Shown here in pieces: positions 1 through 64,000 of a stretch of DNA of 64,000 nt. Source of the stretch: a virus. Lineage: Duplodnaviria > Heunggongvirae > Uroviricota > Caudoviricetes. Under the pieces are notes generated by a model that saw nothing but the letters and a program-made list of their open reading frames with translations, had not been told where the DNA came from and ran no database searches. The stretch lies in the IMG/VR virus record IMGVR_UViG_2537561935_000012; one strand, 5' to 3'. The position numbers were made by a program, and so were the translations under genes. Position 1 is the first letter of the stretch. Each line of letters begins with the position of its first letter.

Positions 1-286
1 CGATGAAACTCTCCGTGATGGAATCATCATCAACGGTGAATTCGAGAAAGCAAAATTTAGCCTTTATGACTCTATAGAACCGATCATCTGCGACCGCTGG
101 CCGCAGGCAAAAATATATCGCCTGGCAGATATTGAAAATGTAAAAAAACAAATTGCCATCACTCGCGAAGAGAAAAAGGTCAAATCAGCCGCATCAGTTA
201 CGCGCAGCCGTAACACTAAGAAGGGGCAGCCAGTAAACGACAACCCCGAAAGCGCGCAATAGTTTCTATCCGGCATGGTAAATGAG

Positions 287-1771
287 TTATTCATTAAGCC
301 ATGCCAGAGCTTCATCAACCTGCGCTTCGTCTTCGACGCTAAGCACTTCATCCTGGGGAACATAATCAGCCAGCATAGCGAAACAATATGTATCCCAATG
401 GTCTGGTGAGTGCAGGTTGAGTTTTTTCTTCATATCCTCCTTACTCATCACCTTCCATTGACCTGCGGAGTTAATCCCTACAGGGATTTTCGACGCTTCC
501 TCAATAGTTTCATTACCCTTATCCAGTCTCATACGACCAGATTTTACGGCCTCTGCGGCTTGAACGTTGGCATAAGCACGTTTATCAAAGTACAGGCTCT
601 TATCTTCACGGCTATGCATCTTTTTACCCCAGCGTATACGCTGTACGGTAATACCATAATACTCGTACATCAGATCCGCCGTTGCTTTACCCAGGCCATC
701 GCCGTCTATCGCTATGGTGATATTGGGGAATCGCTCAGGATTACATTCTGCGAAAATTTTGGCGGCAAGCTGCGTTTCTGTAACGTCTGTGTATTCCAGC
801 ATTCGATAGTTGATTACACGGCGTTTATTTCGCTGGCCGGACACCATCATGATATTGATAACGGACTTATCCCGTCCCGTACCACCAGCAACGTCCACAC
901 ATGCAAGCCAGCCCCATCCTTTTGCAATCTTGACTTTCCGCCGCGTTGCACGTTCAACCTCATCACGCCCAAGAAGGAAGCCATCCTGTGATTTAGGGAA
1001 TAGGCCGCGTACCTTAATCATGTACATAGGGTTATCACGCCCGCCGTACTCCGCCAGCTTCATTTTGATAAATGCTGGCGTTACCAACGGTGATTCCTCA
1101 CTGTTAAGCGTGATCGCCGTATAAACGCCATCAGGGTTACCAGGACGCTTGGCCAGTTTATGGTGTGTATCGTAGAAATAGCAGCTTGGGCGTGTAGGCT
1201 GTGACAGCAATAAGATGCGGTTATCCTGTCCGGTAAGAGCACCGGTGATGATACCGAAAGCTCTATCACTGACACCGGAGGCTTCATCGATAATATACAG
1301 AAGATGATCTGCGTGTTCACCGGCGAGAGCTTCTTCACTTCCCAGACGAAAGCCCTTCGGTACTACAGTCCATACACCTTTACCAGTAATCTCATAGAAA
1401 GCGGTTTCTGTCAGAACAAAATAATCAGCAAGCCATGGGAAACGGCTGGGGGCAGTAGCCCAGTTTATCTTGATGTACTTGAATATACCGGTCATTACCT
1501 GCTGAATTTTGTTCGCAACGATAATGGCACGGGCACCTGGATACATGATTATGAACAACATGATCATGATAGAAGTCATGTCTGATTTCCCGGTACCGTG
1601 ACCAGACGAAACAGATGTCTTGCTACCCTGTTCCTGCACAGACTCAATAATCAGATCCTGCTGCCAGGTAGGTGTTTTGCCGAACAAAACATCAGCGGCA
1701 GCAATCAAGTCATAACGATATAGCGCCACCAGCTCGCGCCAACGTGGATCCGTTACGCAACTTCTGGCCAT
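287..1771 (-). CDS. pacB: terminase large subunit (PacB)
   Basis: 494-aa ORF; Walker A-like GHGTGKS and DEAS; immediately follows pacA. Confidence 0.9.
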
Positions 1772-2964
1772 TAATCATCATCCCCGTATAGCTTGCGGGT
1801 AACTTCTTCGTCTTCCTCCTCGTCTTCGTCCAGGTCTTGTTCCAGCCATGGGTCGTTTGATACACCTTCAGTATCAACATCTCCATAACCGCCTGTATCA
1901 ACGATATCGGCGATTTCTTCCCTACGCTGCTCAATCCACAATGCGGCATCGGCGCGGCGGTTGGCGGCCCGTTCTCGCGCAACTTTGTCCAGATCTTCAA
2001 GAGAAGGGCCACCGACGGCTGTTTGCCTTTCCTCATCATCGGTATTGGTCTTAGGAGCACGCAGATCGGCTTTGATTTGCTCCAGCATCAGGGGCGGTAC
2101 TTTCCCTCCATGCGCCTCGATGAATTCAGCTGCCTCCAGCACTGACCAGTTGTTTTCACGCTTTCGTTCGTATGCCAGCTTAACAATGCCAGCTTGCCCC
2201 ATAGACAAAGCGTGCTTTTCCGCCTCCCGGCTTTCTTTTCGATAGTTATTCCGGATGCTGTAAATGGTGTTGATCAGGCTGCTTATCTGCGCGGAACAGC
2301 TGTTTAGCATGCTCGCGATACGGTATTCAGGCGGAGTTCCTTCATCATCGTCTTTTTGCTGATCGCGCATTTCCTGAACCAAGCGAATACACGTATCCCT
2401 GGCGTTCTCCAGCATAAGGAGATGAGAGAGAGACTTTTCCAGAAGAGTGGTTTCCAGAACATCAGCCCCGGACCGACGCAACATAGCGCGCGCGGCCTTC
2501 CGCGCTTCAACGTTATCTATCAGGTAATCGCCAGCTTCGAATTCAAAGCGTTCACCATCATCATCCAGGGTGTCGCGTTCCAGGCGATCACGTAAGGTCC
2601 GGTGGGCGCGGGTGATCACGTCATGATCATCAGAACGATCATTTATGCGCTTATTCTGGCGCTTCGCGTTCTCGACTGCGGCACTAACAACAGCATTAAC
2701 TCTTTGTTTTTCAGCCATTTCAGCCACAATGTGATCACCTGCACGTTGATCATTAGCGTGATCAATGATCATGCTTTTTAGTGGTTTTCTGACAGGCTTA
2801 TTTGGCTTACGGCTGTCCGCTGTTCCGGTGTCTTCTTTGAATGCACGGAGATAACGACGTGCGGTGTTTGGGTTGAGATTAAACTCGGCGGCATATTGTG
2901 CGATGGTGTAACCACCATCTCGCGCCAGGCGAGCAAAATTCTTCTTGTGATCGTCCCAGGTCAC
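1771..2964 (-). CDS. pacA: terminase small / pac-recognition subunit (PacA)
   Basis: 397-aa ORF, HTH-like N-terminus, acidic C-terminus; contains the pac hexamer arrays; 1-nt overlap with pacB. Confidence 0.85.
2585..2772 (-). promoter_or_regulatory. pac: pac packaging site: two clusters of TGATCA/CGATCA hexamers with GATC cores
   Basis: four hexamers at 2586-2641 and four at 2732-2771 flanking a ~90-bp spacer inside pacA. Confidence 0.75.
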
Positions 2965-3050
2965 TTATGCTTCCTTTCGTATAAAACTCTTTTTGACGCG
3001 AGGGTAACGAAAGTCACATGTCAAAAGGCCCGGAACGGGCAAGCAATCAA

Positions 3051-3503
3051 TCAGATACGTGCGGATGTGGCATTACCGTAATGACGGTGCTGACGGACCA
3101 CCTTATTGAAAAGTTGACGCGCCATCACCCAAGGCTGGTGCTCCCGGCGTTCCTTTTCGTCCTGCGTCATATAGAGTTCGTTCTGGAGTTTTTCATCAAA
3201 CCGGCGCGGAGCGCGGCTGCGGCGAAAGAATTCAGGATTCAGAGAGTGGATCTGAAATCTACGTGGGCGTGTACTGTCATCAATCAAAACAGACGAATAC
3301 TTAGACACAGCGATAGCCTTTAAGCGCAGATAAACATCGCGCTTATCGACATCCAGATGCGGGTATTCCTTTTCAAGAATTGCTGCAAGTTCTTTCGCTG
3401 ATAGAAGAGATTTAGTGCGGATCATGTAATCCGCAATCTCGTACGATGTTATTCGTGAGTGATTTATTTCCATGAAGTGGCGTCCCTGCCAGTTAAGTAA
3501 CAT
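3051..3503 (-). CDS. lpa: late promoter activator Lpa-like protein
   Basis: 150-aa ORF directly upstream of pacA, preceded by an operator-like site; assigned by synteny and size only. Confidence 0.5.
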   Translation of the reverse strand: MLLNWQGRHFMEINHSRITSYEIADYMIRTKSLLSAKELAAILEKEYPHLDVDKRDVYLRLKAIAVSKYSSVLIDDSTRPRRFQIHSLNPEFFRRSRAPRRFDEKLQNELYMTQDEKERREHQPWVMARQLFNKVVRQHRHYGNATSARI

Positions 3504-3573
3504 CCTGTCACCTACTGATTAGCCCATGTCAACTAATCAACGTGGAATATAATACCCTCGATTAAAGAAATAG

Positions 3574-3590
3574 CAATACATTAGAGCAAT
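3574..3590. promoter_or_regulatory. C1 operator-like site (14/17 to ATTGCTCTAATAAATTT)
   Basis: caatacattagagcaat about 70 bp upstream of the lpa start. Confidence 0.45.
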
Positions 3591-3591
3591 T

Positions 3592-4635
3592 TTATCTAAC
3601 GCTCGACGAGTGACTTGTGATAGCGCCGACTCCAAGCGCGTAATCAAAGAACAATCGTTGATGCATCGCCAGCCTACCGTGCGTCTTCTCCCAATTATCG
3701 CGGTCACGCTCAATATCACGCTGGCATGACTGGCACAGAGGAATAGCATAAATGTCATGCGCGCATAATCGACTATGACGAACGATATAAGGCGTAATGT
3801 GAGCGCCAGCTCCCGCAGCTCCACAGCCACAGCATGGACGGGAAGCCACAAAGTCCATGTACTCGGGCAATTTTAGCGATTGAAGTTTTGGTATTTTGAA
3901 ATGCGCCATACCTGGGTCGGAGTCAACATCCACAGGGCATACTTTTGCACGCATCGGCGCGGCGCGTTCTTCCATCATCTGAACATATGCTGTAGCGCGA
4001 TCGTCATACGGGCGAATATCCGCCTCTTTCAGAGGTCCGCTATCCTGCGGAGTAGCCTTCATCTTATTTATTGATATGCGGCAGACTTCTTCCGGCATCA
4101 GGTGCATCATGTTGCGCATGAAAGCCCACCAGCACAGCTCCTGAATACTTAAATCATGGCTATTTGAAAGGCCCATTTCCTGACGGGCGACATCCAGTAT
4201 CCAGTTAACGCGATTATTGTGCAGCGTTTCTTTCAGCTCATTAAAACCACGCATCCGGTAATGGTTATCGTGATGCCAGCACAACAACACCGCGCTATTG
4301 TCTCGTTCAGCGTGGACAATATGGTTGTCACACCAACTACGATCTGCGGCCTGGCATTGACCCTCTTTCCTACGCAACCACGCCACCAGCGCGTCAATTC
4401 CACCAATACGGCGAAACAGTTCATCGCTGTTAAAAAACGGCTGCAACGCCTCATTTGTTGCCATGGTTTGCTCGGTAACAACGAGGCCGTCTTCCATGTG
4501 CTCGATTAACTCACGCGGCACCGGCTCCATAATAAATTTACGGCCAGCCTCCACCAGCTTTCTGACCTCCTGATCCACTTTGAACGTGGCGAGGCCAAGC
4601 TCTTTCTGTACAAAGGGAGTAATTACGGCTTTCAC
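3592..4635 (-). CDS. pdcB: PdcB-like protein with Cys-rich C-terminal motif
   Basis: 347 aa; sits between doc and lpa; CCGCG and LCQSCQ cysteine motifs. Confidence 0.5.
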
Positions 4636-4846
4636 ATCACACCTTTAATCACTGATTGGGCTTTATCTGCTGCCCGGCATTCTCTGTTTAAGCACAACCA
4701 TTTCCTGACGGCATAACACAGCAATAGCGGTCCTGACTCCAATTTGCTTACCAACCAGGTATTGCTTTACCTTGCGGCGACTCACGCCATCAAGAAGCAT
4801 CTTTAACGCTTCACGGGACAATTTGTTGTATTTGCGTGCCATTAAT

Positions 4847-5227
4847 CTACTCCGCAGAACCATACAATCTACGTAACGTGTCGGCGACAGAAGATACAGA
4901 TATCTCGCCAGTCGCAGCGCCTACAGTAAGGTCTGCCAGTTCAGGTGAATCAAATACCTGCACCCCGTTACGGCGTAGAAATAGCAGCGCACTGTTTAGC
5001 GCGGTACGCTTATTGGCATCATTGAATATATGCCCTCTCGCTGTAGCCACCAGGTAGGTGGCGGAGACTTCGAAAAGGTCGGTGATCTCTTCGTAGGCAA
5101 CTCTGGCCTGAACTCTCCCGATAATGGCCTCTGCCCTACCCGGATCAGACATTCCCGGCAGGCCGCCGTAGCGGCTTATATTCGCATCATGAAGCGCAAT
5201 AAGTTCTTCCGGTGATATATGCCTCAT
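4847..5227 (-). CDS. doc: Doc toxin (Fic fold)
   Basis: 126 aa; Fic motif HIFNDANKR; start overlaps phd stop. Confidence 0.95.
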
Positions 5228-5448
5228 TATCGGTTAACCAGTTCCTTGTTGGTGGAGTCCAGGGTGTCAAACAGGGATGCAAATTCAGCATCCAGCGCCG
5301 CTTTTTTGTAGGCTTCGAAAGTAGCCTTGCTGACAATTACTGCTGGCTCACGGCCTCTGCGGGTGATTTCAACCTCTTCCCCGGCTTCAACATTGTTGAG
5401 CACTTCAGAAAGGTTGCCACGCGCGGTACGGAAGTTAATGGATTGCAT
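5227..5448 (-). CDS. phd: Phd antitoxin
   Basis: 73 aa from the second Met, [16 protein letters not shown]...; translationally coupled to doc. Confidence 0.95.
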
Positions 5449-5455
5449 AAACACC

Positions 5456-5480
5456 TCGTGTACTCGTTATGTGTACACAA
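5456..5480. promoter_or_regulatory. phd-doc operator palindromes
   Basis: cgtgtactcgttatgtgtacac (GTGTAC-type palindromes) just upstream of phd. Confidence 0.5.
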
Positions 5481-5520
5481 TTATAAACTTCACAGGCATA
5501 AAGCACCAGCACTTTGCAGC

Positions 5521-5910
5521 TTAAATAACCGGACAATCATCAAATTCCCCACTTCGGGCATCATTGATGACATGAGTGATCACACCAAAAACAGCATTAC
5601 TGCCCGTGTATCCATCGTCATCTACTGGTAACGCCTCTTTCTTCCCGGTGCTTAAATCCTCCAGGTGCTGGCGCGGATACTTCCTGTATCTCTTTATGCG
5701 ATATTCACCCTCCATAGCGCACACAAGCAGAGAACCATCAACCGGAGTAAGCGAGGAATCAACCACCAGCAAAGCACCCTGCAATATTCCCTCACGGTGA
5801 TGGCTATCAGCTGCCCGCATGAAGTAGGTCGCTGAAGGATGTCTAATTATCTGCTGATCAAGAGAAATTCGGCTTTCAACATAATCCGCCGCAGGAGAAG
5901 GGAAGCCCAT
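5521..5910 (-). CDS. humD: UmuD'-like protein HumD
   Basis: 129-aa ORF downstream of an SOS box; assignment by size, context and recall. Confidence 0.8.
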   Translation of the reverse strand: MGFPSPAADYVESRISLDQQIIRHPSATYFMRAADSHHREGILQGALLVVDSSLTPVDGSLLVCAMEGEYRIKRYRKYPRQHLEDLSTGKKEALPVDDDGYTGSNAVFGVITHVINDARSGEFDDCPVI

Positions 5911-5928
5911 AGCGTTTTACCTCAATGA

Positions 5929-5948
5929 TACTGTTTATTCATACAGTA
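5929..5948. promoter_or_regulatory. LexA (SOS) box
   Basis: TACTGTTTATTCATACAGTA, CTGT-N8-ACAG, 19-38 bp upstream of humD. Confidence 0.75.
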
Positions 5949-6033
5949 TACATTGAAAAGGCATAGTTTGTGAAAGCGGGGTTTGTAGGCGCGCCACGCT
6001 GGGGGCTAATCACATTTCTCCCCCATCTTGCCG

Positions 6034-6285
6034 TTATTTTTTTGGTGCATCCTCGTTCTGATACACCGGATCGCTCCCTTTTGGCAACTGGAGGCTTAAC
6101 TGCCGATAGTGCCGTAACCGTTCCATGAAATAGGTGCGCAGATTCTCTGGTTGCTCGCGGGCTACCTGTTCAGCTATGACAGGTATGTTCAATCGCTCTT
6201 TGTACGCCACACCGCTGGCAGCCAGATCAACGTTAACCTTATCCCGTTCTTCCTGACTTTTAGCTGCAATATTCCAATCGTGCAT
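6034..6285 (-). CDS. hot: DNA polymerase III theta-subunit homolog (Hot)
   Basis: 83 aa from an internal Met; [20 protein letters not shown] resembles HolE. Confidence 0.8.
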
Positions 6286-6734
6286 ATCAAATCCCATCCA
6301 GAACAATTGCGTAACGACTATTATTTAACCAGCAAAGTAACTTTTAATTTTTTTTCTTTTCCCATTGATTTTTGTGCACAGCTTATCTGCCTTGCCGTGC
6401 GCAGAATCAACTTTTTTCTTCCTGATTTATCCACAAAGTTATGCACTTGCAAGAGGGCCATTTTCTAAATATTGTGATGTTTCACAAATGAAATGAATTT
6501 TGATTAATGAAGATAAGGAGAAAATTTGAGATGCAATCATGACGTTAATAGATAGGGTCTGCATTACAGACCCCATCCGCATCAAGGAATTAGCCGTTCC
6601 CTGATGTTGTTCCGAAAACATGTGCCGTAAGCTCACGTTAACGACTTTCTTTCACCGAATCCAACTATATAGGGGTTGGGTTTCTACGTCAACGTGAGCA
6701 AGTGCTCCTTTACATTTGACAAGGAACCACCTTA

Positions 6735-6872
6735 ATGACTGCTTTTTTTCAGTTCCTGAGTGCATTTTTAGATGCGCCTGTTATTAGCCAGATTCTGGCG
6801 ATCATCCTCATCATCGTTTTGATTTTGCTTTTAAGGTCAGTAAAAAATGGAATTATGCACTGGCTTACTTAA
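6735..6872 (+). CDS. small hydrophobic protein, 45 aa (candidate)
   Basis: AAGGA RBS 8 nt upstream; one TM-like helix; opposite strand inside a 640-bp AT-rich gap. Confidence 0.3.
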   Translation: MTAFFQFLSAFLDAPVISQILAIILIIVLILLLRSVKNGIMHWLT

Positions 6873-6946
6873 TGTTCAGTGAAACATTAAAATCTCCTTG
6901 ATGTGGAAACAATCATTTTCTGTATGTGCTGGTGGGTACCTGTAGT

Positions 6947-7309
6947 TCAGCTTTCGTTGGCATTTAACTTCGTCTTTGCTTTCTCCACCAGCAACTTCCA
7001 GATGCCTATTTCATTAGCAGCCGCCTTGATGGCGGCATAAAAAGCATCTTGCTGATCGTAACGCTGAATCTGTTTTTTCAGTTTTGCCTCCACCAATTTA
7101 ATTTCATTACGTGCTTTCTGAAGCCGCAGCGCCGCCCGGTTACGTCTGTTCTTGTATAGCGCGTTAATCTCTGATAATTGCTTTAATTTACCAGCCTGAC
7201 TGCGGATTATCGCCTCTCTGACTTCTGCCGTGCGTCTCATCTGATCTCTTAAGAGTTCACCGTTTTCGATAATTCTTTCAAGGTGTTTGATGTGATCTGC
7301 AACTCTCAT
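6947..7309 (-). CDS. hypothetical coiled-coil protein
   Basis: 120 aa, heptad-rich; 4-nt overlap with upstream ORF. Confidence 0.5.
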   Translation of the reverse strand: MRVADHIKHLERIIENGELLRDQMRRTAEVREAIIRSQAGKLKQLSEINALYKNRRNRAALRLQKARNEIKLVEAKLKKQIQRYDQQDAFYAAIKAAANEIGIWKLLVEKAKTKLNANES

Positions 7310-8238
7310 ACTTCACCCTCGCTTGTATCGCCAGCATCCACCAGCGGCAATAAAGCCCTGGCCATCTTATGAACCAATAGTGCATCAATAATGCCAAGCG
7401 TATGCCCCGGCTTAATGTTTAATGCCGCCTCAAGGTGACACCTTTCCAGGCCACTTTTCTCGGCTTGTTTATGATGATCTGGTGTAATAACGTCGCCCAA
7501 AACACGGCTAATTCTTTCTCGTAATTGCTGGGTGCCAGCACACTTGATCGCTGTATCGTGGAGACGGTTAACCAGTTCGCGATAAACATGCGGCTTAATT
7601 CGGATACGTTCACCGGTGACGCCCTTTCCTGGTGCTGGCACCGAACTATCCGGAATATCCGGATAGTTGCCAGCCTCGTAAGCTACCCGCAGCCAGTGCA
7701 TGAATGTTTCAGTGGACACACAACCACAGTCCACATCGATTTTCCCGCGTTGCTGTTCCAGCCATTGCCCAAAATCCAACCTGTAAGTCTTACTTTCAAG
7801 TTCATCACCATTGAACTCGACTTTCTGCGACGCTATGAGAGCTGATTCGTATTGTTCGCGAGTGACAACTGACTGGTATTCATCGCTATCAAGGTCACCA
7901 ATTGGAAGCTCAATCTCACAACAAAAATTGCGCCCAAAGAAAGTGTCTTTTTTGTGGTCTGAGCCAAAAGCAAAAGTCGCGCATGGTGCCATTAAATTGA
8001 CACTGGGTAGGTAACAATAACTCATTCCATCAGGCCACCCGCCGCACTTAGGCAGTTCCTTCACTAACAAGTCGATAAACTTCATTTTTTTATCATCTTT
8101 GCAAGCCGCCAAAGCCATTTGGGCAAGTGCCAATACTTCATCTGCCGTATATCCAGCACCGTGACCATACATTTCGATACGGGAAATAATCTCTGATATA
8201 CGCTCTTCAGTGATTCTGGTCATTTCTTTTTGCGCCAT
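7306..8238 (-). CDS. hypothetical protein
   Basis: 310 aa, no recognisable motif; overlaps neighbours on both sides. Confidence 0.55.
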   Translation of the reverse strand: MAQKEMTRITEERISEIISRIEMYGHGAGYTADEVLALAQMALAACKDDKKMKFIDLLVKELPKCGGWPDGMSYCYLPSVNLMAPCATFAFGSDHKKDTFFGRNFCCEIELPIGDLDSDEYQSVVTREQYESALIASQKVEFNGDELESKTYRLDFGQWLEQQRGKIDVDCGCVSTETFMHWLRVAYEAGNYPDIPDSSVPAPGKGVTGERIRIKPHVYRELVNRLHDTAIKCAGTQQLRERISRVLGDVITPDHHKQAEKSGLERCHLEAALNIKPGHTLGIIDALLVHKMARALLPLVDAGDTSEGEV

Positions 8239-8594
8239 TTCTTTTCACATTCCTTAGTCCATTTTTCAATGTTCATTTTGGCAATATCAGTCATTCCATC
8301 ACCTAAGAAATACTTTCTCCGGTACGTCTTGCACTTAAACCACACTACAACAGCCACCAGCCAGAAAATAAAAGGCCATACAGCAATACCAACTCCAGCC
8401 GCGATAAAGCCCAATAGCCATAAATGAAGCTCTCCAACTTCTGTTTGCGGCAATATTCTTAAAGAATTAAGCAGCAGACTGAAGGAATAGTCGTATGCAT
8501 TGGCGGTATAAGACATGCAATCCATATAATTAAAGTCATAGCCTGCGGCTGCCGCCCATAATGGGCGGTCAAGAAAATGTTTTAGTGTCATCAT
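8220..8594 (-). CDS. hypothetical membrane protein
   Basis: 124 aa; TM segment LWLLGFIAAGVGIAVWPFIFWLVAVVVWF then Lys-rich tail. Confidence 0.5.
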   Translation of the reverse strand: MMTLKHFLDRPLWAAAAGYDFNYMDCMSYTANAYDYSFSLLLNSLRILPQTEVGELHLWLLGFIAAGVGIAVWPFIFWLVAVVVWFKCKTYRRKYFLGDGMTDIAKMNIEKWTKECEKKWRKKK

Positions 8595-8600
8595 ATAAAT

Positions 8601-8894
8601 TTAAGGTTCAGACCAGTTATCTTCAATAGCAATGCTTAATCTTTGTAGCCATTCTGCTAATTTCAGCATTGCTTCTCTTTCGCTTAAACCACGAGGAAAA
8701 TCATCAAGCGAAATTGTTGGCTTGAAGCCCCCGTAATTATCTATTTCAACAGTCAGATTTTGCTCCAGCACGGTATTCCTTACGCGGCTATTGTGCCGAA
8801 GCAAATATACTGAACGTGATTTATTGGTTTTATGGTCAAACTGATATTCGGTAAGTATCATCTGGCTTTTGCCATGACTATTACCTCTCCACAT
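8601..8894 (-). CDS. hypothetical protein
   Basis: about 97 aa from internal Met (MWRGNSHG) with GAGG RBS; AT-rich. Confidence 0.4.
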   Translation of the reverse strand: MWRGNSHGKSQMILTEYQFDHKTNKSRSVYLLRHNSRVRNTVLEQNLTVEIDNYGGFKPTISLDDFPRGLSEREAMLKLAEWLQRLSIAIEDNWSEP

Positions 8895-8901
8895 ACTTAC
8901 C

Positions 8902-9024
8902 TCACTTAATAAAACAACTCCATGCGTAGTTGATGATTTTTTCCCACGTAATATAAATCTGCACTCCGGCAGTAAAACCAAAGCCAACAATTGCTGAAAA
9001 AATCAAAACATTTACTTTTGACAT
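8902..9024 (-). CDS. small membrane peptide, about 40 aa (candidate)
   Basis: MSKVNVLIFSAIVGFGFTAGV...; stop sits 8 nt before the next start. Confidence 0.25.
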   Translation of the reverse strand: MSKVNVLIFSAIVGFGFTAGVQIYITWEKIINYAWSCFIK

Positions 9025-9072
9025 TATAAATTTTCTCTCGGTGTCGTAGGTGATAGCACCATAATTGATAAT

Positions 9073-9324
9073 TTAGTGAGTTAGCAGTTCCATTTTTTGG
9101 ATGATTTCCGCATGAGCATCATCGTTATCAACACTTAACTCGTTTAATGCCTCTCGCACTACATCAACTTCTTCTGGTTGGAAGAAGTCATCTCGGTAGT
9201 CACCAAATAGAACCGAAACAAGCCTGCCACCAGCAACATCAAGATTGGCGCTAACAGGTGGCTCTTTACCATCCTCAAATTCGACTACAAAAGTTAATTT
9301 TCCCATCGTTACCACCAGCGACAA
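9073..9324 (-). CDS. hypothetical protein
   Basis: 83-aa ORF. Confidence 0.35.
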   Translation of the reverse strand: MSLVVTMGKLTFVVEFEDGKEPPVSANLDVAGGRLVSVLFGDYRDDFFQPEEVDVVREALNELSVDNDDAHAEIIQKMELLTH

Positions 9325-9391
9325 ATTGAATACAAACCCAGTGCTGCCGCCATCACAATTCCTACCGTTGCGAATGCTTCAGGCCAGCTCA

Positions 9392-9652
9392 TTATCTCAC
9401 CTCCAGTCTCCATACCGCCTGACCAATCCGGCTGGCATGGGTATCTTTGGATACTGTTCCATCTTTAGCCATCTCCATAAGAATTTTGCGCAAATCTGCC
9501 GAACGCCATTCTTCATCAGGAAATTCCTTCTCCATTGCCAACCGCAGATTCCAGGTTGCCATCCTGAATGGATATTCCCCGCCGAGAGCTTTATCTTGCA
9601 GGGCAGCCCGGGAACGCATCACCTGCAAAACCTTCTCTTTTACATCCATCAT
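9392..9652 (-). CDS. hypothetical protein
   Basis: about 86 aa from internal Met; ATGA overlap with upstream stop. Confidence 0.35.
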   Translation of the reverse strand: MMDVKEKVLQVMRSRAALQDKALGGEYPFRMATWNLRLAMEKEFPDEEWRSADLRKILMEMAKDGTVSKDTHASRIGQAVWRLEVR

Positions 9653-10452
9653 TTCGCCTCCTGCGGCGGTTCTGGTAGCGGCATCCAGTACAAGGCGTTC
9701 CCTAACCACGATAAAGTGCCGTCGCTCAACTCCACGTATTCCCCTTGTACCTGTCCTGCCATATACTCGCCGTGCTTTGAATAAATTAAAATCCAATCAT
9801 CTTGAGCGGGCATTCGCTCACTACAGCTTATCCAACCATCCGGAGTTACCGGATAGTTGCCATTCACAAGGTCAGCTCGAACATATAGCGTGTCATCATG
9901 GTGCTGATTGTGGCTGCACCACGTTAATTCGCTTAACTCGCCATCTTCTGGCCATACTCCAGCTGTTTGCAGCCAGATATGGGCTGGCGCATCTTGGCAA
10001 GGTGTATTAACTGGCAACTTGTAAGTTTGGCTTACAGGTTGGCTACCCTGAAGCATGGCAGCGTGGCAGGCATCCTCAACGTTCTTCACTGCATCTGCGC
10101 AGTAGTTATAGCGATTGCATTCCACTAATTTCTGCTTGAGGTTTTCAATTGCTAACTCGATTTCATCCGGCACTACCGGCTCTGGTTGGATAGTGACGTT
10201 GGCAAAGGCAGCACGCAAACCGGCCTTAATTTCCTCTACTTCATCAGCGCCTAGCGATGAATCTGACAATGCGTGATGGAATGCGTAAGCCATGTCGTCG
10301 TTTACTGCAACCGGTTCTGCTTCCAGCGATGCCAGAGCAATTCGTGCCAGTTCTTCCGCTTCTTCTGCTGGCAGTACAACGTTGCTACCAGGTCCGTATG
10401 TTTCGCGCCACTGCTTGATTGTCAGCAGTCGCTCTTTGGTAATAGTGATCAT
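9649..10452 (-). CDS. hypothetical protein with DUF551-like C-terminal domain
   Basis: 267 aa; C-terminal W..D.LP pattern common in prophage proteins. Confidence 0.5.
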   Translation of the reverse strand: MITITKERLLTIKQWRETYGPGSNVVLPAEEAEELARIALASLEAEPVAVNDDMAYAFHHALSDSSLGADEVEEIKAGLRAAFANVTIQPEPVVPDEIELAIENLKQKLVECNRYNYCADAVKNVEDACHAAMLQGSQPVSQTYKLPVNTPCQDAPAHIWLQTAGVWPEDGELSELTWCSHNQHHDDTLYVRADLVNGNYPVTPDGWISCSERMPAQDDWILIYSKHGEYMAGQVQGEYVELSDGTLSWLGNALYWMPLPEPPQEAK

Positions 10453-10964
10453 GCCGCGTTTCCTTCTTTCTTATTAACAATTACACCGTCATATATTTCA
10501 TTAAGGTGCCCTCTCAACTCCATGCGCCTTAATGCAGATAACATGTAATCGCATTCAACCTGCTTATTTCCAGTAAATGGCTTATCGTCAGGATTACCCC
10601 AACAGCAATTACCCTTGGGCCACCCATGTACTTTCCGTACTCTTCCGTTAACAACGTGAAGTAATCCCCAGCCAGGTGGTAAATCCTCAACTGAAATAAT
10701 TCCCGGCTCACTAATAAAGAATCGCCAGTCGCCCATTCCAAGAGATGGATTTTTACGAAAACGCTTTTTTCTATCTGCCAACAAGTCAGCACGAGAACAC
10801 TTCGCCTCTATCAGGCATGATGCTGAATTTCTGAATCCCATAGCATCTGGCTGTTCTCCGGTACTGGTTACAGCTATAAAGCGGTCATGAAAACAAACCT
10901 TGAACCCGTTGCGCTTAAGGAACTTATACGCAATCTGACAGAGTTCGCGGTGTGTTAACGCCAT
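10449..10964 (-). CDS. hypothetical protein, possible PD-(D/E)XK-like nuclease
   Basis: about 171 aa from MALTHRELCQ with GGAG RBS; D..IEAK motif; weak. Confidence 0.4.
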   Translation of the reverse strand: MALTHRELCQIAYKFLKRNGFKVCFHDRFIAVTSTGEQPDAMGFRNSASCLIEAKCSRADLLADRKKRFRKNPSLGMGDWRFFISEPGIISVEDLPPGWGLLHVVNGRVRKVHGWPKGNCCWGNPDDKPFTGNKQVECDYMLSALRRMELRGHLNEIYDGVIVNKKEGNAA

Positions 10965-10965
10965 A

Positions 10966-11154
10966 TCACTCTCCTTTAGTGCGCAAGTGGTTTTTCCAGC
11001 GGTTTTGCGCCGCGCTGGGCTTTTTGCAAAAACCACAATCCATCATCCCGTAATATTTCATCAACCCCATCCGTCGGTTGCTGAGTCTCACCCACTGCCA
11101 GACGCCAGGAGCGTTTCTACGAACTAACAGAATCTTTGCTTTACGGTTTTTCAT
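10966..11154 (-). CDS. small Arg/Lys-rich protein, 62 aa
   Basis: starts MKNRKAK; ATGA overlap with upstream small ORF. Confidence 0.3.
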   Translation of the reverse strand: MKNRKAKILLVRRNAPGVWQWVRLSNRRMGLMKYYGMMDCGFCKKPSAAQNRWKNHLRTKGE

Positions 11155-11327
11155 CTTACAGCGTACCCTTTCTTCCGCCTGTTCTGTGACGCAGTAGGCT
11201 TACGCTTTGCGGCAAAAGCCACCTGACCAAATGGATGGAGTACCGCTATCTTATGGTTGCTAATAACCAGCTCCACCACACGCACAGGTCGCTGTAAAAA
11301 AAGTCGTTTTGCCTTACGGTTTTTCAT
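11151..11327 (-). CDS. small Arg/Lys-rich protein, 58 aa
   Basis: also starts MKNRKAK; too short for the ORF track; translationally coupled. Confidence 0.3.
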   Translation of the reverse strand: MKNRKAKRLFLQRPVRVVELVISNHKIAVLHPFGQVAFAAKRKPTASQNRRKKGYAVR

Positions 11328-11500
11328 CGCTTTGCTCTCCTGCGTCTCTTTGCTGCTCGTCGTGCCGCTGCAATACCGGTATGGCGGCGCTTTGGTGCCG
11401 GGATGATGTTGTCAGCCATCAGGACATACGGCTTTGCAATTAGCGCAGAAGCCCAAAAACGAGTCGGGTACGGTAACAAGCCGATACATGCCACACGCAT
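11324..11500 (-). CDS. small basic protein, 58 aa
   Basis: AAGGAGG RBS; TAATG overlap with upstream stop; C-terminal RRAAKRRRRAKR. Confidence 0.3.
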   Translation of the reverse strand: MRVACIGLLPYPTRFWASALIAKPYVLMADNIIPAPKRRHTGIAAARRAAKRRRRAKR

Positions 11501-12120
11501 TACTCACCTCCTTTGATGCGAATGCCAGCGGCGCGTGGCACATTAACTTCCACGATGCGCACAGTTGGTTTGTACATCTCAATCGCAGTCAGCCAGTCAG
11601 CGCCAGTCATGCGCTTTTCTGCATCGCCATTAGTCCACTTAACCGGTACACCAATAGCCTTCATCGCGATTTCTATTTCCCCGGCAATGGCGCTTTTTCC
11701 GCAACCAGTAAAACCAGATACAACGACCAGAACTTCACCTTTGGCTGGTTTTATTCCCCGCGCTTCCAGTTCTGCTATGCGCTTACTTCCATCCGAGATA
11801 ACACCTTCGTAATACTCACGCTGCTCGTTGAGTTTTGATTTTGCCAACTCCAGTTGTTTTGTTAGTTCCGCAATACGGCAAACATCGTTGATACGCGTTT
11901 CCTCTAATGCGTTGATCTCATCCAGTAGTGCCAGCACGGTTTCTGGTCCGGCCAGAAATTTGAAGGCGTTGAGGGCATCAATATCAACACCGCTATCTTT
12001 AAGTTCCTGTTCGCTTATCAGAGCATCATCAACTGGCAACATTAACAGGCGTTCCATTGCCGGAATTGCACGCTCTGCCGCCTCACGCAGTGCCTGATAG
12101 TCAATTGTCATTCTCGCCAT
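11500..12120 (-). CDS. hypothetical protein
   Basis: 206 aa; coiled-coil N-terminus. Confidence 0.5.
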   Translation of the reverse strand: MARMTIDYQALREAAERAIPAMERLLMLPVDDALISEQELKDSGVDIDALNAFKFLAGPETVLALLDEINALEETRINDVCRIAELTKQLELAKSKLNEQREYYEGVISDGSKRIAELEARGIKPAKGEVLVVVSGFTGCGKSAIAGEIEIAMKAIGVPVKWTNGDAEKRMTGADWLTAIEMYKPTVRIVEVNVPRAAGIRIKGGE

Positions 12121-12752
12121 CCTTCACAGTTGTAATCACTACAGCCTTCAAAATCATATGGGCTGTACTGCCAGGTTATTTTTCCGCAATGCGGACAATT
12201 CCAACGCACCTTCCCGCTTCGCGACTTCTTTCTTCTGTTCTGCTCTTTCAACCAGTCAGGCATGACCAAACCTGCGCCCTGAACCATTGTTCTGCGGTTA
12301 AAGTTATTGATATTGAACGTCCGACGCTTTGCTGCATCAGCAATGGAAAATGGCAACCAAACTATTCCTGGTTCGTTTTTGTTGGCGACGCTAAAGATGG
12401 TCGCTTTACTGAAGTCATCTGTTGGCAATCCACCGTGTTGAAGCCAGTAAACATCGTTGCCGTTCCAGCTACCTTTTTTGTAGGCCACATACGCAGTGCA
12501 ATCTGACTCAATCAGGCTTTCTGTGGGGATGTACTGGCAATCAACGTGCCACACAGCCATTGCATCCACGCTATCAGCGCAAACAGGCTGATCGATATCT
12601 CGTCCACAATTCCAGGCTTTTTGGGCTTCTTCCAGCGTGTAAACATGAGCGCGATCGATATCAGAACTGTAACCATTGCCGTTATGGCAATGGAATGAGG
12701 CGTTATTACCCACAGTTTCACGCAAGCACATCATGTAAAAGCGGTTATTCAC
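12108..12752 (-). CDS. hypothetical protein with C-terminal zinc ribbon
   Basis: 214 aa; CPHCG...C..YNCEGW. Confidence 0.5.
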   Translation of the reverse strand: MNNRFYMMCLRETVGNNASFHCHNGNGYSSDIDRAHVYTLEEAQKAWNCGRDIDQPVCADSVDAMAVWHVDCQYIPTESLIESDCTAYVAYKKGSWNGNDVYWLQHGGLPTDDFSKATIFSVANKNEPGIVWLPFSIADAAKRRTFNINNFNRRTMVQGAGLVMPDWLKEQNRRKKSRSGKVRWNCPHCGKITWQYSPYDFEGCSDYNCEGWRE

Positions 12753-13029
12753 TGGTTGCCTCCGCTTCCCACGTTTTCAGACTTTCACCACAGAACGGGC
12801 AAAATGAAACTCGAATAGGCGATTTAGAAAATTCACCAGACCGCAGCATGATCAGGTCTTGTGAATGAATTAATTCATGGTTATAGATTTTGTATTTCAG
12901 CAGACCTTTTCGCGTCGTGTATTCAGCGTCATGCTCCAGGGATTGTGCCAACGCCGCGCACGGTTCTATCTTGTTGCCATTAATTTGGCATTTTGACTCA
13001 CTCACTGGTTGCCCCCTGAATACGCTCAA
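12745..13029 (-). CDS. hypothetical zinc-ribbon protein
   Basis: 94 aa; CPFCG motif. Confidence 0.4.
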   Translation of the reverse strand: MSVFRGQPVSESKCQINGNKIEPCAALAQSLEHDAEYTTRKGLLKYKIYNHELIHSQDLIMLRSGEFSKSPIRVSFCPFCGESLKTWEAEATSE

Positions 13030-13579
13030 ACTCTATTACCCACACCCAAGGATTAGCGTTCCAACTATCTTCGCCATAAATTGATTTCCATAGGCTACGG
13101 AAACCTGGGTAATGCTTATCGCCAATGAGGGTCGATTCTGTTGGTGCGCCCTCAGCCCTTGCATCGCATTCGCTGATATCGTTCAACCGCTCAACGCGCA
13201 CGTTGGTAATTTCCAGAAGAATGCGCGATGCCCAGCGCGGCATGTGAATTGATGGCGTCCACTTTTCTGATACTGGTTTATTACAAACCTCGACCGGAAC
13301 CCGGTGCGTTTGTTCTGTCCAGGAGTTACGCACGCTTGCGCGATAAACCAGCGTTGCGACGTCCGTCGCTTTGCCATGTACCCGGTAGGTTTCGCGAACC
13401 CAAATACGATCGCCCGGTTGACCATATGGACAATGCTTGGCAAGCAACTCTGCGGCCACTGCCCGTCCATAGAATTTTTCTTCAACAATCCTGCGAGTCT
13501 GTGTTTTATTCCCGCCAAGAATTGCCCGGACCATCTCATCGTTAAAAATCATGCCGCGCTCTTTCACTTCGCCTTTCAT
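12998..13579 (-). CDS. ASCH/PUA-like phage protein
   Basis: 193 aa; N-terminal MIFNDEMVRAILGGNKTQTRR...GDRIWVRE. Confidence 0.5.
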   Translation of the reverse strand: MKGEVKERGMIFNDEMVRAILGGNKTQTRRIVEEKFYGRAVAAELLAKHCPYGQPGDRIWVRETYRVHGKATDVATLVYRASVRNSWTEQTHRVPVEVCNKPVSEKWTPSIHMPRWASRILLEITNVRVERLNDISECDARAEGAPTESTLIGDKHYPGFRSLWKSIYGEDSWNANPWVWVIEFERIQGATSE

Positions 13580-13757
13580 GCATCCCCCTTACCCATGTGC
13601 GACGATGCCGCAAAAAGTGATAGAGAACAGCCAGAAATAGATCGCGGCCATAATGATTTTGAATGCCGTGTTCATATTTTCAGCTCCTGTGATTGATTGG
13701 ATACATGCCGCGCCTTGCGGCATGTTTTTATTTTCACTTCCTCTGTTTTAAAAATCA

Positions 13758-13774
13758 ATATTTATTAGAGCAAT
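13758..13774. promoter_or_regulatory. C1 operator-like site (16/17)
   Basis: atatttattagagcaat in an intergenic region. Confidence 0.6.
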
Positions 13775-14280
13775 TATTGTTGATGGAGAAGCGCGTTTTC
13801 ATACTCCCTGACCATTAACGTAAGCACGCCGTGCCTCCTGAAAACACGCGCCACTTCAATCTTATCTTCCAGCGCGAACGCGATTTTACTTAGACCAATT
13901 TTCTTAAGGAGATCAATCTTTGCTGGGCCGTCATTTCTGTCATCGGTGGCAGGACGCATAGATAGCAAAGGCTCAGCCCCGTTTGTTACGTACTTCCGCA
14001 GCCAGGCTCGTGTTTTATCCCTTGCGATCTCACAGCGCCCGGTTACAAACCAGACCGTGTAAACGTTAAATAACTGGCGCACAATATCAATAACTGGAGT
14101 TATGGGAGTATCAGTGTCACAGGCGAGATTAAACTCGTTCCAGTCCTTTGTTAATGCACCTTTACCTGGTGGCGGAAGCAAATGCAGTCTGTCTTCAGTT
14201 GCCTCTGATATTGTTCCATCAATATCAACTATGACGATATACGGACGTTCCTGGTGTGCGTGTTTATTGAAAATACTCAA
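13774..14280 (-). CDS. HAD-superfamily phosphatase-like protein
   Basis: 168 aa; VIVDIDGT (DxDGT) motif. Confidence 0.5.
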   Translation of the reverse strand: MSIFNKHAHQERPYIVIVDIDGTISEATEDRLHLLPPPGKGALTKDWNEFNLACDTDTPITPVIDIVRQLFNVYTVWFVTGRCEIARDKTRAWLRKYVTNGAEPLLSMRPATDDRNDGPAKIDLLKKIGLSKIAFALEDKIEVARVFRRHGVLTLMVREYENALLHQQ

Positions 14281-14352
14281 ATTCCCTCCTCATTGGACGA
14301 AAAAAATGCTGGTGGGCGCACTCCACCAGCATTAAAAGTGACACTGTAACTG

Positions 14353-15615
14353 TCAGCGAACGTAAATAGTTCCGCCGTTCTCTTTTTCCCATGCATCGCT
14401 ACGTGCATAGCAAACATCGAGAAGTCTTCTTGCCGCTGTTTCCTCTAAACCCAATTCGACAACCAACTGCTCATGACGGCGGGTAACCACATCAAACAGG
14501 GTATGCAGCCCTTTAGCTGCCAGCTCATCAATAAATTCCGGTTCGAACGGCAGCTCTGCCTCTGCCAACATAACCTCTTGCGCCCACTCAACTCGACGGA
14601 CCAGTTCCGGGCGGCGGCTTTCCATCTCTTTACAGATCAATTCATGGAAGAACTCTACCCAACCTTCCGGCTGGAACTCGCGGAAAATGGCCAACGGCTG
14701 GAAGTTTGGCATCAACCATTCGTTGATCCGGATATCAATGGCATAGCCCATGTCGCAGCAGAACTGATAAGCAAAGTCCAGCTTAGAAACGATATAAGGA
14801 CGCTCGTTATTGAACTCTTTAGGCGATGAGATCCCATAAGCCAGGAGGCGCGGGAAGAAGGAGATTTGCCCTAACGTCGGATGAAGTTTGCTTGCAGGGA
14901 AACGGCGCTCAGTAATGCCATACATTTCCTTCTTGAGCGTCGCAAATTTGGCATTCTCATTAACCAGCGCGGTAACCTCTGCTTTTTTATTAGCAAATGC
15001 CACGCGCGCCTCGCTTGCATCTTTAATAGTTTTTTTGAGCTGTTGGTTAAGGTCGGCGACCTGCTTACGCAGTTCCTGTCGCTCGCTTTTAGCTTTGTTA
15101 TAGCGTTTCTCAAGGTTAAAAGGATCAAGTTTCATGATCTCTTTATATTGAGATTTTAGCGTTGAAATCTGTGAGTTCCGCAGTTCAACCATCGCGGTCA
15201 TTTCATTGAGTTTTGTTTCCAGCTCAATGCTTATACGTTCGGCATTATCAGCACGCTGGTTGGCGTCATGCGTCGCATCGTCGATCGCGTCCTGTTGCTG
15301 GCGTTTCAAATGTTCAATTTCCAGCTGAAGCTCTTCAATTTCTTTACCCTTCAGACCGAGATCCAACTGCATATTTTCAGCTGCATCTACCAGGGAGTTA
15401 TGGCTATCAGCTTCTGCGTTATAAACATCAATAAGCTGTGCGTGAAGCATCTCCGCTGACTGAACCGCATTATCAAAAAAACGCGCTGTGAGGTCATCAC
15501 AACTAACGCGGCGTTGCGCGGCCCGGATGTTCTGGATAATGGCCGGGATACCGGCATTCAGGACGTCAGGGATAGATACATTTTCGATTGATTGGTTTTG
15601 TGCTGAAGTGCTCAT
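14353..15615 (-). CDS. hypothetical protein, coiled-coil N-terminal half
   Basis: 420 aa; Cys/aromatic-rich C-terminal domain. Confidence 0.55.
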   Translation of the reverse strand: MSTSAQNQSIENVSIPDVLNAGIPAIIQNIRAAQRRVSCDDLTARFFDNAVQSAEMLHAQLIDVYNAEADSHNSLVDAAENMQLDLGLKGKEIEELQLEIEHLKRQQQDAIDDATHDANQRADNAERISIELETKLNEMTAMVELRNSQISTLKSQYKEIMKLDPFNLEKRYNKAKSERQELRKQVADLNQQLKKTIKDASEARVAFANKKAEVTALVNENAKFATLKKEMYGITERRFPASKLHPTLGQISFFPRLLAYGISSPKEFNNERPYIVSKLDFAYQFCCDMGYAIDIRINEWLMPNFQPLAIFREFQPEGWVEFFHELICKEMESRRPELVRRVEWAQEVMLAEAELPFEPEFIDELAAKGLHTLFDVVTRRHEQLVVELGLEETAARRLLDVCYARSDAWEKENGGTIYVR

Positions 15616-15616
15616 T

Positions 15617-15835
15617 TCAAAGTTCCGTATTAGCTTGTGCTTCGGTCATTTTTCCTAAGTATGAAGGAGGAAGGACTACGCAATTTGTATCCAGTCCCTC
15701 ACCTATGGCAGCCTGTAAAATTCTGGCTAAGGTGAGTCTCTTGTTGCGATACCTGGTGATGACATGCCTGATACCGCCGGTCGGCGTAACAAAGGCGATC
15801 AGCCAGTAGTGATATTTCCGTCGGAATGGCCACAT
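15617..15835 (-). CDS. hypothetical protein
   Basis: 72-aa ORF abutting the downstream gene. Confidence 0.3.
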   Translation of the reverse strand: MWPFRRKYHYWLIAFVTPTGGIRHVITRYRNKRLTLARILQAAIGEGLDTNCVVLPPSYLGKMTEAQANTEL

Positions 15836-15849
15836 AGTGCACCTTGTAG

Positions 15850-15915
15850 ATTGCTCTAATAAAAAACGTGATGAGTGTACATCACGTTTTAAAAATATGG
15901 AATTATTAGAGCAAT
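15850..15915. promoter_or_regulatory. pair of inverted C1 operator-like sites flanking a hairpin
   Basis: attgctctaataaaaaa (15850-15866) and ggaattattagagcaat (15899-15915) around aacgtgatg...catcacgtt. Confidence 0.5.
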
Positions 15916-15916
15916 A

Positions 15917-16618
15917 TTATTCTGATTCTCGCTCAAAAAATGAGCTGATAAGGGGAAGCCAATCCTCTGACACTTCGCGAGGTCGCGGTTTGCCGTGGAA
16001 AAAGATTATTCGGCAGTCTTTTGGTAATGCCCCATTCCCCCTGGAGTAACGCGCGCTCGCATATTTTGAACCAGGTTCCACAACATCGGCCTTGTAACTT
16101 ACAAACCATCCTGGATACAGATCCTGAAATGCTGGTGTATCATCGCCCATAACCTTTCGTAAGAACCCCTGGTCACCCCAGCACTCAGTAGTGACACAAC
16201 GAGAAATCCAACCTTCCGGATCTTGCCAGAATGAACTCCAGATATGCGCTTTAACACTATTTGGTATCCACAGGGCACCGCTGCCACGATATTGTGGATG
16301 GTAAAAATCCCTAAGCATGGTGAAGCTGGTTGGTGGATGCTCTAGGATTGGGCGTATATCACCGGCAATAACCGTGTCCAAATCCAGATAGAACAGATCA
16401 TCGGTTATATCCGGTCGGAACAACTCGATTTTCGCCCACCAGCCACGGCACTTTTGCCACTGGTTGATCAATGGGACAACTTTGACGCCAGGTACATGTA
16501 AACGCTTCAGGTCTGTCAGGCAAATAATTTCATAGCCTTTTGGCAGTTGATTAACCAGCCACTGCACATCGGAAGCGTTATAGTCACCACCAGAGCGAAA
16601 AACTAAAGCAATCTTCAT
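15917..16618 (-). CDS. hypothetical protein, possible GT-A-like glycosyltransferase
   Basis: 233 aa; YLDLD (DxD-like) motif; weak. Confidence 0.35.
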
Positions 16619-17307
16619 GCTGCACCATCACCTTTCACTTTCATCAATGTCAGGTTTCCGCAAAATACGGCACCAGTGTCGATATACTGCTGATTCCAGA
16701 ATGTCTTCGGGCTTTTCACCGGAGTGTGACCAAAGATAAAACGATCTGCGCCCGAAATTTCGCCACCAATATCATCCATCGAATCACTGATACGCTCGCG
16801 CGCCCAGACAACGTTGAAAAGCGGCACCTCCTTACCGAATTGGTATTCATTATCCGGATAGTCGGCATGGGCTATAACGATAGTTTCTTGCCCCGTGTTC
16901 AACTCAATGATATAGGGCAGACGCTTTACCAGCTCCACCAGCGCCCAGGCTAATATTTCCTGATCAGTGTCCAGCATGAAGAACCATTGTCCGCCATTCA
17001 TTAGCCAGTTATTCACGTTGCCATCTGGACTTAACGCATCAATCATCAGCCGCTCATGGTTCCCCATCACTGCCCTGAACCAGGGCATCTGCAATAGTTC
17101 CAGACATTCGACATTTTCAGTACCGCGATCGATAAGGTCGCCGACCGATATCAGTAAATCCTGCGCCGGGTCAAAATCCACACGATGGAGTTCGGACATC
17201 AGTCTGGTGTAGCAACCATGCAGATCACCAACAACCCAGACATTCCTGTATTTGGTACCGTCGATACGGTGATAAATTGTGGGTGCCATCATGTATTCTT
17301 CAGCCAT
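16615..17307 (-). CDS. ppp: Ser/Thr protein phosphatase (lambda-PPase family)
   Basis: 230 aa; GDLHG, GDLIDRG and GNHE motifs. Confidence 0.85.
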
Positions 17308-17915
17308 TCTTTAAGAGTCATCTGCGGAATACCTCCCATTTTCCCGCATGAAACAACGTCAATCTGTTCACGCGCAGACTGGAATAACAAAGGCAGGTGA
17401 CTTAGATTTTTTGGCGTGCTGCCGGAGTGAACGCGTAGTTCTTGCGTAGCGTCAACGCCCACCAGAGCTACATGTTTGAATCCGATATGGAAAGCCAGGG
17501 TCAGAGCACCATATGCACTATTGCCGCTGGCAATTTCATTCTCATCTTCGCAAAGGCCGAAATGTGCGGACCAGCGCCACGCCCACCACTCGGGAGAATT
17601 CGTATTTTTTGGCTCCATGCCGCGTTCAGCCACACGACGGAAGCACAGAACGCCATCTCTGACTTCACGTTCTTTAACATCGGGTAGTGCCATGCAATAA
17701 CAAACACCACGGCGACGGCGGCCACGACCAACGCGCCGCATATTGTCTGGCGATGGATCAAGTGTGAAAAAATAAGAAGCGCGGTTCAGCCAGTCGATGG
17801 CCCCATTGACCGCTATAATCGGCACTCCGCGCGGCGCAACAAAGTTTGCGGCGCTTGGGCCACTGCCGACGATAATAACGCGATCACTGCCTCTAAATTT
17901 ATTCTTGGGAAACAT
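17289..17915 (-). CDS. hypothetical Rossmann-like protein (GSGPS motif)
   Basis: 208 aa; VIIVGSGPS...IIAVN; paralog of the next ORF. Confidence 0.5.
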
Positions 17916-18442
17916 TGAATTGCACTGCTCCTACTTGCATTCAAAATATGTAAATCTGCGTGTTTTTTGCGGGTATCCAGGAACTGCTGTTGCCATTTTG
18001 AAATAGACACCTGCGTTGGATTCCGTAGTGCTTGAGGGTGCGCGCCATGCCAATGAAGGCCGTTTTGCAGAGAACAGTCATAGCCGACTAATACCACTAC
18101 TTCAGCCCCTGATTCAGCAGCCAGACTGATAGCCTGCGCGCCGCTATTTACCCCTTCCGCCGGTCCACAATATCTCCTGTACTCCAACGAAAATGATTTC
18201 GCCGCCGCCAGGTTGGCTGTCACTTTGCGGAATCTCCCTCCCGGTATGGTGGATCCGTATTGCTTCCACCATGACAAATCACCGGCGTATAAGGCATAAA
18301 TGTCATCGAACATCTGCCAGGAATTGTTAACCGCGATGATTGAACAGCCAGTTTTTTCTATAGCAGCACAGTCCTCACGAGTGAGTGACGGTCCGCTACC
18401 GACACAAAAAACAGTCCTAGTCGCCCTGGGTGGTATGTTCAT
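17813..18442 (-). CDS. hypothetical Rossmann-like protein, paralog of previous
   Basis: VFCVGSGPSL...IIAVNNSW; start set at internal Met by alignment with paralog; about 100-nt overlap. Confidence 0.45.
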   Translation of the reverse strand: MNIPPRATRTVFCVGSGPSLTREDCAAIEKTGCSIIAVNNSWQMFDDIYALYAGDLSWWKQYGSTIPGGRFRKVTANLAAAKSFSLEYRRYCGPAEGVNSGAQAISLAAESGAEVVVLVGYDCSLQNGLHWHGAHPQALRNPTQVSISKWQQQFLDTRKKHADLHILNASRSSAIQCFPRINLEAVIALLSSAVAQAPQTLLRRAECRL

Positions 18443-18638
18443 TCTCAGCTGCAAATTCAGCCTCCAGGCGAGCATTCATTTCAGCGATTACAGAGTCCAC
18501 TACAGCATCTGTTTCCTGTTCATTACGCGGCATGATCGATGCCAGCGATTCATAATTAGCCTTGGATGACACGACTATTCTCCCGATGTTAATGTGCGCT
18601 ATATCAAATGGCGCATATGTACTAATTAATTTATTATT

Positions 18639-19217
18639 TTAAGCAGCATACAACCACTTGTCGCCGTTCAATACATGCTCAATAGCCTCACCCTTTTTAA
18701 GGCTTATGTATTCCAGGATGGCGGTTATCGCTTGTTCTGCACCATACGCAAGAACGACGTAGTAACCTTCCTCTCTAAGCCTGCGCATCCAGGCGATCTG
18801 CTCTTTCGTCGGGGCTTTACCATTTGGTTCTTTAAGCTCAATTCGCATGCCGTGATAAATACCGCATGCTTTATCGAGACTCATGTCCGGATAACCTTTT
18901 TTCTGCCCTTCAGCTTTCATTTTCCCGGCGGTTGCTTTTGAACGTTTCCCTCCGTTAGGCGTTGCATGCAACAGCTCATAGATGTCAGGGTGCTTGCGTT
19001 CGAAGTAATCAAAAATGAAAACCTGCTCGAAGTGCTCGCAATTTCCGTCGCGCAGGTCTGGGTTCTTTGCCAGTGCTGCAAGTGCCTTCGCATGTGGAGA
19101 AACTTCTTTTACCGGCGCAAGCGATAAGAATGGATCCTTTTTGGTTTTTGGCCTGGACCGCCCCTTATTTCTACGCTCACTAAAAGCCTGAAACTCTTCC
19201 TCAGTAAAGCGCAACAT
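18639..19217 (-). CDS. VRR-NUC domain nuclease
   Basis: 192 aa; GYPDM...IELKEPNGK motif. Confidence 0.6.
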   Translation of the reverse strand: MLRFTEEEFQAFSERRNKGRSRPKTKKDPFLSLAPVKEVSPHAKALAALAKNPDLRDGNCEHFEQVFIFDYFERKHPDIYELLHATPNGGKRSKATAGKMKAEGQKKGYPDMSLDKACGIYHGMRIELKEPNGKAPTKEQIAWMRRLREEGYYVVLAYGAEQAITAILEYISLKKGEAIEHVLNGDKWLYAA

Positions 19218-19219
19218 AA

Positions 19220-19465
19220 TCAGTCAAATCCTGCCGGTCGCATGCCATATTTACGCTGTTTTGCGGCCTGCTCTTCCCTGTGCCATTGCGCACACTCAGC
19301 GTCACAATAGATGCCTGATTCGATCGGTTCATTGCAGTAACGACACTTCCCTGTAAATACCTGGCTCACGACCTGTGCCTGCTTTCTGATGTTATCGATG
19401 GCCATGTCTTTGAGAGCTTCTAACTGATTCATGCTCAGCTCTGCATCATCAACACGTTCTGCCAA
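19220..19465 (-). CDS. TraR/DksA-type C4 zinc-finger protein
   Basis: 81 aa; CRYCNEPIE...YCDAEC. Confidence 0.6.
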   Translation of the reverse strand: MAERVDDAELSMNQLEALKDMAIDNIRKQAQVVSQVFTGKCRYCNEPIESGIYCDAECAQWHREEQAAKQRKYGMRPAGFD

Positions 19466-19522
19466 TTTTGTTTCCTCGTGAAGAACCTACTTAAGGGCAG
19501 AATGATACATTTCACAATCAAA

Positions 19523-19539
19523 ATTGCACTAATAATTTT
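19523..19539. promoter_or_regulatory. C1 operator-like site (15/17)
   Basis: attgcactaataatttt in a divergent intergenic region. Confidence 0.5.
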
Positions 19540-19563
19540 CTTTTATTGAGTTAAATATTCAAC

Positions 19564-19582
19564 AAATGACTAGCGGTAGAAT
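19564..19582 (+). promoter_or_regulatory. candidate late promoter
   Basis: AAATGACTA-gcgg-TAGAAT about 30 nt before the ATG at 19612; matches the motif seen at three other operon starts. Confidence 0.4.
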
Positions 19583-19611
19583 CACCATCATCTATTTCTG
19601 GCAGGCTGACT

Positions 19612-19989
19612 ATGGCTACATCAATCACTACAACCCAAAGCACCCGGCAATATCCTCTGTCGCGGTATGACGACCGCAACATAGCCGATCCAATACTCAG
19701 GGCAGAGCTACGCAAAGAGGTGATGCTTATGTGTGAATCGAACGACAAGAATATGACGATTTATTACGTTCTTCCCGATGAGCAATATCGCCCGGATTTG
19801 CTGGCTTACCGTATGTGGGGCATAGCAGAGCTACGCTGGGTTGTGACGCTCGCCGCCGGGCTTGAGGATGAGTCTCAGGGTATGACTGTTGGCAAAAAAT
19901 TAAAACTCCCACCTGCCACCTGGATCCGCGAAATGATTCGCCATTTCCAATACGACGGCCAGGTAATAGGGACATTATCCATTGCGTAA
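19612..19989 (+). CDS. hypothetical protein (late operon)
   Basis: 125-aa ORF. Confidence 0.5.
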   Translation: MATSITTTQSTRQYPLSRYDDRNIADPILRAELRKEVMLMCESNDKNMTIYYVLPDEQYRPDLLAYRMWGIAELRWVVTLAAGLEDESQGMTVGKKLKLPPATWIREMIRHFQYDGQVIGTLSIA

Positions 19990-19998
19990 GGGAATTGA

Positions 19999-21216
19999 AT
20001 GCCAACTGAATATGCTCGCGACAACCTTGGTCGCTATCAGACCGATGGATTAAGTGCAAAAGACTTTAACAAGGTCTTCGATCTTATCCGTAAACAGCAG
20101 CGTCAGAATCGGCGAAACGCGCGGCGTACACTCACCCCAAGGATTATGGGGATGCGTAACCGCGAACTTGAGGCATTCCTCAGCCTTGGGAAAAAGAAAG
20201 ATGGCACCTACTTTACGCCCGAAGATATACGCAGTTTCAACACCTCAAGGCAGGCTCATAAAACCAAATTCAAGAGCACGGTACCCGGCATTACCTATGC
20301 TCAGCTGGTGGCGCAGTCCACCAGCATTGATATAAAACGCGCTAACAACAAAGTTTCTGATGGCACAGGGATCAAAGCCGCGACATTTCTCGGGCTAAAA
20401 CACAACCTTGCATTGATATCTGTTAATGCCTCGGATGAGTCTGTCCACCAGCATCACCGTGTCAGAATTCGATTTGAGGAATGGGATAAAGCCGTTGAGG
20501 ATATTGCTGAAGACGGTGCGAAAAAAGCCCGAATCGCTGCCGATCTCTGCAAGGGCCGGGTATCTTTCGACTGTGATTGTGGACGCCATCAATACTGGTA
20601 TCGTTATATGGCCACGGCTGGTAACTATGCTGTCGCGCCGCCAAAAGAGTATGCATTCCCCAAAATCCGCAACCCTGATCTGACTGGTGTGGCTTGCAAA
20701 CATGTTTTGCACGCTATGACGCGTTTTCAGTCTCCCACATGGCACAAGGCCATCATTATTGCCCTGGAAAAAGCAGCTGAACAGGTAGCCTTCGGCGATG
20801 ACAAGCGGAAGACAACAACCTATTTCAAAGGCGAACTGGCTAAATCGCTCGCGCGCAACCGGACAACAACGACGGATCAGGCTAAAGCTGCGCGTGAGTA
20901 TGAGCTGTATCTGAAATCTCAGGATGCATTAGGCAAAAAACTACGCGCCAAAGATAGCGCCACGGACAACGTTCGCCGGTTGTTAAAAAAAGCTCGCACC
21001 ACGGCAAACAGGAAGAATGCCGAACTAAAAGCATCGCGGGTGAGGGAAGCCCAGGCTCGCGCTGAAGCCGACGCTCTCAAAAAAGCCCTGCAAACGCAGG
21101 CGAACAACCTCATAAAGTTTTTCATGAGTCAGGGAATGGACAAGACCGCTGCCACCGCGCAGGCGCGAAGCATTCTTGAGACACAAATTAACGAAGCCCG
21201 TAAACGGAAAGGATAA
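19999..21216 (+). CDS. hypothetical protein with SWIM-like zinc finger
   Basis: 405 aa; CDCGRHQYW...CKHVLH; Lys/Ala-rich C-terminus. Confidence 0.5.
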   Translation: MPTEYARDNLGRYQTDGLSAKDFNKVFDLIRKQQRQNRRNARRTLTPRIMGMRNRELEAFLSLGKKKDGTYFTPEDIRSFNTSRQAHKTKFKSTVPGITYAQLVAQSTSIDIKRANNKVSDGTGIKAATFLGLKHNLALISVNASDESVHQHHRVRIRFEEWDKAVEDIAEDGAKKARIAADLCKGRVSFDCDCGRHQYWYRYMATAGNYAVAPPKEYAFPKIRNPDLTGVACKHVLHAMTRFQSPTWHKAIIIALEKAAEQVAFGDDKRKTTTYFKGELAKSLARNRTTTTDQAKAAREYELYLKSQDALGKKLRAKDSATDNVRRLLKKARTTANRKNAELKASRVREAQARAEADALKKALQTQANNLIKFFMSQGMDKTAATAQARSILETQINEARKRKG

Positions 21217-24363
<3,147 letters not shown>

Positions 24364-24364
24364 G

Positions 24365-24388
24365 AAAAGCCCGGCGTTCGGGCTTTTC
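24365..24388 (+). terminator. rho-independent terminator
   Basis: aaaagcccggcgttcgggctttt hairpin after the spike gene. Confidence 0.6.
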
Positions 24389-24409
24389 TGTTATGACGGG
24401 TTCAATTTT

Positions 24410-25408
24410 TTATCCGTTACCGCGCGACGGTTTCTGCGTGATAAACGTCTCAAGCATCTTTTCCGCAATTGCCGACCAGGTGTGACACTGGACCTTTTCA
24501 GCATTTTTCACGCGATCAACGCGAGCAATAACCTCATCCCAATCAATCCGCGACTTGATAACCATATGGTTCACCAAAGCCAGGCGATCTGGCGGAAGGC
24601 AATCGGGAGGCGTTAATACCAACGCCCCGCACATTGCCGCCTCAAGAACAGTTAATCCAAGGCTTTCGGGATGCGTAACGATAAAAACGTCACTCTTACG
24701 CAATTCAGCTGCAAATTCGGTTGCTGGCACCGGCGTCCGCCTGTATGGAGTTACCGAAATATTCCCCGGATCAATGGTAACCAATCCGTCATCAGTCAAC
24801 GTTCTGGCCTCATACGGAACGGTCAGACGCTGAAGGTTCATAAGGATACTTAAGGAGTGATCAAAACCACTAACATCAAATGCAGCGTGGTCTACAAAAA
24901 TACGCAGAACATCGTCCGTTTTGGTTTCCAGATGGAACAGCTCCTGATTCGCTGCCCATCCAACATGTTTGTTAAAGCGATTATGACGTTCTAACCGACC
25001 GGGATTATCCAGGTACCGCCAGGTATCATCGCGGACAGTAAAAGTAATATCGACTGGTGCCGAATCCAGCATAGAACCGTCATATACCTGGGCTACCCAT
25101 CCAGAGAATCGGCGACACAGTTGCATGCCTATTTCCCTGGGTACCGTAGTAAAATACCTCAATCCTGGTGCCAAAATGGCCTTCGCAGAACATGCTGTCG
25201 CAGCAGTCAACACAGCTTCAACATAATCCTCGGGGCTTTCGACGCCAGGGGAATATGGACGATGGTATTGCAATGTAACCCCTGCCTCACTAAAGGCGCA
25301 GGCCAGGTTATAAGACCACATTTCCGTATATGTTTTCACATCACTGATGGCTGCAAATTTTCGCCCAATGATCAGGATGTTCATCGGCTTTTCCTCATTC
25401 CATTGCAT
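24410..25408 (-). CDS. GT-B glycosyltransferase-like protein
   Basis: 332 aa; ESLGLTVLEAAMCGALVL (E-x7-E-like motif); start overlaps ban stop. Confidence 0.55.
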   Translation of the reverse strand: MQWNEEKPMNILIIGRKFAAISDVKTYTEMWSYNLACAFSEAGVTLQYHRPYSPGVESPEDYVEAVLTAATACSAKAILAPGLRYFTTVPREIGMQLCRRFSGWVAQVYDGSMLDSAPVDITFTVRDDTWRYLDNPGRLERHNRFNKHVGWAANQELFHLETKTDDVLRIFVDHAAFDVSGFDHSLSILMNLQRLTVPYEARTLTDDGLVTIDPGNISVTPYRRTPVPATEFAAELRKSDVFIVTHPESLGLTVLEAAMCGALVLTPPDCLPPDRLALVNHMVIKSRIDWDEVIARVDRVKNAEKVQCHTWSAIAEKMLETFITQKPSRGNG

Positions 25409-26778
25409 TAATAATCCTCTTGCCAGTCAGCACCGGCATAGTTATCAAACCGTGAGTATTGGCCGTTAAAAGCCAATCTCACCGTGCCAATTGGGCCATT
25501 TCGTTGCTTTCCGATAATTACCTCGGCAATGCCCTTCATTTCGCTATCCGGGTGATAAACTTCGTCGCGATACAGAAACATAATCAGGTCTGCGTCCTGC
25601 TCAATTGCTCCTGATTCACGTAAATCTGAATTTACCGGTCGTTTGTCCGCACGCTGTTCAAGCGATCGATTAAGTTGTGACAATGCCACCACCGGTACTT
25701 GTAATTCCTTCGCCAACGCCTTCAGTGAGCGAGAAATCTCGGCAATTTCCAGCGTTCGGTTATCTTGCAGCTCGGGGACGCGCATAAGTTGCAGGTAGTC
25801 GATCATAATCATGCTCAAACCACCATTTTCTTTATAAACACGACGAGCGCGGGAACGTAGCTCTGTCGGCGTCAGGGCGCTTGAGTCATCAATAAAAATA
25901 TTCTGCTTGTCCAACAGAATACCCATTGCGCCAGAAACCCGCGCCCAATCCTCGTCGTTAAGTTGCCCTGTCCGAATACGAGTCTGATCAACGCGTGCAA
26001 GAGAAGCCAGTGAGCGCATCATCAGCTGGTGGCTCGGCATCTCAAGGCTAAAAACCAATACGGGCTTATCGTTACGAACTGCGGCATTTTCGACGAGATT
26101 CATCGCAAACGTGGTCTTCCCCATAGATGGGCGGGCGGCGACAATGATGAGATCGGACGGCTGAAGCCCTGCCGTCTTCTTATTGAGATCGGTAAATCCC
26201 GTATCAAGCCCCGTTACACCATCATGTGGTCGCTGAAACAACTCTTCTATGCGAGATACCGTTGCATCGAGAATGCTGGCGATATCTTTTGGACCACTAC
26301 CGCTCTTTTGTCGTTTTTCAGCTATTTCAAAAACGCGGCGCTCGGCCATATCCAGCAATTCATTGCTGCCCCTGCCATCCTGCGCATATCCAGCTTCGGC
26401 TATTTCATTTGCGACGGAAATCATTTCACGAACAACCGCGCGTTCACGAACAATATCCGCATAAGCACAAATATTTGCCGCGCTGGGCGTGTTCTTTGAC
26501 ATCTCCGCAAGGTACGCAAAACCACCGGCGCGTTCTAATTTACCGTTCTGTTCAAGTGCTTCAGCAAGTGTTATCAAATCAATCGGTTTGCCATGACTTA
26601 ATAACCTCTCCATCTCACTGAAAATTTCACGATGAGCACTGGTATAAAAATCATCAGCAACTATACGATCTGCAACTTCATCCCAGCGGCAGTTATCAAG
26701 CATTAAGCCACCAAGTACAGCTTGTTCTGCACTAAGGGAATTTGGCATGGATTCAAGAGGGGATGCAGACATTAGCAC
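25408..26778 (-). CDS. ban: DnaB-type replicative helicase (Ban)
   Basis: 456 aa; Walker A GKTTFAMN. Confidence 0.9.
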   Translation of the reverse strand: MLMSASPLESMPNSLSAEQAVLGGLMLDNCRWDEVADRIVADDFYTSAHREIFSEMERLLSHGKPIDLITLAEALEQNGKLERAGGFAYLAEMSKNTPSAANICAYADIVRERAVVREMISVANEIAEAGYAQDGRGSNELLDMAERRVFEIAEKRQKSGSGPKDIASILDATVSRIEELFQRPHDGVTGLDTGFTDLNKKTAGLQPSDLIIVAARPSMGKTTFAMNLVENAAVRNDKPVLVFSLEMPSHQLMMRSLASLARVDQTRIRTGQLNDEDWARVSGAMGILLDKQNIFIDDSSALTPTELRSRARRVYKENGGLSMIMIDYLQLMRVPELQDNRTLEIAEISRSLKALAKELQVPVVALSQLNRSLEQRADKRPVNSDLRESGAIEQDADLIMFLYRDEVYHPDSEMKGIAEVIIGKQRNGPIGTVRLAFNGQYSRFDNYAGADWQEDY

Positions 26779-27058
26779 TCCACCCAGGCGTGCTGAATGT
26801 CAGATATAATCGGCATACTCAAATCACTCCTAACGATATGAGTCATCACCAGAAAATCAGGATTAATGCGCCGGACTCTTCCCGGCTGTCACACCGAATC
26901 GCCAGGATGGTGAATCCCTTTACCCGAGAAACAACAAACGGTGGCTTGCACATTCCGGCTACCTGGTTCGTTGCCTGAGCTAGGGGCAAGGTTCCCCCCT
27001 TTTAACGTCACCAGACCGCTAACGACGCATGTGCCAGACGCCGTGTTACAACCAAATA

Positions 27059-27134
27059 TGGTGGCCCCTACCGGACTTGAACCGGTGACCGTGCGATTAT
27101 GAGTCGCCAGCTCTAACCACTGAGCTAAAGGGCC
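27059..27134 (-). tRNA. tRNA-Ile2/Met-like, anticodon CAU
   Basis: 76-nt cloverleaf; loop CTCATAA; GGTTCAAGTCC T-arm; encoded CCA; close to E. coli ileX. Confidence 0.85.
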
Positions 27135-27137
27135 GGA

Positions 27138-27245
27138 TTACTGTTTCCTGAGTGCTTCTATGACGCCAGCAATACCGCCTACAACTATGCCAGCAATGAC
27201 AACGAGAACAATTGGATACTTGTCAGCAAAATCCCAGAAGCCCAT
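27138..27245 (-). CDS. small membrane protein, 35 aa (TciC-like, candidate)
   Basis: MGFWDFADKYPIVLVVIAGIVVGG...; TGATG overlap with upstream ORF. Confidence 0.3.
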   Translation of the reverse strand: MGFWDFADKYPIVLVVIAGIVVGGIAGVIEALRKQ

Positions 27246-27409
27246 CACTGATCCTTAGAAGCTGTTTTTAATATCGGCCATACCAATGTTACAGCTACTG
27301 CTACCAACGCCCCGTCGGATAAAACCGACAGGATTGTGCTGGTGAAATCCACCAGCACAGATAGCACGAGAAAAACCAAAGCCAGAATTAGACGTGCTTT
27401 TATAACCAT
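27245..27409 (-). CDS. small membrane protein, 54 aa (TciB-like, candidate)
   Basis: hydrophobic ORF coupled to the TerB-like gene. Confidence 0.3.
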   Translation of the reverse strand: MVIKARLILALVFLVLSVLVDFTSTILSVLSDGALVAVAVTLVWPILKTASKDQ

Positions 27410-27834
27410 CAGATATACTGTTCCAGTGGCAATTGAAGAGCCTGGGCAATTTTCTTCAATTGCTCCTGCTCTTCTGCCCCAATGCCATCCTGGTCAGCAA
27501 TATCAATGCATAGGCACAGAACATCTACCGCATCATTAGTTCCAGACACGTCAGCCAGTTCACGTAAAGCCTGGGCATTCGCTCGGCGCGGCGAGGCTTC
27601 ATATTGAGCGCGAATATTGGCGCTCATCTGGGCAATTTCACCGGAGAACGGCGCAAAGGCAGGAAGTGCTGCAATGGTTTTTTCCAATACTGCAATTTCT
27701 TTCGCATCGCAGGTGCCGTCAGAGTATGCAATGGAATATGCGCCCCAGACAGTCGCTTCCACCGCATCACGGTTTTCCATCTTCTTGACTCCGCCAGCCG
27801 CTTTGCGGAATTTCTTTTTGAGAATGCCGAGCAT
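27409..27834 (-). CDS. tciA: TerB-like domain protein (TciA-like)
   Basis: TerB-like pattern; true start may be the internal Met at 27780. Confidence 0.55.
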   Translation of the reverse strand: MLGILKKKFRKAAGGVKKMENRDAVEATVWGAYSIAYSDGTCDAKEIAVLEKTIAALPAFAPFSGEIAQMSANIRAQYEASPRRANAQALRELADVSGTNDAVDVLCLCIDIADQDGIGAEEQEQLKKIAQALQLPLEQYI

Positions 27835-28565
27835 TTATTAACCTCATTACTGGTTGGGAAATAAGGTTGCGGTGCCGGGTGCTTCCCGGTGTCCTTTAGC
27901 TGGTTATCCACCGTGGACGGGGAAATAAGGAGAAATAATGGACAGATATAACCATTTCCCCGCGTGCGCTTAGCCGCATTCACCGCAACGGAAAGAGCAT
28001 TCCTGGTGGACCTGTAGATTGGGATATGAACCCGTTACAGGAGAATGCTCTTACCTGTTACGTGCTCCGTTTCGTGGAGCTAACGGCGGGGGATCGGGCC
28101 GCACCAGACTGGACTTATTTCAGCGTTATGCTCATGCCAGAGAATCAAACTGTGATGGTCGGTGCTGAACTCCGACACAGGGTTGTAGCAAGCCCCGCAA
28201 AGCGCGCACTACTGTAGTTGCGGCACATCAGCCTGTGCATTCACCACAATGTTGAGAACACTGGTTGTCACGCTGCAACGCAACATTTATTCGTAGATTG
28301 GGATATGACCCCGTTACGCCAGTGTTCTCAACGTTGTAGTGCCGGTTACGGTTCCGGCCAGGCCTCTTCCTCAACGGGGTGTTCTCCATACGGACTACCG
28401 TTTATTGGTCGTTCCTGCGGTTTATGTTGTGAAGCCAGATGCTTATCTTCTGGTTGCTTCAAAGAGCTGCACTTCATCACAACGGTAAGGGTACTTCGTA
28501 GGGATTCGAACCCTCTGCCAAGCTCGGCGATCTCCGACGTCGCAAAATACCCTTACCTGTTGTGC

Positions 28566-28641
28566 TGGTGCCGATTAACGGACTCGAACCGCTGACATCC
28601 TGCTTACAAGGCAGGCGCTCTACCAACTGAGCTAAACCGGC
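28566..28641 (-). tRNA. tRNA-Thr, anticodon UGU
   Basis: 76 nt; D-arm GCTCAGTTGGTAGAGC; loop CTTGTAA; encoded CCA. Confidence 0.85.
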
Positions 28642-28643
28642 AT

Positions 28644-28719
28644 TGGCGATGGTGGATGGATTTGAACCATCGACCCGTTGATTAACAGTCAACCGCTCTA
28701 ACCGCTGAGCTACACCATC
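28644..28719 (-). tRNA. tRNA-Asn, anticodon GUU
   Basis: 76 nt; loop CTGTTAA; T-arm GGTTCAAATCC; encoded CCA; 2 nt from tRNA-Thr. Confidence 0.85.
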
Positions 28720-29384
28720 ACTTGCCGGGTACGTCTCCGGCGAGGGCTTCCACCTCCGTATGCTTTTCGGCGCACCGCGCCCTGGCTGCAATTCGGTAAC
28801 AGGGGATGCACAACCCTGGCTTCCAGCGTGATTAGCGCCTTCAGCATGACGGGATATACCCGTAAATTCGTGGAACTGTACCCAAAGTGCTGTTAAGCAC
28901 CGCTGTTACGCTGAAAAGAAAACGCAACAGGAAAGGACGCTGACCAACAGATGGCCCCTTCTCGTTCATCTGGTTAATCACACCAGCGCCCTTACCTGTT
29001 GTGCCTCCCCGTTCCCTAATACACAGACGGGGACACTCTGCGGTCGATTTTTTGACGGGGGACGACTCATACCCCGTGGCATCTGGCTTCTTAGGCCGCT
29101 ACCATCATCAGATCATCGTTTGCATTTACTTTAATGGTCAGTTTCTAAACCGCCGCAAAGTCGCTAACCATGACGAAAACCCTGAAAAAAACGCCCACCC
29201 GAAGATGGGCAAACTGGAAGCTCGTAACGCACTTCGGCGTTGCCACTTAGGCGCATGGTCAACCTGGCAACTCGGTGTTTTGTCTGGGAGGACTAGGCCC
29301 AGCCATGCTTACCGCCGCGCCTGTCGCGGCTAACAGCTAAATCGCTCTATAAATCACGATTCATTGAGGCGATATTACACTAAT

Positions 29385-29401
29385 AAATTTATTAGAGCAA
29401 T
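29385..29401. promoter_or_regulatory. C1 operator, perfect 17/17 match
   Basis: aaatttattagagcaat overlapping the dmt stop, at the head of the tRNA-tci-ban transcription unit. Confidence 0.75.
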
Positions 29402-31656
29402 ATACCCAAAACGTCATGAGCTACACCTCGAGTGTCCCCCTTACAAGACACAGAACGTCTGGCAAAAAGAGGTTCCACTCTGAAGCCACTGTCATGATAA
29501 AGCTCTCTGATGTTTGGCGCGCCACTGTTAGTAATGAGAACCTTTGCACCTCGACGATGAGCATCCGTCAACAGAGACACCAGGCGTTTTTGCTCTTCAA
29601 ACTTAAAGTCATGACCGGAATAGTTCGTGAATCCCTCTGTATTTGGAAGCGGTTCATACGGCGGATCGCAAAAGATGACATCTCCTTCTCCGGCAGCTTC
29701 AATCACCGCTGCAAAATCACCGCATACAAACTCAGACCGCCCTTCCGCACCGAGGAAGGCTTCCATCTCCTGTAATGGGAAATACGGAGTTTTATACTTC
29801 CCGTAACCGACATTGAACTCACCGGCCTGGTTGTAACGCGTCAATCCGTTAAAACAATGTCGGTTCAGGAACAAAAACGCCGCTGCGCGATGTAAATCAT
29901 CATAGACTTGTTTGTTAAACGCATTCCGTACTGCCAGGTATCCTTCCTGTGTGTTGTAGCCCTGGAAGAAACGATGCGCCAGTGTGATAAGTGAATGCGC
30001 CTCGCGTTGCAGAGTCTTGTAAAAGTTAATCAGGTCAGCATTCACATCATTTAGCAGATTTTCCTGGTATCCGGCATTCGTGAAGACAGCTCCGCCACCG
30101 ACAAAAGGTTCGATCAGGCGCTTCCCTTCTGGCAAATAGCGAAAGATTTGTTCCAGAACACCAAATTTTCCACCAGCCCATTTGAATATGGACCGTTCGA
30201 ATTCTGCCGCTGGTTTAACTTTTCGCTCTTTTGTTTCACTTCCTTCTTTCTGCCGACATACGGCCTTAGTAATCCGATCGCCAATCCAGCGCATTACTGG
30301 TATTGCCATACTATTGCCGATCGCTTTGTAACGCGGTCCGTCAGCTGCAAGCATCGCGGCCTCTTCTTCGCTTAAATATGGATAGTGATTGCGAAGATAT
30401 GCCAGTTCATCTGAATTAACTTTTTTACGCTTTTCCGTCGGGATCAACGTATGCCCATCAGGAAAACCTTGCAGCCTTTCACATTCGACAGGGGTAAGAC
30501 GGCGGACAGCTACTTCTGCGTTTCTTACTTCATAGCAAACAGCTGTTGGATTTTTAGCCATTAGAGATGGTGAAGTATTCTTAGTTGCAGCATGTTGTGT
30601 ACCGCTCATACGCTCAGGAAAAGCCAATGTAACAAGATGCTCATGGCTTTCTTGCTCACGTGCCCGCAATGTACCATGCCCTTCTGACCAAAAACCTGCT
30701 CCTGTGCTGCTAAAAACGGCAAGGTCAGTGGCATCTTTAAAATCTCTTGCCTTTACTGTCGATGCGGTTTCATCGTCAATATATTCCCCAAATGCTGCCA
30801 TCCTGAAAGCGTTTACGGCTTTCGTCGATTTCATACCGGGTGGCATGTCAGCGTGTAGGCATGGATTTAGGCTTTCGCCACTGATTGCAGCGCCATTTGC
30901 AATAATGGCGGAAGCGATTTCCTTCTTTTTTCGGCTCGGCGCAATATTCCGACGCACGCCTTCGAACTCAAAAAGTACCGTTGCGGGATCGAGGTCTGTT
31001 CGAGCACTTGCGACAACAAACACGCGTCGGCGTCGTTGTGCCACTCCGAAGTATTGGGCATCAAGGATTCTCCAGGCCACCTTTCGCTGCGGTCCATAAA
31101 TACAACCACACTGCGGCCACTTTGGAGCATGGCAACCGGTTTTGCCATCCCACCGCCAGAACGCGTTACTTTTTCCTGATTCAGGTCGATCACCTGGTTC
31201 AAATGGCGCATCTTCTCCAGCCAATCCGGCAAGGAAACATCCGAAGGCGTTATCTGCCGATGACAGGACTCCTGGGACATTTTCCCAGACGATAACTGTC
31301 GGTTTGAGGAAGGACTCAGACCGTTTGTCGTCAATTGCATTTGCAAGCTCCACATACTTCAAAGTTAGCGCGCCGCGTTCATCATCAAGCCCACCACGTA
31401 AGCCCGCGATACTGAATGCCTGACAAGGCGTACCCCCGACGAGCACATCAGGGGATTCGATTTCCCCAGCCAGGACTTTTTTGGCAAGTTTTGTCATGTC
31501 GCCAAGGTTGGAGACATGGGGCCAGCGGTGCGCAAGAACGGCAGATGGAAAAGGCTCGATTTCAGCAAACCACGCCGGACGCATACCCAACGGTTCCCAG
31601 GCAATACTCGCGGCTTCAATTCCACTGCAAACAGATCCATAGCACAGCTCTTTCAC
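29392..31656 (-). CDS. dmt: bifunctional DNA methyltransferase (C5-cytosine N-terminal, N6-adenine C-terminal)
   Basis: 754 aa; PCQ and ENV motifs in the N-terminal half; DPPY and FxGxG in the C-terminal half. Confidence 0.9.
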
Positions 31657-32558
31657 TGCTTAGCCTCTCCACCAAGGGCATTTACCAGAGCATCAACCAG
31701 GCACGAAATTTCACTGGTCAACAGGAAGAAATCTGCGTCCAGTCGCTGCGCAACATCTTCACTATCAATATCAGAGTTCTGCTCAAGCAATTCATCCGCA
31801 AATTTGACGCTGGTAAGGTTGAAGTTATGGTCCAGTGTAAATTTAATGCGGTTCTGCCAGTCGAGTGCCAACTTAGTAACGAGCTTGCCAGCTTCCAGGT
31901 GTGTGGAAATTTCATCGCTTCCCAAATCCTGCTTTTTCACTCGGGCAATACCGCCATCCTCAAGCACTGCCTTAAGTTCTGCCGCATCCCCCATTTGAAA
32001 TCCCTGTGGAGCACTACCATCACGTACCCAGTCGGTCAGCGTTAATTCAATGGGATTTTCAACACTCAGGGGAACAACAGGAAGAGAACCCAGAGACTTA
32101 CGCATAAGCGCGAGCATATCCTCTGCCTGCCGCGCGCTGGCATTGATATAGATACGTTTAGTTGAACCGTCGTAGATCGCCTGGATAACAGAAAACTTTG
32201 AAAAAGCCCGTGGCAGAAGAGAATGCAGAACTTCGTCTTTCAGGGAGTCCTTCTCTGTTTTCTTCAGTTTACGCGCTTGTTCTTGCTCAAGTTTTTCAAT
32301 TTTTTCTTGAATAGCTCGCTGGATAACCGGCGGGGGAAGAATTTTTGTTTCGCGCTTTGCTTCAACAAGGATAAAACCATTTCCATGCATAGCGATAACT
32401 TCGGAATTATCACCAAATGGAGATACAAAACCGAACTTGGCCATATCCTGACTACCGCATGGCGTGAAAAGGATCATTTTCTTTTTATCTTCTAAGTCGG
32501 TCAGATCCGCCTCACGAGAAAGTTTATAAATAGTAATGTTTTTCCAGTGCTTAAACAT
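31653..32558 (-). CDS. hrdC: RdgC-like recombination-associated protein
   Basis: about 301 aa from internal Met; long collinear similarity to E. coli RdgC ([35 protein letters not shown]). Confidence 0.85.
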
Positions 32559-32907
32559 GTTGTAACCCTTGAATATCAACCACAGAAAGCTCGTCTTTGT
32601 AGAAAAAGGCCAGGTTGTGGCACCCCCTCGTTTGAGCGTATGAGCTGGGACCAATTTCGTTCTTCCAGACAAATGGCTTCAAATCCGTACGGCGAAGCAT
32701 AAAAACGCGATTTGTTCCGCTCTGATTCCCAATGAGGCAAAAGCCTTCTTTCACCTTGATAGCCTGCAAGTTGTCGAGTTCACCGCTGGTTACACGGCTA
32801 TCGAACTCCTTGCGGCTTATTAGCTCCATCTGCATCTGACGACTCCAAACAAATGCCCATTGAAGGGCGATGGCTGAATGGTACCGAAAATACGACATAA
32901 AAAACAA
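32551..32907 (-). CDS. hypothetical protein upstream of hrdC
   Basis: 118-aa ORF; start region overlaps an operator. Confidence 0.4.
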
Positions 32908-32923
32908 TATTTATTAGAGCAAT
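32907..32923. promoter_or_regulatory. C1 operator-like site (16/17)
   Basis: atatttattagagcaat at the head of the hrdC-dmt operon. Confidence 0.65.
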
Positions 32924-33004
32924 TTTGCAATAGTTGAACTCCATGTAGACCACAAACAACCTGAGTTAAAATAACGAAAATCAGAGCAAATAATTGGTGA
33001 TGAC

Positions 33005-33289
33005 GTGGCAAGTATTGCAACAAAAGACAGCATTTGTTCGGGGCACGGAGGATTCCCATCCAGGCCTCCTGTAGAGAGTGAACCACTACTTAAAGTCAAC
33101 GGAGTCGAAGTGTTAGTTGATGGTAAGCAATATGCACAGCATACCGATGGAAACAGTACGCACGGTGGGCAAGCTATATCAACCAGGGCATGGTTTACCG
33201 TCAATGGTAAAGGGATCGTATGCGTTGGTGACCCTGTTTCATGCGGATCTACCGTAGCGTCCGGAGACGGCCTGGTTCAGGTAAGTTAG
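33005..33289 (+). CDS. PAAR-like Gly/Cys-rich small protein (candidate)
   Basis: 94 aa, GTG start; SGHGG, THGG, CVGDPVSCGS motifs. Confidence 0.4.
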   Translation: MASIATKDSICSGHGGFPSRPPVESEPLLKVNGVEVLVDGKQYAQHTDGNSTHGGQAISTRAWFTVNGKGIVCVGDPVSCGSTVASGDGLVQVS

Positions 33290-33297
33290 GAGATATC

Positions 33298-34086
33298 ATG
33301 CTGGAAAAAGACTACCAGTTATCCGCATATAAAAAATTGGCCGCCGCCGGTGGGATGAAAACACCTGGTGCCATAACATCGGCACGAAACAGTGCTAACA
33401 CAGCAAAACTGCTTGCAGAAGAATTGACCGGATTAATTCTGGATACAATTGTCTATCCCGACACTATTACCAGCTATGTTTCAACGATCAGAACAACCAC
33501 AACCGGCTTAACGAACATTGGAGAACTGGCAACTAAGCACGCGGACCTGTTGGCTGGTTATGCAGATCTGTCAATGCTGCTTCAACTCGATATTGGTTGG
33601 GATGTTTACTGCCGTGCTAATGAGCGAGAAGTATCAGAACTGCCGATCTCTATTGCCATTGGTGATGTGACTATTACTAAATCGCTTGAGGACGCTGTAA
33701 ACGCGCTTAATACATCAAGTTTAATCGCTGCTATGGGGGAGATTAACCAGACCCTTAACACTGGCTCAGGAAGCTCGTCAGGCTCTGGTTCAGGCGGCGG
33801 CACTGCCACTCCCCCACCAGCACTAACAGAAGAGCAAATTGAATCTCTGAAAGTAGCAACTGAACAGTTTGGGGTTGTTTTCAACCAGACAACAGCGCCC
33901 ACAACTGCGTTACAACAGCAGTATGAACGAGCGAATGAAAGCGCCAATGTAGCCATAACTGCTTATAACCATGCTATCGGTACTGCGCTTGCGGAAGCAT
34001 CAGCAAATAAGGCCAGCACAGCCAGCGCAGTTGCTGCTTTGGTTCCTGATTCTGTTCTTGATGAATTAAACAAAGCGGCACAGTAA
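33298..34086 (+). CDS. hypothetical protein with Ser/Gly linker
   Basis: about 262 aa from ATG after AGGAG RBS; GSGSSSGSGSGGG linker. Confidence 0.5.
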   Translation: MLEKDYQLSAYKKLAAAGGMKTPGAITSARNSANTAKLLAEELTGLILDTIVYPDTITSYVSTIRTTTTGLTNIGELATKHADLLAGYADLSMLLQLDIGWDVYCRANEREVSELPISIAIGDVTITKSLEDAVNALNTSSLIAAMGEINQTLNTGSGSSSGSGSGGGTATPPPALTEEQIESLKVATEQFGVVFNQTTAPTTALQQQYERANESANVAITAYNHAIGTALAEASANKASTASAVAALVPDSVLDELNKAAQ

Positions 34087-34125
34087 CAAAGGACTTCATT
34101 GATAATTTTTCTTCAGGAGGAAGAC

Positions 34126-34548
34126 ATGTCATTCTTTTCTACGTTAAAAACAGCTTTGTCTTTGAAGGAGAAACTTGCTGCTACTGGTGTTCTTGTTCTG
34201 ATTTGCGCACTTGTTGGTGCTGGGTTTGCATGGGAACGTCATCAGCTAAAGCAAGCCATCGAGAAAATTGGCAGTCTTGATCAGGCTGTTAAGGAACGTG
34301 ATAAGTCAATAATGGATCTTAACCAGACCATTGAGACGATGAACAAAGCAGATCAACATTTTCACAGCCAGGAAGTGAAAAATGAATCAGAGCAAGCCAA
34401 GTATGCTGACAGGCAAATGGAACGAAAAGCTGAAGTTCAGAAACAACTGGTTGCGGCGGGTAATGTTCGCCAGCGTATTCCTGCTGACACTCAGCGGTTG
34501 CTCCGGGAGTCGATCAGCGAATTTAACGCCGACGCCGACAAAGGTTAA
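34126..34548 (+). CDS. Rz-like inner-membrane spanin (candidate)
   Basis: N-terminal TM helix then coiled-coil domain; AGGAGG RBS. Confidence 0.45.
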   Translation: MSFFSTLKTALSLKEKLAATGVLVLICALVGAGFAWERHQLKQAIEKIGSLDQAVKERDKSIMDLNQTIETMNKADQHFHSQEVKNESEQAKYADRQMERKAEVQKQLVAAGNVRQRIPADTQRLLRESISEFNADADKG

Positions 34549-34714
34549 CCACCCTGCCCCCAAAAGTGCATTTATGTGCAGGATGCCAGAGTTTAGCAGT
34601 GAATATTTTGATGATCTGCCAGCGTATATCCTCGATACAGAAACGATGCTGATGGGGATTAACAGGAAGAATCGCAACGTTAATGATTACAACCGAGCTA
34701 TTAGCGGTAACTAA
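34463..34714 (+). CDS. Rz1-like outer-membrane lipoprotein spanin (candidate)
   Basis: starts inside the Rz-like gene in another frame; lipobox LTLSGC. Confidence 0.4.
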   Translation: MFASVFLLTLSGCSGSRSANLTPTPTKVNHPAPKSAFMCRMPEFSSEYFDDLPAYILDTETMLMGINRKNRNVNDYNRAISGN

Positions 34715-34725
34715 AAGGGATTTTT

Positions 34726-35118
34726 ATGTCTGATAAAGTAACAGTAAAGCAAACTATCAACAAAGCGACTTCAATCTACAAAATTGAGCAAATCACTGTT
34801 GGCAAGCCAGGATCTGAACAATACCGTCGTGCTTTCGAGCTTGCCGATCAGCTTGGTTTAAAACACCCGGATTGCATTGAGCATGTATTTCCGACCTATG
34901 CTGATGAGCAATGTACTCATGTTCTTACCGAAGAGGATTTTTTCAGCACTGAAGAACGAGAAGGCGTTGATCGCTGCATTGGTGTGATTTGTTCTTCGGT
35001 AAGTGATGAGTTATTCCCTAATGTGCCTGAATATGGTGGTATTGGATACCAATTCCTGTACGAGGGCGATGAGCTTAAATGCTATGAACATGGTCTTCTC
35101 ATCGAAAGCGTAGAATAA
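34726..35118 (+). CDS. hypothetical protein
   Basis: 130-aa ORF followed by a terminator. Confidence 0.5.
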   Translation: MSDKVTVKQTINKATSIYKIEQITVGKPGSEQYRRAFELADQLGLKHPDCIEHVFPTYADEQCTHVLTEEDFFSTEEREGVDRCIGVICSSVSDELFPNVPEYGGIGYQFLYEGDELKCYEHGLLIESVE

Positions 35119-35126
35119 TACGACTC

Positions 35127-35157
35127 CCTTCCAACCGGCTACGTTGGCCGGTTTTTC
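35127..35157 (+). terminator. rho-independent terminator
   Basis: ccggctacgttggccgg hairpin plus T-run. Confidence 0.6.
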
Positions 35158-35159
35158 AC

Positions 35160-35420
35160 TTATCCACATTATCCACTGGATAGATCCAATAATCAGGTCC
35201 ATACAGATCCCAATTAGATCCATATAGATCCCTGATCGTTGCAGGCCGCGCCACGTCTGGCTTAGAAGTGTATCGCGATGTGTGCTGGAGGGAAAACGAT
35301 GTGTGCTGGAGGGATAAAAATGTGTGCTGACGGGTTGCTAATGTGTGCTGGCGGGATATAGGATGTGTGCTGACGGGAAAGCCTGGGTAGTTATCACCAC
35401 TTATAAAAACTATCCACACA
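35160..35420. other. oriR: plasmid origin oriR: DnaA boxes, GATC cluster, five iterons
   Basis: tandem TTATCCACA/TTATCCACT; five GATC in about 60 bp; five 19-bp iterons; DnaA-like boxes on the repA side. Confidence 0.85.
35277..35378. repeat. incC: incC iterons (5 x 19-bp RepA sites)
   Basis: gatgtgtgctggagggaaa and four variants at about 21-bp period. Confidence 0.9.
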
Positions 35421-35436
35421 ATTCGGAAAAAGTAAT

Positions 35437-36297
35437 ATGAATCAATCATTTATCTCCGATATTCTTTACGCAGACATTGAAAGTAAGGCAAAAGAACTAA
35501 CAGTTAATTCAAACAACACTGTGCAGCCTGTAGCGTTGATGCGCTTGGGGGTATTCGTGCCGAAGCCATCAAAGAGCAAAGGAGAAAGTAAAGAGATTGA
35601 TGCCACCAAAGCGTTTTCCCAGCTGGAGATAGCTAAAGCCGAGGGTTACGATGATATTAAAATCACCGGTCCTCGACTCGATATGGATACTGATTTCAAA
35701 ACGTGGATCGGTGTCATCTACGCGTTCAGCAAATACGGCTTGTCCTCAAACACCATCCAGTTATCGTTTCAGGAATTCGCTAAAGCCTGTGGTTTCCCCT
35801 CAAAACGTCTGGATGCGAAACTGCGTTTAACCATTCATGAATCACTTGGACGCTTGCGTAACAAGGGTATCGCTTTTAAGCGCGGAAAAGATGCTAAAGG
35901 CGGCTATCAGACTGGTCTGCTGAAGGTCGGGCGTTTTGATGCTGACCTTGATCTGATAGAGCTGGAGGCTGATTCGAAGTTGTGGGAGCTGTTCCAGCTT
36001 GATTATCGCGTTCTGTTGCAACACCACGCCTTGCGTGCCCTTCCGAAGAAAGAAGCTGCACAAGCCATTTACACTTTCATCGAAAGCCTTCCGCAGAACC
36101 CGTTGCCGCTATCGTTCGCGCGAATCCGTGAGCGCCTGGCTTTGCAGTCAGCTGTTGGCGAGCAAAACCGTATCATTAAGAAAGCGATAGAACAGCTTAA
36201 AACAATCGGCTATCTCGACTGTTCTATTGAGAAGAAAGGCCGGGAAAGTTTTGTAATCGTCCATTCTCGCAATCCAAAGCTGAAACTCCCCGAATAA
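35437..36297 (+). CDS. repA: plasmid replication initiator RepA
   Basis: 286 aa flanked by iteron arrays. Confidence 0.95.
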   Translation: MNQSFISDILYADIESKAKELTVNSNNTVQPVALMRLGVFVPKPSKSKGESKEIDATKAFSQLEIAKAEGYDDIKITGPRLDMDTDFKTWIGVIYAFSKYGLSSNTIQLSFQEFAKACGFPSKRLDAKLRLTIHESLGRLRNKGIAFKRGKDAKGGYQTGLLKVGRFDADLDLIELEADSKLWELFQLDYRVLLQHHALRALPKKEAAQAIYTFIESLPQNPLPLSFARIRERLALQSAVGEQNRIIKKAIEQLKTIGYLDCSIEKKGRESFVIVHSRNPKLKLPE

Positions 36298-36298
36298 G

Positions 36299-36600
36299 TG
36301 TGTGCTGGAGGGAAACCGCATTAAAAAGATGTGTGCTGCCGGGAAGGCTTGTCCAATTTCCTGTTTTTGATGTGCGCTGGAGGGGGACGCCCCTCAGTTT
36401 GCCCAGACTTTCCCTCCAGCACACATCTGTCCATCCGCTTTTCCCTCCAGTGCACATGTAATTCTCTGCCTTTCCCTCCAGCACACATATTTGATACCAG
36501 CGATCCCTCCACAGCACATAATTCAATGCGACTTCCCTCTATCGCACATCTTAGACTTTTATTCTCCCTCCAGCACACATCGAAGCTGCCGGGAAAGCCG
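36299..36600. repeat. incA: incA iteron array (about 9 sites, both orientations)
   Basis: three direct then about six inverted copies of the iteron downstream of repA. Confidence 0.85.
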
Positions 36601-36853
36601 TTCTCACCAGTTGATAGAGAGTGAAGCTTGGCTGCCCATTGAAGCAGGAAATCACCAAAATGATTCAGGCTACAACCTGAACGTAGAAGAAATCCGCGTC
36701 CTTTATGCGTGGAGGATGCCAAAGCATGTTGTGACACACTTGGCAAAGGAGTACGCATGCAGAGAATGCTATGTACAAGCATCTACGCATACATTATTAT
36801 TTTATGCAGCATTTTTAATTAAATTCAAAAATACAGCATAAAGGATGACTTCG

Positions 36854-38050
36854 ATGAGTGATTCCAGCCAGCTTCACAAGGTTGCTCAAAGAGCAAACAG
36901 AATGCTCAATGTTCTGACTGAACAAGTACAGTTGCAAAAGGATGAGCTACACGCGAACGAGTTTTACCAGGTCTATGCGAAAGCGGCACTGGCAAAATTG
37001 CCTCTACTGACTCGAGCGAACGTTGACTATGCCGTAAGTGAAATGGAAGAAAAGGGTTATGTTTTCGATAAACGCCCTGCTGGCTCTTCAATGAAATATG
37101 CGATGTCAATTCAGAACATCATTGACATATATGAACATCGCGGAGTGCCAAAATACCGGGATCGCTACAGCGAAGCGTATGTGATTTTCATCTCCAATCT
37201 TAAAGGCGGTGTGTCAAAAACTGTATCGACGGTTTCTCTGGCGCATGCAATGCGTGCTCACCCTCATCTTCTTATGGAGGATTTAAGGATTCTGGTTATT
37301 GACCTTGATCCGCAATCTTCAGCAACGATGTTTTTAAGCCATAAACACTCTATTGGTATCGTAAACGCAACATCTGCACAGGCTATGTTGCAGAATGTAA
37401 GCCGTGAAGAGCTGTTAGAGGAGTTTATTGTTCCTTCTGTTGTACCTGGGGTTGACGTTATGCCTGCGTCGATTGACGATGCCTTTATTGCATCCGATTG
37501 GAGAGAGCTGTGCAATGAGCATCTACCGGGTCAGAACATCCATGCTGTCCTGAAAGAAAATGTGATTGATAAGCTGAAGAGCGATTATGACTTTATCCTC
37601 GTTGATAGTGGTCCTCACCTTGACGCCTTCCTGAAAAATGCTTTGGCCTCGGCCAATATACTGTTTACACCTCTGCCGCCAGCAACTGTCGATTTCCACT
37701 CATCGCTTAAATACGTTGCCCGCCTTCCTGAGTTGGTAAAACTCATTTCGGATGAAGGCTGCGAGTGTCAGCTTGCGACTAACATTGGTTTTATGTCCAA
37801 GTTGAGTAATAAGGCAGATCATAAGTATTGCCATAGCCTGGCTAAAGAAGTGTTCGGTGGGGATATGCTCGATGTCGTCCTCCCTCGCCTTGACGGTTTT
37901 GAACGTTGCGGCGAGGCTTTTGACACTGTTATTTCAGCTAACCCGGCAACGTATGTTGGTAGTGCTGATGCATTGAAGAACGCGCGAATTGCCGCGGAAG
38001 ATTTTGCTAAAGCAGTTTTTGACCGTATTGAATTTATCAGATCTAACTGA
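36854..38050 (+). CDS. parA: partition ATPase ParA
   Basis: 398 aa from second ATG; deviant Walker A KGGVSKT. Confidence 0.95.
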   Translation: MSDSSQLHKVAQRANRMLNVLTEQVQLQKDELHANEFYQVYAKAALAKLPLLTRANVDYAVSEMEEKGYVFDKRPAGSSMKYAMSIQNIIDIYEHRGVPKYRDRYSEAYVIFISNLKGGVSKTVSTVSLAHAMRAHPHLLMEDLRILVIDLDPQSSATMFLSHKHSIGIVNATSAQAMLQNVSREELLEEFIVPSVVPGVDVMPASIDDAFIASDWRELCNEHLPGQNIHAVLKENVIDKLKSDYDFILVDSGPHLDAFLKNALASANILFTPLPPATVDFHSSLKYVARLPELVKLISDEGCECQLATNIGFMSKLSNKADHKYCHSLAKEVFGGDMLDVVLPRLDGFERCGEAFDTVISANPATYVGSADALKNARIAAEDFAKAVFDRIEFIRSN

Positions 38051-38066
38051 GGAGTAAGAACCCCCC

Positions 38067-39068
38067 ATGTCAAAGAAAAACAGACCAACAATTGGGCGAA
38101 CCCTTAATCCTTCAATATTAAGCGGATTTGATAGTTCTTCAGCCTCTGGCGATCGAGTCGAGCAGGTATTCAAGTTATCAACTGGTCGCCAGGCCACATT
38201 TATTGAAGAGGTAATACCTCCGAACCAGGTAGAAAGCGATACCTTTGTTGATCAGCATAACAACGGGCGTGACCAGGCATCTCTTACGCCAAAATCATTA
38301 AAAAGTATCCGAAGCACTATTAAGCATCAGCAATTTTACCCTGCAATAGGTGTTAGACGGGCTACAGGGAAAATTGAAATTTTGGATGGTTCCCGGCGTC
38401 GAGCTTCTGCCATCTTAGAGAACGTAGGGTTGCGGGTTTTAGTCACGGACCAGGAGATCAGCGTTCAGGAAGCGCAAAATTTAGCGAAAGACGTTCAGAC
38501 AGCATTGCAGCACAGCATTCGAGAAATAGGTCTGCGTTTGATGCGAATGAAAAATGATGGGATGAGTCAGAAGGATATTGCAGCCAAAGAAGGGCTGTCT
38601 CAGGCGAAGGTCACGCGTGCTCTCCAGGCAGCGAGTGCTCCGGAAGAATTAGTCGCCCTTTTCCCTGTGCAGTCGGAATTAACCTTTTCGGACTACAAAA
38701 CGCTTTGTGCTGTTGGCGACGAAATGGGGAACAAGAATTTAGAGTTTGATCAGCTTATTCAAAACATATCCCCGGAAATAAACGACATCTTATCCATTGA
38801 AGAAATGGCCGAAGATGAAGTTAAAAATAAAATCCTGCGCTTGATAACAAAGGAAGCCTCACTACTCACGGATAAAGGTTCTAAAGATAAGTCCGTAGTT
38901 ACTGAATTATGGAAATTTGAGGACAAGGATCGCTTTGCAAGGAAGCGCGTGAAAGGCCGTGCATTTTCTTATGAGTTTAATCGACTTTCAAAAGAGCTAC
39001 AGGAAGAACTCGACAGGATGATTGGGCATATCCTTAGAAAGAGCCTCGATAAAAAGCCGAAGCCTTAA
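38067..39068 (+). CDS. parB: partition protein ParB
   Basis: 333-aa ORF directly after parA and before parS. Confidence 0.95.
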   Translation: MSKKNRPTIGRTLNPSILSGFDSSSASGDRVEQVFKLSTGRQATFIEEVIPPNQVESDTFVDQHNNGRDQASLTPKSLKSIRSTIKHQQFYPAIGVRRATGKIEILDGSRRRASAILENVGLRVLVTDQEISVQEAQNLAKDVQTALQHSIREIGLRLMRMKNDGMSQKDIAAKEGLSQAKVTRALQAASAPEELVALFPVQSELTFSDYKTLCAVGDEMGNKNLEFDQLIQNISPEINDILSIEEMAEDEVKNKILRLITKEASLLTDKGSKDKSVVTELWKFEDKDRFARKRVKGRAFSYEFNRLSKELQEELDRMIGHILRKSLDKKPKP

Positions 39069-39070
39069 AC

Positions 39071-39158
39071 TTTCGCCATTCAAATTTCACTGTTAACCTA
39101 CTGTTTTTAAAGTAAATCAATCTAAAATTTCAAGGTGAAATCGCCACGATTTCACCTT
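39071..39158. other. parS: partition site parS
   Basis: ATTTCAC heptamers and TCGCCA hexamers on both sides of an AT-rich IHF-like spacer. Confidence 0.8.
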
Positions 39159-39223
39159 GGATTTTACCTTCCTCCCCTCCTCCCGAAAAAAATAAAAAAT
39201 TTGCTTGTCACGAGAAAGTCAAC

Positions 39224-39242
39224 AAGTGACTTTCAATAAAAT
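39224..39242 (+). promoter_or_regulatory. candidate late promoter
   Basis: AAGTGACTT-tcaa-TAAAAT about 50 nt before the structural gene start. Confidence 0.45.
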
Positions 39243-39293
39243 CTCTTCCGAAAAGGGATTCACACAAGTGCCTTGTGTTTAAGGAAGAGTAAA

Positions 39294-41000
39294 TTGAGTA
39301 ACTTACGCGAATACCAGAATCGTATTGCAGATATCGCAAAACGCTCTAAAGCTGTGCTTGGCTGGGCAAGCACTGCGCAGTTCGGTACTGATAACCAATT
39401 CATTAAAGATGATGCCGCGCGTGCCGCATCTATCCTTGAAGCTGCACGTAAAGACCCGGTTTTTGCGGGTATCTCTGATAATGCCACCGCTCAAATCGCT
39501 ACAGCGTGGGCAAGTGCACTGGCTGACTACGCCGCAGCACATAAATCTATGCCGCGTCCGGAAATTCTGGCCTCCTGCCACCAGACGCTGGAAAACTGCC
39601 TGATAGAGTCCACCCGCAATAGCATGGATGCCACTAATAAAGCGATGCTGGAATCCGTCGCAGCAGAGATGATGAGCGTTTCTGACGGTGTTATGCGTCT
39701 GCCTTTATTCCTCGCGATGATCCTGCCTGTTCAGTTGGGGGCAGCTACCGCTGATGCGTGTACCTTCATTCCGGTTACGCGTGACCAGTCCGACATCTAT
39801 GAAGTCTTTAACGTGGCAGGTTCCTCTTTTGGTTCTTATGCTGCTGGTGATGTTCTGGACATGCAATCCGTCGGTGTGTACAGCCAGTTACGTCGCCGCT
39901 ATGTGCTGGTGGCAAGCTCCGATGGCACTAGCAAAACCGCAACCTTCAAGATGGAAGACTTCGAAGGCCAGAATGTACCAATCCGAAAAGGTCGCACTAA
40001 CATCTACGTTAACCGTATTAAGTCTGTTGTTGATAACGGTTCCGGCAGCCTACTTCACTCGTTTACTAATGCTGCTGGTGAGCAAATCACTGTTACCTGC
40101 TCTCTGAACTACAACATTGGTCAGATTGCCCTGTCGTTCTCCAAAGCGCCGGATAAAGGCACTGAGATCGCAATTGAGACGGAAATCAATATTGAAGCCG
40201 CTCCTGAGCTGATCCCGCTGATCAACCACGAAATGAAGAAATACACCCTGTTCCCAAGTCAGTTCGTTATCGCGGCTGAGCACACGGTACAGGCGGCGTA
40301 TGAAGCACAGCGTGAATTTGGTCTGGACCTGGGTTCCCTACAGTTCCGCACCCTGAAGGAATACCTGTCTCATGAACAGGATATGCTGCGTCTTCGCATC
40401 ATGATCTGGCGTACTCTTGCGACCGACACCTTTGACATCGCTCTGCCGGTTAACCAGTCCTTTGATGTATGGGCAACCATCATTCGTGGCAAATTCCAGA
40501 CTGTATATCGCGACATTATTGAGCGCGTTAAATCTTCTGGTGCGATGGGGATGTTTGCTGGTGCTGATGCAGCATCTTTCTTCAAACAGTTGCCGAAGGA
40601 TTTCTTCCAGCCAGCCGAAGACTATATCCAGACTCCGTATGTTCACTACATCGGTACCCTGTTCGGTAACGTGAAAGTGTACGAAGTACCTGCTGGTATT
40701 TGTAAGAACTTAACGACAGAGAACATTCAGTTCAGCTCGATGGATGTGCTGTGCTACGTCCGTGATGAAAATCCGGGTAAAGCAGGCTTCGTGACTGGTG
40801 ATGCTGTCCCGGCTATCCCGTTCCAGCATCCGACCACTCCGGCGCTGGTCAACCGTACCACACTGTGGGGTTCGGCTATCAACGATATGCACCCACGCAA
40901 CGGCGCTGATTACTTCACTCGTGTAACGCTGACAATGGCCAAAAAAGGCGGGCTTAACTTCATTAGCGGCGACACGATTGATGCCGGTGACTCTGAGTAA
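39294..41000 (+). CDS. phage structural protein, possibly major head protein
   Basis: TTG start after AAGGAAG RBS; first gene after parS; function by context only. Confidence 0.4.
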   Translation: MSNLREYQNRIADIAKRSKAVLGWASTAQFGTDNQFIKDDAARAASILEAARKDPVFAGISDNATAQIATAWASALADYAAAHKSMPRPEILASCHQTLENCLIESTRNSMDATNKAMLESVAAEMMSVSDGVMRLPLFLAMILPVQLGAATADACTFIPVTRDQSDIYEVFNVAGSSFGSYAAGDVLDMQSVGVYSQLRRRYVLVASSDGTSKTATFKMEDFEGQNVPIRKGRTNIYVNRIKSVVDNGSGSLLHSFTNAAGEQITVTCSLNYNIGQIALSFSKAPDKGTEIAIETEINIEAAPELIPLINHEMKKYTLFPSQFVIAAEHTVQAAYEAQREFGLDLGSLQFRTLKEYLSHEQDMLRLRIMIWRTLATDTFDIALPVNQSFDVWATIIRGKFQTVYRDIIERVKSSGAMGMFAGADAASFFKQLPKDFFQPAEDYIQTPYVHYIGTLFGNVKVYEVPAGICKNLTTENIQFSSMDVLCYVRDENPGKAGFVTGDAVPAIPFQHPTTPALVNRTTLWGSAINDMHPRNGADYFTRVTLTMAKKGGLNFISGDTIDAGDSE

Positions 41001-41060
41001 TCAGGGGAAGTTCTCCGTTTAACATAGCGCCCCCGTGCGGGGCGCATAACAGGGAAAGTT

Positions 41061-42650
41061 ATGTCTCAATATTCAATTCAACAGTCATTAGGTAATGCAT
41101 CCGGCGTCGCGGTTAGCCCGATCAATGCCGATGCGACGTTATCTACCGGTGTTGCATTAAATAGCAGCTTGTGGGCTGGTATTGGCGTATTTGCGCGTGG
41201 CAAGCCGTTTACTGTTCTTGCGGTTACTGAGTCCAATTACGAAGATGTTCTCGGCGAACCGCTGAAGCCGTCTTCCGGCTCACAGTTCGAACCAATTCGC
41301 CATGTATACGAAGCTATTCAGCAAACGTCTGGTTATGTTGTTCGCGCTGTTCCGGATGATGCGAAGTTCCCGATTATTATGTTCGATGAATCAGGCGAAC
41401 CGGCTTACAGTGCGTTGCCATACGGTTCTGAAATTGAACTTGATAGTGGCGAAGCCTTTGCTATCTACGTTGATGATGGTGATCCGTGTATTTCACCTAC
41501 CCGTGAGTTAACCATCGAAACGGCAACAGCGGACAGCGCGGGTAATGAACGCTTCCTCTTAAAACTGACCCAGACGACTTCGCTCGGCGTGGTAACGACC
41601 CTGGAGACACACACTGTGTCTTTGGCGGAAGAAGCGAAAGATGACATGGGCCGCTTGTGTTATCTGCCTACGGCTCTGGAAGCCCGTTCTAAATATCTGC
41701 GCGCGGTTGTTAATGAAGAGCTGATTTCGACAGCGAAAGTAACAAACAAAAAATCGTTGGCGTTCACTGGCGGTACCAACGGCGATCAGTCGAAAATCTC
41801 AACCGCTGCGTACCTGCGTGCGGTGAAAGTGCTGAACAATGCGCCGTACATGTACACCGCTGTTCTCGGCCTGGGGTGCTATGACAATGCGGCGATCACT
41901 GCGTTAGGTAATATCTGTTCTGATCGCCTGATTGATGGCTTCTTTGATGTCAAACCGACATTGACGTACACGGAAGCGATCTCTGCTGTTGAAGATACCG
42001 GTTTACTTGGTACCGATTATGTAAGCTGTGCTGTCTATCATTTCCCGTTCTCCTGCAAAGACAAATGGACCCAATCCCGCGTGGTCTTCGGTCTGTCTGG
42101 CGCGGCGTATGCGGCGAAAGCTCGTGGCGTCAAGAAAAACTCCGATGTCGGCGGTTGGCATTACTCACCGGCTGGTGAAGAACGTGCCGTCATAGCTCGT
42201 GCATCACTTCAGCCGCTGTATCCTGAAGACACCCCGGACGAAGAAGCTATGGTCAAGGGCCGACTCAATAAAGTATCTGTAGGTACTTCGGGCCAGATGA
42301 TCATCGATGATGCTTTAACTTGCTGCACGCAGGACAACTATCTGCATTTCCAGCACGTCCCATCCCTGATGAACGCAATCAGCCGTTTCTTTGTCCAGTT
42401 AGCCCGACAGATGAAGCATAACCCGGACGGCATTACTGAGTCTGGCCTGACTAAAGGGATGACCAAACTTTTGGATCGCTTTGTCGCCTCCGGCGCTCTG
42501 GTGGCTCCTCGTGATCCTGATGCTGACGGTACAGAACCGTATGTGCTGAAAGTTACGCAGGCGGAATTCGATAAATGGGAAGTAGTCTGGGCCTGCTGCC
42601 CGACTGGCGTAGCCCGTCGTATCCAGGGCGTACCGCTGCTTATTAAGTAA
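41061..42650 (+). CDS. phage structural protein, possibly tail sheath
   Basis: 529-aa ORF; size and context only. Confidence 0.35.
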   Translation: MSQYSIQQSLGNASGVAVSPINADATLSTGVALNSSLWAGIGVFARGKPFTVLAVTESNYEDVLGEPLKPSSGSQFEPIRHVYEAIQQTSGYVVRAVPDDAKFPIIMFDESGEPAYSALPYGSEIELDSGEAFAIYVDDGDPCISPTRELTIETATADSAGNERFLLKLTQTTSLGVVTTLETHTVSLAEEAKDDMGRLCYLPTALEARSKYLRAVVNEELISTAKVTNKKSLAFTGGTNGDQSKISTAAYLRAVKVLNNAPYMYTAVLGLGCYDNAAITALGNICSDRLIDGFFDVKPTLTYTEAISAVEDTGLLGTDYVSCAVYHFPFSCKDKWTQSRVVFGLSGAAYAAKARGVKKNSDVGGWHYSPAGEERAVIARASLQPLYPEDTPDEEAMVKGRLNKVSVGTSGQMIIDDALTCCTQDNYLHFQHVPSLMNAISRFFVQLARQMKHNPDGITESGLTKGMTKLLDRFVASGALVAPRDPDADGTEPYVLKVTQAEFDKWEVVWACCPTGVARRIQGVPLLIK

Positions 42651-42659
42651 GGAAATACA

Positions 42660-43475
42660 ATGAGCAAAAACTTTTTTCAATCCGGGGCATTTTTGGGGAA
42701 TGGACTGTCTCGTTTCGCTTTGAACTCTGATCCTGTGCAGTTGATGGAGTCTGCCCGAGCAAGCGCCGAACCGACAACAGATCCGGTTATTAATAATAAT
42801 CCGGAACCGGAGGCACAGACTAACGATAACGTTCCATCTGCCACGGCTCCTGAGCAAATCCTGGAAGGGAAAGACGGTAAAGAATGGACCGTCGAACAGG
42901 CGCACCAGATGATTCTGGAAGCTGCAAATCGAAGTGCTATGCAGAATGCGTTGAGTGATGCGGCCGACGCCGTTTTCGCCTGGGCTGATAGCGGTGATCT
43001 GACTTTCGACTCCCTTGATGGTTTCGTTCAGGCTATCGCTGGTATCTCTGATGACGACGACTCCGAAGTTACAGAAGAACAGGACGATGCCTATAACGAA
43101 GCATGGGCAAATGTTGCTGACTTCCTCGCAGCATGCGGTGTAGATGATGACCTGATCGAAGCACTGGCTGACGATGAAGACGACGACGCAGCTGCTGATG
43201 TTGGTGCCTCTATCGCTGGTTTAGATAGCGACGACCGTGACGAACTGGAAGCGGCGTTTGTTGTTGCTGGCACTTCTGATGAAATGCTGACTGAAGCATT
43301 TAAGAAGGTTGTTCGTAACGGTGAGATCAAACTCATCCGTAAACGCCTGCGTAAAAAACGTCTGACTGCGGCTCAAAAATCGGCGCTGAAAAAAGCGCGT
43401 CGAAAAGCCCAGACCGGTGCGGCAAAACTTGCCCGCAAAAAGTCAATGAAACTGCGCCGTAAGCGCCTTGGCTAA
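42660..43475 (+). CDS. acidic protein with strongly basic C-terminal tail
   Basis: 271 aa; Asp/Glu-rich core, last about 45 aa Lys/Arg-rich. Confidence 0.5.
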   Translation: MSKNFFQSGAFLGNGLSRFALNSDPVQLMESARASAEPTTDPVINNNPEPEAQTNDNVPSATAPEQILEGKDGKEWTVEQAHQMILEAANRSAMQNALSDAADAVFAWADSGDLTFDSLDGFVQAIAGISDDDDSEVTEEQDDAYNEAWANVADFLAACGVDDDLIEALADDEDDDAAADVGASIAGLDSDDRDELEAAFVVAGTSDEMLTEAFKKVVRNGEIKLIRKRLRKKRLTAAQKSALKKARRKAQTGAAKLARKKSMKLRRKRLG

Positions 43476-43510
43476 AGGAGGAGGCCGGAGAACTCCGGCC
43501 TTTAACTTGA

Positions 43511-44092
43511 ATGGCACCTATACCTTATGGGGTTTACAGCCAGGCTGACGGTGTATCGCCATTTCTGAAAGTTACTTTAACGAACTCTCAGTACCAGGTT
43601 ACCGGATATATCAGCCAGGGGGCAGCAATGAACATGGCCCAGAATTGGGAAGCGCCGTTTACCGGTATGTCCATGGGGTCTGTTGCTGGTGCCTTCAGTG
43701 GTTTTGCGCAGGTTGGTACTGAAACAACGTCGGTTGCCCGTTGGAATAGCTTAATGGTATGGGAAGGGGGGACACCGCCGACTTTCACGCTGCCAGTAAC
43801 TTTCATCGCTTTGTTTGACCCATTCACGGAGGTTTCAGGAGCTATCGCCGCATTGTCAGCGATGATTAGCCCGGAACTTAAAGATGCCAGTATTGGTGGT
43901 CGAATCCCGGAGCGTGTGACGCTAAACATTGGTCGCCGGATCAACATCATTGATGTCGCTATCCAGGACATAAGTTTCGATCTCGATGCGCCCAGGGACA
44001 GCAATGGGCATTTCCTGAAAAACACCGTCAACCTCCAGTTGACCGGTTCTTCGATATATAACAGCTCCGATATTGTTCGGGCGTTCCAGTAA
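43511..44092 (+). CDS. phage structural protein
   Basis: 193-aa ORF. Confidence 0.45.
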   Translation: MAPIPYGVYSQADGVSPFLKVTLTNSQYQVTGYISQGAAMNMAQNWEAPFTGMSMGSVAGAFSGFAQVGTETTSVARWNSLMVWEGGTPPTFTLPVTFIALFDPFTEVSGAIAALSAMISPELKDASIGGRIPERVTLNIGRRINIIDVAIQDISFDLDAPRDSNGHFLKNTVNLQLTGSSIYNSSDIVRAFQ

Positions 44093-44103
44093 AAGGATTT
44101 TAT

Positions 44104-44613
44104 ATGGGGCACAATAACACTAAGGGAAACCGTAAATTTATTAAGGGCCGCTATACTGCCAACGCGGCCAAAGGCGAACGACTGGTATCTTCTGAATTCC
44201 AGCTCACTTTTGCAGGCCATGAAGATATCAGCGTACTGGTTCGCACGTCGCAAATTCCTGAAATGACCCGCGAGGATGTGGAGGACTATGGTCCGAATGG
44301 TGTGAAGTTCAACCAGCACGGTCCAATTCGAAACTCTGGGGAAATCCAGGTCCAGTGCGTGGAGACTATCGAAGGCGATATTCTTCAGTTCATTAAAGAT
44401 CGCATTGCGGCGAAGGACTATGTTGATATCACGATGGCTGCTACCCCTGAATCCAAATCTTCCGGGGTTAACGCTGTGACAAAAGCTGCTACAACAATTG
44501 AAATGTTGGACTGCAAAATCTACAGTGATGCAATCGACTTTAGTACCGAAGATGTGACTGCCGCTGTGCGCCCGTCACTTCGTATCGTCTACAACTGGAT
44601 TGAGTGGGATTAA
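44104..44613 (+). CDS. phage structural protein, possibly tail tube
   Basis: 169-aa ORF followed by a terminator. Confidence 0.4.
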   Translation: MGHNNTKGNRKFIKGRYTANAAKGERLVSSEFQLTFAGHEDISVLVRTSQIPEMTREDVEDYGPNGVKFNQHGPIRNSGEIQVQCVETIEGDILQFIKDRIAAKDYVDITMAATPESKSSGVNAVTKAATTIEMLDCKIYSDAIDFSTEDVTAAVRPSLRIVYNWIEWD

Positions 44614-44633
44614 GAGTCATCCCTTGTATTTTA

Positions 44634-44660
44634 AAGCTCCTTCGGGAGCTTTTTTATTTG
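44634..44660 (+). terminator. rho-independent terminator
   Basis: aaagctccttcgggagcttt hairpin plus T-run. Confidence 0.65.
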
Positions 44661-44729
44661 GAGAGGAAAGGGTGCATTGAGGATACCTGACACACGAAGA
44701 GTGGCAGGGATCTCTCCCCGCCAGGTCTC

Positions 44730-44885
44730 TTACCTTTCAGATTCGTAGGCTGTGAAGACAGTGACCTCCGTCTGGCCGGTTCGGATTCGTACCTCGCAGA
44801 GGTCTTTCCTCGTTACCAGTGCCGTCACAATGACGGTTAAACAGATGACGATCAGAGCGATTAACATCGCTTTTTGCTGCTTCAT
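44730..44885 (-). CDS. hok: Hok/Gef-family type I toxin
   Basis: 51 aa, MKQQKAMLIALIVICLTVIVTALVTRKDLCEVRIRTGQTEVTVFTAYESER; matches Hok pattern ..TRK.LCE.R.R.G..EV..F.AYES; below track size cutoff. Confidence 0.7.
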   Translation of the reverse strand: MKQQKAMLIALIVICLTVIVTALVTRKDLCEVRIRTGQTEVTVFTAYESER

Positions 44886-44943
44886 AGCCTGCTTCTCCTT
44901 GACCTTTTGGTCGGTAAGAGGCTAATCTACGTATGCTAAGCAT
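44737..44943 (-). CDS. mok: Mok-like overlapping reading frame
   Basis: 68-aa ORF that starts upstream of and overlaps hok in another frame. Confidence 0.45.
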   Translation of the reverse strand: MLSIRRLASYRPKGQGEAGYEAAKSDVNRSDRHLFNRHCDGTGNEERPLRGTNPNRPDGGHCLHSLRI

Positions 44944-45066
44944 AGATATGGCCTCAGATTAATGTTAAGCGTCTTGCAGGACGCGTAATGTTATCTGGGG
45001 CTTTCTTCTATCTGCTTTTCGGGTAATGCCTGAAGCAGATAGCCTCAAGCACCCGCAACGATTGTA

Positions 45067-45312
45067 TCAATGTCTGGCTTTTTTTCTATAGAAATCACCT
45101 GGAAGGGTGAATATCCACATCAGAAGAAATGTTGCAGCAAACATGATCCCTAATGGCCAGACCGCGCCAAAGAAAATCCATACTAAGATCTCCTCTGCTT
45201 GTTCTTTGCGGTCGATATCGACAAGCATTTTTCGGCTGATCATGTATACACAGAAGCCAATACAAACATATCCTGCAAAAGCGATCGCTAACTGTAAAAA
45301 ATCAGATTGCAT
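45067..45312 (-). CDS. small membrane protein, about 81 aa
   Basis: two hydrophobic helices; start set at an internal Met downstream of repL. Confidence 0.4.
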   Translation of the reverse strand: MQSDFLQLAIAFAGYVCIGFCVYMISRKMLVDIDRKEQAEEILVWIFFGAVWPLGIMFAATFLLMWIFTLPGDFYRKKARH

Positions 45313-45362
45313 CTCCGACCTCAAACTGAAAACGCCAGGTGACTCCAGATTAGAGCAATCTA

Positions 45363-46208
45363 TCACCCTCTGAATCCTGCCGGTATACCCCATTGTTCGT
45401 TATCTTTATTTTTGGCTAAAACCGCATTAAGAGCTTCGTTTACCGTCATGCAATGCGGCAGATTATCGAAGTTTGATACCCCGCCAATATCAGGAGAACG
45501 CTTGTCCTTCAGGTAAGCATATTTCCGCGCTGCCGCCTCTACCTTCTGCTTGAACTCATGTTTTTGAGCGCGTTTTTTGGATAACCGCAGATTGTCAGCC
45601 TTTGCTTTTGCCTCAGCGATCCATGAAGTCAATTTTTTGAGTCTGGTCGTTCCGGCACCGCCGGAAACTGATCTTTTTGTTTTTTTAACTTGTGACTTCT
45701 TATTCTTTATTGCCACGTCATCCTGACAGGGGGAGGGGGTATCATTTTGACATGGGGGTGTGGATAAAAAATTAAATAAAGCCAATGTCTTAGCGAGAAC
45801 AGCTTTAACCTTGGTTGCCGCTGAAGAGATCTTTAATTTGCTTTCAATCAGCGCATTTTTGGCTTGTTGTGCGAAGGCCAAAAAGGATGGTGTAAACCGG
45901 TACAGGTTAGCGCGACGTTCACGGTGATCGCCGATAACAATCTCTACAGACAGGATTCCTTTGTTTACAGCTTCACGGAATGCACGAACGACGGTTGATT
46001 GGCTATAACCAGTTTCTGCCGCGATCAGGCGGTGAGGCTTGTGAATGAAGTATTCACTGGTTGTTGCCGCGAGATTTGCACATTGCGACAGGATATGCCC
46101 GGCGCTACGGGATAGACCGGAGTGTGTTACAAAGCAGGCCAATTCATAGCCAGAAAAAGTAAAATCGCTCATCGTTATACAGCTCAGGAAAGTGACTTTA
46201 GCCAGCAT
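45363..46208 (-). CDS. repL: lytic replication initiator RepL
   Basis: 281 aa directly downstream of kilA. Confidence 0.8.
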   Translation of the reverse strand: MLAKVTFLSCITMSDFTFSGYELACFVTHSGLSRSAGHILSQCANLAATTSEYFIHKPHRLIAAETGYSQSTVVRAFREAVNKGILSVEIVIGDHRERRANLYRFTPSFLAFAQQAKNALIESKLKISSAATKVKAVLAKTLALFNFLSTPPCQNDTPSPCQDDVAIKNKKSQVKKTKRSVSGGAGTTRLKKLTSWIAEAKAKADNLRLSKKRAQKHEFKQKVEAAARKYAYLKDKRSPDIGGVSNFDNLPHCMTVNEALNAVLAKNKDNEQWGIPAGFRG

Positions 46209-46237
46209 TACAATGCTGGTGGTTCTTACTACGTCTG

Positions 46238-47038
46238 TTAGCGCGTTGCCGCGACAGGTACCAGCACACCAGCATCAAGCAATCGCTTCATCAGCCACTG
46301 CTGACCTTTGCCGGTTATACGAGTCGTGAAAGAAATCCTGCTTCCATTGCTTGTATCGATCACGGTTTCTTTAAGGGTGAAATACCCACGGGATATGTAT
46401 TCTTGTTTGGGGACGTTTCTGCGTTCACCGGTTGCGATCAGAATTCCGTTATCACGCAACCAGGTGAAGAGATAGTTTTGGCCCAGGCCGAGCACTTTGG
46501 CATAGTTGCCGATTAGAACCCCGCTGGCGGTAGCAACGCGTTCGGCGAATTCGACTTTAGGTGCATCCATCAGCATTTTTTGCTCCAGCCGTTGCTTTTG
46601 CTCTGCCAGGTCAGCAGCCAAACGGAGAGCTTCTGGGAGGCTCTTCGGAATAGCAGGTTGTAATCTTCCAGCTCGATAGTCGATAAATGTCTGGTTTACC
46701 TTCAGCCGAAACGCGGGAGAAATCCAACCAGCGTACTCCACTGCGAGCAATTCATGGGCAAAAGTGCCGCCGCCACGGCCTTCGAACGAAACTATGCAAT
46801 TCTGCATAGTTTCTTTTTCAAGCTCTTCGATGAGCTGTTTGGCTGACAGCGTTCTTAGCCATTGAGCTGGCGCTTTATGGGCACCGAGTCCGCTCGCTCT
46901 GTGTAGAGCATTAAGGTTATAACGGCCAGCGCGGTCGGTCGTAATTTCAACACCACAAATAACGGGCAGAGTGGTTGAAGGATCGACATTTTGATGAAGG
47001 TTTGATATATTCATATCCGCATTGAATGTTTGTTGCAT
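46238..47038 (-). CDS. kilA: KilA (KilA-N plus antirepressor-like C-terminal domain)
   Basis: 266 aa; C-terminal domain paralogous to that of the adjacent Ant. Confidence 0.75.
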   Translation of the reverse strand: MQQTFNADMNISNLHQNVDPSTTLPVICGVEITTDRAGRYNLNALHRASGLGAHKAPAQWLRTLSAKQLIEELEKETMQNCIVSFEGRGGGTFAHELLAVEYAGWISPAFRLKVNQTFIDYRAGRLQPAIPKSLPEALRLAADLAEQKQRLEQKMLMDAPKVEFAERVATASGVLIGNYAKVLGLGQNYLFTWLRDNGILIATGERRNVPKQEYISRGYFTLKETVIDTSNGSRISFTTRITGKGQQWLMKRLLDAGVLVPVAATR

Positions 47039-47107
47039 TTTTTCTCCAAATTTGCATCAACCTTCAATCACCAGCTCGAAATGGTGATTATTTGCACTTA
47101 GAAAACG

Positions 47108-47124
47108 AAATTTATTAGAGCAAA
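47108..47124. promoter_or_regulatory. C1 operator-like site (16/17)
   Basis: aaatttattagagcaaa about 70 bp upstream of kilA. Confidence 0.65.
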
Positions 47125-47203
47125 TTTTTCTGACCCGATCCAGATCGGGTTGGACGATCTGCTCAGAAACCTGCCAGTTTGCTGGCAGGTTTTTTTTCTT
47201 TTG

Positions 47204-48250
47204 TTAACCTATTGCTACTGGTTTTAACAAACCAGCATCAAGTAGCTTGCGAGTTAACCACTGCTGGCCTTTACCCGTTAATTGGGGCGTCAGCCGTATC
47301 TGGTAGCCATTTTCATCATCCAGCACCACTTCTTTCACCGTGAAATACCCGGCGTTAATGTACTGCTGGCGCGGTACGTTTTTGCGCGCACCAAAAGCCA
47401 TGAGAATGCCGTTCTGGCGCAACCATGAGAAAAGGGCGTTTTGCTTAAGTCCAACGACCTTTGCAAAGTTCCCGATCAGGATTCCATTAGCCGCTGATAC
47501 CCGGTCGGCAAAATCGACTTTAGGGGCTGCGGCCACCAGCTGTTGTTCCAACTGCATTTTCTGTTCTGCCAACTCGGCAGCCAGGCGTAGAGCTTCTGGT
47601 AATGTTTGGGGGATCGATGGGGTAGGGGAGTTTGCCTGCTGCAATTCTTCCAGTTTGTCGATCAGCGAACGGCGGACCGCTTTCGATTCGCGAGCAGCAA
47701 CGCGCAGGGCTTGTTTGTATGTCATTACTATAACTACCTGATCCGCTCCACCTTTTTTCTTATCCATAGGGGTTACGAAGATTTCGTAACCCTCCCCATC
47801 AAGCTCATCCTTAACTCTGGCAATGAAATCATTGTTGCGAACTGGTTTTTCGCTACATAATTTCCGTGCCTCATTGACCATCTTTAACAGTGTCAGGCTG
47901 TCGATTGTGTCTCCGGTGTTGGGGATAATATTCACGGCTGGTGCTGGCGTAGCTGACGTAACAGGGGCTGGTTTTTCAACATTCAAATTATTACCGGTCA
48001 TTCTATGTGCCTCCTTTCTCATTTCTGCTGCCACTGTTGCGTAACGTAGACGTCCTTGTTCAATCAAATAATCCCTGATCTCGGCTATCAGTAGCCTGTT
48101 GATCACAGCCTTATCTGTTCGGGTATAAAAACGCCTGGTTATCATGAAATAGTTAGCAATTGCGCCGGGGATCTCCCGTGTCGGCATACAGGCAGTATGC
48201 AGGGCGATCGCTTCGGCTATGTCATTACGGGTGACGAGAGGTTTTTTCAT
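47204..48250 (-). CDS. ant: antirepressor Ant
   Basis: 348 aa; C-terminal antirepressor domain; follows icd. Confidence 0.7.
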   Translation of the reverse strand: MKKPLVTRNDIAEAIALHTACMPTREIPGAIANYFMITRRFYTRTDKAVINRLLIAEIRDYLIEQGRLRYATVAAEMRKEAHRMTGNNLNVEKPAPVTSATPAPAVNIIPNTGDTIDSLTLLKMVNEARKLCSEKPVRNNDFIARVKDELDGEGYEIFVTPMDKKKGGADQVVIVMTYKQALRVAARESKAVRRSLIDKLEELQQANSPTPSIPQTLPEALRLAAELAEQKMQLEQQLVAAAPKVDFADRVSAANGILIGNFAKVVGLKQNALFSWLRQNGILMAFGARKNVPRQQYINAGYFTVKEVVLDDENGYQIRLTPQLTGKGQQWLTRKLLDAGLLKPVAIG

Positions 48251-48468
48251 AAACCCCCCTGAACGTCGGCAGAGAAGGGGAGGCTCCAGTAACTAAGTGA
48301 ATTGCGCGAGTTAGTTGAAAAACGGGCAGTAAAAATGCAGGGGCCATCAGGCAATTGAGAGCGTGCTTCGTCTTCTGTTGCAGCGATAACGAAGTGATAG
48401 TGGTGTTTTTTACAGGAATAGAAACGCCAGATGAATTCTTGGCGTGCGCAAGGATTGGCATTAACCAT
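48247..48468 (-). CDS. icd: Icd-like small protein
   Basis: 73 aa, 4-nt overlap with ant; by position and size. Confidence 0.55.
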   Translation of the reverse strand: MVNANPCARQEFIWRFYSCKKHHYHFVIAATEDEARSQLPDGPCIFTARFSTNSRNSLSYWSLPFSADVQGGL

Positions 48469-48479
48469 AGTTACGGCCT

Positions 48480-48640
48480 CGTAAGTTGATAAACAACCTG
48501 CGACCCGCTGCTAAACAGGTGGCAGGACGTGACGGGGTTAGCAGACTGGCACTTACGAAACCAGCAGGCCGAAGCCTCCCCATCACGCCCCACCATAATT
48601 CGGGCGTAACGTGGTTTACGGACACAAAAATACCGCAATA
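48480..48640 (-). ncRNA. c4: c4 antisense repressor RNA region (approximate)
   Basis: GC-rich hairpins between the operator and icd; boundaries not resolved. Confidence 0.3.
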
Positions 48641-48780
48641 TCGGAAATCTGCGGTTGTCCGCGTAAGTATTCAGGCTGCTAAACCCGGTCGCAGAATTTG
48701 CTACGACGGCGGAACTATAAGCCTGAACGATTAAAAGGTCAATATGATGCGAAAAGATAGCATTCGCGACTTAAAAATAC

Positions 48781-48797
48781 AAATTTATTAGAGCATT
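48781..48797. promoter_or_regulatory. C1 operator-like site (16/17)
   Basis: aaatttattagagcatt between immI and the divergent AT-rich cassette. Confidence 0.6.
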
Positions 48798-48893
48798 GCT
48801 TGTTTAATAAATGCACAATTGGATCTAATAACCTCTTTTTTTTAAAGGCGAAAATATGTACCCTAAATGAGTTATAAGGCAGGTGAGGTTATA

Positions 48894-49385
48894 ATGAGAA
48901 AACTATTACTACCGTTATTATTTATGGCTGGGACTGTTAATGCAGCATCAAGCGTGAAGGAGATTTGTACCGATTATACGAAATACCTTGGGCACGTTTA
49001 CGGCTTTGCTGTCAGTCAAGACGAATCCATGCGCAAGAAGTTACTGTCAGATATGAAACGTCTTAAACTTTCTGAAGCGATGGTGCAGCAAGAACTATAT
49101 AAAGTCGCAACCAACGAAAATGCTAAATATCAATATTCTCGCCTATTAAATCCCGACGCAAACGAGATCAATCGAAGCACTTTCGATTATATGGTAAAGG
49201 CATGCGAAACCGCTCCTGATTTTGCTATCCCTAGCTGGGGTGTGCTGGTGGCGAGCAATGCCGTTAATAAAGAAGATGTTGGAAGAAATGGCATTGACTC
49301 AATAAGAAATGCCCCAGGAATGCGCCATCAAAACGTACAGGGTACGCTTGAAGAACGAGCCAGGGGGCCGGGTGTAGCCCCATAA
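48894..49385 (+). CDS. secreted protein with Sit-like C-terminal motif
   Basis: signal peptide MRKLLLPLLFMAGTVNA; C-terminus NAPGMRHQNVQGTLEERARGPG; low GC. Confidence 0.55.
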   Translation: MRKLLLPLLFMAGTVNAASSVKEICTDYTKYLGHVYGFAVSQDESMRKKLLSDMKRLKLSEAMVQQELYKVATNENAKYQYSRLLNPDANEINRSTFDYMVKACETAPDFAIPSWGVLVASNAVNKEDVGRNGIDSIRNAPGMRHQNVQGTLEERARGPGVAP

Positions 49386-49473
49386 TTTAATAAATAATAT
49401 TAAATTCTCTGGGCATAGTGGATCTAACAATATGGACTATGCCTATAATATCTAAAAACAAAAGGATAAAAAT

Positions 49474-49980
49474 ATGAAATTGTATAAGTCATTGTATAGC
49501 TTTTTATTAATGTCCTCTTTTCTGCCATTATCAGCAATGGCAGGTTCTACCGTTTGGACGGTAGGAGGGGAGCAAGGGTGGAGAGAAATCTCTGCAACCA
49601 ATGACGATGGTTACACAATTAACTTTTCTTGTGATGCTGGAGCAAGGGAAGGTTCAGAAGATCATATCGCTGGAAGAAATTTGTATGTAAGCGGAGGAAA
49701 AGAGAATGCCGATTTTTCTACACGCGACACAATATCACGTAAAGCAGATGTAATTACTTTAATTGTTGGCCCGGATAGTTTTAATATTGGCACGCAAAAC
49801 ACTGCTCCTAATCGTAGGGAATGGTATTCATTTTGGAAGGCAGTGTCATCTACAAATGAAAAAAACATAGATGTATATATCGGTTCGAGTCGAATCACAT
49901 CATTCACTCTGGATGGTATTTCCAGTATTTATACAGAAGCTAAAAATGACGGGTGTTTAAAACAAGATGACGGTGAATAA
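49474..49980 (+). CDS. secreted/periplasmic protein
   Basis: 168 aa; signal peptide ending SAMA; low GC. Confidence 0.55.
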   Translation: MKLYKSLYSFLLMSSFLPLSAMAGSTVWTVGGEQGWREISATNDDGYTINFSCDAGAREGSEDHIAGRNLYVSGGKENADFSTRDTISRKADVITLIVGPDSFNIGTQNTAPNRREWYSFWKAVSSTNEKNIDVYIGSSRITSFTLDGISSIYTEAKNDGCLKQDDGE

Positions 49981-51040
49981 AGTGAAGGATATTAAACACA
50001 TTTCGCTTAACTCTAATAATAAAGCTGAAGGCACTGCCTTTTATGATTATTTAAATGAAATTAAAGGAGTGAGGCATAAAAAGATAAGTGGTTTATTAAA
50101 TTCAGAATATATTTACAAGAGTTTAGTTAAACAGTTTGGAACAGTTAAAAAACAAGAATTAATTAATGATTGTTTTCGAAAAGAACTTGAGTCTTTACCA
50201 AAAGTTACGAGAATTGCACACCAGTTTCGTGAACAAATGGTATTTTTACAGAAACAGTATCAGGCGGCTTTTCCCAGTGATGCAAATGAGCATATTCAAA
50301 TAATTAAAAATCAAGCTGAAATGGCTATGCCGTTACGAAAACACTCAGAAGCCATTAATAAGATAGCTGGCTTAAATAATATGGAGGAGGTATTTAAAGA
50401 ATTACACTCTAATATAAATTACAAAATTAAGATAAGCAAAGATATTAAAGAAATAATAAAGCAGTATAATAAAACAAGAAGTGTATTATTAGAGCAAGTA
50501 GTAGAGCTTGGGCTTGTTACTATCGCGCAGGCTTATGCTAATGATTCTATAAAATCAGCGCATACCGAAAGTGAGCATCAAAACAAAGGATTTAATAAAT
50601 CTAGTTCGACGTTTTTTGATTCATTTAAGGCGCTTCCTTCTCCTATTCAGATCTTCCTTCTGTGGATTTTTTATCAAGTGGTGCTTGGCGCTATAACTGA
50701 TTATGCAAAAGAAAAGACATTATCGCAAATTTACAAGATGGAATCATATCTTCTATCTCTAAATGAGGATAAGCCAATATCTAAGCAAAAGCTAACACAA
50801 GAAAATAAAGATATTCAGTGGGAGGATCTTAATAATTTTAGAGCTATAACAGGTGATAACGTAAGGTTGCATGTCGGCCCTTCTTTAAATAGTGAAGTGA
50901 TTGAATGCATTGGCAAAAACACAATTGTTGCTATTTTAGATAAGAAAGATCGTCAATGGCTTTACGTGCAGGTTAAATCAGGGGATGAGTTTATTACTGG
51001 TTGGATTACACGAACATACACAAAGCCTCTTAAGGCTTGA
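49967..51040 (+). CDS. membrane-anchored protein with C-terminal SH3b-like domain
   Basis: 357 aa; TM helix IQIFLLWIFYQVVLGAI; C-terminal NVRLHVGPS...WLYVQV...GWI. Confidence 0.55.
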   Translation: MTVNKVKDIKHISLNSNNKAEGTAFYDYLNEIKGVRHKKISGLLNSEYIYKSLVKQFGTVKKQELINDCFRKELESLPKVTRIAHQFREQMVFLQKQYQAAFPSDANEHIQIIKNQAEMAMPLRKHSEAINKIAGLNNMEEVFKELHSNINYKIKISKDIKEIIKQYNKTRSVLLEQVVELGLVTIAQAYANDSIKSAHTESEHQNKGFNKSSSTFFDSFKALPSPIQIFLLWIFYQVVLGAITDYAKEKTLSQIYKMESYLLSLNEDKPISKQKLTQENKDIQWEDLNNFRAITGDNVRLHVGPSLNSEVIECIGKNTIVAILDKKDRQWLYVQVKSGDEFITGWITRTYTKPLKA

Positions 51041-51144
51041 ATTTTATCTCCGCATCTTCGGATTGGGTGTTGATGACGATGTGCTACTTGAAGCACTTGA
51101 GTTGTTTTAACGTAGTATCTGAAATGTGTAGACTGACCGGTAAC

Positions 51145-51163
51145 AAATGACAACTCGTAGAAT
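51145..51163 (+). promoter_or_regulatory. candidate late promoter
   Basis: AAATGACAA-ctcg-TAGAAT about 30 nt before the ATG at 51195; followed by a 5'-UTR hairpin. Confidence 0.4.
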
Positions 51164-51170
51164 CGGTTAA

Positions 51171-51761
<591 letters not shown>

Positions 51762-51771
51762 GGGGGCTGAT

Positions 51772-52383
51772 ATGGGGCTTAATGTTGCTTCAGTAAAGTC
51801 TTATGTCTCTTCGGCATTAACGACGACATTATTTGGCTCCGGCGTTGGTGAGCGGGAAGTTGGTAAGCTGACGTCAATCATCATGAACAAAATGCTGTTC
51901 GCGCAAGGATGGCAGTTCTCTGTCGAAGTTGATGGACTGGAGGGGGCAGATTTCTTTGCCAAAGATATTACCTACCACGATTACAGCATCGAATATGAAA
52001 CGATTAAAATCGGCGGAGGGAATATCCTTCAGCCAACGGAGCGTTCGCCTGGGCAGATAACGATGATGGTCAGGGATACCGTTGATGGCCTCGTTTTGGA
52101 CTGGTTTAAGACGGCAAAAAGTCGGGTGATCAATCCGGACGGTACCGGGAATATACCGTCTAAATATTTGCTCAATGTGCGTATTTATCGGTTGCTGTCC
52201 TCCGGTTTAACCAAACTGGAAAATGAGATGACGGTATTCCCGGTCACTACCGGCGATGTCACCTATGCGCGAGATCAGGTTACTGAATTTAAGTCATTCC
52301 CAATGACCTTCGCATTGCACAGCACGTTTAACCAATCCTCAAGTTCTTTGGCTTCCCTTCTGGGCTTTAGCTTTTCTCTTTGA
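51772..52383 (+). CDS. phage tail morphogenesis protein
   Basis: 203-aa ORF. Confidence 0.45.
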   Translation: MGLNVASVKSYVSSALTTTLFGSGVGEREVGKLTSIIMNKMLFAQGWQFSVEVDGLEGADFFAKDITYHDYSIEYETIKIGGGNILQPTERSPGQITMMVRDTVDGLVLDWFKTAKSRVINPDGTGNIPSKYLLNVRIYRLLSSGLTKLENEMTVFPVTTGDVTYARDQVTEFKSFPMTFALHSTFNQSSSSLASLLGFSFSL

Positions 52384-52397
52384 ATTAAGGAGCAAGG

Positions 52398-53279
52398 ATG
52401 CTTTTACCTCTTTTCCCGCTACCATCGCGGCCAACTGAATTGATCCAGTTCCGTCAGCCAAATATTGCTGATGCGATGCGTTTCAACTCGATAACACCGG
52501 AGGAACAAGAACAACAGACAACGGCGTATTTAAAAGCCTTGCTGGCTGAACCCGCGAAACATGATCCCCTGACATGGACGGCGCAGGACCGGATTACCGC
52601 GTTATGGTGGATATTTACCGGCTCCCGTGAAACACCGGTCGAGACATTCACCTACACCTGTAAACATTGCGGTAAAGAGCATTATTACGATTGCGATATG
52701 AATGCTCTGGCTGAAGATATCCAGGTCCTGGAAGTGGAACCGTTCATTGACGATATTGAGGTGTCTGTAGAGGGAGTGCCTTATCAATGGCGTATCGTGC
52801 CGCTTGATGGTTGGGCAATGGAAATGCTGGAGATGCGCCGTGCAGCATTGCCACCTGAAGACGACGCGGAATTCAAAGAAGCGATCGTTGATTTGCGTTT
52901 TTGGGAATTCGCTTATCAGTGTGAGCTTTATAACGATGTTAGTGGTACTCGTGAAGATCAGGCTGAGCGTCGTTATGAAACGATTAAACGGATGGCCATT
53001 GATACTGAATTTATGAAGCTGGCGGCACACATCCGACTGGCTCATGAAAAGCTCGAACATGGTTTACCATGCTACATCGATAAAGGTGAAATGCGTCTTC
53101 GTCTCCCGCCGCACAAATGCCCAAACCAGGATAAAAAGGAGTCCACAGAGGGTGCGTTTACCCGTCTGTGGGTGCCCTTTCGGGCTACCGACTTCATTCC
53201 ACAGGTGGGGATTGAAAAGCTATCAGACCTTAGTATCCAACCTGGTTTTGTATGGGGGTATACCGATTCAGGACGCTGA
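52398..53279 (+). CDS. phage tail morphogenesis protein with Cys motif
   Basis: 293 aa; CKHCGKEHYYDCD. Confidence 0.45.
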   Translation: MLLPLFPLPSRPTELIQFRQPNIADAMRFNSITPEEQEQQTTAYLKALLAEPAKHDPLTWTAQDRITALWWIFTGSRETPVETFTYTCKHCGKEHYYDCDMNALAEDIQVLEVEPFIDDIEVSVEGVPYQWRIVPLDGWAMEMLEMRRAALPPEDDAEFKEAIVDLRFWEFAYQCELYNDVSGTREDQAERRYETIKRMAIDTEFMKLAAHIRLAHEKLEHGLPCYIDKGEMRLRLPPHKCPNQDKKESTEGAFTRLWVPFRATDFIPQVGIEKLSDLSIQPGFVWGYTDSGR

Positions 53280-53360
53280 AAGGCTTACTGAATCCTATGC
53301 GTTTTTCCTGTTGGAGAAACTGGAAGAAAAACTTAAACCGAAACGGTAGGCGATAAGATC

Positions 53361-56300
53361 ATGGAAAGAAAAAACGCCAACATTGACGATGTTATAAGGA
53401 CAGTTGAAACCGCCAGCGCAAAAGAGCTGGAAGAGCTTGCAGGTATCCGGGAAGCTGTTGAAGATTTGAAAGGGGGACGCGTTGCAACTGTTGATCCTGT
53501 CTCTCACAGTGTGTCGGCATTAAATCGCACAATCGAAAATTCCAGGCCAGACTTTGTGGCCAATGCGCCATCAGTGGCCCCTATTGTTGAGGCAATGAAA
53601 CGGCTTAATTTAGGGGACGTTTCTCGTGTAGTTCAGGAGGATGTTGCTCTACAGGAACCGCAGGCCAAATCAACTACGCGAAAGGGTAAAAAACGACGCA
53701 AGAAGGCTATAACAGAAGATGTAAAGGCGCAACGGACCGAAGCAGCCGAACACGCTCGCGAAATGTTCGGTCAAAAAGGCGGTGCGCAAAAAAGCCAAAA
53801 CCAACGCGATGCGCGTGGTCGTTTTATTGGAAAGCCAGGGAGTAAGGCCGCAGCGGAAGATGCCCGTGCTGAACGTGCTGAAAAGGCCAGGCGCAAAGAG
53901 GATGATGAGCGTCTAAATGCTGAATCAGGTTTATTAAAAAAACTGTCAAAAGTAGCTGAAGGCATAGGTAACCCTTCAGAGACTCGCGCCGTCGATGCGT
54001 TAGGTTATGCCGTTGCTGGTCCATTGTGGGCCGCAGGGAAGGAGCTTGGCGGGATATCAAAAGAAGTTGGTGGATCGCTTAATGGTGCCAGAAAGTCTAT
54101 TGCCGATGTGATTCGTGGCAATGACGATAACAGCCGTAGAAAAGGTTTTTTTAGGCGTAAATCGCAAAATAGTGCCGATGTCGTTCAGGTTAACACCCAA
54201 AAACGGACGGTTCAGGAACTTCAGGATCAGACCAGCGAAATTAAAGAGGGCAATGACAAGATTCTCAGCGCCCTTGATCAGATAGCCAAAAACACCGGGA
54301 AAAAGAAGGGCGGCTTGCTGTCCAAATTATTTAGCCTGTTAGGGAAGGGGGCCGGTGGCGTCGCGTCGTTGTTAATGGGGCGTGGCATGCTGAAAAAAGC
54401 TGGAGCACTCGCTTTTGGCGCTCTGGGGGCAAAGAAACTTGTAGGAATGCTACGCGGTGGTGGCAAGAAGACTCTCGCCCATGAAGGCGGAGATTTGGCT
54501 GCCCGGGCAGCAGGTAAACTTGGATTAAAGGCAGTTGGTAAAGGGGCGTTACGCGCAATTCCCCTAGTCGGCACAGTGGCTGGAGGGATTTATGATGCGG
54601 TAACCGGTTGGAATGATACAGAAGCGCAACGTCGAGCGTTTGGGCTTAAATCAGGACAAGATCCATCATTCCAGCAAAAAGCCGCTTATACGTTAGCCAA
54701 TGTTCTTGATTTGGGGGGACTGGTATCTGGTATTAGCAGTGCTATTGGTGATGTTCTCAAATCACTTGGATTTGAGGATATCGGCAATATGTTGCAATCA
54801 TTTTCGACGGAAAGTATTGCCCAGGCCATTGATAGTGGGATTACCAACTTAGAAACATATATTTCTAACCTTGGCGACACCATTTCTACCAAGTTCGATG
54901 ATTACACAGCAAAGATTGGTGATGCTGTTTCAGCATGGTTTAGCGATACATCTAATAAGCTGCTTGAAAAGCTGGATGCCATCAAAGACTTCTTTACTGT
55001 CGATAACCTGAAACAGGTTTTCAGTGATGCAATTGATAGTGCAATTGATTTCATTAAGAACCCAGGGAAACACATTAAAGAGGCAGCTAGTAATATTTGG
55101 GATGGGGTTAAAAATTTACCAGGTAAAGCATTAGATGCAGCGGTTGATGCCGTTAAAAATACCCCTGCGGCAATGATTGTATCAAAAATACCCAATCCGA
55201 TCGGCGAGGCTAATGCGAAAGAAATCACTCCAGAGTTAAAAGCTCCGGTTAATAGCCAGCAGGGGACATCTGATTCTAAAGCTGAATCCGATGCCAAACA
55301 GACTAATATTGCTGCCCGCGTGATAAATGCGGCCCTGGATATGGCGAAAGATAGCAATAAAACAGTTAAAGAAACTGCTAATCAGATTATCAATGCAAAT
55401 GCCGTAGAAACAGGAAATAAAGCAGCACAAACAATTGATGCTGCCTTGGGCCAGTCTGCTACAGGTAAGGAGGAAGCATTAAGTGCATATGAGATAGATA
55501 AACGTCGATTTAACAATGGCAAGGATGTTTCTTTGCCAAAATTAAATGCTGCCGGATACCAATGGATTTCTGACAATGCCGATTATTTTGATGAGCTTGA
55601 ACGTAAGTATGGGCTTGAAAAAGGGATTCTGTCAGCAGTTGCATCCGCAGAGTCTAGTGCAGGCCAGAGAACTGGAAATCCAGTAGACAAAAACGGGAAC
55701 AAACTTTCATCTGCCCTTGGGGCTTTTCAGATCACTAAAGGTACAAGGGAGGATCTTGGACTCAGCGATGCTGATGCCATGGATACACGAAAAGCAGCTG
55801 ATGGTGCCGCCAGATACCTAAGTATGCTGATGAACCGTTATAACGGTGATCAGGGTCGTGCAATAGCTGCCTATCATGCTGGTATGGGGCATGTTGATAA
55901 GGGGAGAGTAGTCGCCGGTACCGGCGAATATGTTACTCGCGTCAGAGGGTATCAGCAGATGCTCAATAATGGTGCCGTTTATGGCTCTAAGGTAGATCAT
56001 AGCGCACCAGCAATTCACGAAAAGATACCTGATAACGCTGTTATCGATCAGTCTACTGGCCTGGCGTTTACCCCTGGTGATAGCCCGTTTGAGAAAGGCG
56101 GTCTGGTAGACAAAATTGGCAATGCTGTTGGTGTTAACGATCTGGTCAACAAATTCATGAATGGCCGGGGTATGCGTCGGGAAGTCGTTCAGGGAACGCT
56201 CGAAGAACGTGCACGAGGGAAGGGGACCGCAACAGCAGCTGGCAATGTGTATGTTGATACTCCGATGCCAGTTGAAGAGGCGCGTCCGGTGGCCAGCAAC

Positions 56301-56735
56301 TCAAGTTACTTTGACCAACTCGGCGCACAAATGGGGATTGATGGACTATTCTATAAACTCCGCAACTCGCCGGGGATGCGGAAAAATAATGCGCCTGAAC
56401 CAGCCTCCACGTCCCTGGTGACGACTGCCGCCAACGATTTGCAGCAACCAACCGGTCGTATGCAGATAGACGGACAGGTTATTAGTGATCTTGGCGGCTC
56501 CGGTGCCAAGCCGACAATGCAGTTGGCTGATAATACCGTTTCACTTGATGGTGAAACGAAGCGGCTGTTTGCGCAGATGACCTCATTGCTTGCCAGGATT
56601 GAAGAGCACACTAAAGACTCGGCGAAAGGCCAGGGAACTGTCGTAAAGGTCAGCACGCCTCAACCGGGCGTTATGCGCACGGTGCCACTGTCAATTGATG
56701 ATCCGTTGATGAATGACTACGCGAGAGTTGATTGA
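53361..56735 (+). CDS. sit: tape-measure/injection protein with lytic transglycosylase domain (Sit)
   Basis: 1124 aa; Gly-rich segments; SLT-like region AFQITKGTREDLGL...AAYHAG. Confidence 0.85.
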   Translation: MERKNANIDDVIRTVETASAKELEELAGIREAVEDLKGGRVATVDPVSHSVSALNRTIENSRPDFVANAPSVAPIVEAMKRLNLGDVSRVVQEDVALQEPQAKSTTRKGKKRRKKAITEDVKAQRTEAAEHAREMFGQKGGAQKSQNQRDARGRFIGKPGSKAAAEDARAERAEKARRKEDDERLNAESGLLKKLSKVAEGIGNPSETRAVDALGYAVAGPLWAAGKELGGISKEVGGSLNGARKSIADVIRGNDDNSRRKGFFRRKSQNSADVVQVNTQKRTVQELQDQTSEIKEGNDKILSALDQIAKNTGKKKGGLLSKLFSLLGKGAGGVASLLMGRGMLKKAGALAFGALGAKKLVGMLRGGGKKTLAHEGGDLAARAAGKLGLKAVGKGALRAIPLVGTVAGGIYDAVTGWNDTEAQRRAFGLKSGQDPSFQQKAAYTLANVLDLGGLVSGISSAIGDVLKSLGFEDIGNMLQSFSTESIAQAIDSGITNLETYISNLGDTISTKFDDYTAKIGDAVSAWFSDTSNKLLEKLDAIKDFFTVDNLKQVFSDAIDSAIDFIKNPGKHIKEAASNIWDGVKNLPGKALDAAVDAVKNTPAAMIVSKIPNPIGEANAKEITPELKAPVNSQQGTSDSKAESDAKQTNIAARVINAALDMAKDSNKTVKETANQIINANAVETGNKAAQTIDAALGQSATGKEEALSAYEIDKRRFNNGKDVSLPKLNAAGYQWISDNADYFDELERKYGLEKGILSAVASAESSAGQRTGNPVDKNGNKLSSALGAFQITKGTREDLGLSDADAMDTRKAADGAARYLSMLMNRYNGDQGRAIAAYHAGMGHVDKGRVVAGTGEYVTRVRGYQQMLNNGAVYGSKVDHSAPAIHEKIPDNAVIDQSTGLAFTPGDSPFEKGGLVDKIGNAVGVNDLVNKFMNGRGMRREVVQGTLEERARGKGTATAAGNVYVDTPMPVEEARPVASNSSYFDQLGAQMGIDGLFYKLRNSPGMRKNNAPEPASTSLVTTAANDLQQPTGRMQIDGQVISDLGGSGAKPTMQLADNTVSLDGETKRLFAQMTSLLARIEEHTKDSAKGQGTVVKVSTPQPGVMRTVPLSIDDPLMNDYARVD

Positions 56736-57091
56736 TGGCCAACAATAATGAAATTGATCCTTTACTGACGCTGGAGTTATCCGGCGTAAAAACGTATGAG
56801 TCCCAGGAGGAGGCCTGGGGCGCTCGTTTATATGAGTGGCTAAACACTTATCAGGGTGAGGTATACGGGGATCCGTCATGGGGCAATGTTTTACCGCAGT
56901 TTAAACACGAACCAACCAACTTGTCGCATGTTCAAATTGCGGTTGAGGCAATGCTGTTGCAAAAACTGACGGTAGATTTACCTGACATACCGATTTCTGG
57001 TTTGTCAGTAGCCGAGGGAGATGCTTTTGATAAGTTGAAAATATCCATTCGTATCAGGGATATAACTATCACACAGGACGTGGTGCTATGA
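56732..57091 (+). CDS. baseplate wedge protein (gp25/W-like)
   Basis: 119 aa, coupled to sit and the downstream gene. Confidence 0.5.
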   Translation: MMANNNEIDPLLTLELSGVKTYESQEEAWGARLYEWLNTYQGEVYGDPSWGNVLPQFKHEPTNLSHVQIAVEAMLLQKLTVDLPDIPISGLSVAEGDAFDKLKISIRIRDITITQDVVL

Positions 57092-58521
57092 GTAAAACAA
57101 CACCGACTAAAGACAGTATTCGTGCAGAGTTTGAAGAGCTTGTCGAGAAAGATTCATTCTGGTCGAAGTTTGTCGGCTCTCAATTTGTCTCGATGCTGAC
57201 ATTGTTTATTACCCAGATTGTCTACAGGTGCTTTCAGTATGCCGATGCGGCGCTGGCTGAAGGCTTTATATCGACCGCGACGCGGCGTTCCTCTATCCTG
57301 GCAGCGGCAGAAACGAATAGTTACGTTGGTACCAAGCCAACACCGTCATCGGGGATGATTGAGATCACTGCCACAAGTGAAGATGCCCCAGCGGTAATCC
57401 CCAAAAACATGCCTTTAATATCTGACGACCAGTACCCTTACATGACTATGGATGTATGCAGGTTGGTTGACGGCACCGGTACGGTAGAAGTGGCACAGTT
57501 GGAAATCCAGGAGGTGACATATACCGTTACGGCAGCCAAAGAATTTCTGGAAGTCGTGTTATCAAAGGCTCTCACTGCTGTCTGCTATAAGCTGGAAGTA
57601 TTCGTGACGACCGATGGTAAGACCACGCAGTGGTCTTCCAGCACTATGTTCCGGTTAGCCGGTAGTAAAAGCCAGGTCTACGTTGAGTTTTATAAACCAT
57701 CCGAGCAGTTGGGGGTTCGATTCGGCGATGGGCTAATTGGGCAAATACCGCCAGAAGGCTCGACAATTACGCTTAAGGTATGGTGCACCAACGGCGATAT
57801 AACCCTGGTTGCTGGCCAAAACCTGACGCCTGTCGATTCTGCGGCTAATTTAGCTAATTTGATTTCAGTTAAGACAACGACACCTATAACCGCAGGTACC
57901 GATGCCGAAACAACGGAGATCACACGTAACCGTGCACAATATTACCTTGCCTATGATGATCAGGTCGTATGGGGCGGGGACTATACGTATTTTCTGGTGC
58001 GTAACATCCCGGGACTGTCCTGGGTAAAGGCATGGGGCGAAGGCCAGCAAGAGAAATTAGATGGTGCTTATAATGTTCGGAATATCAATAAGATATTTAT
58101 TTCAGGGTGGCATCCAAATAAAAGCCAGTCAGAGCTTGAAGAAATGATCCTGGCTGCCTTTAAGAAGGTGCCGAATGAGTTGAACAAGAAATTCTCGTAT
58201 AAAGAGGTCAGAAAACTACCCTTTAAGATCACCATCACCGGGCGGATATCGGCAAGCCTGACCATTGAGAACGTGACTGATGAGCTGAAGTCGGCACTGG
58301 AAACAAAATTTGGGCGTGACTCAACTTTCTTTGATCCGAGCCGTGTCGGCAAGTACATCCTGATTAAGAAAAAAGACGTTTGGGCATTTATCGAAACGCT
58401 GGGTTATTTCCGCGACTTTTATCTGGAATTTGTCGAGTGGAATGAGTCCAACGGCTTTTACGATTTCGTTTATCTGGATACAGAAAACTCCACCTTTAAT
58501 ATTTCGTATGAGGAGGAGTGA
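57088..58521 (+). CDS. baseplate J-like protein
   Basis: 477 aa in W-J-I order. Confidence 0.5.
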   Translation: MSKTTPTKDSIRAEFEELVEKDSFWSKFVGSQFVSMLTLFITQIVYRCFQYADAALAEGFISTATRRSSILAAAETNSYVGTKPTPSSGMIEITATSEDAPAVIPKNMPLISDDQYPYMTMDVCRLVDGTGTVEVAQLEIQEVTYTVTAAKEFLEVVLSKALTAVCYKLEVFVTTDGKTTQWSSSTMFRLAGSKSQVYVEFYKPSEQLGVRFGDGLIGQIPPEGSTITLKVWCTNGDITLVAGQNLTPVDSAANLANLISVKTTTPITAGTDAETTEITRNRAQYYLAYDDQVVWGGDYTYFLVRNIPGLSWVKAWGEGQQEKLDGAYNVRNINKIFISGWHPNKSQSELEEMILAAFKKVPNELNKKFSYKEVRKLPFKITITGRISASLTIENVTDELKSALETKFGRDSTFFDPSRVGKYILIKKKDVWAFIETLGYFRDFYLEFVEWNESNGFYDFVYLDTENSTFNISYEEE

Positions 58522-59357
58522 TGCAGCGTTCCTGGTTTAATAACCGGCTTACATCAGCTAAGCAAAAGTCATTGCTCTATAAATCATTGGCTGATTTGGT
58601 TCAGTCAATGATGGATACCTTTGTTGACCCATGGTTGGAGCGAATTACCAACCGGAAGTCTATTTTTTCCATGAGCAAGGAGGATCTGGAGACCAGGACA
58701 AATGAACTTGGCCAGTTCTTTACTATCAGAACGTCGAACTCATCTTCCGTTCCGATGTTGTTACAACAGCGTCTTGATGAGATTCACTTTAAGGGGACTG
58801 AACGCCCTATAAACCAGACAATTTACCGCGAATTTAACGGTATTTCTGTTTTATGGGATCCGATATATGCACCGGTGGACCTTGAGCGTCATCCCTATGG
58901 CACGGTTCTAATACCTGAAAGCACACTGGAGACTACCGGCGGCACATTCGGCGAGATGTTTCTGACTTCCAGAGGGATGATCAGTATTCCCATAAACGAC
59001 CTGGCCCGGACAATGGGGATTACTGGCACGATAGATCAGTCCGCAATTACAGAAGAAATTCTCAGAAAGTTTAATCAGTTCGTAAAGCCTCTACTGCCAC
59101 TGCATATAGTGTTTGATGGGCTTACGCTCTATTTGTCGGTTGTTGTAAATGAACACGCCGACATGATCACTTTGAACGAGATTTCTGATACCGAAAAAGC
59201 GTACTGCTGGTTTGAAACTTCGGATACAACTTCGCTTACTGGAGTTACGTCGATTAGCGCTCCGATCACTGCAACGCCGGGCGGCACTATTGTGAAAGCA
59301 ACGCCTACGTTTGATCGCACCCGCGCAGATGATTTGCTGCTGGATAGTGATGCCTGA
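58518..59357 (+). CDS. baseplate I-like protein
   Basis: 279 aa; followed by a GC-rich hairpin. Confidence 0.45.
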   Translation: MMQRSWFNNRLTSAKQKSLLYKSLADLVQSMMDTFVDPWLERITNRKSIFSMSKEDLETRTNELGQFFTIRTSNSSSVPMLLQQRLDEIHFKGTERPINQTIYREFNGISVLWDPIYAPVDLERHPYGTVLIPESTLETTGGTFGEMFLTSRGMISIPINDLARTMGITGTIDQSAITEEILRKFNQFVKPLLPLHIVFDGLTLYLSVVVNEHADMITLNEISDTEKAYCWFETSDTTSLTGVTSISAPITATPGGTIVKATPTFDRTRADDLLLDSDA

Positions 59358-59386
59358 TAATCACCCCGTCCGCAGGGCGGGGTGAC

Positions 59387-59405
59387 AAGTTACTTATCTT
59401 ACAAT
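59387..59405 (+). promoter_or_regulatory. candidate late promoter of the tail-fibre operon
   Basis: AAGTTACTT-atct-TACAAT about 30 nt before the ATG at 59436. Confidence 0.45.
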
Positions 59406-59435
59406 GAGGCTTCACAACATTGATTAGGGAAAATC

Positions 59436-59870
59436 ATGTCTGACGTCTCAACAAACCTCTATAAGAGTCAGTTGTTGGACTATTACTATCAGCGGCGCGC
59501 TGAATCGTCCATTAACAAAGGCTCTCGATTTTTAATCAGCAAGGCCGTTTTCGGTACCAGTTCGCTGGTTACTAAGAAAGGAGATGGCACTTATGAGATT
59601 GGAGAACTGCCAAAGGCTTTCGAACTGGCAGAACTGACCAGTCAATTTTGCACCATCAACCTCGTCCCAACCTACTCAGGCGGGATAATTACTGTCCGAA
59701 TGGACCTTGATCAAAGCCAGTTGCAGGAAGGGAAAAACTACCCATTCAACACTCTGGTTGTTCTGGATAACGAGAACAAGCCAATCGCCATTATTTGTGT
59801 CCAGGAAGACTCGCTGTATGTGGGCAAAACATATACCGCAGTTATGGCCATAAACACGACTACAGCATAA
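59436..59870 (+). CDS. R: tail-fibre-associated protein R
   Basis: 144-aa ORF immediately upstream of S. Confidence 0.5.
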   Translation: MSDVSTNLYKSQLLDYYYQRRAESSINKGSRFLISKAVFGTSSLVTKKGDGTYEIGELPKAFELAELTSQFCTINLVPTYSGGIITVRMDLDQSQLQEGKNYPFNTLVVLDNENKPIAIICVQEDSLYVGKTYTAVMAINTTTA

Positions 59871-59881
59871 GGATATGCTTG

Positions 59882-62800
59882 ATGAATGACGTTACAGTTG
59901 TTACATCGGTTACTTACCCATCATCCGAGTCGTTGGCTCTGGTGGCCGATGTGCAATACCACGAACCATATCTGTCAGCCGCGCTAAACCGAAAATTCAG
60001 GGGGATTGTTGACCCGGGATTTTATGCCGGTTTCTTACCTAAGCCTGGCGGTGGGATGAACCTGTTAATTACCTCAGTGGATGGTGATAAAACCGCAGGC
60101 GCGGCGTCGGTGGATATTGGTGAATTTTACCAGGTAACTATTCAGCAACGTAAGGATATTTCTCTTGCACTTAGTGCAGGCAAGAAATATGCAATTGTGC
60201 TGAAGGGAAGATACCTCCTTGGAGAAGATACCTACCAGGTGAATACCGCGTCACATATTCATGCGGCTGAATTTGTTGCCAGAACCTATACCGATTCATA
60301 TCAGTTAGGAGATGGGGAGCTGCTTGTTTGTACGGTGAATATCCCTGCTAGTGTATCTGCCATTACCCAGGAGATGATTGATACATCCGAGCGTATCAAC
60401 CGCTCGATCGGCATTGATATTTCAGACTCTGTAACCAGTACCAGAAGTGATGTTGCTGCAAGTTCGCTGGCAGTTAAAAAAGCCTACGATCTGGCGAAAA
60501 GCAAGTATACGGCACAGGATGCAAGCACAACGCAAAAGGGATTAGTTCAGCTCAGTAGCGCAACTAACAGCGACAGCGAAACAATGGCGGCTACCCCTAA
60601 AGCTGTTAAGTCTATAAAAGATCTGGCTGATACCAAAGCGCCAATAGAAAGCCCGAGTCTGACAGGAACGCCAACCGCGCCGACGGCAGCGCAAGGTACA
60701 AATAGCACGCAGATCGCAAATACAGCCTTTGTTAAGGCAGCTATAACGGCACTTATCAACGGTGCACCTGGCACACTGGATACGCTTAAAGAAATAGCTG
60801 CTGCGATCAATAACGACCCGAATTTCAGCACAACTATCAACAATGCTCTGGCTCTTAAAGCTCCTTTAGCAAGTCCTGCATTAACGGGAATACCTACTGC
60901 GCCTACCGCTGCACAGGGTACGAATAACACGCAGATCGCAAATACAGCCTTTGTTAAGGCAGCTATAACTGCACTTATCAACGGTGCGCCTGGCACACTG
61001 GATACGCTTAAAGAAATAGCTGCTGCGATCAATAACGACCCGAATTACAGCACAACTATCAACAATGCCTTGGCTCTCAAAGCGCCTTTGGCAAGCCCTG
61101 CATTAACGGGTGTCCCTACTGCGCCTACCGCTGCACAGGGTACGAATAACACGCAGATTGCTACGACCGCTTATGTAAGAGCTGCCATATCCGCATTGGT
61201 TGGTTCATCACCAGAAGCTCTTGATACCCTGAATGAGCTTGCCGCAGCACTTGGCAATGACCCGAACTTTGCGACAACAATGACAAATGCGCTGGCAGGC
61301 AAACAGCCTCTGGATGCAACTTTAACCGCTCTCGCTGCCCTTGCGACTGGTGCAAACAAACTGCCTTATTTCACTGGTAAGGATACGGTAGCTCAGACTG
61401 ATTTAACGTCAGTCGGTCGCGATATTCTGGCTAAAACAAGCACACTGGCCGTTATCCAATACCTTGGTTTAAGAGAACTCGGTACCAGCGGTGAAAAGAT
61501 CCCCCTGTTGAGCACGGCTAACACATGGAGGGCGCGCCAGACTTTCAACGGCGGGATCACCGGGGCACTGACAGGGAACGCCGACACCGCGACGAAATTG
61601 AAAACAGCCATAAACATTAATGGCGTCAGGTTCGATGGTTCTGGTGACATTAATATCAATACTCTGGTATCGCGCGGTCGCGTAACGGCCTTGGAGGCGA
61701 ATGCACAGGGAACATCTGGGATTCAGCTGTATGAGGCATACAACAATGGCTACCCTTCCCCCTATGGCAATGTGCTTCACCTTAAAGGTGCCACCGCTGC
61801 TGGCGAAGGTGAGTTATTCATTGGCTGGAGTGGCACGAGCGGTGCCCATGCGCCCGTACATATCCGTTCGCGACGGGATACTGATTCTGCCAACTGGTCT
61901 GAATGGGCGCAGGTCTATACGTCAAAAGATTCAATTCCCGGCGTCAATGCCAAAGGGGATCAGGATACCTCCGGCAATGCTGCTACGGCGACCAGATTGC
62001 AGACGGCGCGCACTATTAACGGTGTTTCGTTTGATGGTTCTAAAAATATTGAGCTAACGGCTGAAAATTTAAATCTTGAGCAAACCGTAGAACTAGCCGC
62101 TGGATCATTGCAGAAAAACCAGAATGGCGCGGATATTCCTGGAAAAGATACCTTCACTAAAAATATTGGTGCATGTCGCGCTTTTCACAGTTCTATTAGT
62201 ACAGGTGCAGGGAACTGGACAACGGCACAATTGATTGAATGGCTGGATTCTCAAGGGGCATTCAATCACCCATACTGGATGTGCAAATGTTCATGGTCGT
62301 ACGGCAATAATAAAATTATAACCGATACTGGCTGTGGAACTATTCATCTTGCAGGTTGCGTTATTGAGGTTATGGGTAATAAAGGTGCCATGACCATCCG
62401 TGTAACAACACCAAGCACTTCCACCGGAGGTGGCACCACTAATGCGCAATTTACTTATATAAACCATGGTGCAGATTACGCCCCAGGCTGGCGGCGCGAC
62501 TACAGCACAAAAAACCAGCAACCTGCATTTGCTTTAGGGCAGACAGGAAGCACAGTTGGAAATGACAAAGCTGTTGGATGGAACTCGATTAGCGGGGTTT
62601 ATAACGCTAATATTGGTGGAGCATCTACGTTGATTCTCCATTTTTATATGGGAGCTGGTAGTTGTCCGGCTGTTCAGTTCCGCGTGAATTATAAGAACGG
62701 CGGTATTTATTATCGTTCTGCGCGTGACGGTTATGGTTTTGAAGCCGACTGGTCGGAATTTTATACTACAACACGTAAACCATCTGCGGGAGATGTTGGG

Positions 62801-63022
62801 GCATATACCAAAGCAGAATGTAATTCACGATTTATTACAGGTATTCGATTAGGTACAAAATCGTCTGTGCAAACATGGAATGGTCCTGGATGGAACGATA
62901 AATCTGGTTATGTTGTTACTGCCTCAATTAACTCAAATAAGGACGAACTTATTGATACAACTCAGGCAAGGCCGGTGCAGTATTGTATCAATGGTACATG
63001 GTATAACGCGGGAAGTATTTAA
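59882..63022 (+). CDS. S: tail fibre protein S
   Basis: about 1046 aa from ATG after AGGA RBS; three 74-aa tandem repeats; cix site inside. Confidence 0.85.
60650..61320 (+). repeat. three tandem 222-bp repeats inside S
   Basis: [17 protein letters not shown]...KAPLAS repeated; first two copies near-identical at DNA level. Confidence 0.85.
61452..61477. other. cix: cix-type inversion crossover site (cixL-like)
   Basis: ttatccaataccttggtttaagagaa, 26-bp imperfect dyad, 12-bp half-sites around a central 2 bp. Confidence 0.6.
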
Positions 63023-63024
63023 TT

Positions 63025-63558
63025 ATGCAGCATTTAAAAAACATCAGATCAGGTAATCCAAAAACTGTTGAACAATATGAATTGACGCGACAATTTGGTG
63101 TTGTCTGGTTGTATTCTGAAGACGGTAAAAACTGGTATGAGGAACAAAAGAACTTCCAGGATGACACTATAAAAATTGCTTACACATCAGATGGAGTTAT
63201 TGTGGCTATAAATAAAGACGTATCTACAATAAATCCAGAAGGTTTAAGTGTGGTTGAGGTTGCTGACATTACTGCAAATCGCCGTGCTGACATTTCTGGT
63301 AAATGGATGTTCAAAGATGGCGTAGTGATAAAGCGAACTTATACCGAGGAAGAACAGAGGCAACAAGCTGAAAATGAAAAGCAAAGCCTATTGCAACTTG
63401 TCAGGGATAAAACCCAACTGTGGGACTCACAGCTACGGCTGGGCATCATTTCCGATGAGAATAAACAGAAATTAACCGCGTGGATGCTATATGCGCAGAA
63501 AGTAGAATCTACAGATACCTCCATCCTGCCAGTAACGTTTCCCGAACAACCAGAATGA
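63025..63558 (+). CDS. U: tail fibre assembly protein U
   Basis: 177 aa directly after S. Confidence 0.85.
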
Positions 63559-63560
63559 GA

Positions 63561-63580
63561 AAAGGCCCGTTATCGGGCCT
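63561..63580. terminator. bidirectional terminator hairpin between U and U'
   Basis: aaggcccgttatcgggcctt with T-runs on both sides. Confidence 0.6.
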
Positions 63581-63585
63581 TATTT

Positions 63586-64000
63586 TTACTCAGGTTTTTG
63601 TGGCCATTCTGGCTTTGCCGTATCCACGCGGCTTACAAGAACGCTGTAGCGTTCCCATGCTTCCAGTCGGCTGTGGTCCTCATCCGTTGCCATATTCAGC
63701 CTTACTGCACGCTCTAGTAGTTGAATGACTGATTCAGCATCAGCAAGAAGTCTGGCTTTCTGATTTTCTACCTGCTGCTGTAATTCCTCTTCCGTATAAA
63801 TACGTTTAATAACTGCGCCATCCTTAAACATCCAGTTACCAGAAATGTCGGCACGTCGGTTAGCAGTAATATCCGGCACTTCAACAACACTTAATCCATC
63901 CGGTCTGATAGCTGTTACATCCTTTTCCACATAGCGGATGATGTTATCTTTGTCATACGCTAATTTTATCGTGTCATCCTGGAAGTTCTTTTGTTCCTCA
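63586..64000 (-). CDS. U': alternative tail fibre assembly protein U', 5'-partial
   Basis: convergent paralog of U ([33 protein letters not shown]); N-terminus beyond the window. Confidence 0.7.

Follow-up and report, generated by a model that had tools for sequence, protein, structure and literature searches.

A conserved 45-aa membrane-peptide ORF and a candidate antisense RNA in the hot-pmgV gap of P1-like phage-plasmids: a possible type I toxin-antitoxin-like locus

What is encoded in the AT-rich DNA between hot and pmgV? The window, i.e. the whole 64-kb stretch of DNA analysed here, is a P1-like phage-plasmid, and elements of this kind spread resistance genes such as blaCTX-M (PMC9603915). 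The gap (6307-6946) is flanked by hot (6034-6306) and pmgV (6947-7309), both on the minus strand, and has a GC content of 38.0% compared to 47.4% for the whole window, which places it among the lowest 2.4% of 640-nt windows. According to the ORF list, no ORF of more than 65 aa is located inside the gap, in agreement with the initial annotation, which had described an AT-rich gap of 640 bp without a long ORF. However, the gap does carry annotation: three minus-strand genes, upfO, upfN and upfM, are entered there in the P1 reference NC_005856 and also in AF234172. DnaA boxes, the late promoter LPhot and a number of predicted promoters are likewise marked within the gap in NC_005856. The region is dispensable for lytic growth (PMC10695390), as expected of an accessory module.

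The feature that had drawn attention to the gap was a plus-strand ORF of 45 codons at 6735-6872, described as having an AAGGA ribosome-binding site (RBS) and encoding a single TM-like helix. Its coordinates and sequence were confirmed; the translation is MTAFFQFLSAFLDAPVISQILAIILIIVLILLLRSVKNGIMHWLT. The AAGGA motif is located at 6721-6725, 9 nt 5' of the ATG, and the peptide is strongly hydrophobic (GRAVY 1.62), with the best 19-residue hydrophobic stretch beginning at residue 15 and basic residues following the helix. The ORF has the generic features of a type I toxin gene, a hydrophobic peptide of less than 60 aa with its own RBS. It is the only gene called by PGAP between hot and pmgV and is listed in RefSeq as a hypothetical protein (WP_000123562.1). 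The ORF is present in the JL22 and SJ46 records and in RefSeq plasmids and is missing from the P1 reference.

Three lineages of the locus, called tiers in the following, were compared, with tier 3 comprising the most divergent relatives. Conservation of the frame across P1-like elements had been named as a check and, indeed, frame and length (45 codons) are kept in all three lineages; the frame is intact in every row of the alignment but two, each of which carries a 1-nt indel. The RBS reads GAGGA in tier 3, and its spacing to the ATG stays at 8-9 nt despite a 1-bp deletion at 6725 in the tier 3 alignment. Four indels were counted in the alignment between 6699 and 6946, and all four are located outside of the ORF. 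The dN/dS ratio was 0.45 for the entire ORF and 0.28 for codons 1-24, and 13.5% of randomised substitution sets left the ORF open. Each of these signals is modest alone, but in combination they argue fairly convincingly that the ORF is more than a chance frame. Furthermore, the ORF module is found in tier 2 without hot and in tier 3 without pmgV; since it is kept when either neighbour is absent, it appears to be an autonomous unit. The conservation of frame, length, RBS and hydrophobicity, together with the RefSeq/PGAP call, supports the view that the ORF behaves like a real small membrane-protein gene.

Next to the question of whether the ORF is a gene stands the question of how it would be transcribed. 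The segment from 6351 to 6465 (plus strand) is a homologue of the nrdA promoter upstream region in E. coli (83% identity over 115 bp) and matches the chromosome in all 5426 of 5426 complete E. coli genomes; the counterpart in K-12 lies directly upstream of nrdA, in the same orientation as the plus strand of the window. This counterpart is annotated as ypaB, the P1 reference names the stretch upfO on the minus strand, and the annotation of M95666 gives an "nrdA-like promoter" with a DnaA box. Two tandem DnaA boxes are present on the plus strand at 6427-6447, TTATCCACA at 6427-6435, which is a perfect consensus, and TTATGCACT at 6439-6447; both are invariant in all tiers and in K-12 and are annotated in P1 and M95666. 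A plus-strand promoter is predicted at 6447-6475, with a -35 hexamer TTGCAA (6447-6452), a 17-nt spacer and a -10 hexamer TATTGT (6470-6475). The K-12 nrdA promoter has the same geometry in an ungapped alignment (TTGCAA-17-TATCTT), and both plus-strand hexamers are kept in the three tiers amid varying bases. Homology, boxes and -35/-10 geometry are, at the sequence level, those of an nrdA-type DnaA-box promoter, from which we infer a start of plus-strand transcription near 6482. The likeness to the E. coli nrdAB promoter region (ypaB) comprises both DnaA boxes, the -35 hexamer and the promoter geometry, whereas the homology stops at the -10 region and the transcribed DNA downstream is specific to P1-like elements. 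Promoter scan and alignment revealed no better plus-strand promoter nearer to the 45-aa ORF.

A transcript from this promoter would carry a 5' leader of ~250 nt (6483-6734), whose predicted fold has a z-score of -2.35. The leader contains the most conserved block of the gap (6510-6698), which diverges from tier 3 by 8%, compared to 24% for the 45-aa ORF and ~35-39% for the adjoining non-coding DNA; only 2 substitutions are found in 6612-6698. At its start is an invariant stretch (6510-6533), bordering a highly variable one and including a strong leader RBS on the plus strand, TAAGGAG (6514-6520). A mini-ORF begins with an ATG at 6531, reading MQS-stop in the window and ATG-TAA (start-stop) in tier 3, and a leader ORF of 21 codons (6539-6604) starts at an overlapping ATGA. 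The latter is open in all tiers and differs in 7 of 21 residues; since the frame stays open but the residues vary, any constraint would be on translation and not on the peptide. A long imperfect hairpin of the plus strand (6633-6698) is predicted in all tiers and encloses a minus-strand promoter (see below); its variable sites are in the loop or preserve pairing (6632, G-C to G.U), and a U.G pair of this hairpin would be a C.A mismatch on the minus strand. A second hairpin (6580-6606) has a 10-bp stem, invariant apart from the closing pair, and a 7-nt loop with three substitutions in tier 3. Over all predicted stems, variable sites were not significantly depleted (Fisher p = 0.8).

Sequestration of the RBS of the 45-aa ORF was not supported in silico, with the predicted folds showing no more pairing than average (unpaired probability 0.36-0.49). 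An anti-SD pairing of GUUCC (6607-6611) with GGAAC (6723-6727) is present in the fold of the window and was rejected, as it is not conserved and the unpaired probabilities are average. The 3' region of the predicted mRNA (6873-6946), which is convergent with pmgV, may pair with the 5' end: the minimum-energy folds of every tier contain a helix between GAAAUGA (6490-6496) and UCAUUUU (6914-6920). In tier 3 this helix reaches 14 bp and shows a change of A-U to G-C (p ~0.016 against shuffles), and it was not significant against shuffles in the window or in tier 2. A hok-like 5'-3' fold-back was not retained, since it beats shuffles in tier 3 only. A terminator scan revealed no canonical terminator for the plus-strand mRNA.

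The minus-strand promoter inside the leader (6692-6664) is a near-consensus sigma-70 promoter with -35 TTGACG (6692-6687), a 17-nt spacer and -10 TATAGT (6669-6664); 10 of the 12 positions agree with the consensus and both hexamers are identical in the three tiers. In the P1 reference it is named "PupfN", as a predicted promoter. It would give rise to a candidate antisense RNA of ~115 nt (6660-6545, minus strand) that is complementary to the leader and the mini-ORF; as upfN is disrupted in both tier 2 and tier 3, no ORF is conserved in it. Its predicted fold has an energy of -44.7 kcal/mol (z = -4.62), and none of 200 shuffles was equally stable. The consensus structure comprises 39 pairs with one double compensatory change and several changes from G.U to A-U; two of the G.U pairs on the antisense strand would be A.C mismatches on the plus strand. 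These G.U/A-U exchanges fit the minus strand only. The candidate RNA ends with a terminator-like hairpin (6550-6578, minus strand), the core of which is GGGTCTG/CAGACCC (6555-6573), followed by UAUCUAUU; within it, 6558 and 6570 covary in tier 3 (T-A to C-G). Since there is no U-run on the plus strand, the hairpin would terminate minus-strand transcripts only. The U-tract is weak and a general terminator scan did not flag the hairpin. Inspection of the sequence also revealed that nucleotides 6654-6645 in the 5' part of the candidate RNA could pair in trans with codons 3-6 of the ORF over 10 bp. An invariant TTGACG-17-TATAGT, a structured transcript and a hairpin followed by UAUCUAUU are signals of a type I antisense gene and suggest that the locus may have one. 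Its complementarity to the peptide mRNA would depend on a plus-strand start at the nrdA-like promoter. The overlapping antisense RNA envisaged in the initial annotation has thus a good candidate gene, but it sits in the leader, opposite the mini-ORF, and does not overlap the 45-aa ORF.

Are peptide and RNA members of a known family? The 45-aa peptide had no family match in Pfam (including Hok_Gef and Ldr_toxin), NCBIfam, PADLOC and PHROGs, and the leader ORF, upfM, upfN and upfO had none in Pfam and PHROGs, except for a PHROG family for upfM. Of the earlier proposal of a type I toxin or small membrane-protein locus, the membrane-protein gene was supported by conservation and the PGAP call, but no known toxin family was matched. 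With Hok/Gef (PF01848) in particular, no Pfam match was obtained at E <= 10 save weak, unrelated ones driven by the hydrophobic stretch. None of the three variants of the P1-type peptide scored with the Ldr toxin profile (PF13940), which gives 86-94 bits (1e-24 to 1e-27) for true Ldr peptides. A weak local resemblance to LdrD was seen (LDAPVISQILAIILI vs LAAPVIAGILASMIV, 8 of 15 identical, pairwise E = 0.001); homology to Ldr was rejected with a profile-profile probability of just 7%, and the local match is a lead only. A query with ORF and block hit one chromosomal place in 5426 genomes, and LDR loci were not among the matches. When both strands of 5500-7800 were scanned against Rfam (E <= 10), the hits were at chance level only, with best scores of 14-18 bits against thresholds of 33-70 (E 1.2-5.7) and hence no match to Sok, RdlD, IstR, OhsC or any other RNA family.

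The hok/sok system (parB of R1) consists of a single-helix peptide of ~50 aa with a structured leader, a leader ORF and a convergent antisense promoter; Sok has 64 nt, covers the start of the leader ORF mok rather than the toxin ORF and represses hok via mok. The P1 locus resembles hok/sok in that a plasmid-type replicon carries a single-helix membrane peptide whose predicted leader is long, structured and equipped with a leader ORF, in that the predicted antisense promoter is inside the leader and convergent, with the candidate RNA covering the start of the leader ORF and not the toxin ORF, and in the possible 5'-3' pairing of the mRNA, which recalls the tac/fbi pairing of hok. In contrast to Hok, the P1 peptide has neither sequence similarity nor the periplasmic C-terminal domain, the antisense candidate is ~115 nt long compared to 64 nt for Sok, and the promoter is a captured host nrdA promoter. 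Furthermore, a leader ORF overlapping the toxin ORF, as in mok, is not present: between the end of the leader ORF at 6604 and the peptide start codon at 6735 lie 130 nt, so that direct translational coupling of the hok/mok type cannot apply. The P1 locus resembles ldr/rdl in its peptide, which is of small-toxin size with a hydrophobic helix at the N-terminus followed by basic residues, and in that the candidate antisense RNA is opposite the 5' leader instead of the ORF, but the peptide has 45 aa compared to 35 aa of Ldr and does not match Ldr_toxin. In tisB/istR-1, zorO/orzO and shoB/ohsC, the target of the small RNA is in the leader, a long way 5' of the start codon of the toxin. The P1 candidate would likewise target a leader and also has the potential 10-bp trans pairing; these three systems, however, are divergent with ~20 nt of complementarity, whereas the P1 candidate would be complementary over ~115 nt, has no sequence similarity to them and no Rfam match.

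From the sequence features described and their conservation we infer the following mechanism. The captured host nrdA promoter with its two DnaA boxes would transcribe the plus strand from ~6482, so that a structured leader of ~250 nt with a strong RBS and mini-ORFs (6531 and 6539-6604) would precede the membrane-peptide ORF. The near-consensus promoter within the leader (6692-6664) would fire in the opposite direction and produce a structured non-coding RNA of ~115 nt, from ~6660 to 6545, ending at the hairpin that terminates the minus strand only. Complementarity of this RNA to the leader would be perfect and would extend over the mini-ORF and the bases right after its start codon; the RNA might block leader translation, trigger cleavage of the duplex or interfere with the convergent promoter. 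Any such block would keep peptide synthesis off, as Sok does via mok and Rdl in ldr; upon loss of the antisense RNA, the peptide would be made.

That the gap is a new type I toxin-antitoxin-like module is thus a possible reading, to which we give somewhat less than even credence and which assumes that the peptide is toxic; "type I toxin-like" is the leading hypothesis. The wider proposal, that P1-like phage-plasmids carry an unrecognised family of type I TA systems in which a toxin mRNA driven by the nrdA/DnaA-box promoter is restrained by an antisense RNA of ~115 nt, is more doubtful and made only tentatively. Several observations weigh against the type I TA reading: there is no match to a toxin family, pairing of the RBS is average, the 5'-3' pairing stands out in tier 3 only, the U-tract of the antisense RNA is weak, the plus strand has no terminator, and the stems are not depleted of substitutions. 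Since the genomes have a mosaic make-up, with 99.5% identity in doc and phd compared to ~79% in the gap, the conserved block could in part be a recombination patch. No lineages beyond the three were present in any collection searched, and with only three the entire case for conservation comes down to essentially a single informative comparison, the relatives being too few for strong covariation statistics. A word search of 5.8 billion proteins and an exhaustive HMMER search of 1.8 billion representatives yielded only frameshifted or truncated copies of the same peptide, DNA and peptide patterns found nothing in GTDB species genomes, and IMG/VR (three DNA patterns) and metagenomes (peptide patterns) contained the same three lineages only. 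By BLAST and a covariance model, no further copy of either the RNA or the ORF was found, be it in the window or in a different family of phage-plasmids. Also against the type I TA reading is the original screen for P1 addiction, which found phd-doc on a fragment that also holds the 45-aa ORF (M95666). In the literature we found no transcripts, small RNAs, translation, toxicity or type I toxin reported for this region of P1.

If the type I TA reading is true, the toxin potential would be wired to host DnaA and the replication status, and P1 would have a second addiction or abortive-infection module besides phd-doc. P1 is a reference phage and laboratory workhorse, and an antisense-controlled membrane peptide would give P1-like elements a candidate second maintenance or defence module. 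The locus would, in addition, illustrate clearly how a mobile element can take over a host cell-cycle promoter (nrdA with its DnaA boxes) for a small gene of its own. Should the peptide be harmless, the locus would still be a compact example of control by a convergent promoter and an antisense RNA in a well-studied phage.

A harmless peptide is indeed a serious rival to the toxin. The ORF could be genuine and its product a small membrane protein without toxicity, an accessory "moron" made in lysogens from the nrdA-type promoter, which could, for example, modulate a membrane protein or exclude other phages; the convergent minus-strand promoter would then merely adjust the amount of peptide, through an antisense RNA or through transcriptional interference, with no TA logic involved. 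The evidence for a real ORF and an autonomous module applies equally to this explanation, which is also favoured by the lack of a toxin family match, by an RBS that is not predicted to be sequestered, unlike that of typical type I toxin mRNAs, and by an ORF that is intact in nearly all copies in a region non-essential for lytic growth (PMC10695390). On the other hand, a conserved structured leader of 250 nt and a perfectly conserved antisense promoter are unusually heavy control for 45 harmless amino acids. Conserved structured leaders with an internal antisense promoter are the pattern found around toxic peptides such as those of hok/sok and ldr/rdl. In addition, the sequence of the peptide is weakly constrained (dN/dS 0.45), which is more in keeping with a helix that disrupts membranes than with a peptide that binds a specific partner. 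We consider the non-toxic peptide unlikely on balance.

Quite improbable, in our estimate, is that the conserved block serves the adjoining minus-strand genes as regulatory DNA or RNA and that the plus-strand ORF is incidental or weakly functional. The hairpin at 6550-6578 would then terminate the pmgT-pmgV operon, and hot would be transcribed in lysogens from the promoter at 6692-6664, behind a structured leader. In line with this, the P1 annotation has this promoter feeding minus-strand genes, the pmgT operon reads into the gap, the hairpin would act on minus-strand transcription only, and survival of the ORF is not decisive alone, given that 13.5% is reached by chance. However, tier 2 has block and ORF without hot and tier 3 has both without pmgV, the stretch from the block to hot, with a 23-bp insertion, is one of the most variable in the gap, and the ORF keeps its RBS, frame and length while indels gather right beside it.

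The weakest explanation, that the P1 reference is right and upfM, upfN and upfO are real minus-strand genes with the plus-strand ORF a chance frame in AT-rich DNA, is very improbable, since stops or frameshifts break all three in tier 3, and upfO and upfN already in tier 2, and PGAP calls none of the three. In its favour are the annotation in NC_005856 and AF234172, the PHROG family matched by upfM, which was probably built from the same P1-like annotations, and the chromosomal counterpart of upfO annotated as ypaB; upfO/ypaB, however, lies directly over the promoter with DnaA boxes, which explains its conservation without a coding role. CRISPRi against upfN and upfO left the efficiency of plaquing unchanged (PMC10695390), which weighs against the upf genes, and an earlier deletion survey, as cited in PMC10695390, lists upfM, upfN and upfO as non-essential. 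The three share their DNA with the locus proposed here, with PupfN being the promoter proposed for the antisense RNA, but lie on the strand opposite to the 45-aa ORF and, unlike it, have unconserved reading frames; judged by sequence, they are probably not genes. An antisense-controlled membrane peptide would replace them by one plus-strand gene and one small RNA, and three genes of the 2004 P1 reference annotation would then sit on the wrong strand. The predicted promoters P1upfM and P2upfM were discarded as conserved features; their hexamers are weak, and in the alignment, inspected by eye, substitutions and deletions in tier 3 alter or remove them.

The gap at 6307-6946 lies in a region that is 96-100% identical to phage P1 and P1-like phage-plasmids and is flanked, in window orientation, by the minus-strand genes doc, phd, humD and hot on the left and by pmgV and a pmgT-like gene, also on the minus strand, on the right. 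As the initial annotation had described, it is AT-rich (38.0% GC versus 47.4% in the window, within the lowest 2.4% of 640-nt windows) and free of long ORFs, since those lying within it comprise at most 65 aa. In the P1 reference NC_005856 the gap is occupied by three small genes without known function, all on the minus strand: upfO (6321-6461), upfN (6439-6636) and upfM (6652-6765). The late promoter LPhot is annotated there as well, as are DnaA boxes and several sigma-70 promoter predictions. In the older record M95666 an 'nrdA-like promoter' carries a DnaA box and is directed towards the window plus strand. The plus-strand ORF at 6735-6872 is missing from the P1 reference. It is recorded as a hypothetical protein in JL22 and SJ46 and was called by PGAP in RefSeq plasmids (WP_000123562.1), in which none of the upf genes is called.

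Relatives of the gap were sought in plasmids, phages, E. coli genomes, IMG/VR and metagenomes. Several hundred copies were found, which fall into only three lineages: tier 1 (P1 type, about 99-100% identity), tier 2 (P7 and SJ46 type, about 89-92%) and tier 3 (about 77-79%). A search of the GTDB species representatives gave no match, and an exhaustive protein search for distant relatives of the peptide yielded nothing beyond frameshifted or truncated copies of it. The module is therefore restricted to P1-like elements from Escherichia, Salmonella and Shigella. With three lineages the comparative power is limited, and the sole informative comparison is that of tier 1 or 2 with tier 3. Compared with the tier-3 plasmids, doc and phd (4847-5454) are 99.5% identical in this element, humD 95%, hot 88% and the gap about 79%; given this strong mosaicism, recombination boundaries must lie no more than a few hundred bases from the module. 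In one plasmid (H14, NZ_AP026785.1) an IS1A is inserted into a gap copy that is otherwise 100% identical, so that the match consists of two pieces spanning 1416 bp.

The plus-strand ORF encodes MTAFFQFLSAFLDAPVISQILAIILIIVLILLLRSVKNGIMHWLT, a 45-aa peptide with one strongly hydrophobic, TM-like helix as predicted from the sequence, and the AAGGA ribosome-binding site proposed for it is located 9 nt upstream. When each annotated frame was translated in each lineage, the ORF comprised exactly 45 codons in all three. In tier 3, by contrast, each of upfO, upfN and upfM is interrupted by stop codons or frameshifts, and the frame of upfO and upfN is already changed in tier 2. The peptides of tiers 1 and 3 share 60% of their amino acids. 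Comparison of the window with tier 3 shows 31 substitutions in the ORF, with a dN/dS of 0.45 overall and 0.28 in codons 1-24; when these 31 substitutions were randomised, the ORF stayed intact in only 13.5% of the sets. Of the four indels in 6699-6946 none falls within the ORF: one precedes the start codon by 10 nt and another directly follows the stop codon. The ribosome-binding site is GAGGA in tier 3 with unchanged spacing. Based on frame survival, dN/dS, indel placement and retention of the ribosome-binding site, we consider it likely that the plus-strand ORF, rather than the upf ORFs, is the true gene; very probably the P1 reference has missed it, and RefSeq already lists it. The frame is intact in all alignment rows except two, each with a 1-nt indel, in vB_EcoM-813R1 at 6743 and in pLKSZ04 near 6833. 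One of the two falls in a T7 run, and either may reflect a sequencing error or inactivation in nature. Further disrupted copies are indicated by three variants in protein collections that are truncated or frameshifted; a fourth is the frameshift product of pLKSZ04 itself.

Upstream of the ORF, the stretch 6351-6465 has a chromosomal match at 83% identity in every one of the 5426 complete E. coli genomes. In K-12 this match adjoins nrdA on its upstream side, where it overlaps ypaB, a small annotated ORF, and it runs in the direction of the window plus strand. Ungapped alignment to the K-12 nrdA promoter gives two DnaA boxes at 6427-6435 and 6439-6447 (both plus strand) and a predicted plus-strand promoter with a -35 element TTGCAA (6447-6452) and a -10 element TATTGT (6470-6475). 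Their geometry is that of the nrdA promoter, and both hexamers are kept in all tiers. Since no better plus-strand promoter was found nearer to the 45-aa ORF, the peptide mRNA is inferred to start near 6482 and to carry a leader of about 250 nt. The E. coli ORF ypaB (668-811 in the comparison record) corresponds to P1 upfO, and each of them covers the nrdA-type promoter with its DnaA boxes; this position and the broken upfO frame in tier 3 suggest that their conservation reflects promoter elements rather than coding.

The least diverged part of the gap is not the 45-aa ORF (24% divergence from tier 3) but the block at 6510-6698 (8%), and adjoining non-coding stretches diverge by 35-39%; within 6612-6698 only two substitutions were found. 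Because these genomes are mosaic, part of the conservation of the block could be a recombination patch. The block opens with an invariant plus-strand RBS-like TAAGGAG (6514-6520), followed by an ATG at 6531 (MQS-stop in the window, ATG-TAA in tier 3) and, from an overlapping ATGA, by a 21-codon leader ORF (6539-6604, plus strand) that is open in all tiers without conservation of its residues. On the minus strand, a predicted promoter TTGACG-17-TATAGT (6692-6664), annotated PupfN in P1, matches the consensus at 10 of 12 positions and is identical in all lineages. The candidate antisense RNA (minus strand, about 6660 to about 6545) has no conserved ORF and is predicted to fold into three hairpins with -44.7 kcal/mol (z = -4.62; none of 200 shuffles was as stable). 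On the minus strand, UAUCUAUU comes after its last hairpin (6550-6578), and the plus strand has no U-run there; the U-tract of this putative terminator is weak, and the terminator was not flagged by the general scan. In the consensus structure of 39 pairs, positions 6558 and 6570 of the last hairpin co-vary from T-A to C-G and several pairs swap between G.U and A-U. On the plus strand, two G.U pairs would turn into A.C mismatches, which favours a minus-strand RNA for these hairpins. Conversely, a U.G pair in the long hairpin 6633-6698 is compatible only with the plus strand and, therefore, both strands of the block look transcribed and structured. Six of ten stem changes preserve pairing; a depletion of variable sites in predicted stems was not seen (Fisher p = 0.8). 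For the plus-strand mRNA, no terminator was found and no sequestration of the ribosome-binding site of the 45-aa ORF is predicted, and only in tier 3 does a pairing of its two ends like that of hok mRNA reach significance. By inspection, the leader sequence GACUUUCUUUCAC (6643-6655) resembles the ORF start GACUGCUUUUUUUCAG (6738-6753), and thus the 5' part of the candidate antisense RNA, UGAAAGAAAG (6654-6645), could pair in trans with codons 3-6 over 10 bp, 8 of which are kept in tier 3; with so many U and A residues, the match may be fortuitous.

In type I toxin-antitoxin systems, of which hok/sok and ldr/rdl are examples, the locus encodes a small hydrophobic peptide behind a long structured leader with a leader ORF, and a convergent promoter inside the leader yields an RNA that pairs with the leader ORF and the start region. 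As the gap combines such a peptide with a predicted long structured leader and its leader ORF, a convergent, fully conserved predicted promoter inside the leader and a candidate RNA that would be complementary to the leader, we propose a type I toxin-antitoxin-like module, and a new family that captured a host nrdA promoter is a credible but unproven reading of the sequence. The host-derived promoter would drive the peptide mRNA. The candidate antisense RNA would base-pair with the leader ORF, including the start region of that ORF, and would prevent translation of the leader, lead to cleavage of the duplex or interfere with the promoter. Direct coupling as in mok/hok cannot apply, as 130 nt separate the end of the leader ORF from the peptide ORF. 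The likeness to type I toxin or small membrane-protein loci noted in the initial annotation held for layout and ORF conservation and did not extend to a known family: the peptide had no match in Pfam, PHROGs, NCBIfam or PADLOC, nor the region in Rfam. LdrD shows a weak local similarity to the P1 peptide (8 of 15 residues, pairwise E = 0.001), which is a lead only. Pfam Ldr_toxin finds true Ldr peptides at 1e-24 to 1e-27 and leaves the P1 peptide unmatched, and profile comparison gave a probability of 7% for Ldr homology.

A less probable reading is that the peptide is a non-toxic accessory membrane peptide under antisense control. In tier 2, promoter, block and 45-aa ORF are kept and hot is absent; in tier 3 the same three elements are kept and the adjoining pmgV is absent, replaced in one case by a type I restriction-modification system. 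These losses speak against a role of the block as terminator, promoter and leader in the expression of the adjacent minus-strand genes, which we regard as unlikely, and the broken frames in relatives make it highly improbable that the P1 reference is right in annotating the upf ORFs as genes. CRISPRi on upfN and upfO left plaquing efficiency unchanged (PMC10695390), upfM, upfN and upfO are dispensable for lytic growth according to an earlier deletion survey as cited there, and the stretch from pmgT to humD is one variable region among P1-like elements (PMC9603915). These reports agree with an accessory module.

Some variation was seen around the module. P7 (175-1231 of its comparison record) carries an IS903 copy a few hundred bases to the left of the module, at the position of P1 hot, and its several overlapping minus-strand 'putative transmembrane' ORFs upf91.4, upf91.6 and upf91.7 look as doubtful as upfM, upfN and upfO. 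The present element lacks lxr; humD and hot are about 124 bp apart (5910-6034) compared with about 750 bp in P1, where the 190-aa lxr gene lies between them, and the LexA box tactgtttattcatacagta (5930-5949) upstream of humD is kept. The nearest phage record, vB_EcoM-813R1, has the same lxr-less arrangement. About 100 plasmid records of a different phage-plasmid family (rep_cluster_488) match only 6329-6454. In the one inspected (NZ_CP024264.1; 2560-2716 and 3002-3140), an nrdA-like promoter with a DnaA box adjoins a humD-like gene, and a strong intrinsic terminator, aaaaagcccagttgactaggctgggcttttt, about 75 nt downstream suggests a short RNA from that promoter. Further downstream lies an ORF of 27 or 31 aa, MVNLLFKIVPPMFAIIKAIIEYVNQRP, with its own terminator-like hairpin.

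What the first reader, a model, noticed from the sequence alone, without database searches (positions are those of the whole stretch)
10966..11500. Three translationally coupled small Arg/Lys-rich ORFs, two paralogous
Three ORFs of 58, 58 and 62 aa are chained by TAATG and ATGA overlaps between two larger genes. The second and third both begin MKNRKAK and the first ends RRAAKRRRRAKR. Only one reached the ORF-track size cutoff. Such peptides could be nucleic-acid-binding, leader peptides or small regulators.
Basis: seen in the sequence. Interest (0 to 1): 0.4.

Follow-up and report, generated by a model that had tools for sequence, protein, structure and literature searches.

The report
Three small basic phage accessory genes
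The three chained mini-ORFs are real, conserved genes for tiny, very basic proteins found in many E. coli temperate phages; databases already list them as hypothetical proteins, so the finding is correct but ordinary and their function is still unknown.

Summary
On the minus strand, ORF1 (11324-11500, 58 aa), ORF2 (11151-11327, 58 aa) and ORF3 (10966-11154, 62 aa) are chained by TAATG, ATGA, ATGA and TGAtATG. They lie between an Ea22-like gene and a 171-aa gene, in a lambdoid-type accessory operon carried by a P1-like phage-plasmid.

All three are protein-coding. In ungapped comparisons of relatives, pN/pS is 0.30 (ORF1), 0.12 (ORF2 type) and 0.21 (ORF3 type), against about 0.9-5 in the shifted frames and 0.07-0.18 for neighbouring genes. 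Invariant Ser and Arg residues are kept through switches between codon families.

ORF2 and ORF3 are diverged paralogues (37% identity, E 5e-10) of phrog_1380. ORF1 is the unrelated phrog_13831. The exact proteins occur on at least 1000 public contigs each, always named hypothetical.

phrog_1380 forms arrays of one to three copies. It has a near-invariant N-terminus (MKNRKAK), a core SN(R/H)(R/K) motif, eight divergent cores, and a C-terminal tail whose type depends on what follows. Its ends coincide with mosaic junctions that carry the next gene's ribosome-binding site.

No Pfam, NCBIfam, PADLOC, PDB, Rfam or fold match was found. The best guess, untested, is nucleic-acid binding (pI 11-12, net charge +14 to +15).

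The parts
11500..12120 (-). Upstream gene: Ea22-like protein of 206 aa. It has an Ead_Ea22 N-terminal domain and a C-terminal half with the Walker-A-like motif GFTGCGKS, and ends ...AAGIRIKGGE*. This conserved tail encodes the ribosome-binding site of ORF1.
   Evidence: Pfam PF13935 E 7.4e-22. The tail ...GIRI(K/N)GGE* recurs in front of ORF1 in many contexts.
11506..11511 (-). Shine-Dalgarno GGAGGU, 5 nt upstream of the ORF1 start. The TAATG stop/start overlap lies at 11498-11502.
   Evidence: Read from the sequence. Relatives have TAATG or TAGTG (GTG start) at this point.
11324..11500 (-). ORF1, 58 aa, pI 12.0, net charge +14. It belongs to phrog_13831. The N-terminal two thirds are moderately hydrophobic and Pro-rich with no transmembrane segment; the C-terminus is an Arg-rich predicted helix (HTGIAAARRAAKRRRRAKR).
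   Evidence: phrog_13831 E 1.1e-41 over the full length. pN/pS is 0.30 in this frame against 2.8 and 0.9 in the shifted frames, from 35 distinct ungapped DNAs. In-frame length variants of 51, 52, 56 and 60 aa exist. AF2 pLDDT 65 with helices at 11-22, 24-28 and 40-57. A unit follows ORF1 directly in 79 of 79 loci.
11337..11341 (-). Shine-Dalgarno AGGAG, 9 nt upstream of the ORF2 start. It lies inside the codons of the ORF1 basic tail. The ATGA overlap is at 11324-11327.
   Evidence: Sequence. The junction ...AGACGCAGGAGAGCAAAGCGATGA is conserved in relatives.
11151..11327 (-). ORF2, 58 aa, pI 12.0, net charge +15. It is an internal unit of phrog_1380 (core type FLQRP) with the 'B' tail ...KPTASQNRRKKGYAVR*.
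   Evidence: phrog_1380 E 6.5e-23. pN/pS 0.12 against 2.9 and 5.4 in the shifted frames. B-tail units are followed by another unit through ATGA in 40 of 40 distinct contexts. RefSeq annotates it as WP_000797289.1.
11166..11172 (-). Weak Shine-Dalgarno-like GAAAGGG, 11 nt upstream of the ORF3 start. The ATGA overlap is at 11151-11154, so ORF3 probably depends on termination-reinitiation coupling.
   Evidence: Sequence. The dependence on coupling is an inference.
10966..11154 (-). ORF3, 62 aa, pI 11.3, net charge +14. It is the terminal unit of phrog_1380 (core type VRRN) with the 'A' tail ...KPSAAQNRWKNHLRTKGE*.
   Evidence: phrog_1380 E 1e-40. pN/pS 0.21 against 1.3 and 1.4. Conserved residues are kept through synonymous changes and codon-family switches. 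RefSeq annotates it as WP_000797279.1. The AF2 model is low-confidence alpha-beta3-alpha.
10962..10976 (-). Junction AAGGAGAGUGAUAUG. The last codons of ORF3 (K-G-E-stop) form the Shine-Dalgarno site (AAGGAG, 10971-10976) for the downstream gene; TGAtATG lies at 10962-10968.
   Evidence: Sequence. The same junction precedes at least 10 unrelated downstream genes in other phages.
10449..10964 (-). Downstream gene, 171 aa from the ATG at 10964 (the 195-aa GTG form in the ORF list overlaps ORF3). It matches phrog_631 and has a PD-(D/E)XK-like motif, PDAMGF...IEAK. It is context, not part of the small-ORF family.
   Evidence: phrog_631 E 1.4e-94 and phrog_9263 E 2.6e-123. pN/pS 0.07.

Best explanation
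These are three genuine, separately translated small protein genes in a tightly packed minus-strand accessory operon of lambdoid 'ea/exo-xis' type, carried here by a P1-like phage-plasmid. ORF1 (phrog_13831) and one to three tandem copies of a roughly 60-aa unit (phrog_1380; ORF2 and ORF3 here) form a co-inherited module. The module sits directly after an Ea22-like gene and before a variable gene. Shown: the frames are under purifying selection; the units are diverged paralogues; the unit ends and the ORF1 tail coincide with conserved mosaic junctions that carry the next cistron's ribosome-binding site; the C-terminal tail type is set by what follows. Inferred: expression runs down the chain. 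ORF1 and ORF2 have good Shine-Dalgarno sites, while ORF3 has a weak one and probably relies on termination-reinitiation at ATGA. Most likely function (inference from composition only, about 0.35): the products are soluble, extremely basic mini-proteins (net charge +10 to +18 across the unit family) that bind nucleic acid, or an acidic host partner, as dispensable early accessory factors. Candidate contact surfaces are the Arg-rich C-terminal helix of ORF1 and the conserved NRK / SN(R/H)(R/K) / QNRWKNH motifs of the units. Confidence by step: real coding genes about 0.93; translational coupling about 0.7; nucleic-acid binding about 0.35.
For: Coding: 99 of 104 distinct unit DNAs from about 236 loci keep a 58-65 codon frame, while the other five frames average 1.3-4 stops. 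Invariant residues persist through codon-family switches: Ser26 AGC/AGT/TCA, Arg59 CGC/AGG/AGA, Arg67 in five codons; Lys, Ala, Leu, Asn and Gly positions show synonymous variation. Ungapped within-subtype pN/pS is 0.12-0.45 in frame, against about 0.5-5 in most shifted-frame comparisons. ORF1 gives 0.30 against 2.8 and 0.9. Accepted neighbouring genes give 0.07 and 0.18. Module: ORF1 is followed by a unit in 79 of 79 loci. Arrays of one, two or three units are joined by ATGA. The tail rule holds 40 of 40 and 0 of 95. Body/tail chimeras exist. Upstream genes are Ea22-like with a conserved ...GIRI(K/N)GGE* end. Basic and soluble: pI 10.8-12.0 for all 74 unit variants, with no 19-residue hydrophobic window above 1.05. 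AF2 predicts an Arg-rich helix at 40-57 in ORF1. The mRNA has no special fold (z 0.06) and no Rfam match. There are no internal promoter-like or terminator-like sites.
Against: There is no direct evidence of expression here, and no evidence at all about function. Pfam, NCBIfam, PADLOC, PDB sequence search and Foldseek found nothing. Both AF2 models are low-confidence (pLDDT 61 and 65). Some lineages carry frameshifted versions: the ORF1 basic tail is replaced by an acidic alternative-frame tail in a protein seen on 95 contigs, and the unit core is read in another frame in P0054 and P0060. So neither the basic tail nor the core is indispensable everywhere. Part of the end conservation may reflect DNA-level roles (ribosome-binding site, recombination junction) rather than protein function. 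PGAP often skips ORF1.
Confidence: 0.55

Rival explanations
1. The ORFs are mainly translational relays or junction spacers. What is selected is the DNA or mRNA at the ends (ribosome-binding sites, stop/start overlaps, short homologies that let modules recombine). The peptides are by-products with little function of their own.
For: The last codons of the Ea22-like gene, ORF1 and ORF3 are the Shine-Dalgarno sites of the next cistron. Tail type depends strictly on what follows. The ends are far more conserved than the cores, of which eight types exist. Body/tail chimeras and ORF1 presence/absence variants break exactly at these junctions. Frameshifted variants persist. Homologous recombination at short conserved boundary sequences is a recognised model for phage mosaicism (PMC3233612).
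Against: Purifying selection acts along the whole length and within each core type (pN/pS 0.12-0.45). It acts on both halves of ORF1 (0.29 and 0.33). The central SN(R/H)(R/K) motif, far from any junction, is kept through AGC/AGT/TCA serine codons. QNRWKNH is kept with four synonymous and no nonsynonymous differences between the AHKNG and VRRN types. The downstream gene has its own strong ribosome-binding site and does not need a relay.
Confidence: 0.2
2. The true genes are the longer annotated versions in another register (933W L0068 at 95 aa, phiV10 p51 at 90 aa, the phrog_12350-like extended forms), or the alternative-frame ORF 10976..11095. On this view the 58- and 62-aa ORFs are mis-called.
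For: Several records annotate N-terminally extended proteins. phrog_12350 (155 aa) and phrog_9263 (230 aa) contain the unit as one end.
Against: In the window the extension frames are closed by stops just upstream of both MKNRKAK starts. The extension of 933W L0068 runs through the ORF1 region in a frame with pN/pS of 0.9-2.8. Shifted frames of the units contain about 4 stops on average and are open in 0 of 99 variants. Every unit has its ATG at the invariant MKNRKAK.
Confidence: 0.03
3. The units are small toxins or RNA interferases of the HicA type (about 60 aa, basic, alpha-beta3-alpha dsRBD-like fold), or another toxic host-takeover peptide.
For: The low-confidence AF2 topology is H-E-E-E-H. 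HicA chains appear among the non-significant Foldseek hits (6g26, 5yrz, a BFVD HicA-like toxin; E 0.66-2.5). ORF2-type units have S-N-H, reminiscent of the G-S-H of HicA (HicA motif recalled from memory).
Against: hhalign of the family profile against E. coli HicA (sequence recalled from memory) gives probability 0.3%. There is no Pfam HicA_toxin hit at E up to 1. The histidine is absent from most units, which have SNRR. No HicB-like partner is adjacent. The Foldseek hits have TM-scores of 0.2-0.36 on a model of pLDDT 61.
Confidence: 0.04
4. The conserved element is a structured RNA or another non-coding feature on either strand, and the ORFs are incidental.
For: A 12-nt inverted repeat lies inside the ORF3 3' part (10987-10998 and 11025-11036).
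Against: There is no Rfam hit at E up to 1 on either strand. The mRNA folding energy equals that of shuffles (z 0.06). The 5' arm of the inverted repeat lies in the variable core and is not conserved in other core types. The substitution pattern has three-base periodicity in one frame only.
Confidence: 0.02

Closest known systems
PHROG families phrog_1380 (ORF2, ORF3) and phrog_13831 (ORF1), 'unknown function'; RefSeq WP_000797289.1 and WP_000797279.1
   Same: Full-length, highly significant matches (E 6.5e-23, 1e-40 and 1.1e-41). The identical proteins are on at least 1000 public contigs each. They occur in Stx phages, P1-like phage-plasmids and phiV10-like phages.
   Different: Nothing differs; these are the same families. 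The additions here are evidence of selection, the array and tail rules, and the obligate ORF1-to-unit linkage.
Small proteins of the lambda / Stx-phage exo-xis region (Orf60a, Orf61, Orf63, Orf73, Ea8.5, Ea22)
   Same: Same kind of locus: short, tightly packed early accessory genes next to ea22 with modulatory, non-essential roles (PMC8614690). In 933W the small ORFs lie in the block that separates the ea22 N-part (L0069) from its former C-terminal domain (L0065).
   Different: There is no sequence or fold relationship to any of them (no Pfam or PDB hits). The proteins here are far more basic, and one family occurs in tandem arrays.
Arginine-rich-motif (ARM) RNA-binding peptides such as lambdoid N proteins (resemblance recalled from memory)
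   Same: The ORF1 C-terminus (KRRHTGIAAARRAAKRRRRAKR) is an Arg-rich predicted helix. The unit tail SAAQNRWKNH has a Trp in a basic helix, as in the lambda N ARM.
   Different: The motif is C-terminal rather than N-terminal. There is no detectable homology and no cognate hairpin was identified. Some lineages replace the tail by frameshift. This is an analogy only.
Conserved 'boundary sequences' at gene junctions of mosaic lambdoid phages
   Same: Short conserved stretches at the stop/start junctions flank non-homologous cores and non-homologous neighbouring genes. The concept is described in PMC3233612.
   Different: Here the boundary sequences lie inside coding sequence and are also constrained at the amino-acid level.
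HicA toxins (dsRBD-like alpha-beta3-alpha, about 60 aa)
   Same: Size, basic character and the predicted order of secondary-structure elements.
   Different: No profile similarity, no catalytic histidine in most members, and no antitoxin neighbour.

Membership tests
phrog_1380 (phage protein family, unknown function) | Significant full-length match to the family HMM | tested here: met
   ORF3 E 1e-40 (residues 1-62 on profile 1-62 of 62). ORF2 E 6.5e-23 (1-58 on 1-60 of 62).
phrog_1380 | Shared motifs MKNRKAK-x-L, (R/K)(I/L/V)SN(R/H)(R/K) and SA(A/S)QNR(W/R)K | tested here: met
   Alignments of 31 and 99 members. More distant members from the 1.84-billion-protein library keep the motifs.
phrog_13831 (phage protein family, unknown function) | Significant full-length match to the family HMM | tested here: met
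   ORF1 E 1.1e-41, residues 1-58 on profile 1-58 of 58.
Protein-coding gene (as opposed to a chance ORF) | Excess of synonymous over nonsynonymous change in this frame only; frame kept across divergent relatives | tested here: met
   with the baseline from neighbouring genes.
Protein-coding gene (as opposed to a chance ORF) | Direct evidence of translation (ribosome footprints or peptides) | not testable with these tools
   No expression data are available. A literature search for the peptide string found nothing.
Leader peptide / uORF regulator | Fixed association with one regulated downstream gene; peptide sequence largely free except for stalling motifs | tested here: not met
   The same terminal unit precedes at least 10 unrelated genes. 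The whole peptide is under purifying selection.
HicA toxin (Pfam HicA_toxin) | Profile similarity to HicA | tested here: not met
   No Pfam hit at E up to 1. hhalign probability 0.3%.
HicA toxin (Pfam HicA_toxin) | Conserved catalytic histidine after beta-strand 1, and an adjacent HicB antitoxin | tested here: not met
   The position is Arg in 79 of 99 units. The neighbours are Ea22-like and unrelated genes.
Small hydrophobic membrane peptides (type I toxins, holin-like) | A hydrophobic segment long enough to span the membrane | tested here: not met
   The highest 19-residue Kyte-Doolittle mean is 1.05 (ORF1), 0.86 (ORF2) and below 0 (ORF3).
ARM-type RNA-binding peptides (lambdoid N-like) | Arg-rich helix | tested here: inconclusive
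   The ORF1 tail is Arg-rich and predicted helical at pLDDT about 70. Composition alone is not specific.
ARM-type RNA-binding peptides (lambdoid N-like) | Specific binding to a cognate RNA hairpin | not testable with these tools
   This needs binding assays. No candidate hairpin was identified.
Mosaic-junction 'boundary sequences' | Short conserved sequence at gene boundaries flanked by non-homologous sequence on at least one side in different phages | tested here: met

The most novel reading that the evidence does not exclude
phrog_1380 together with phrog_13831 could be a previously unrecognised class of phage mini-proteins that bind RNA or the ribosome. They would be deployed as tandem, cassette-shuffled arrays: invariant termini serve as both functional motifs and recombination handles, and eight interchangeable cores give different target specificities. 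In that way they would tune host or phage gene expression alongside Ea22 in the lysis-lysogeny decision.
Probability: 0.1. Interest if true: 0.55.

Novelty: already known. Interest (0 to 1): 0.2.

Why it matters
The result mainly helps annotation. ORF1 is often skipped by annotation pipelines, and the units are often over-extended into a frame that is not conserved; this analysis fixes the correct starts and frames.

These genes are also very common. 1263 of 5426 complete E. coli genomes hold a match, including Shiga-toxin prophages and P1-like plasmids that carry resistance genes. They lie next to ea22, a gene reported to favour lysogeny.

If these very basic mini-proteins prove to act on nucleic acids or on the lysis-lysogeny decision, that would bear on Stx-prophage induction. 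As it stands, they are ordinary uncharacterised phage accessory genes.

Tried and rejected
- **Family and structure libraries:** Pfam, NCBIfam, PADLOC and PDB sequence or profile searches gave no family for any of the three ORFs.
- **Structure prediction:** AF2 with family alignments gave only low-confidence models (pLDDT 61 and 65). Foldseek against PDB and BFVD gave nothing with E below 0.1.
- **HicA-like lead:** suggested by the alpha-beta3-alpha topology, but rejected by hhalign (probability 0.3%) and by the absence of the histidine.
- **ORF1 as a distant relative of ORF2 and ORF3:** rejected (hhalign probability 0.07%).
- **Structured RNA or non-coding element:** no Rfam hit and folding z-score 0.06. 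The inverted repeat is not conserved across core types.
- **Internal promoters or terminators:** none found between 9000 and 13700 on the minus strand.
- **Recent tandem DNA duplication:** rejected. Only a 21-nt repeat at the two starts is shared at DNA level, so the paralogues are old.
- **Exhaustive profile search:** the search of 1.84 billion representatives found only 45 clusters, all small proteins, and no informative domain fusions.
- **One-genome-per-species scan:** it returned one 427-nt contig that is probably contamination.
- **Literature:** a search for the peptide string found nothing. The exo-xis papers do not discuss these ORFs.

Full report
**Observation**

The window region 10966-11500 carries three minus-strand ORFs:
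- ORF1, 11324..11500, 58 aa: MRVACIGLLPYPTRFWASALIAKPYVLMADNIIPAPKRRHTGIAAARRAAKRRRRAKR.
- ORF2, 11151..11327, 58 aa: MKNRKAKRLFLQRPVRVVELVISNHKIAVLHPFGQVAFAAKRKPTASQNRRKKGYAVR.
- ORF3, 10966..11154, 62 aa: MKNRKAKILLVRRNAPGVWQWVRLSNRRMGLMKYYGMMDCGFCKKPSAAQNRWKNHLRTKGE.

The junctions can be read from the sequence:
- The upstream gene's stop and the ORF1 start form TAATG (11498-11502).
- ORF1/ORF2 and ORF2/ORF3 each overlap by ATGA.
- The ORF3 stop and the next gene's start form TGAtATG (10962-10968).

The ribosome-binding sites, also read, are:
- ORF1: GGAGGU, 5 nt upstream of its start.
- ORF2: AGGAG, 9 nt upstream.
- ORF3: only a weak GAAAGGG, 11 nt upstream.
- Downstream gene: AAGGAG, 6 nt upstream.

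Only 7 of 20000 shuffles of this stretch gave three or more long ORFs tiling one strand. ORF2 and ORF3 are 37% identical (E 5e-10). ORF1 is unrelated to them.

**Context**

The window is a P1/P7/SJ46-like phage-plasmid. The ORFs lie in a promoter-free and terminator-free run of overlapping minus-strand genes between pmgS and humD/phd-doc. This run is a lambdoid-type accessory cassette with these members:
- An Ea22-like gene directly upstream (PF13935).
- A 171-aa gene with a PD-(D/E)XK-like motif directly downstream (phrog_631).
- An EaA/DUF551 protein.
- A PNKP-type phosphatase.

The same small ORFs occur in Stx phages (933W, VT2-Sakai, Min27 and others), in phiV10-like phages and in other P1-like elements. 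They are found in 167 phage records and in 1263 of 5426 complete E. coli genomes.

In 933W they lie in the block between L0069 and L0065. A published analysis interprets that block as an insertion that split ea22 (PMC8614690).

**Are they genes?**

I collected about 236 related loci from IMG/VR.

For the MKNRKAK unit:
- 99 of 104 distinct DNA versions keep a 58-65 codon frame. The five other frames carry 1.3-4 stops on average.
- Invariant amino acids are encoded by different codons, including switches between codon families: Ser26 AGC/AGT/TCA, Arg59 CGC/AGG/AGA, Arg67 by five codons.
- In ungapped within-subtype comparisons, which carry no alignment bias, pN/pS is 0.12 for the ORF2 type and 0.21 for the ORF3 type. 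It is 0.14-0.45 for five further core types; the sixth had too few sequences to estimate. Most shifted-frame values lie between about 0.5 and 5.

For ORF1:
- 35 distinct 58-codon versions give pN/pS of 0.30 in frame, against 2.8 and 0.9 shifted. Both halves behave alike.
- In-frame length variants of 51, 52, 56 and 60 aa exist.
- The start is ATG or GTG, within TAATG or TAGTG.

Accepted neighbouring genes give 0.07 and 0.18 by the same method.

The longer annotated forms (L0068 at 95 aa, phiV10 p51 at 90 aa) use upstream extensions that are closed by stops in the window and are not under selection. They are artefacts of choosing the longest ORF.

RNA-level explanations fail: there is no Rfam match and the folding z-score is 0.06.

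**Anatomy of the families**

- **phrog_1380.** It has a near-invariant N-terminus (MKNRKAK-x-L), a central (R/K)(I/L/V)SN(R/H)(R/K) motif and a C-terminal SA(A/S)QNR(W/R)K motif. At least eight very different cores lie between these motifs.
- **Arrays.** It occurs as arrays of one, two or three units joined by ATGA.
- **Tails.** Internal units carry the tail ...QNRRKKGYAVR*. In 40 of 40 distinct contexts another unit follows them. Terminal units carry ...QNRWKNHLRTKGE*. In 0 of 95 contexts does a unit follow. Instead TGAnATG leads into at least 10 unrelated genes.
- **Chimeras.** Chimeras of one body with the other tail exist.
- **Linkage.** ORF1 is followed by a unit in 79 of 79 loci. Units occur without ORF1 in 38 of 129 contexts. 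In several of those the Ea22-like reading frame runs across the junction and ends 14 nt into the unit.
- **Junctions.** Upstream genes end in a conserved ...GIRI(K/N)GGE*. The ends of these small genes therefore coincide with mosaic junctions that also encode the next cistron's ribosome-binding site. This fits the 'boundary sequence' model of phage mosaicism (PMC3233612). The same codons are nevertheless constrained at the protein level.

**Function**

Nothing known matches:
- Pfam, NCBIfam, PADLOC and PDB by sequence or profile gave no hit.
- Foldseek against PDB and BFVD gave no hit.
- The family is tiny: 45 clusters among 1.84 billion representatives. All named source records are enterobacterial (Escherichia, Salmonella), apart from one Yersinia phage and a probable contaminant contig.

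The AF2 models are low-confidence. The unit is predicted as alpha-beta3-alpha at pLDDT 61. ORF1 is predicted as helices, including the Arg-rich tail, at pLDDT 65. A HicA-like lead from that topology was rejected.

What the sequences do show is extreme basicity (pI 10.8-12.0, net charge +10 to +18 in about 60 residues) and no transmembrane segment.

I therefore take nucleic-acid binding, or binding to an acidic partner, as the most likely activity, at about 0.35. I regard the leader-peptide idea as disfavoured. Frameshifted variants in some lineages show that these genes are dispensable accessories.

**Verdict**

The finding is correct, but it describes catalogued hypothetical-protein families (phrog_13831 and phrog_1380). 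The identical proteins are on at least 1000 contigs each, in an arrangement typical of temperate-phage accessory operons.

The added value here is fourfold:
- Proof of coding in the short frames.
- Corrected gene starts.
- The array and tail rules.
- The obligate ORF1-to-unit linkage.

Novelty: already known. Interest: low (0.2).

Noticed in passing
window 1-22000 (whole window context): The window is a P1/P7/SJ46-like phage-plasmid. The minus-strand operon from about 13770 to 6947, between pmgS and humD/phd-doc, is a lambdoid 'ea/exo-xis'-type accessory cassette that is absent or different in P1 itself and in SJ46.
   Followed up: partly
window 11500-12120 (-): The Ea22-like protein combines an Ead_Ea22 N-terminal domain (residues 5-119) with a C-terminal half carrying a Walker-A-like GFTGCGKS motif. 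That half gives weak APS-kinase and AAA hits (E 0.004-0.1), which suggests a P-loop domain fused to Ea22.
   Followed up: no
window 10449-10964 (-): The 171-aa downstream protein (phrog_631) has a PD-(D/E)XK-like motif (PDAMGF...IEAK) and a weak hit to a 'DNA repair protein' PHROG. phrog_9263 (230 aa) looks like a fusion of a phrog_1380 unit to this protein, i.e. readthrough or frameshift at the TGAtATG junction in some phages (P0153).
   Followed up: partly
L001 2869-3040 (NZ_CP142919.1); L002 2578-2846 (933W, AF125520.1): ORF1 is not annotated by PGAP in this RefSeq chromosome, nor in the original 933W record. 933W L0068 (95 aa) is the unit extended upstream through the ORF1 region in a non-conserved frame.
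   Followed up: yes
window 10976-11095 (-) and relatives P0054, P0060, P0126, P0127, P0131: Some database relatives are compensated or terminal frameshift versions. In some the unit core is read in the frame of the window's 39-aa alternative ORF (GETQQPTDGV...LRDDGLWF). In others the ORF1 basic tail is replaced by the acidic alternative-frame tail ...AAIPVLQRHDEQQRDAGEQSDEKP; one such protein is seen on 95 contigs.
   Followed up: partly
window 9649-10452 (-): This 267-aa protein is EaA-like with a C-terminal DUF551 domain. DUF551 is found fused to Ea22-like proteins in other phages (for example ST104 orf8). That matches the published view that 933W ea22 was split by insertion of the block that contains the small ORFs.
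   Followed up: partly
L237 (NZ_JPLE01000252.1, 427 nt, labelled Xanthomonas pisi): This was the only hit in the one-genome-per-species collection. It is a 427-nt contig 94% identical to the unit tail and is most likely enterobacterial or phage contamination of that assembly.
   Followed up: no
window 12108-12752 (-): This 214-aa protein of unknown family has a C-terminal CxxC...CxxC stretch (residues about 166-195). It gives only sub-threshold hits to zinc-ribbon models such as IS1/IS1595 Zn and YnfU.
   Followed up: no

Follow-up and report, generated by a model that had tools for sequence, protein, structure and literature searches.

The phage P1 gene dbn appears to be a displaced piece of a four-gene phage glycosylation cassette

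The dbn Locus and Its Operon

The window analyzed here, a stretch of 64,000 nucleotides of viral DNA, contains at positions 24410–25408 an open reading frame on the minus strand that encodes a protein of 332 amino acids, counted from the first ATG. The gene that had been predicted at exactly these coordinates is real and it is the gene dbn of phage P1, known as Glt in P7 and as a GT4 protein in RCS47. Its nucleotide identity to P1 dbn is 99.6% over 999 of 999 bases, and at the DNA level it is 97.5% identical to the P7 record and 97.4% to the RCS47 record. Positions 14000–30000 are colinear with P1 in one piece (99.1%), and in P1, P7 and RCS47 dbn likewise lies between ban and tail gene 5. By its near-identical sequence and conserved position, the window gene is an ortholog of P1 dbn. 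The glycosyltransferase call is already public: P1 dbn (YP_006544.1) is labeled "possible glycosyltransferase", the P7 gene is named glt, the RCS47 product is a "glycosyltransferase family 4 protein" and RefSeq lists a GT4 protein. As first written, the finding thus concerned a known gene with a known predicted function and added nothing to the 2004 annotation of P1. The P1, P7 and RCS47 genes show no substantive difference from the window gene. These public records give a predicted function only, and none of them ties dbn to pmgO, pmgP and pmgQ.

In the window, dbn is the final minus-strand gene ahead of a hairpin at 24363–24389, which agrees with its description as the last gene of the tRNA-tci-ban operon. 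This hairpin, located between the convergent genes dbn and tail gene 5, is likely a bidirectional intrinsic terminator that ends the operon (RNA folding: ΔG -17.6 kcal/mol, z -3.7, equal stability in 0 of 200 shuffles). The upstream part of the transcription unit spans 27059–28719 on the minus strand, and consists of tRNA(CAT) (27059–27134), tciC/tciB/tciA (about 27138–27834), tRNA-Thr (28566–28641) and tRNA-Asn (28644–28719); the tRNAs are found by ARAGORN, by Rfam and in the P1 annotation, the tci genes as ORFs and in the P1 annotation. Rfam reports only three tRNAs in the operon and no DicF at gathering score, although the P1 record contains a "dicF-like region". A bivalent operator for the C1 repressor (Oban a/b, 29374–29401) lies over the ban-operon promoters, as seen in a consensus search (0 and 2 mismatches) and in the P1 annotation. 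The same search recovered 10 C1 operator sites in the window, where 0.35 would be expected. Oppp, which is annotated in P1 upstream of pmgN-pmgQ, was not recovered by it.

The Junction with ban

Directly upstream of dbn lies ban (25408–26778, minus strand; ORF and P1 annotation), which encodes a DnaB-like replicative helicase. The 3′ end of ban reads ...GAG GAT TAT TAA, with the A of TAA doubling as the A of the dbn ATG (25408–25406). The start of dbn at the ban stop codon is therefore visible in the sequence as a TAATG overlap (25406–25410, minus strand), which occurs in 70 of 80 P1-like contigs, with TGATG in 2 more. However, the second in-frame ATG of dbn, Met9 (25382–25384, minus strand), is preceded by its own GAGGA Shine–Dalgarno sequence (25392–25396) and is probably the conserved start: in an alignment, nearly all dbn homologs of other phages begin at this position (MKILIIG...). 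Residues 1–9 are unstructured and of low confidence in the AlphaFold model. Moreover, in 8 of the 80 P1-like IMG/VR contigs an ORF of 101 amino acids is present between ban and dbn, and in these contigs dbn starts at the Met9 ATG, with an ATGA overlap with the intervening ORF. Because of this ORF and of the start at Met9, coupling of dbn to the helicase gene is not conserved. The TAATG overlap behind the original prediction of translational coupling is thus present, but the conserved part of the protein starts at Met9.

Predicted Fold and Sequence Family

In the AlphaFold (AF2) model (pLDDT 89.3, pTM 0.86), Dbn consists of two Rossmann-like β/α/β domains separated by an interdomain cleft, which is the organization of the GT-B fold. 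The 50 best Foldseek matches in the PDB are almost all GT-B glycosyltransferases, the top ones being all GT-B/GT4 with E-values down to 1e-9, and GT4 enzymes lead the list; the compact adhesin glycosyltransferases GtfC/Gtf3 are among the matches. A structure-based homology check thus bears out the predicted GT-B/GT4-like character, and Pfam points in the same direction, as Glycos_transf_1 (PF00534) matches the C-terminal 87 residues only, with an E-value of 1.5e-5 and a score of 25.0 bits, which lies below the cut-off of 26.4 bits. The precomputed database annotation of cluster P0001, which is 99% identical to Dbn, names PF00534 as well. A PDB sequence search with Dbn alone gave no significant match, and the only PDB match to the sequence profile of the family is the glucosyltransferase 8xsg/8xsh from Actinobacillus minor. 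NCBIfam returned sub-threshold matches only, and from the PADLOC defense profiles 0 families matched Dbn at E ≤ 10.

The GT4-like motif that had been noted in dbn is an EX7E signature, ESLGLTVLEAAMCGALVL (24614–24667, minus strand; residues 248–265), and is situated in the C-terminal domain, in the region under the PF00534 match. Both of its glutamates, E248 and E256, are invariant in 18 close (alignment A1) and 51 distant (alignment A2) homologs, and the list of invariant residues further comprises H246, G251 and G261. The family signature is F-x-V-T-H-x-E-S-x-G-x4-E, and 138 family sequences have TH-x-E-[ST]-x-G-x4-E with the EX7E glutamates. At the donor-diphosphate position, which follows the first strand of the C-terminal domain and where GT4 enzymes usually have R/K (G-R...K-G type), Dbn has D173-H174, which are invariant in the 51 sequences of A2 and nearly so in A1, as read from the alignments by eye. 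That the canonical basic motif is not apparent counts, like the low Pfam score, against the explanation preferred below. GWAAD, IDH and THxES are invariant motifs specific to this family. An exhaustive profile search of 1.84 billion proteins yielded no more than 377 cluster representatives, so that the family is small and stands apart from mainstream GT4. It is almost absent from the genomes of bacterial species. When bacterial genome contigs were scanned with a profile of a subfamily alignment, no bacterial genome matched, and with the 530-aa Dbn subfamily the matches were limited to three MAG contigs and a single P1-like plasmid. Compared to GT4 enzymes with a GT-B fold such as WaaG, PimA/PimB′, BshA and sucrose-phosphate synthase (SPS), Dbn, with its roughly 320 aa, is compact, and its Pfam score falls short of the gathering threshold.

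Over stretches of 19 residues, Kyte–Doolittle hydropathy peaks at 1.53 in Dbn and does not exceed 1.44 in PmgO, PmgP and PmgQ. The usual cut-off for a membrane segment is 1.6, which no 19-residue stretch in these four proteins reaches, and none of them has a predicted membrane segment. Dbn is likely to be an active glycosyltransferase. It is a GT-B protein with two Rossmann domains, predicted to be soluble and cytoplasmic and to be a retaining enzyme of the GT4 type.

A Four-Gene Cassette in Phages

The genes that accompany dbn homologs elsewhere are also present in P1, where they are annotated as pmg genes and lie on the minus strand between tail genes and pmgS. pmgO (17813–18475) encodes an MptE-like protein of PHROG 4603 ("alpha-2,3-sialyltransferase"), and pmgP (17289–17915) a second MptE-like protein (PHROG 2111), for which a profile search of the PDB found nothing and the NCBIfam match to WaaZ is not significant (E 0.13). 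pmgQ (15917–16618), the most constant neighbor of dbn homologs, encodes a GT8-like glycosyltransferase with a GT-A fold and an invariant DxD; its profile matches AgtA in the PDB (2.3e-6) and its AF2 model (pLDDT 94.4) has Foldseek matches to glycogenin, GlyE and LgtC. Between pmgP and pmgQ, P1 has ppp (16615–17307; P1 annotation), encoding a lambda-type Ser/Thr phosphatase. Judging by the gene orders of L004, L164 and L175, ppp fills the slot that is held by dbn elsewhere.

In Escherichia phage EP_H11 (L164) and in the lambdoid contig L175, pmgO-pmgP-dbn-pmgQ are contiguous. The four genes are also contiguous in L171, in the order pmgP-dbn-pmgQ-pmgO, and the lambdoid contig L004 has one extra gene inserted, giving pmgO-pmgP-(189 aa)-dbn-pmgQ. 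In L003 and L005 the three pmg partners are all found within about 7 kb upstream of dbn, and in L095 pmgP and pmgQ are found some 9 kb upstream, where the examined locus ends. A first scan of IMG/VR returned P1-like loci only; a repeat with an alignment of distant members brought up distant environmental viral loci, and in 9 of 9 of these a PmgQ homolog is located 0–0.7 kb downstream of the Dbn homolog (about 31% identity). In addition, natural fusions join PmgO to Dbn (P0089), PmgQ to PmgO (L096) and Dbn to a SAM methyltransferase (P0108). The four gene families are thus physically linked across unrelated phage backbones. The annotated records of EP_H11 and of the Stenotrophomonas jumbo phage RAS14 list hypothetical proteins only.

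The connection of dbn to replication that had been proposed is weakened, as other phages have dbn together with pmgO, pmgP and pmgQ and not with a DnaB-type helicase. This connection seems to result from the chance arrangement of genes in P1. A role of Dbn as helicase accessory was considered and rejected: the ban linkage is confined to P1-like genomes and broken in some of them. Instead, dbn appears to be a displaced piece of a four-gene sugar-adding cassette that is common to many phages, and it is probable that Dbn works together with PmgO, PmgP and PmgQ. This cassette context is new relative to the known gene annotation. Four P1 genes labeled "downstream of ban" or "putative morphogenetic" appear to form one glycosylation module, which recurs in lambdoid prophages, large E. 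coli phages and environmental T4-like phages. A vague annotation thereby gives rise to a question that can be put to the test in P1, a highly tractable phage, and single-gene knock-outs that had no effect may have been the wrong experiment or may have used the wrong read-out.

Among the top structural matches of Dbn are enzymes acting on small acceptors, i.e., BshA (malate), tetrahydrobiopterin glucosyltransferase, SPS, GlgM and SenB. These would fit a Dbn that acts on a small molecule or RNA, such as a defense second messenger, a metabolite or tRNA queuosine, or, alternatively, Dbn could be a catalytically dead glycosyltransferase-like protein that serves Ban structurally or as a regulator. 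The ban operon encodes tRNA-Asn(GUU), a queuosine tRNA, and queuosine is known to be mannosylated by a eukaryotic GT4-like enzyme. The lack of a PADLOC match and of a known phenotype is compatible with this reading as well. However, the conserved cassette with several transferases and its fusions point to the stepwise assembly of a glycan, linkage to ban and the tRNAs is seen only in P1-like genomes, with the 101-aa ORF separating ban from dbn in 8 of 80 contigs, and the invariance of the catalytic-type residues argues against a dead enzyme. We therefore regard these possibilities together as improbable.

Possible Acceptors of the Cassette

The explanation that we prefer is that Dbn contributes the GT-B enzyme to a mobile phage cassette of four genes, in which PmgO and PmgP are the MptE/DUF115-like members and PmgQ the GT8-like GT-A member, and that Dbn would not be in the service of the helicase. 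In P1 the cassette is split: dbn forms the end of the C1-repressed ban operon, and pmgO-pmgP-ppp-pmgQ, 6 kb off, belongs to another operon that is annotated as C1-controlled. The four enzymes may then be co-produced early after induction or infection and build a short hetero-oligosaccharide on a dispensable acceptor. The donor would probably be a host nucleotide-sugar, because P1 has no annotated sugar-activation genes. As a whole, the split cassette with its hetero-oligosaccharide on a dispensable acceptor has a little less than an even chance of being right. Published knock-downs and deletions show that dbn, pmgO, pmgP and pmgQ are non-essential; they have no plating phenotype, which tells against this explanation. 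Apart from essentiality tables and a mention in a transcriptome study, no literature was found on the function of P1 dbn or of pmgO/pmgP/pmgQ.

Concerning the acceptor, Colwellia has a bacterial homolog, 40% identical to Dbn, with a PmgO-family gene (PHROG 4603, E 2e-6) some 0.3 kb away; an ABC-2 transporter, Poly_export and a GT1 enzyme are encoded in this locus. This polysaccharide locus, with the adjoining PmgO-family gene, causes a mild lean toward a glycan of the cell envelope. On the same side, MAG members of a distant subfamily adjoin a sugar epimerase/dehydratase, a GT4 enzyme and a sulfotransferase. Tentatively, the acceptor could thus be an envelope glycan, preferably a lipid-linked one, for instance the LPS core, the receptor of P1. 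Specific kinship to LPS-core enzymes was ruled out as evidence: hhalign comparisons with the E. coli enzymes gave a probability of only 5–12% for Dbn/WaaG, PmgQ/WaaO and PmgP/WaaZ.

The cassette might also glycosylate proteins in the cytoplasm, either those of the phage virion or a host protein, and in this way alter the virion surface or host physiology. Protein glycosylation of this kind is known for some mycobacteriophages and chloroviruses, and flagellin glycosyltransferases are found among the MptE/DUF115 proteins. Of the relatives of PmgQ with a solved structure, the best (AgtA, glycogenin and GlyE) are GT8/GT77 enzymes directed at proteins or protein glycans, and the Actinobacillus glucosyltransferase and the adhesin glycosyltransferases that match Dbn can be counted on the same side. 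In L004 and L175 the cassette immediately precedes the genes for terminase and head proteins, and the position of the P1 pmg genes next to tail genes would likewise suit a virion target. On the other hand, dbn/pmg deletion causes no morphogenesis or plating defect, the word "glycos" is absent from the P1 virion proteomics paper, and the closest bacterial homolog of Dbn is found in a polysaccharide-export locus and not in a protein-glycosylation locus. Moreover, the P1 dbn and pmg operons have C1 operators and sigma-70 promoters and not the annotated late ones. A protein acceptor is rather unlikely.

Known virus-encoded glycan machineries include the chlorovirus A064R type (two glycosyltransferases and a methyltransferase) and the virion glycosylation clusters of mycobacteriophages. 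Like the Dbn cassette, these encode several transferases, and sometimes a methyltransferase, together. The domain fusions of the cassette, Dbn-methyltransferase (P0108) and PmgO-Dbn (P0089), are a trait shared with such viral multi-enzyme machineries, the likeness being one of gene organization. Unlike for these systems, we know of no glycosylated virion protein in P1.

Environmental loci such as L093 have UvsX/UvsY on one side of the cassette and a helicase and clamp-loader-like gene on the other. Together with the place of dbn behind the replicative helicase gene in P1, this would be accounted for if Dbn and its partners glycosylated phage DNA against restriction, in the style of the T4 α/β-glucosyltransferases or of the arabinosyl-5-hydroxycytosine transferases, which are also phage-encoded GT-B enzymes among replication genes. 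These DNA glycosyltransferases are, however, structurally no nearer to Dbn than generic GT4 enzymes; they score below ordinary GT4 enzymes, and Dbn is not closer to T4 AGT/BGT or the HY126 type than to other GT-B enzymes. A sugar on DNA requires a hydroxylated or hydroxymethylated base made through a thymidylate-synthase homolog, and the P1 regions examined contain no gene annotated as such, P1 being without an annotated modified-base pathway. P1 DNA is a classical substrate of ordinary restriction enzymes. Published deletion mutants of dbn/pmg genes have no anti-restriction phenotype. In contrast to the DNA transferases, the same genes also turn up in lambdoid prophages and in a capsule-type locus of a bacterium, and four transferases with a methyltransferase exceed what DNA decoration usually needs. 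DNA as the acceptor is accordingly very improbable.

Returning to the envelope, the fullest form of the proposal is that Dbn, PmgO, PmgP and PmgQ constitute an unrecognized, horizontally mobile phage glycosylation system, sometimes with a methyltransferase, which during lytic growth would place a defined oligosaccharide on a lipid-linked glycan of the envelope, either the LPS core or another one. This full form is rather doubtful. If true, P1 would mask or destroy its own receptor, preventing superinfection or the loss of progeny on debris, and the four-enzyme system would have in P1 a genetic model that is ready for use. It could also account for an old report of LPS composition altered by P1.

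Modification of an LPS sugar by phage-encoded enzymes, the kind of role proposed here for the cassette, has a precedent in the prophage GtrABC systems, which glucosylate the O-antigen (seroconversion) and change LPS sugars in a way that affects adsorption. The Gtr machinery consists of a membrane-bound GT2 (GtrB), a flippase (GtrA) and a periplasmic GT-C (GtrC). Dbn, PmgO, PmgP and PmgQ differ from it in having no predicted membrane segments (hydropathy below 1.6) and in their GT-B, GT8-like and MptE-like folds, so that the cassette does not belong to the GtrABC type.

Two further observations concern the setting of the genes. Some environmental phages have the cassette among DNA recombination and replication genes, which speaks against the preferred explanation. 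So does the repression of both operons by C1 in lysogens, which fits an LPS change in lysogens poorly, unless there is activity from the internal promoters inside ban that the P1 record predicts.

Dbn is a GT-B Glycosyltransferase by Fold

The dbn ORF (332 aa; 24410–25408, minus strand) lies directly downstream of ban, the ORF of a DnaB-type helicase (25408–26778, minus strand). Over all 999 bases, it is 99.6% identical to dbn of phage P1 (NC_005856, 72659–73657), while identity to the copies in P7 and RCS47 is 97.5 and 97.4%, respectively. The region 14000–30000 aligns with P1 in a single piece at 99.1%; the genome is of the P1 type (Punavirus). In the P1 record, dbn is given as 'function unknown, possible glycosyltransferase', the P7 copy is named glt, 'putative glycosyltransferase', and the RCS47 copy is a 'glycosyltransferase family 4 protein' in RefSeq. 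The original prediction, a GT-B-like glycosyltransferase encoded at the end of the tRNA-tci-ban operon, therefore coincides with existing public annotation. Its ORF, motif and operon placement are correct, as judged from the sequence, the ORF and tRNA calls and the C1 operators. As dbn is a known P1 gene with a known predicted function, the finding itself is not novel; by itself, the gene is no surprise to a specialist and its interest is modest.

Sequence profiles alone leave Dbn a borderline glycosyltransferase. Pfam Glycos_transf_1 matches residues 229–315 only (E 1.5e-5; 25.0 bits, with a cut-off of 26.4 bits). NCBIfam gave sub-threshold matches only, PADLOC no match and a PDB sequence search no significant match; in PHROGs, Dbn belongs to family 2518 (function unknown). 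Where the profiles are borderline, structure decides. The AlphaFold2 model (18 homologues; mean pLDDT 89.3, pTM 0.86) has two alternating strand-helix domains. A Foldseek search of this model against the PDB, the structure-based search that had been proposed along with the prediction, returned GT-B enzymes almost exclusively, with sucrose-phosphate synthase 6kih as best match (E 1e-9), followed by GlgM, PimB', BshA, the GT4 enzyme BA1558 and WaaG-type enzymes. The predicted fold thus settles the assignment of Dbn as a GT-B glycosyltransferase.

The GT4-like motif lies in ESLGLTVLEAAMCGALVL (residues 248–265; 24614–24667, minus strand), which holds E248-x7-E256, the EX7E signature found in retaining GT4 enzymes. 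The two glutamates, as well as H246, G251 and G261, are invariant in alignments of 18 close and 51 distant homologues. The pattern T-H-x-E-[ST]-x-G-x4-E was found in 138 of the 167 retrieved family members. Compared to mainstream GT4 enzymes, however, the Dbn family is small, near-absent from the genomes of bacterial species and has its own invariant blocks. Searched exhaustively with the family profile, 1.84 billion cluster representatives yielded only 377 proteins at E <= 1e-3, the subfamily alignments had practically no match in one genome per bacterial species, and the blocks GWAAD and I-D-H are peculiar to the family. The usual Arg/Lys phosphate-binding motif of GT4 enzymes was not obvious by eye in the alignments. 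Judged from these sequences, the family is distinct from mainstream GT4. Dbn is predicted to be soluble, since no 19-residue window reaches the hydropathy threshold for a membrane helix.

Several fusion architectures occur among family members (P0098, P0108, P0111/P0120/P0134/P0149/P0162, P0129, P0136/P0158): tandem Dbn and Dbn joined to a SAM methyltransferase, to an uncharacterised C-terminal domain of ~200 aa or to an alpha/beta-hydrolase-like region. Some members carry low-complexity Pro/Ala- or Glu-rich N-termini, a composition that suggests a eukaryotic-virus origin for these proteins.

The Junction with ban and the Start of Dbn

The TAA stop of ban and the first ATG of dbn share one base (TAATG). 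The reading frame offers two ATGs, one at 25408 and the other, Met9, at 25384, and both have a suitably spaced GAGGA ahead of them. Nearly all homologues from other phages start at the Met9 position (MKILIIG...), and residues 1–9 form a low-confidence coil in the AlphaFold2 model. Among 80 P1-like IMG/VR contigs, the junction is TAATG in 70 and TGATG in 2, while the remaining 8 (L078, 9699–10004; also L079–L082 and L084–L086) carry an inserted ORF of 101 aa (PHROG 12809, unknown), with which dbn, beginning at the Met9 ATG, overlaps by ATGA. Taken together, the homologue starts, the coil and this ATGA overlap suggest that the conserved protein begins at Met9. For the predicted translational coupling to the helicase gene, the TAATG overlap is present, but not in the 8 of 80 contigs with an intervening ORF. 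What is conserved is the tight packing of dbn with any upstream gene, not coupling to the helicase gene itself. In Citrobacter-type 95-kb elements (L003, 6806–8001; L005, 6860–8004), dbn is in translational overlap with two other genes (PHROG 8514 and PHROG 15291) instead of ban.

A Proposed Mobile Cassette of pmgO, pmgP, dbn, and pmgQ

In the non-P1 loci examined, no DnaB-type helicase gene neighbours the dbn homologue. The partners of the closer homologues (48–59% identity) are homologues of P1 pmgO, pmgP and pmgQ. The order pmgO-pmgP-dbn-pmgQ is found directly upstream of terminase in the lambdoid contigs L175 and L004, in the latter with a 189-aa ORF before dbn, and also in the isolated Escherichia phage EP_H11 (111 kb), with a gap of 30 nt ahead of pmgQ. 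Contig L171 has the order pmgP-dbn-pmgQ-pmgO. In the 95-kb Citrobacter element L003 and the related L005, pmgO-pmgP-pmgQ lie ~5–7 kb from dbn, and in L095, pmgP and pmgQ are found ~9 kb upstream, at the limit of the sequence retrieved. Even the distant homologues (~31% identity) have a PmgQ homologue downstream in 9/9 environmental viral loci, at spacings from overlapping to ~0.7 kb and often with a second PmgQ paralogue. Natural fusions join PmgO-like (E 8e-24) to Dbn-like (E 5e-32) sequence in protein P0089, PmgQ-like to PmgO-like in an ORF of L096, and Dbn-like to a SAM methyltransferase in P0108; in L093, a separate methyltransferase gene directly precedes the Dbn homologue.

In the window, pmgO (17813–18475), pmgP (17289–17915), the lambda-type Ser/Thr phosphatase gene ppp (16615–17307) and pmgQ (15917–16618), identified from P1 annotation and, for the pmg genes, homology, are all on the minus strand like dbn, 6 kb away and beyond tail genes. 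In P1, ppp occupies between pmgP and pmgQ the exact slot of dbn in other phages (L004, 7435–8954; EP_H11, 8400–10583; L175, 421–2584), and a P1 rearrangement appears to have swapped the locations of ppp and dbn. The present analysis adds that Dbn appears to be a member, along with PmgO, PmgP and PmgQ, of a mobile cassette for glycosylation in phages; a description of such a four-gene cassette was not found in the literature searched. That dbn is found with the replicative helicase gene appears to result from a rearrangement in the P1 lineage and gives no functional clue. Co-expression with replication genes, part of the original reading, is weakened as a hint to function, as non-P1 homologues lie with pmgO, pmgP and pmgQ instead.

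PmgQ has no Pfam family, but is a member of PHROG 1962, 'glycosyltransferase'. Among 28 aligned homologues, an invariant D-L-D-T (DxD) is seen, together with an H-G near the C-terminus. Its profile matches the GT77/GT8 enzymes AgtA (2.3e-6), GlyE and glycogenin in the PDB, and its model (pLDDT 94.4) structurally matches AgtA, glycogenin, GlyE, LgtC and WbbM. From this combined evidence, PmgQ is assigned a GT8-like GT-A fold, and it is probably a retaining enzyme. The paralogues PmgO and PmgP match Pfam MptE-like/DUF115 only weakly; PmgO is in PHROG 4603, which carries 'alpha-2,3-sialyltransferase' as a label only, and the PmgP profile had no match in the PDB. The name 'norphogenetic protein' is attached to many of the RefSeq/NCBI homologues of PmgP. 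As the P1 RefSeq record has the same misspelling, in the pmgP product name and a pmgM note, the typo appears to have been spread by automatic annotation.

Expression and Published Phenotypes

Upstream of dbn on the same strand lie a tRNA(CAT), three small tci ORFs, tRNA-Thr and tRNA-Asn. The tRNA(CAT) at 27059–27134 (minus strand) is tRNA-Met according to ARAGORN and tRNA-Ile2 (CAT, ileX-like) in the P1 record; the latter reading would require lysidine modification. Between dbn and the convergent tail gene 5, a strong hairpin at 24363–24389 (-17.6 kcal/mol, z -3.7; 0/200 shuffles fold as well) resembles a bidirectional terminator, having an A-run on one flank and a U-run on the other. An overlapping pair of operators for the P1 repressor C1, one a perfect consensus match, is located at 29374–29401; C1 operator-like sites number 10 in the window, with 0.35 expected. 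Since a C1 operator was found at the ban operon and is annotated at the pmg operon in the P1 record, both should be largely silent in lysogens. A consensus search did not pick up the annotated Oppp (18616–18632, upstream of pmgN-pmgQ) even with three mismatches allowed, and the local sequence there is operator-like by eye only with a gap. C1 may therefore control the pmgO–pmgQ operon more weakly than it does the ban operon.

The P1 record predicts two sigma-70 promoters for dbn, both within ban. A promoter scan of the dbn region recovered a single site, which is one of these two; as it gave fewer sites than shuffled controls, the evidence for a dbn promoter within ban is weak. Some 160–180 nt past the ban promoters under C1 control, a strong hairpin (29192–29214, minus strand) has a T-run and resembles a terminator. 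It lies in the P1-annotated 'dicF-like region'; no DicF was found in the operon region at the Rfam gathering score. Given this hairpin, the tRNAs, tci, ban and dbn would be expressed only by read-through or from other promoters.

Genome-wide CRISPRi screening of P1 classed all of dbn, pmgO, pmgP, ppp and pmgQ as non-essential, as did the single-gene deletions that the screen cites. The text of the P1 virion proteomics paper does not mention glycosylation, a 2025 preprint on an hfq mutant lists dbn only among deregulated 'uncharacterized loci', and no paper testing Dbn activity was found in the literature searched. The cassette view allows a clean experiment in a model phage.

The Acceptor of the Cassette

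Our best guess for the acceptor is a lipid-linked glycan of the envelope, which the cassette would decorate during lytic growth. The nearest clearly bacterial Dbn homologue, in a Colwellia MAG (40% identity over residues 9–326), is encoded ~0.3 kb from a PmgO-family gene (PHROG 4603, E 2e-6; Pfam MptE-like, weak WaaZ_KDO_III), in a locus with an ABC-2 transporter pair, a Poly_export protein and a GT1 enzyme. Its layout is that of a putative ABC-transporter-dependent polysaccharide system, which argues, if modestly, for an envelope glycan. So do the neighbours of a distant 530-aa Dbn subfamily on three MAG contigs, namely genes for a sugar epimerase/dehydratase, a GT4 enzyme and a sulfotransferase, and the fact that the LPS core is the adsorption target of P1. 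Two points caution against overreading this case: hhalign of the Dbn, PmgP and PmgQ profiles against K-12 WaaG, WaaZ and WaaO gave 5–12% probability only, and both operons should be largely silenced by C1 in lysogens.

The main rival is that the cassette glycosylates proteins. Proteins or protein-linked glycans are the acceptors of the nearest PmgQ relatives with a solved structure and of the one PDB profile match of the Dbn family (the Actinobacillus glucosyltransferase 8xsg), and the cassette adjoins head genes in lambdoid phages. The position of dbn beside ban, together with that of the L093 cassette between UvsX/UvsY and a helicase, would fit DNA as a further acceptor. However, this idea requires a modified base pathway, none of which is annotated in the P1 regions examined, and T4 alpha-glucosyltransferase and the HY126 glycosyltransferase rank under ordinary GT4 enzymes among the structural matches. 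Moreover, the cassette is also present in lambdoid prophages and in a bacterial capsule-type locus, which argues against DNA as well.

Follow-up and report, generated by a model that had tools for sequence, protein, structure and literature searches.

The ban operon leader of phage P1 as a chain of structured RNA modules that includes a tmRNA-like tag module

tmRNA (SsrA), whose tag in E. coli is ANDENYALAA, is the nearest known system to one of the RNA modules described here, together with its two-piece permuted forms (Rfam RF04321, RF01849 and RF01850) and the CDS-less form of mycobacteriophage DS6A. The long hairpins described here come nearest to rRNA-operon leader-trailer stalks, T7 early RNase III sites, mitochondrial tRNA punctuation and the hairpin substrates of RNase P, which in E. 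coli include 4.5S RNA. Hairpin-like phage RNAs, namely P1/P7 C4 and phi80 M3, are also cut by E. coli RNase P (PMC5499578, PMC11143913). The STnc100/PasD prophage small RNAs (Rfam RF02076) occur in the same prophage neighbourhood as TerB-like genes (bioRxiv 10.64898/2026.05.13.724894). In the DicF/dicB operon leader of the E. coli Qin prophage, a precursor segment is followed by a terminator-ended small RNA position, an STnc100-like leader and a cell-division/TerB-type gene, an order that P1 shares.

The window, a stretch of 64,000 nucleotides, is the textbook phage P1 at 99.8% identity, and the P1 GenBank annotation was mapped onto it (window position = L001 coordinate + 26349). The 1.5 kb from the C1 operator to tciA in P1 is a string of structured RNA modules and not protein-coding sequence. 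We give a probability of about 55% to the reading that this interval, built as a chain of separable RNA modules with hairpin punctuation, makes up the non-coding 5' portion of the C1-repressed ban operon transcript on the minus strand. On the ban-sense strand, the order is Pban/Op72, a dicF-upstream homologue with a terminator, the tag module, hairpins and tRNAs, and an STnc100-like 5' UTR; the modules are separated by four long hairpins, D, C, B and A. An earlier note, made from the letters alone, had described a long untranslated leader with structured RNAs or pseudo-tRNAs on the operon strand. Its non-coding, structured character is supported by covariation, shuffle-tested folds and ORF loss, which agree, and all of its features are present, with coordinates 1-7 nt off. 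The word 'leader' undersells a chain of horizontally shuffled modules, and 'untranslated' may not hold strictly, since the short frame of one module looks translated as a tmRNA-type tag. Hairpin C (as a hairpin), hairpin D, the terminator at 29185-29211, the annotated ORFs upl and plp and the tag module at 29036-29171 were absent from that note. A literature search on P1 ban leader RNAs or tmRNA-like RNAs in enterobacterial phages returned nothing relevant.

The promoter-proximal part contains the following features.
29371..29416, minus strand: Pban promoters with the bivalent C1 operator Oban (Op72), where leftward transcription of the ban operon begins (mapped P1 GenBank annotation)
29235..29329, minus strand: homologue of the ydfC-dicF spacer, the DicF precursor region of the E. 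coli Qin prophage (sequence homology)
29185..29211, minus strand: intrinsic terminator GCCCAUC-UUCG-GGUGGGC + U7, ~180 nt downstream of Pban (terminator scan)

The C1 operator ATTGCTCTAATAAATTT, previously placed at 29385, lies at ~29386-29402 and corresponds to the annotated P1 Oban/Op72. The spacer homologue overlaps most of the annotated 'dicF-like region' of P1 (29175-29276), and among 5426 E. coli genomes, 4415 have chromosomal sites that are ~78% identical to it over 95 nt; in K-12, the match is immediately 5' of DicF. Conservation does not extend to the DicF body: in P1, the Rfam DicF model (RF00039) gave no match at E <= 10, as against 76.7 bits for the K-12 control. The position that DicF occupies in Qin is taken in P1 by the terminator. 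This is conserved in every P1-like relative; in D6, one of them, homology with P1 starts exactly there. This terminator would yield a short Pban RNA unless read through. The segment from Pban to the terminator (29186-29330), folded alone and compared with shuffles, was uninformative (z = -0.97). Unlike Qin, P1 lacks a conserved DicF body and seed, and its terminator and STnc100-like leader are separated by ~1.3 kb of additional modules.

Downstream of the terminator are the tag module and its frame.
29036..29171, minus strand: 135-nt tmRNA-like tag module, matched at full length by a covariance model from non-P1 phages
29091..29123, minus strand: ten-codon tag frame, GCA AAC GAT GAT CTG ATG ATG GTA GCG GCC TAA = ANDDLMMVAA-stop

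The tag module starts at the GCGACUUUGC hairpin, with the motif GGUUUUCGUC just upstream (29172-29181), and continues through a conserved UUUAGAAACUGACC..AAAGUAAAU stretch, the tag frame, a tag-closing helix, hairpin H5 and a pseudoknot partner. The covariance model R1, built from non-P1 phages only, matched the window at 29036-29171 with 98.5 bits (E = 2.8e-19) over positions 1-135 of 135. The four helices of the module, including the pseudoknot between the H5 loop and a downstream segment, are 99% paired with 7 double-changed pairs, as compared with 34-52% pairing in slid controls; in the pseudoknot, both sides have changed in 2 of 4 pairs. The single-sequence fold was uninformative against shuffles (z = -0.82); the structure emerged only by comparative analysis. 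The tag frame has no start codon, resumes at GCA and ends in Ala plus a stop. It stops after exactly 10 codons in all 57 representative units, whereas the other two frames do not; among these units, its variation is greatest at third codon positions, codons 1, 2, 3, 9 and 10 show synonymous change, and all three stop codons are in use. The frame is apparently under peptide-level selection and, judged by this pattern of substitution, behaves as if translated.

The likeness to tmRNA extends beyond the frame length. The frame begins with GCA-AAC-GAY and ends in Ala-stop, the A-rich ..AUAAAU before the resume codon matches the tmRNA consensus context, the stop codon lies inside a helix that is followed by the covarying pseudoknot, the 5' motif GUUUUCGUC resembles the tmRNA motif GAUUCGAC, and the module sits among phage tRNA genes. 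However, no canonical tRNA-like domain was recognised: a neighbouring T-arm, a CCA in the sequence and a G3.U70 within an established acceptor are all missing. All Rfam scores are sub-threshold: in P1, tmRNA_permuted aligned the tag region with 24.1 bits (threshold 47) and beta_tmRNA scored 14.1 bits (threshold 84), and the best score of the relatives with the Rfam tmRNA models was 33.7 bits. These sub-threshold matches came only from permuted-type models, in five phage groups. ARAGORN in tmRNA mode called no tmRNA in 29 loci with tag units, and a scripted search around tag modules for a G3.U70 acceptor, T-arm and CCA was overwhelmed by genuine tRNAs and turned up no pattern shared between phage families. 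In addition, the phage tags end in MAA, VAA or AVA as opposed to the gammaproteobacterial YALAA, and several phages have a promoter immediately 5' of the GUUUUCG motif from which the RNA begins.

The tag module is present in ~630 phage records, where it is never annotated as RNA, and its carriers are lambdoid, T1-like, Felix O1-like, N4-like and Vi1-like phages and phage-plasmids. We tentatively consider it possible that P1 and at least 630 enterobacterial phages carry a tmRNA-derived RNA whose ten-codon tag (ANDD..MAA, ..VAA or ..LAVA) is translated onto nascent chains without a canonical tRNA-like domain. Such an RNA might be a new split tmRNA with an acceptor helix made from flanking stalk hairpins, it might borrow a tRNA-like partner in trans, or host SmpB-tmRNA might be diverted to a phage-specified tag that departs from the YALAA degron. 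Among the RNAs described here, this module is the novel lead and matters most: it is a conserved and apparently translated ssrA-like template, lacking a recognisable tRNA-like domain, in virulent as well as temperate phages. If true, phages would have an as yet undescribed means of manipulating ribosome rescue or protein tagging.

The central part of the interval holds the hairpins and the tRNAs; the fold z scores are for minus-strand RNA against dinucleotide shuffles.
28925..29001, minus strand: hairpin D, 18-bp arms CAACAGGUAAGGGCGCUG / CAGCGUCCUUUCCUGUUG, one copy of a 16-nt motif, z = -4.0
28644-28719, minus strand: tRNA-Asn(GUU), ARAGORN and Rfam, 74.5 bits
28566-28641, minus strand: tRNA-Thr(UGU), ARAGORN and Rfam, 72.9 bits
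28478..28564, minus strand: hairpin C, leader-trailer helix CACAAC-A-GGUAAGGG / CCCUUACC-GUUGUG, z = -4.8
28242..28341, minus strand: hairpin B, 23-bp arms, diverged family paralogue, z = -6.0
27984..28062, minus strand: hairpin A, family-type arms GGUAAGAGCAUUC / GAAUGCUCUUUCC, z = -7.9

The repeats on which the earlier note was built are found within these hairpins. A 25-nt motif, given there at 28014-28040 and 28294-28320, occurs at 28014-28038 and 28293-28317 (2 matches in 64 kb, with 0.00 expected from shuffles), and each copy is enclosed by one long hairpin, as claimed; the respective stems are 27990-28002/28043-28055 (13 nt, 92% complementary) and 28242-28264/28319-28341 (23 nt, 91% complementary). 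Inside hairpin A, the motif forms the sub-hairpin CCUGUA-ACGGGUUCAUAUCCCAAUC-UACAGG, and inside hairpin B it forms CGUA-ACGGGGUCAUAUCCCAAUC-UACG, next to a second sub-hairpin. The 16-nt motif CCCTTACCTGTTGTGC lies at 28550-28565 and 28989-29004 (2 matches, 0.04 expected; earlier 28551-28566 and 28996-29011), one copy in hairpin C and the other in hairpin D.

Hairpins A and C match a family pattern, GGUAAGRGYAUUN / NARUGCUCUUWCC, with U.G at arm position 11, the usual flanks CACAAC-A / GUUGUG and a variable interior, and B and D, which share the layout, are diverged paralogues. The arm consensus of this stalk family is GGUAAGAGCAUUG...CAGUGCUCUUUCC, usually extended by CACAAC/GUUGUG. The check for compensatory changes across relatives, which the earlier note had proposed, found many of them: the 53 distinct family arm pairs include numerous double changes, such as GAUAAUGGCAUUG/CAGUGCCAUUAUC, and in hairpin D the outer pairs of SJ46 and D6 have changed from C-G to U-A and from G.U to G-C. 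On the sense strand, G.U outnumbers A.C by 81 to 6 in the 53 arm pairs, indicating pairing at the RNA level on the tRNA/ban strand, and the family always has the orientation of the neighbouring tRNAs and tag module. The stalk hairpins are thus, on this comparative evidence, RNA-level structures of the sense strand. Several other identities were considered for them and rejected. A terminator scan found no U tract after hairpins A-D, as intrinsic terminators would have; the arms, as read, do not fit the RYYYAAC/GTTRRRY cores of integron attC sites; the hairpins are not like E. coli type I-E/I-F CRISPR repeats; and they lie downstream of the terminator, which does not suit an HK022 put-like antitermination RNA.

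Family hairpins stand directly after tRNA 3' ends, tR'-like terminators or small hairpins, and directly before tRNAs, the tag module or STnc100-like UTRs, a placement consistent with a punctuation role. The hairpins most likely act as processing 'punctuation'. As leader-trailer 'stalks', they would direct endonucleolytic processing, for which the candidate nucleases are RNase P (tRNA-like helices), RNase III (20-bp stems) or RNase E, and cleavage would free the tRNAs, small RNAs and the tci-ban mRNA from the read-through transcript. As with the known processing stalks, the long helices of P1 are formed by the flanks of a functional RNA, they stand between modules of a polycistronic transcript, and some family members enclose acceptor/T-arm-like minihelices. 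In contrast to those stalks, cleavage in the P1 family is predicted from sequence, the arms are conserved in sequence across unrelated phages and include a wobble and a mismatch, and the enclosed interior is hypervariable. With their conserved U.G wobble and U.U mismatch, the arms look like a recognition site for a specific factor, which the processing model does not name. The interiors are freely replaceable while the arms are conserved, and these hypervariable interiors could themselves carry the function, as small RNAs, instead of being inert loops. A further point against the processing model is the strong terminator 180 nt after Pban, as a consequence of which most Pban transcripts may never reach the hairpins unless read through.

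Apart from tRNA-Asn and tRNA-Thr, no tRNA is called in the interval, in agreement with the earlier count; ARAGORN called three tRNAs only in the whole window, none of them at 28486-28566. There, the earlier note had seen a 'pseudo-tRNA', which is hairpin C. The perfect T-arm that it reported is present (GGGTTCGAATCCC at 28501-28513, minus strand), and the 7-bp acceptor-like helix UAUUUUG/CGAAGUA directly adjoins it. Within the hairpin, this acceptor is combined with a D-like hairpin and the T-arm GAGGG-UUCGAAU-CCCUA, whose UUCRANY loop is followed by the 7-nt acceptor 3' strand paired to its 5' strand. An anticodon arm is lacking, and the 3' side, C-CCU, runs on as a trailer paired with the leader. 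The covariance-model scan did not call this segment a tRNA; the Rfam tRNA model gave no match even at E <= 10. The acceptor/T-arm minihelix inside hairpin C is therefore tRNA-like without being a tRNA. Several family interiors have the same canonical geometry of a 7-bp acceptor and a 5-bp T-arm. At the hairpin C site, P7 and Ro157 carry a different interior and RCS47 carries both interiors in tandem.

The 80 unique P1-like leaders fall into ~50 architectures, and the junctions of insertions and deletions, which involve tRNA-Tyr, a tRNA-Ser block, small ORF cargos and alternative interiors, coincide with the hairpins; in SJ46, a deletion runs precisely between the two 25-nt repeats. Module content is thus reshuffled at the hairpins, and the repeated arms may double as homologous-recombination joints through which cassettes are swapped between phages. 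The modules of the P1 leader are common to hundreds of enterobacterial phages: the same ones recur, in shuffled order, in the late leader between Q and holin of a lambdoid prophage and in T1-like, Felix O1-like, N4-like and Vi1-like phages. The P1 ban leader is thereby linked to the late-operon leaders of lambdoid and Shiga-toxin phages, the site of tRNAs and stx, and two RNA families come to light that Rfam does not contain and that carry no annotation in the phage records examined.

An alternative to a string of functional modules is evolutionary debris, in which decayed tRNA/tmRNA genes and recombination scars have no present function and the repeats persist through youth and horizontal spread. 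The failure of the tRNA-like fragments with tRNA models and the extreme presence/absence polymorphism would suit it, as would the P1 tag module, whose upstream family hairpin is missing. In addition, CRISPRi knock-down of trnT, plp, upl, tciABC and ban gave no plaque phenotype (PMC10695390), so the region is dispensable in the laboratory. Nevertheless, base pairing in the helices is maintained by compensatory changes in phage families that differ widely, synonymous change leaves the length and the terminal Ala of the tag frame untouched, virulent phages have their own promoters and terminators flanking the tag module, and 41-nt stretches that are 100% identical in unrelated phage families argue for constraint. 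On this balance, we consider debris unlikely.

A second alternative, which appears quite unlikely, is a specific version of the tmRNA relationship: a split, permuted tmRNA, with tag module and family hairpins as the parts of one phage RNA for trans-translation. The 3' arm CAGUGCU-CUUUCC-AGUUUUCGUC adjoining the module would be the homologue of the tmRNA 5' end GGGGCUG-AUUCUG-GAUUCGAC, the 5' arm ..AGCAUUG-A would provide the acceptor 3' strand and discriminator, the variable interior would be an excised intervening segment, and the wobble would be G3.U70, the alanine identity pair; once processed and CCA-added, the two-piece RNA would accept alanine and add ANDD..AA or ..LAVA to stalled nascent chains. 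This arrangement would account for the translated behaviour of the frame, the tmRNA-like resume-codon context and pseudoknot 3' of the tag, and the exclusive matches to permuted-type models. It also accords with the hairpins themselves, in which the 3' arm adjoins the GUUUUCG motif in at least 34 of 57 units, the U.G wobble is kept in 35 of 53 arm pairs while the outer positions covary, and the nucleotide after the 5' arm is mostly A. However, the putative acceptor 3' strand has no T-arm beside it and no encoded CCA, the helix extends for 13-20 bp, and ARAGORN called none of the units a tmRNA. T1-like and Felix O1-like phages have a sigma70 promoter right at the GUUUUCG motif, leaving no acceptor strand at all; the Kuttervirus hairpin is without a wobble at that place; and in P1 itself the upstream family hairpin is replaced by the terminator. 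Furthermore, the 5-bp core CAUUG/CAGUG is symmetric, so that the wobble is third from either end, and a standard-order reading gives U3.G70, which AlaRS is not known to accept.

We also considered a DNA-level element, with the inverted repeats as the ends of a miniature mobile element or as recombinase/nuclease sites. Conserved terminal inverted repeats around a variable interior, promiscuous spread over unrelated phage families and deletions between repeats are features that such an element would show, as is an HNH endonuclease ORF, which one array contains. It is nonetheless very unlikely, given the strong asymmetry of G.U over A.C on one strand only, the constant orientation with the neighbouring tRNAs and tag module, flanks that are themselves complementary with no target-site duplications seen, and no associated transposase or integrase.

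Since 2004, the interval has been annotated with two hypothetical proteins and a 'dicF-like region'. The two annotated ORFs are on the opposite strand.
28026-28217, plus strand: ORF upl (P1 GenBank annotation), judged spurious
28218-28595, plus strand: ORF plp (P1 GenBank annotation), TTG start, overlaps tRNA-Thr, judged spurious

Among 83 unique close relatives with 95-99% DNA identity, upl is intact in 51 and plp in 31, plp being otherwise split across frames, stopped or deleted; Pfam has no family for either, and the NCBI/RefSeq annotation pipeline places no CDS there in hundreds of P1-like E. coli plasmids. They are not conserved genes, and the repeats, for which the earlier note had allowed a place inside a real conserved protein gene, do not lie in one; reading the interval as RNA modules removes two probably spurious genes. 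That upl and plp are real genes as in GenBank and that the repeats are a duplicated N-terminal coding segment VDWDM[NT]PL is highly improbable: both 25-nt motif copies are in frame with an ATG, the ORFs are annotated in P1, RCS47 and JL22, and the P1 record carries predicted upl promoters, but the ORFs are so often disrupted, plp overlaps a tRNA from a TTG start, Pfam has no family for them, RefSeq calls no CDS there in P1-like plasmids, and P7 and D6 carry a tRNA block instead of the region.

The remaining parts of the interval are spacers, a cargo segment and the tciA 5' UTR.
28720..28924, minus strand: spacer S2, conserved, with the small hairpin ACGGG-UAUAU-CCCGU
28342..28477, minus strand: spacer S3, nearly invariant among P1-likes (alignment)
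28056..28241, minus strand: cargo segment S4, ending in CCCCCGCCGUUAGCUCCACGA and then the small hairpin GCUCC-ACGAAAC-GGAGC
27835..27987, minus strand: tciA 5' UTR, with the long-range helix UGCGGUG...CACCGCA around an STnc100-like domain

The first ~60 nt of S2 are replaced in some relatives, and the part 28426-28491 of S3 is common to Klebsiella phage-plasmids. The end of S4, CCCCCGCCGUUAGCUCCACGA, resembles the 3' end of E. coli tmRNA, and in P7 and D6, S4 is swapped for a block with a non-canonical tRNA-Ser(UGA). The tciA 5' UTR resembles the STnc100/PasD small RNAs in its outer helix UGGUG..CACCA, its GGUGAAU motif and its CACCGGGAGGCACCCGG hairpin. It differs from them in being a cis leader of tciA, not a free-standing sRNA, and in its partial, sub-threshold match to Rfam STnc100 (33.4 bits, E = 6.6e-5, threshold 47, model positions 31-147 only). 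In E. coli K-12, dicB has a leader of this type, with an STnc100 score of 34.4 bits.

The two GenBank P1 genomes were 99.7-99.8% identical to the query interval, and coordinates of the P1 record (L001) become window coordinates by adding 26349. The locus is thus known already, and the part flagged in the earlier note is annotated, but as protein rather than RNA. The record lists the following features:

~29371-29416, Pban/Oban (Op72), the C1-controlled promoter/operator
29175-29276, minus strand, 'dicF-like region'
28644-28719, trnA, tRNA-Asn
28566-28641, trnT, tRNA-Thr
28218-28595, plus strand, plp, a predicted ORF with a TTG start that overlaps trnT
28026-28217, plus strand, upl, a predicted ORF
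from 27834 leftward, tciA

Two RNA families in this interval, that of the hairpins and that of the tag module, appear to be undescribed. A third operon tRNA (27059-27134) is tRNA-Met(CAU) according to ARAGORN and tRNA-Ile2 (ileX-like) in the P1 record; the latter, with a CAU anticodon, would require lysidine modification.

To compare the leaders, we used 83 unique sequences (80 from IMG/VR P1-like elements plus GenBank phages). Full-length, uninterrupted plp was found in 31 of them, the other copies being split over frames (30), stopped (9), partial (10) or absent (3), and upl was intact in 51. Neither has a Pfam family, and in hundreds of P1-like E. coli plasmids annotated by RefSeq this stretch has only tRNA-Thr or nothing. 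Most of upl is exchanged for a tRNA-containing block in P7 and D6, and the Salmonella phage SJ46 (L005) lacks exactly the 279 nt between two copies of a 25-nt motif (28021-28300), so that upl is gone entirely and plp loses its start; this gap looks like recombination between the repeats. In addition, CRISPRi knock-downs of plp and upl gave no phenotype (PMC10695390). From these lines of evidence we take both ORFs to be artefacts of annotation in non-coding DNA of balanced GC content, in agreement with the earlier claim that the leader is not protein-coding. We put the probability that the interval is non-coding structured RNA at about 85%.

The 25-nt motif reported in the earlier note is present twice (28014-28038 and 28293-28317; 0 expected), as is its 16-nt motif (28550-28565 and 28989-29004; 0.04 expected), and the minus strand has the T-arm sequence GGGTTCGAATCCC at 28501-28513. 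The paired stem-loops exist, and inverted repeats give four of them, not two:

27984-28062, minus-strand RNA, hairpin A, fold z = -7.9
28242-28341, minus-strand RNA, hairpin B, fold z = -6.0
28478-28564, minus-strand RNA, hairpin C, fold z = -4.8
28925-29001, minus-strand RNA, hairpin D, fold z = -4.0

These hairpins are paralogues of one another. Each opens with (CA)CAAC-A-GGUAAG.., a start that has diverged in B, closes with ..CUUWCC-(U)GUUG and is followed by GUUGYGRUGAAUGC-type sequence. The 16-nt motif is the 3' arm common to C and D, and the 25-nt motif is a sub-hairpin within A and B, which a third interior variant retains with a compensatory change (CGUG-ACGGGCCCAUAACCCAAUC-CACG). What had been taken for a pseudo-tRNA is the interior of hairpin C, which does hold a tRNA-like minihelix. 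Between B and A, the end of the cargo segment S4 (28056-28100, minus strand) reads GGUGCGGCCCGAUCCCCCGCCGUUAGCUCCACGA, resembling the E. coli tmRNA 3' end GCGGGUUCAACUCCCGCCAGCUCCACCA; after it comes the hairpin GCUCC-ACGAAAC-GGAGC, found again on the 5' side of many family hairpins.

An arm-consensus pattern scan of IMG/VR gave more than 120 contigs among the matches listed, most of them ~40 kb, the size of lambdoid phages. By BLAST, the 3' arm plus downstream motif was found in 176 of 50,697 phage records, including lambdoids (HK633, HK629, mEp460, Stx2 phages), T1-like Klebsiella/E. coli phages, Taipeivirus, and Erwinia, Hafnia and Cronobacter phages. Between near-identical arms lie more than 70 distinct interiors of 53-98 nt. 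In 53 distinct arm pairs, the helix is kept by many double changes (GAUAAUGGCAUUG/CAGUGCCAUUAUC, GGUAAGCUGCUUG/CAGGCAGCUUUCC), and G.U exceeds A.C by 81 to 6, a ratio still lopsided without the invariant wobble position. Since this excess is expected only if the sense strand, that of the tRNAs, folds as RNA, these are sense-strand RNA helices under selection. Non-Watson-Crick positions are conserved as well, namely U.U at arm position 3 (31/53) and U.G at position 11 (35/53). Their 5' neighbour is the 3' end of a tRNA, a terminator like tR' or a small hairpin of 5 bp, and their 3' neighbour is GUUGUGGUGAAUGC with a small covarying hairpin (GCGCAGGCUGAUGCGC / GCACAGGCUGAUGUGC), a tRNA, an STnc100-like leader or the tag module.

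Modules are shuffled at these helices: P1-like leaders have ~50 architectures, with indels that join at hairpins and carry tRNA-Tyr, a tRNA-Thr variant with a 60-nt insert, an HNH ORF, a ~140-aa ORF or alternative C interiors; the RCS47 leader has one extra cassette. In one lambdoid prophage of a bacterial chromosome, these elements also take up the 1.1-kb gap from the Q antiterminator to holin (PR'/6S-tR', a P7-type hairpin, the tag module and another hairpin), which relates the P1 ban leader to the late leader of lambdoid phages, the place of tRNAs and stx in Stx phages.

Several individual leaders deserve mention. P7 (L006 938-1024) and D6 (L007 1338-1424) have a non-canonical 87-nt tRNA-Ser(UGA) in place of P1 28056-28241, annotated in D6 as 'AA not called by tRNAscan-SE'. 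The same element lies in the Asn-Tyr-Thr-Ser tRNA array of the phage-plasmid CMS-2020a (L126 2723-2809), where it is tRNA-Sec-like in Rfam (44.6 bits, below threshold) and accompanied by the same hairpin remnants. Such ~110-kb non-P1 phage-plasmids (CMS-2020a, 2700-3550; Klebsiella) have pieces of the P1 leader, 28041-28331 at 92% and 28426-28491 at 95%. In the P1-like contig L074, a ~600-nt HNH-endonuclease ORF interrupts tRNA-Thr after the anticodon arm, between tRNA-Asn and hairpin C; the contig L105 has at the tRNA-Thr position a tRNA-like gene whose anticodon region holds a ~60-nt insert, which may reflect an intron or a chimera. At the S4 position, L105 and a third contig, L112, carry a 458-605-nt cargo with an ORF of ~140 codons and its own terminator-like hairpin, indicating that protein-coding cassettes use the array too.

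On the promoter-proximal side, a counterpart of P1 29235-29329 (~78% identity) occurs in 4415 of 5426 E. coli genomes; in K-12 it is the ydfC-dicF spacer. The DicF body gave no Rfam match in P1 (K-12 control, 76.7 bits), and a strong intrinsic terminator (29185-29211) lies after Pban at the DicF-equivalent place, so that Pban transcripts would stop after ~180 nt without read-through. STnc100-like leaders, both below threshold, precede dicB after DicF in K-12 (34.4 bits) and tciA after hairpin A in P1 (33.4 bits). The P1 interval therefore resembles the K-12 dicB locus in the precursor segment and the STnc100-like leader, but differs in that the DicF body is not conserved; it looks like a dicB-type operon leader with ~1.3 kb of inserted RNA cassettes. 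The K-12 dicB 5' leader (L127 2671-2880, dicF-dicB gap) lies directly 3' of the DicF terminator and begins with the GUGGUGAAUGCGGCUGAGCGCACGC motif, as does the sequence after P1 hairpin A; the likeness suggests that dicB and tciA have a common cis-regulatory leader type.

Once C1 is inactivated, those Pban transcripts that read through the terminator would be cut at the stalk hairpins, the candidate nucleases being RNase P (tRNA-like helices), RNase III (20-bp stems) or RNase E, and the cuts would release tRNA-Asn, tRNA-Thr, the tag RNA and the tci-ban mRNA. Phage RNAs that resemble hairpins, P1 C4 and phi80 M3 among them, are cut by E. coli RNase P (PMC5499578, PMC11143913). We hold this processing role tentatively, at slightly under even odds. 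Cassettes may be exchanged by homologous recombination through the repeated arms.

The segment 29012-29185 is conserved well outside the P1-likes. It contains, at 29123-29091, the frame GCA AAC GAT GAT CTG ATG ATG GTA GCG GCC TAA (ANDDLMMVAA-stop), preceded by ..AAAGUAAAU, and Rfam permuted-tmRNA models align this stretch to their own tag region (P1 24 bits, relatives up to 34, all below threshold). Among 57 representative units, drawn from at least six phage groups, this frame always closes after exactly ten codons, by TAA, TAG or TGA, and the other two frames vary. The third codon position is the most variable (entropy 0.97 vs 0.61 and 0.44), with synonymous changes at codons 1-3 and 9-10 (GCA/GCT, AAC/AAT, GAT/GAC, GCG/GCT, GCC/GCG/GCT), and the 24 nt 5' of the frame are near-invariant. 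The peptides include ANDDVVLMAA, ANDDLMLMAA, ANDEQFLAVA, ANDNTFLAVA, ANEEMYLAVA, ANEERFLMAA and ANSDQYLAVA. The pattern is that of a tmRNA template and not of an untranslated RNA; it is not that of an ordinary ORF either, as the frame has no start codon or Shine-Dalgarno sequence.

Three elements follow the tag:

element 1, a helix closing the tag end
element 2, hairpin H5
element 3, a pseudoknot of the H5 loop with the next segment (CCGA/UCGG, CCAG/CUGG, CCAA/UUGG; P1 GUCG/CGAC)

Their pairing reached 99% in 26 diverse sequences, against 34-52% in slid controls, and both partners had changed in 7 of the pairs. We regard the tmRNA-type tag frame with its pseudoknot as shown. A covariance model from which P1-like sequences had been left out matched P1 29036-29171 at full length (98.5 bits, E = 2.8e-19). 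By BLAST, the module occurs in 630 phage records, including Kuttervirus, Taipeivirus, Felixounavirus, N4-like phages (Schitoviridae), T1-like phages, lambdoids and P1-likes, and the annotation beneath the matches is without exception 'none' or a tiny hypothetical ORF. Its own sigma70 promoter (T1-like Bas80, Felix O1-like AYO145A) or terminator (Pollock, L182) makes it an independent RNA gene in these carriers. The current paper on the tmRNA database counts 79 tmRNAs from phages and has a tRNA-like form lacking a CDS, but nothing resembling the module (PMC11915505), and we found no published description within an incomplete literature coverage. That the tag serves trans-translation-like tagging somewhere within the family is possible, at roughly one chance in three, and use of P1's own copy would be less probable still.

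A search for a tRNA-like domain in the module found none, and ARAGORN made no tmRNA call in any unit. We keep as a minority rival a split tmRNA, in which the stalk-hairpin arms would form the acceptor of the tag RNA: the 3' arm adjoins the module in at least 34 of 57 units, CAGUGCU-CUUUCC-AGUUUUCGUC aligns with the tmRNA 5' end GGGGCUG-AUUCUG-GAUUCGAC, and a circularly permuted reading turns the conserved wobble into G3.U70 with a discriminator that is mostly A. It ranks no higher because no T-arm adjoins, CCA is not encoded, the helix extends 13-20 bp, the strand is wholly absent in promoter-proximal units, Kuttervirus lacks the wobble, and in P1 a terminator sits at the hairpin's place.

Other tRNA-like elements, missed by ARAGORN, lie near the module. 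In AYO145A (L238 ~864-948), a gene without a D-arm, ~130 nt 3' of the module, reads CGGGGCG..GCGGU-CUUCUAA-ACCGC..GCGGG-UUCGAGU-CCUGC-CGCCUCG-ACCA; it has the alanine identity elements G3.U70, A73 and encoded CCA, yet a UCU anticodon loop. Kuttervirus Maynard (L237 ~540-575, 960-990, 1075-1110) has three T-arm elements around the module, one of which ends ..GGGUUCGACUCCCUAAAACGGCUCCAC, resembling a tmRNA 3' end.
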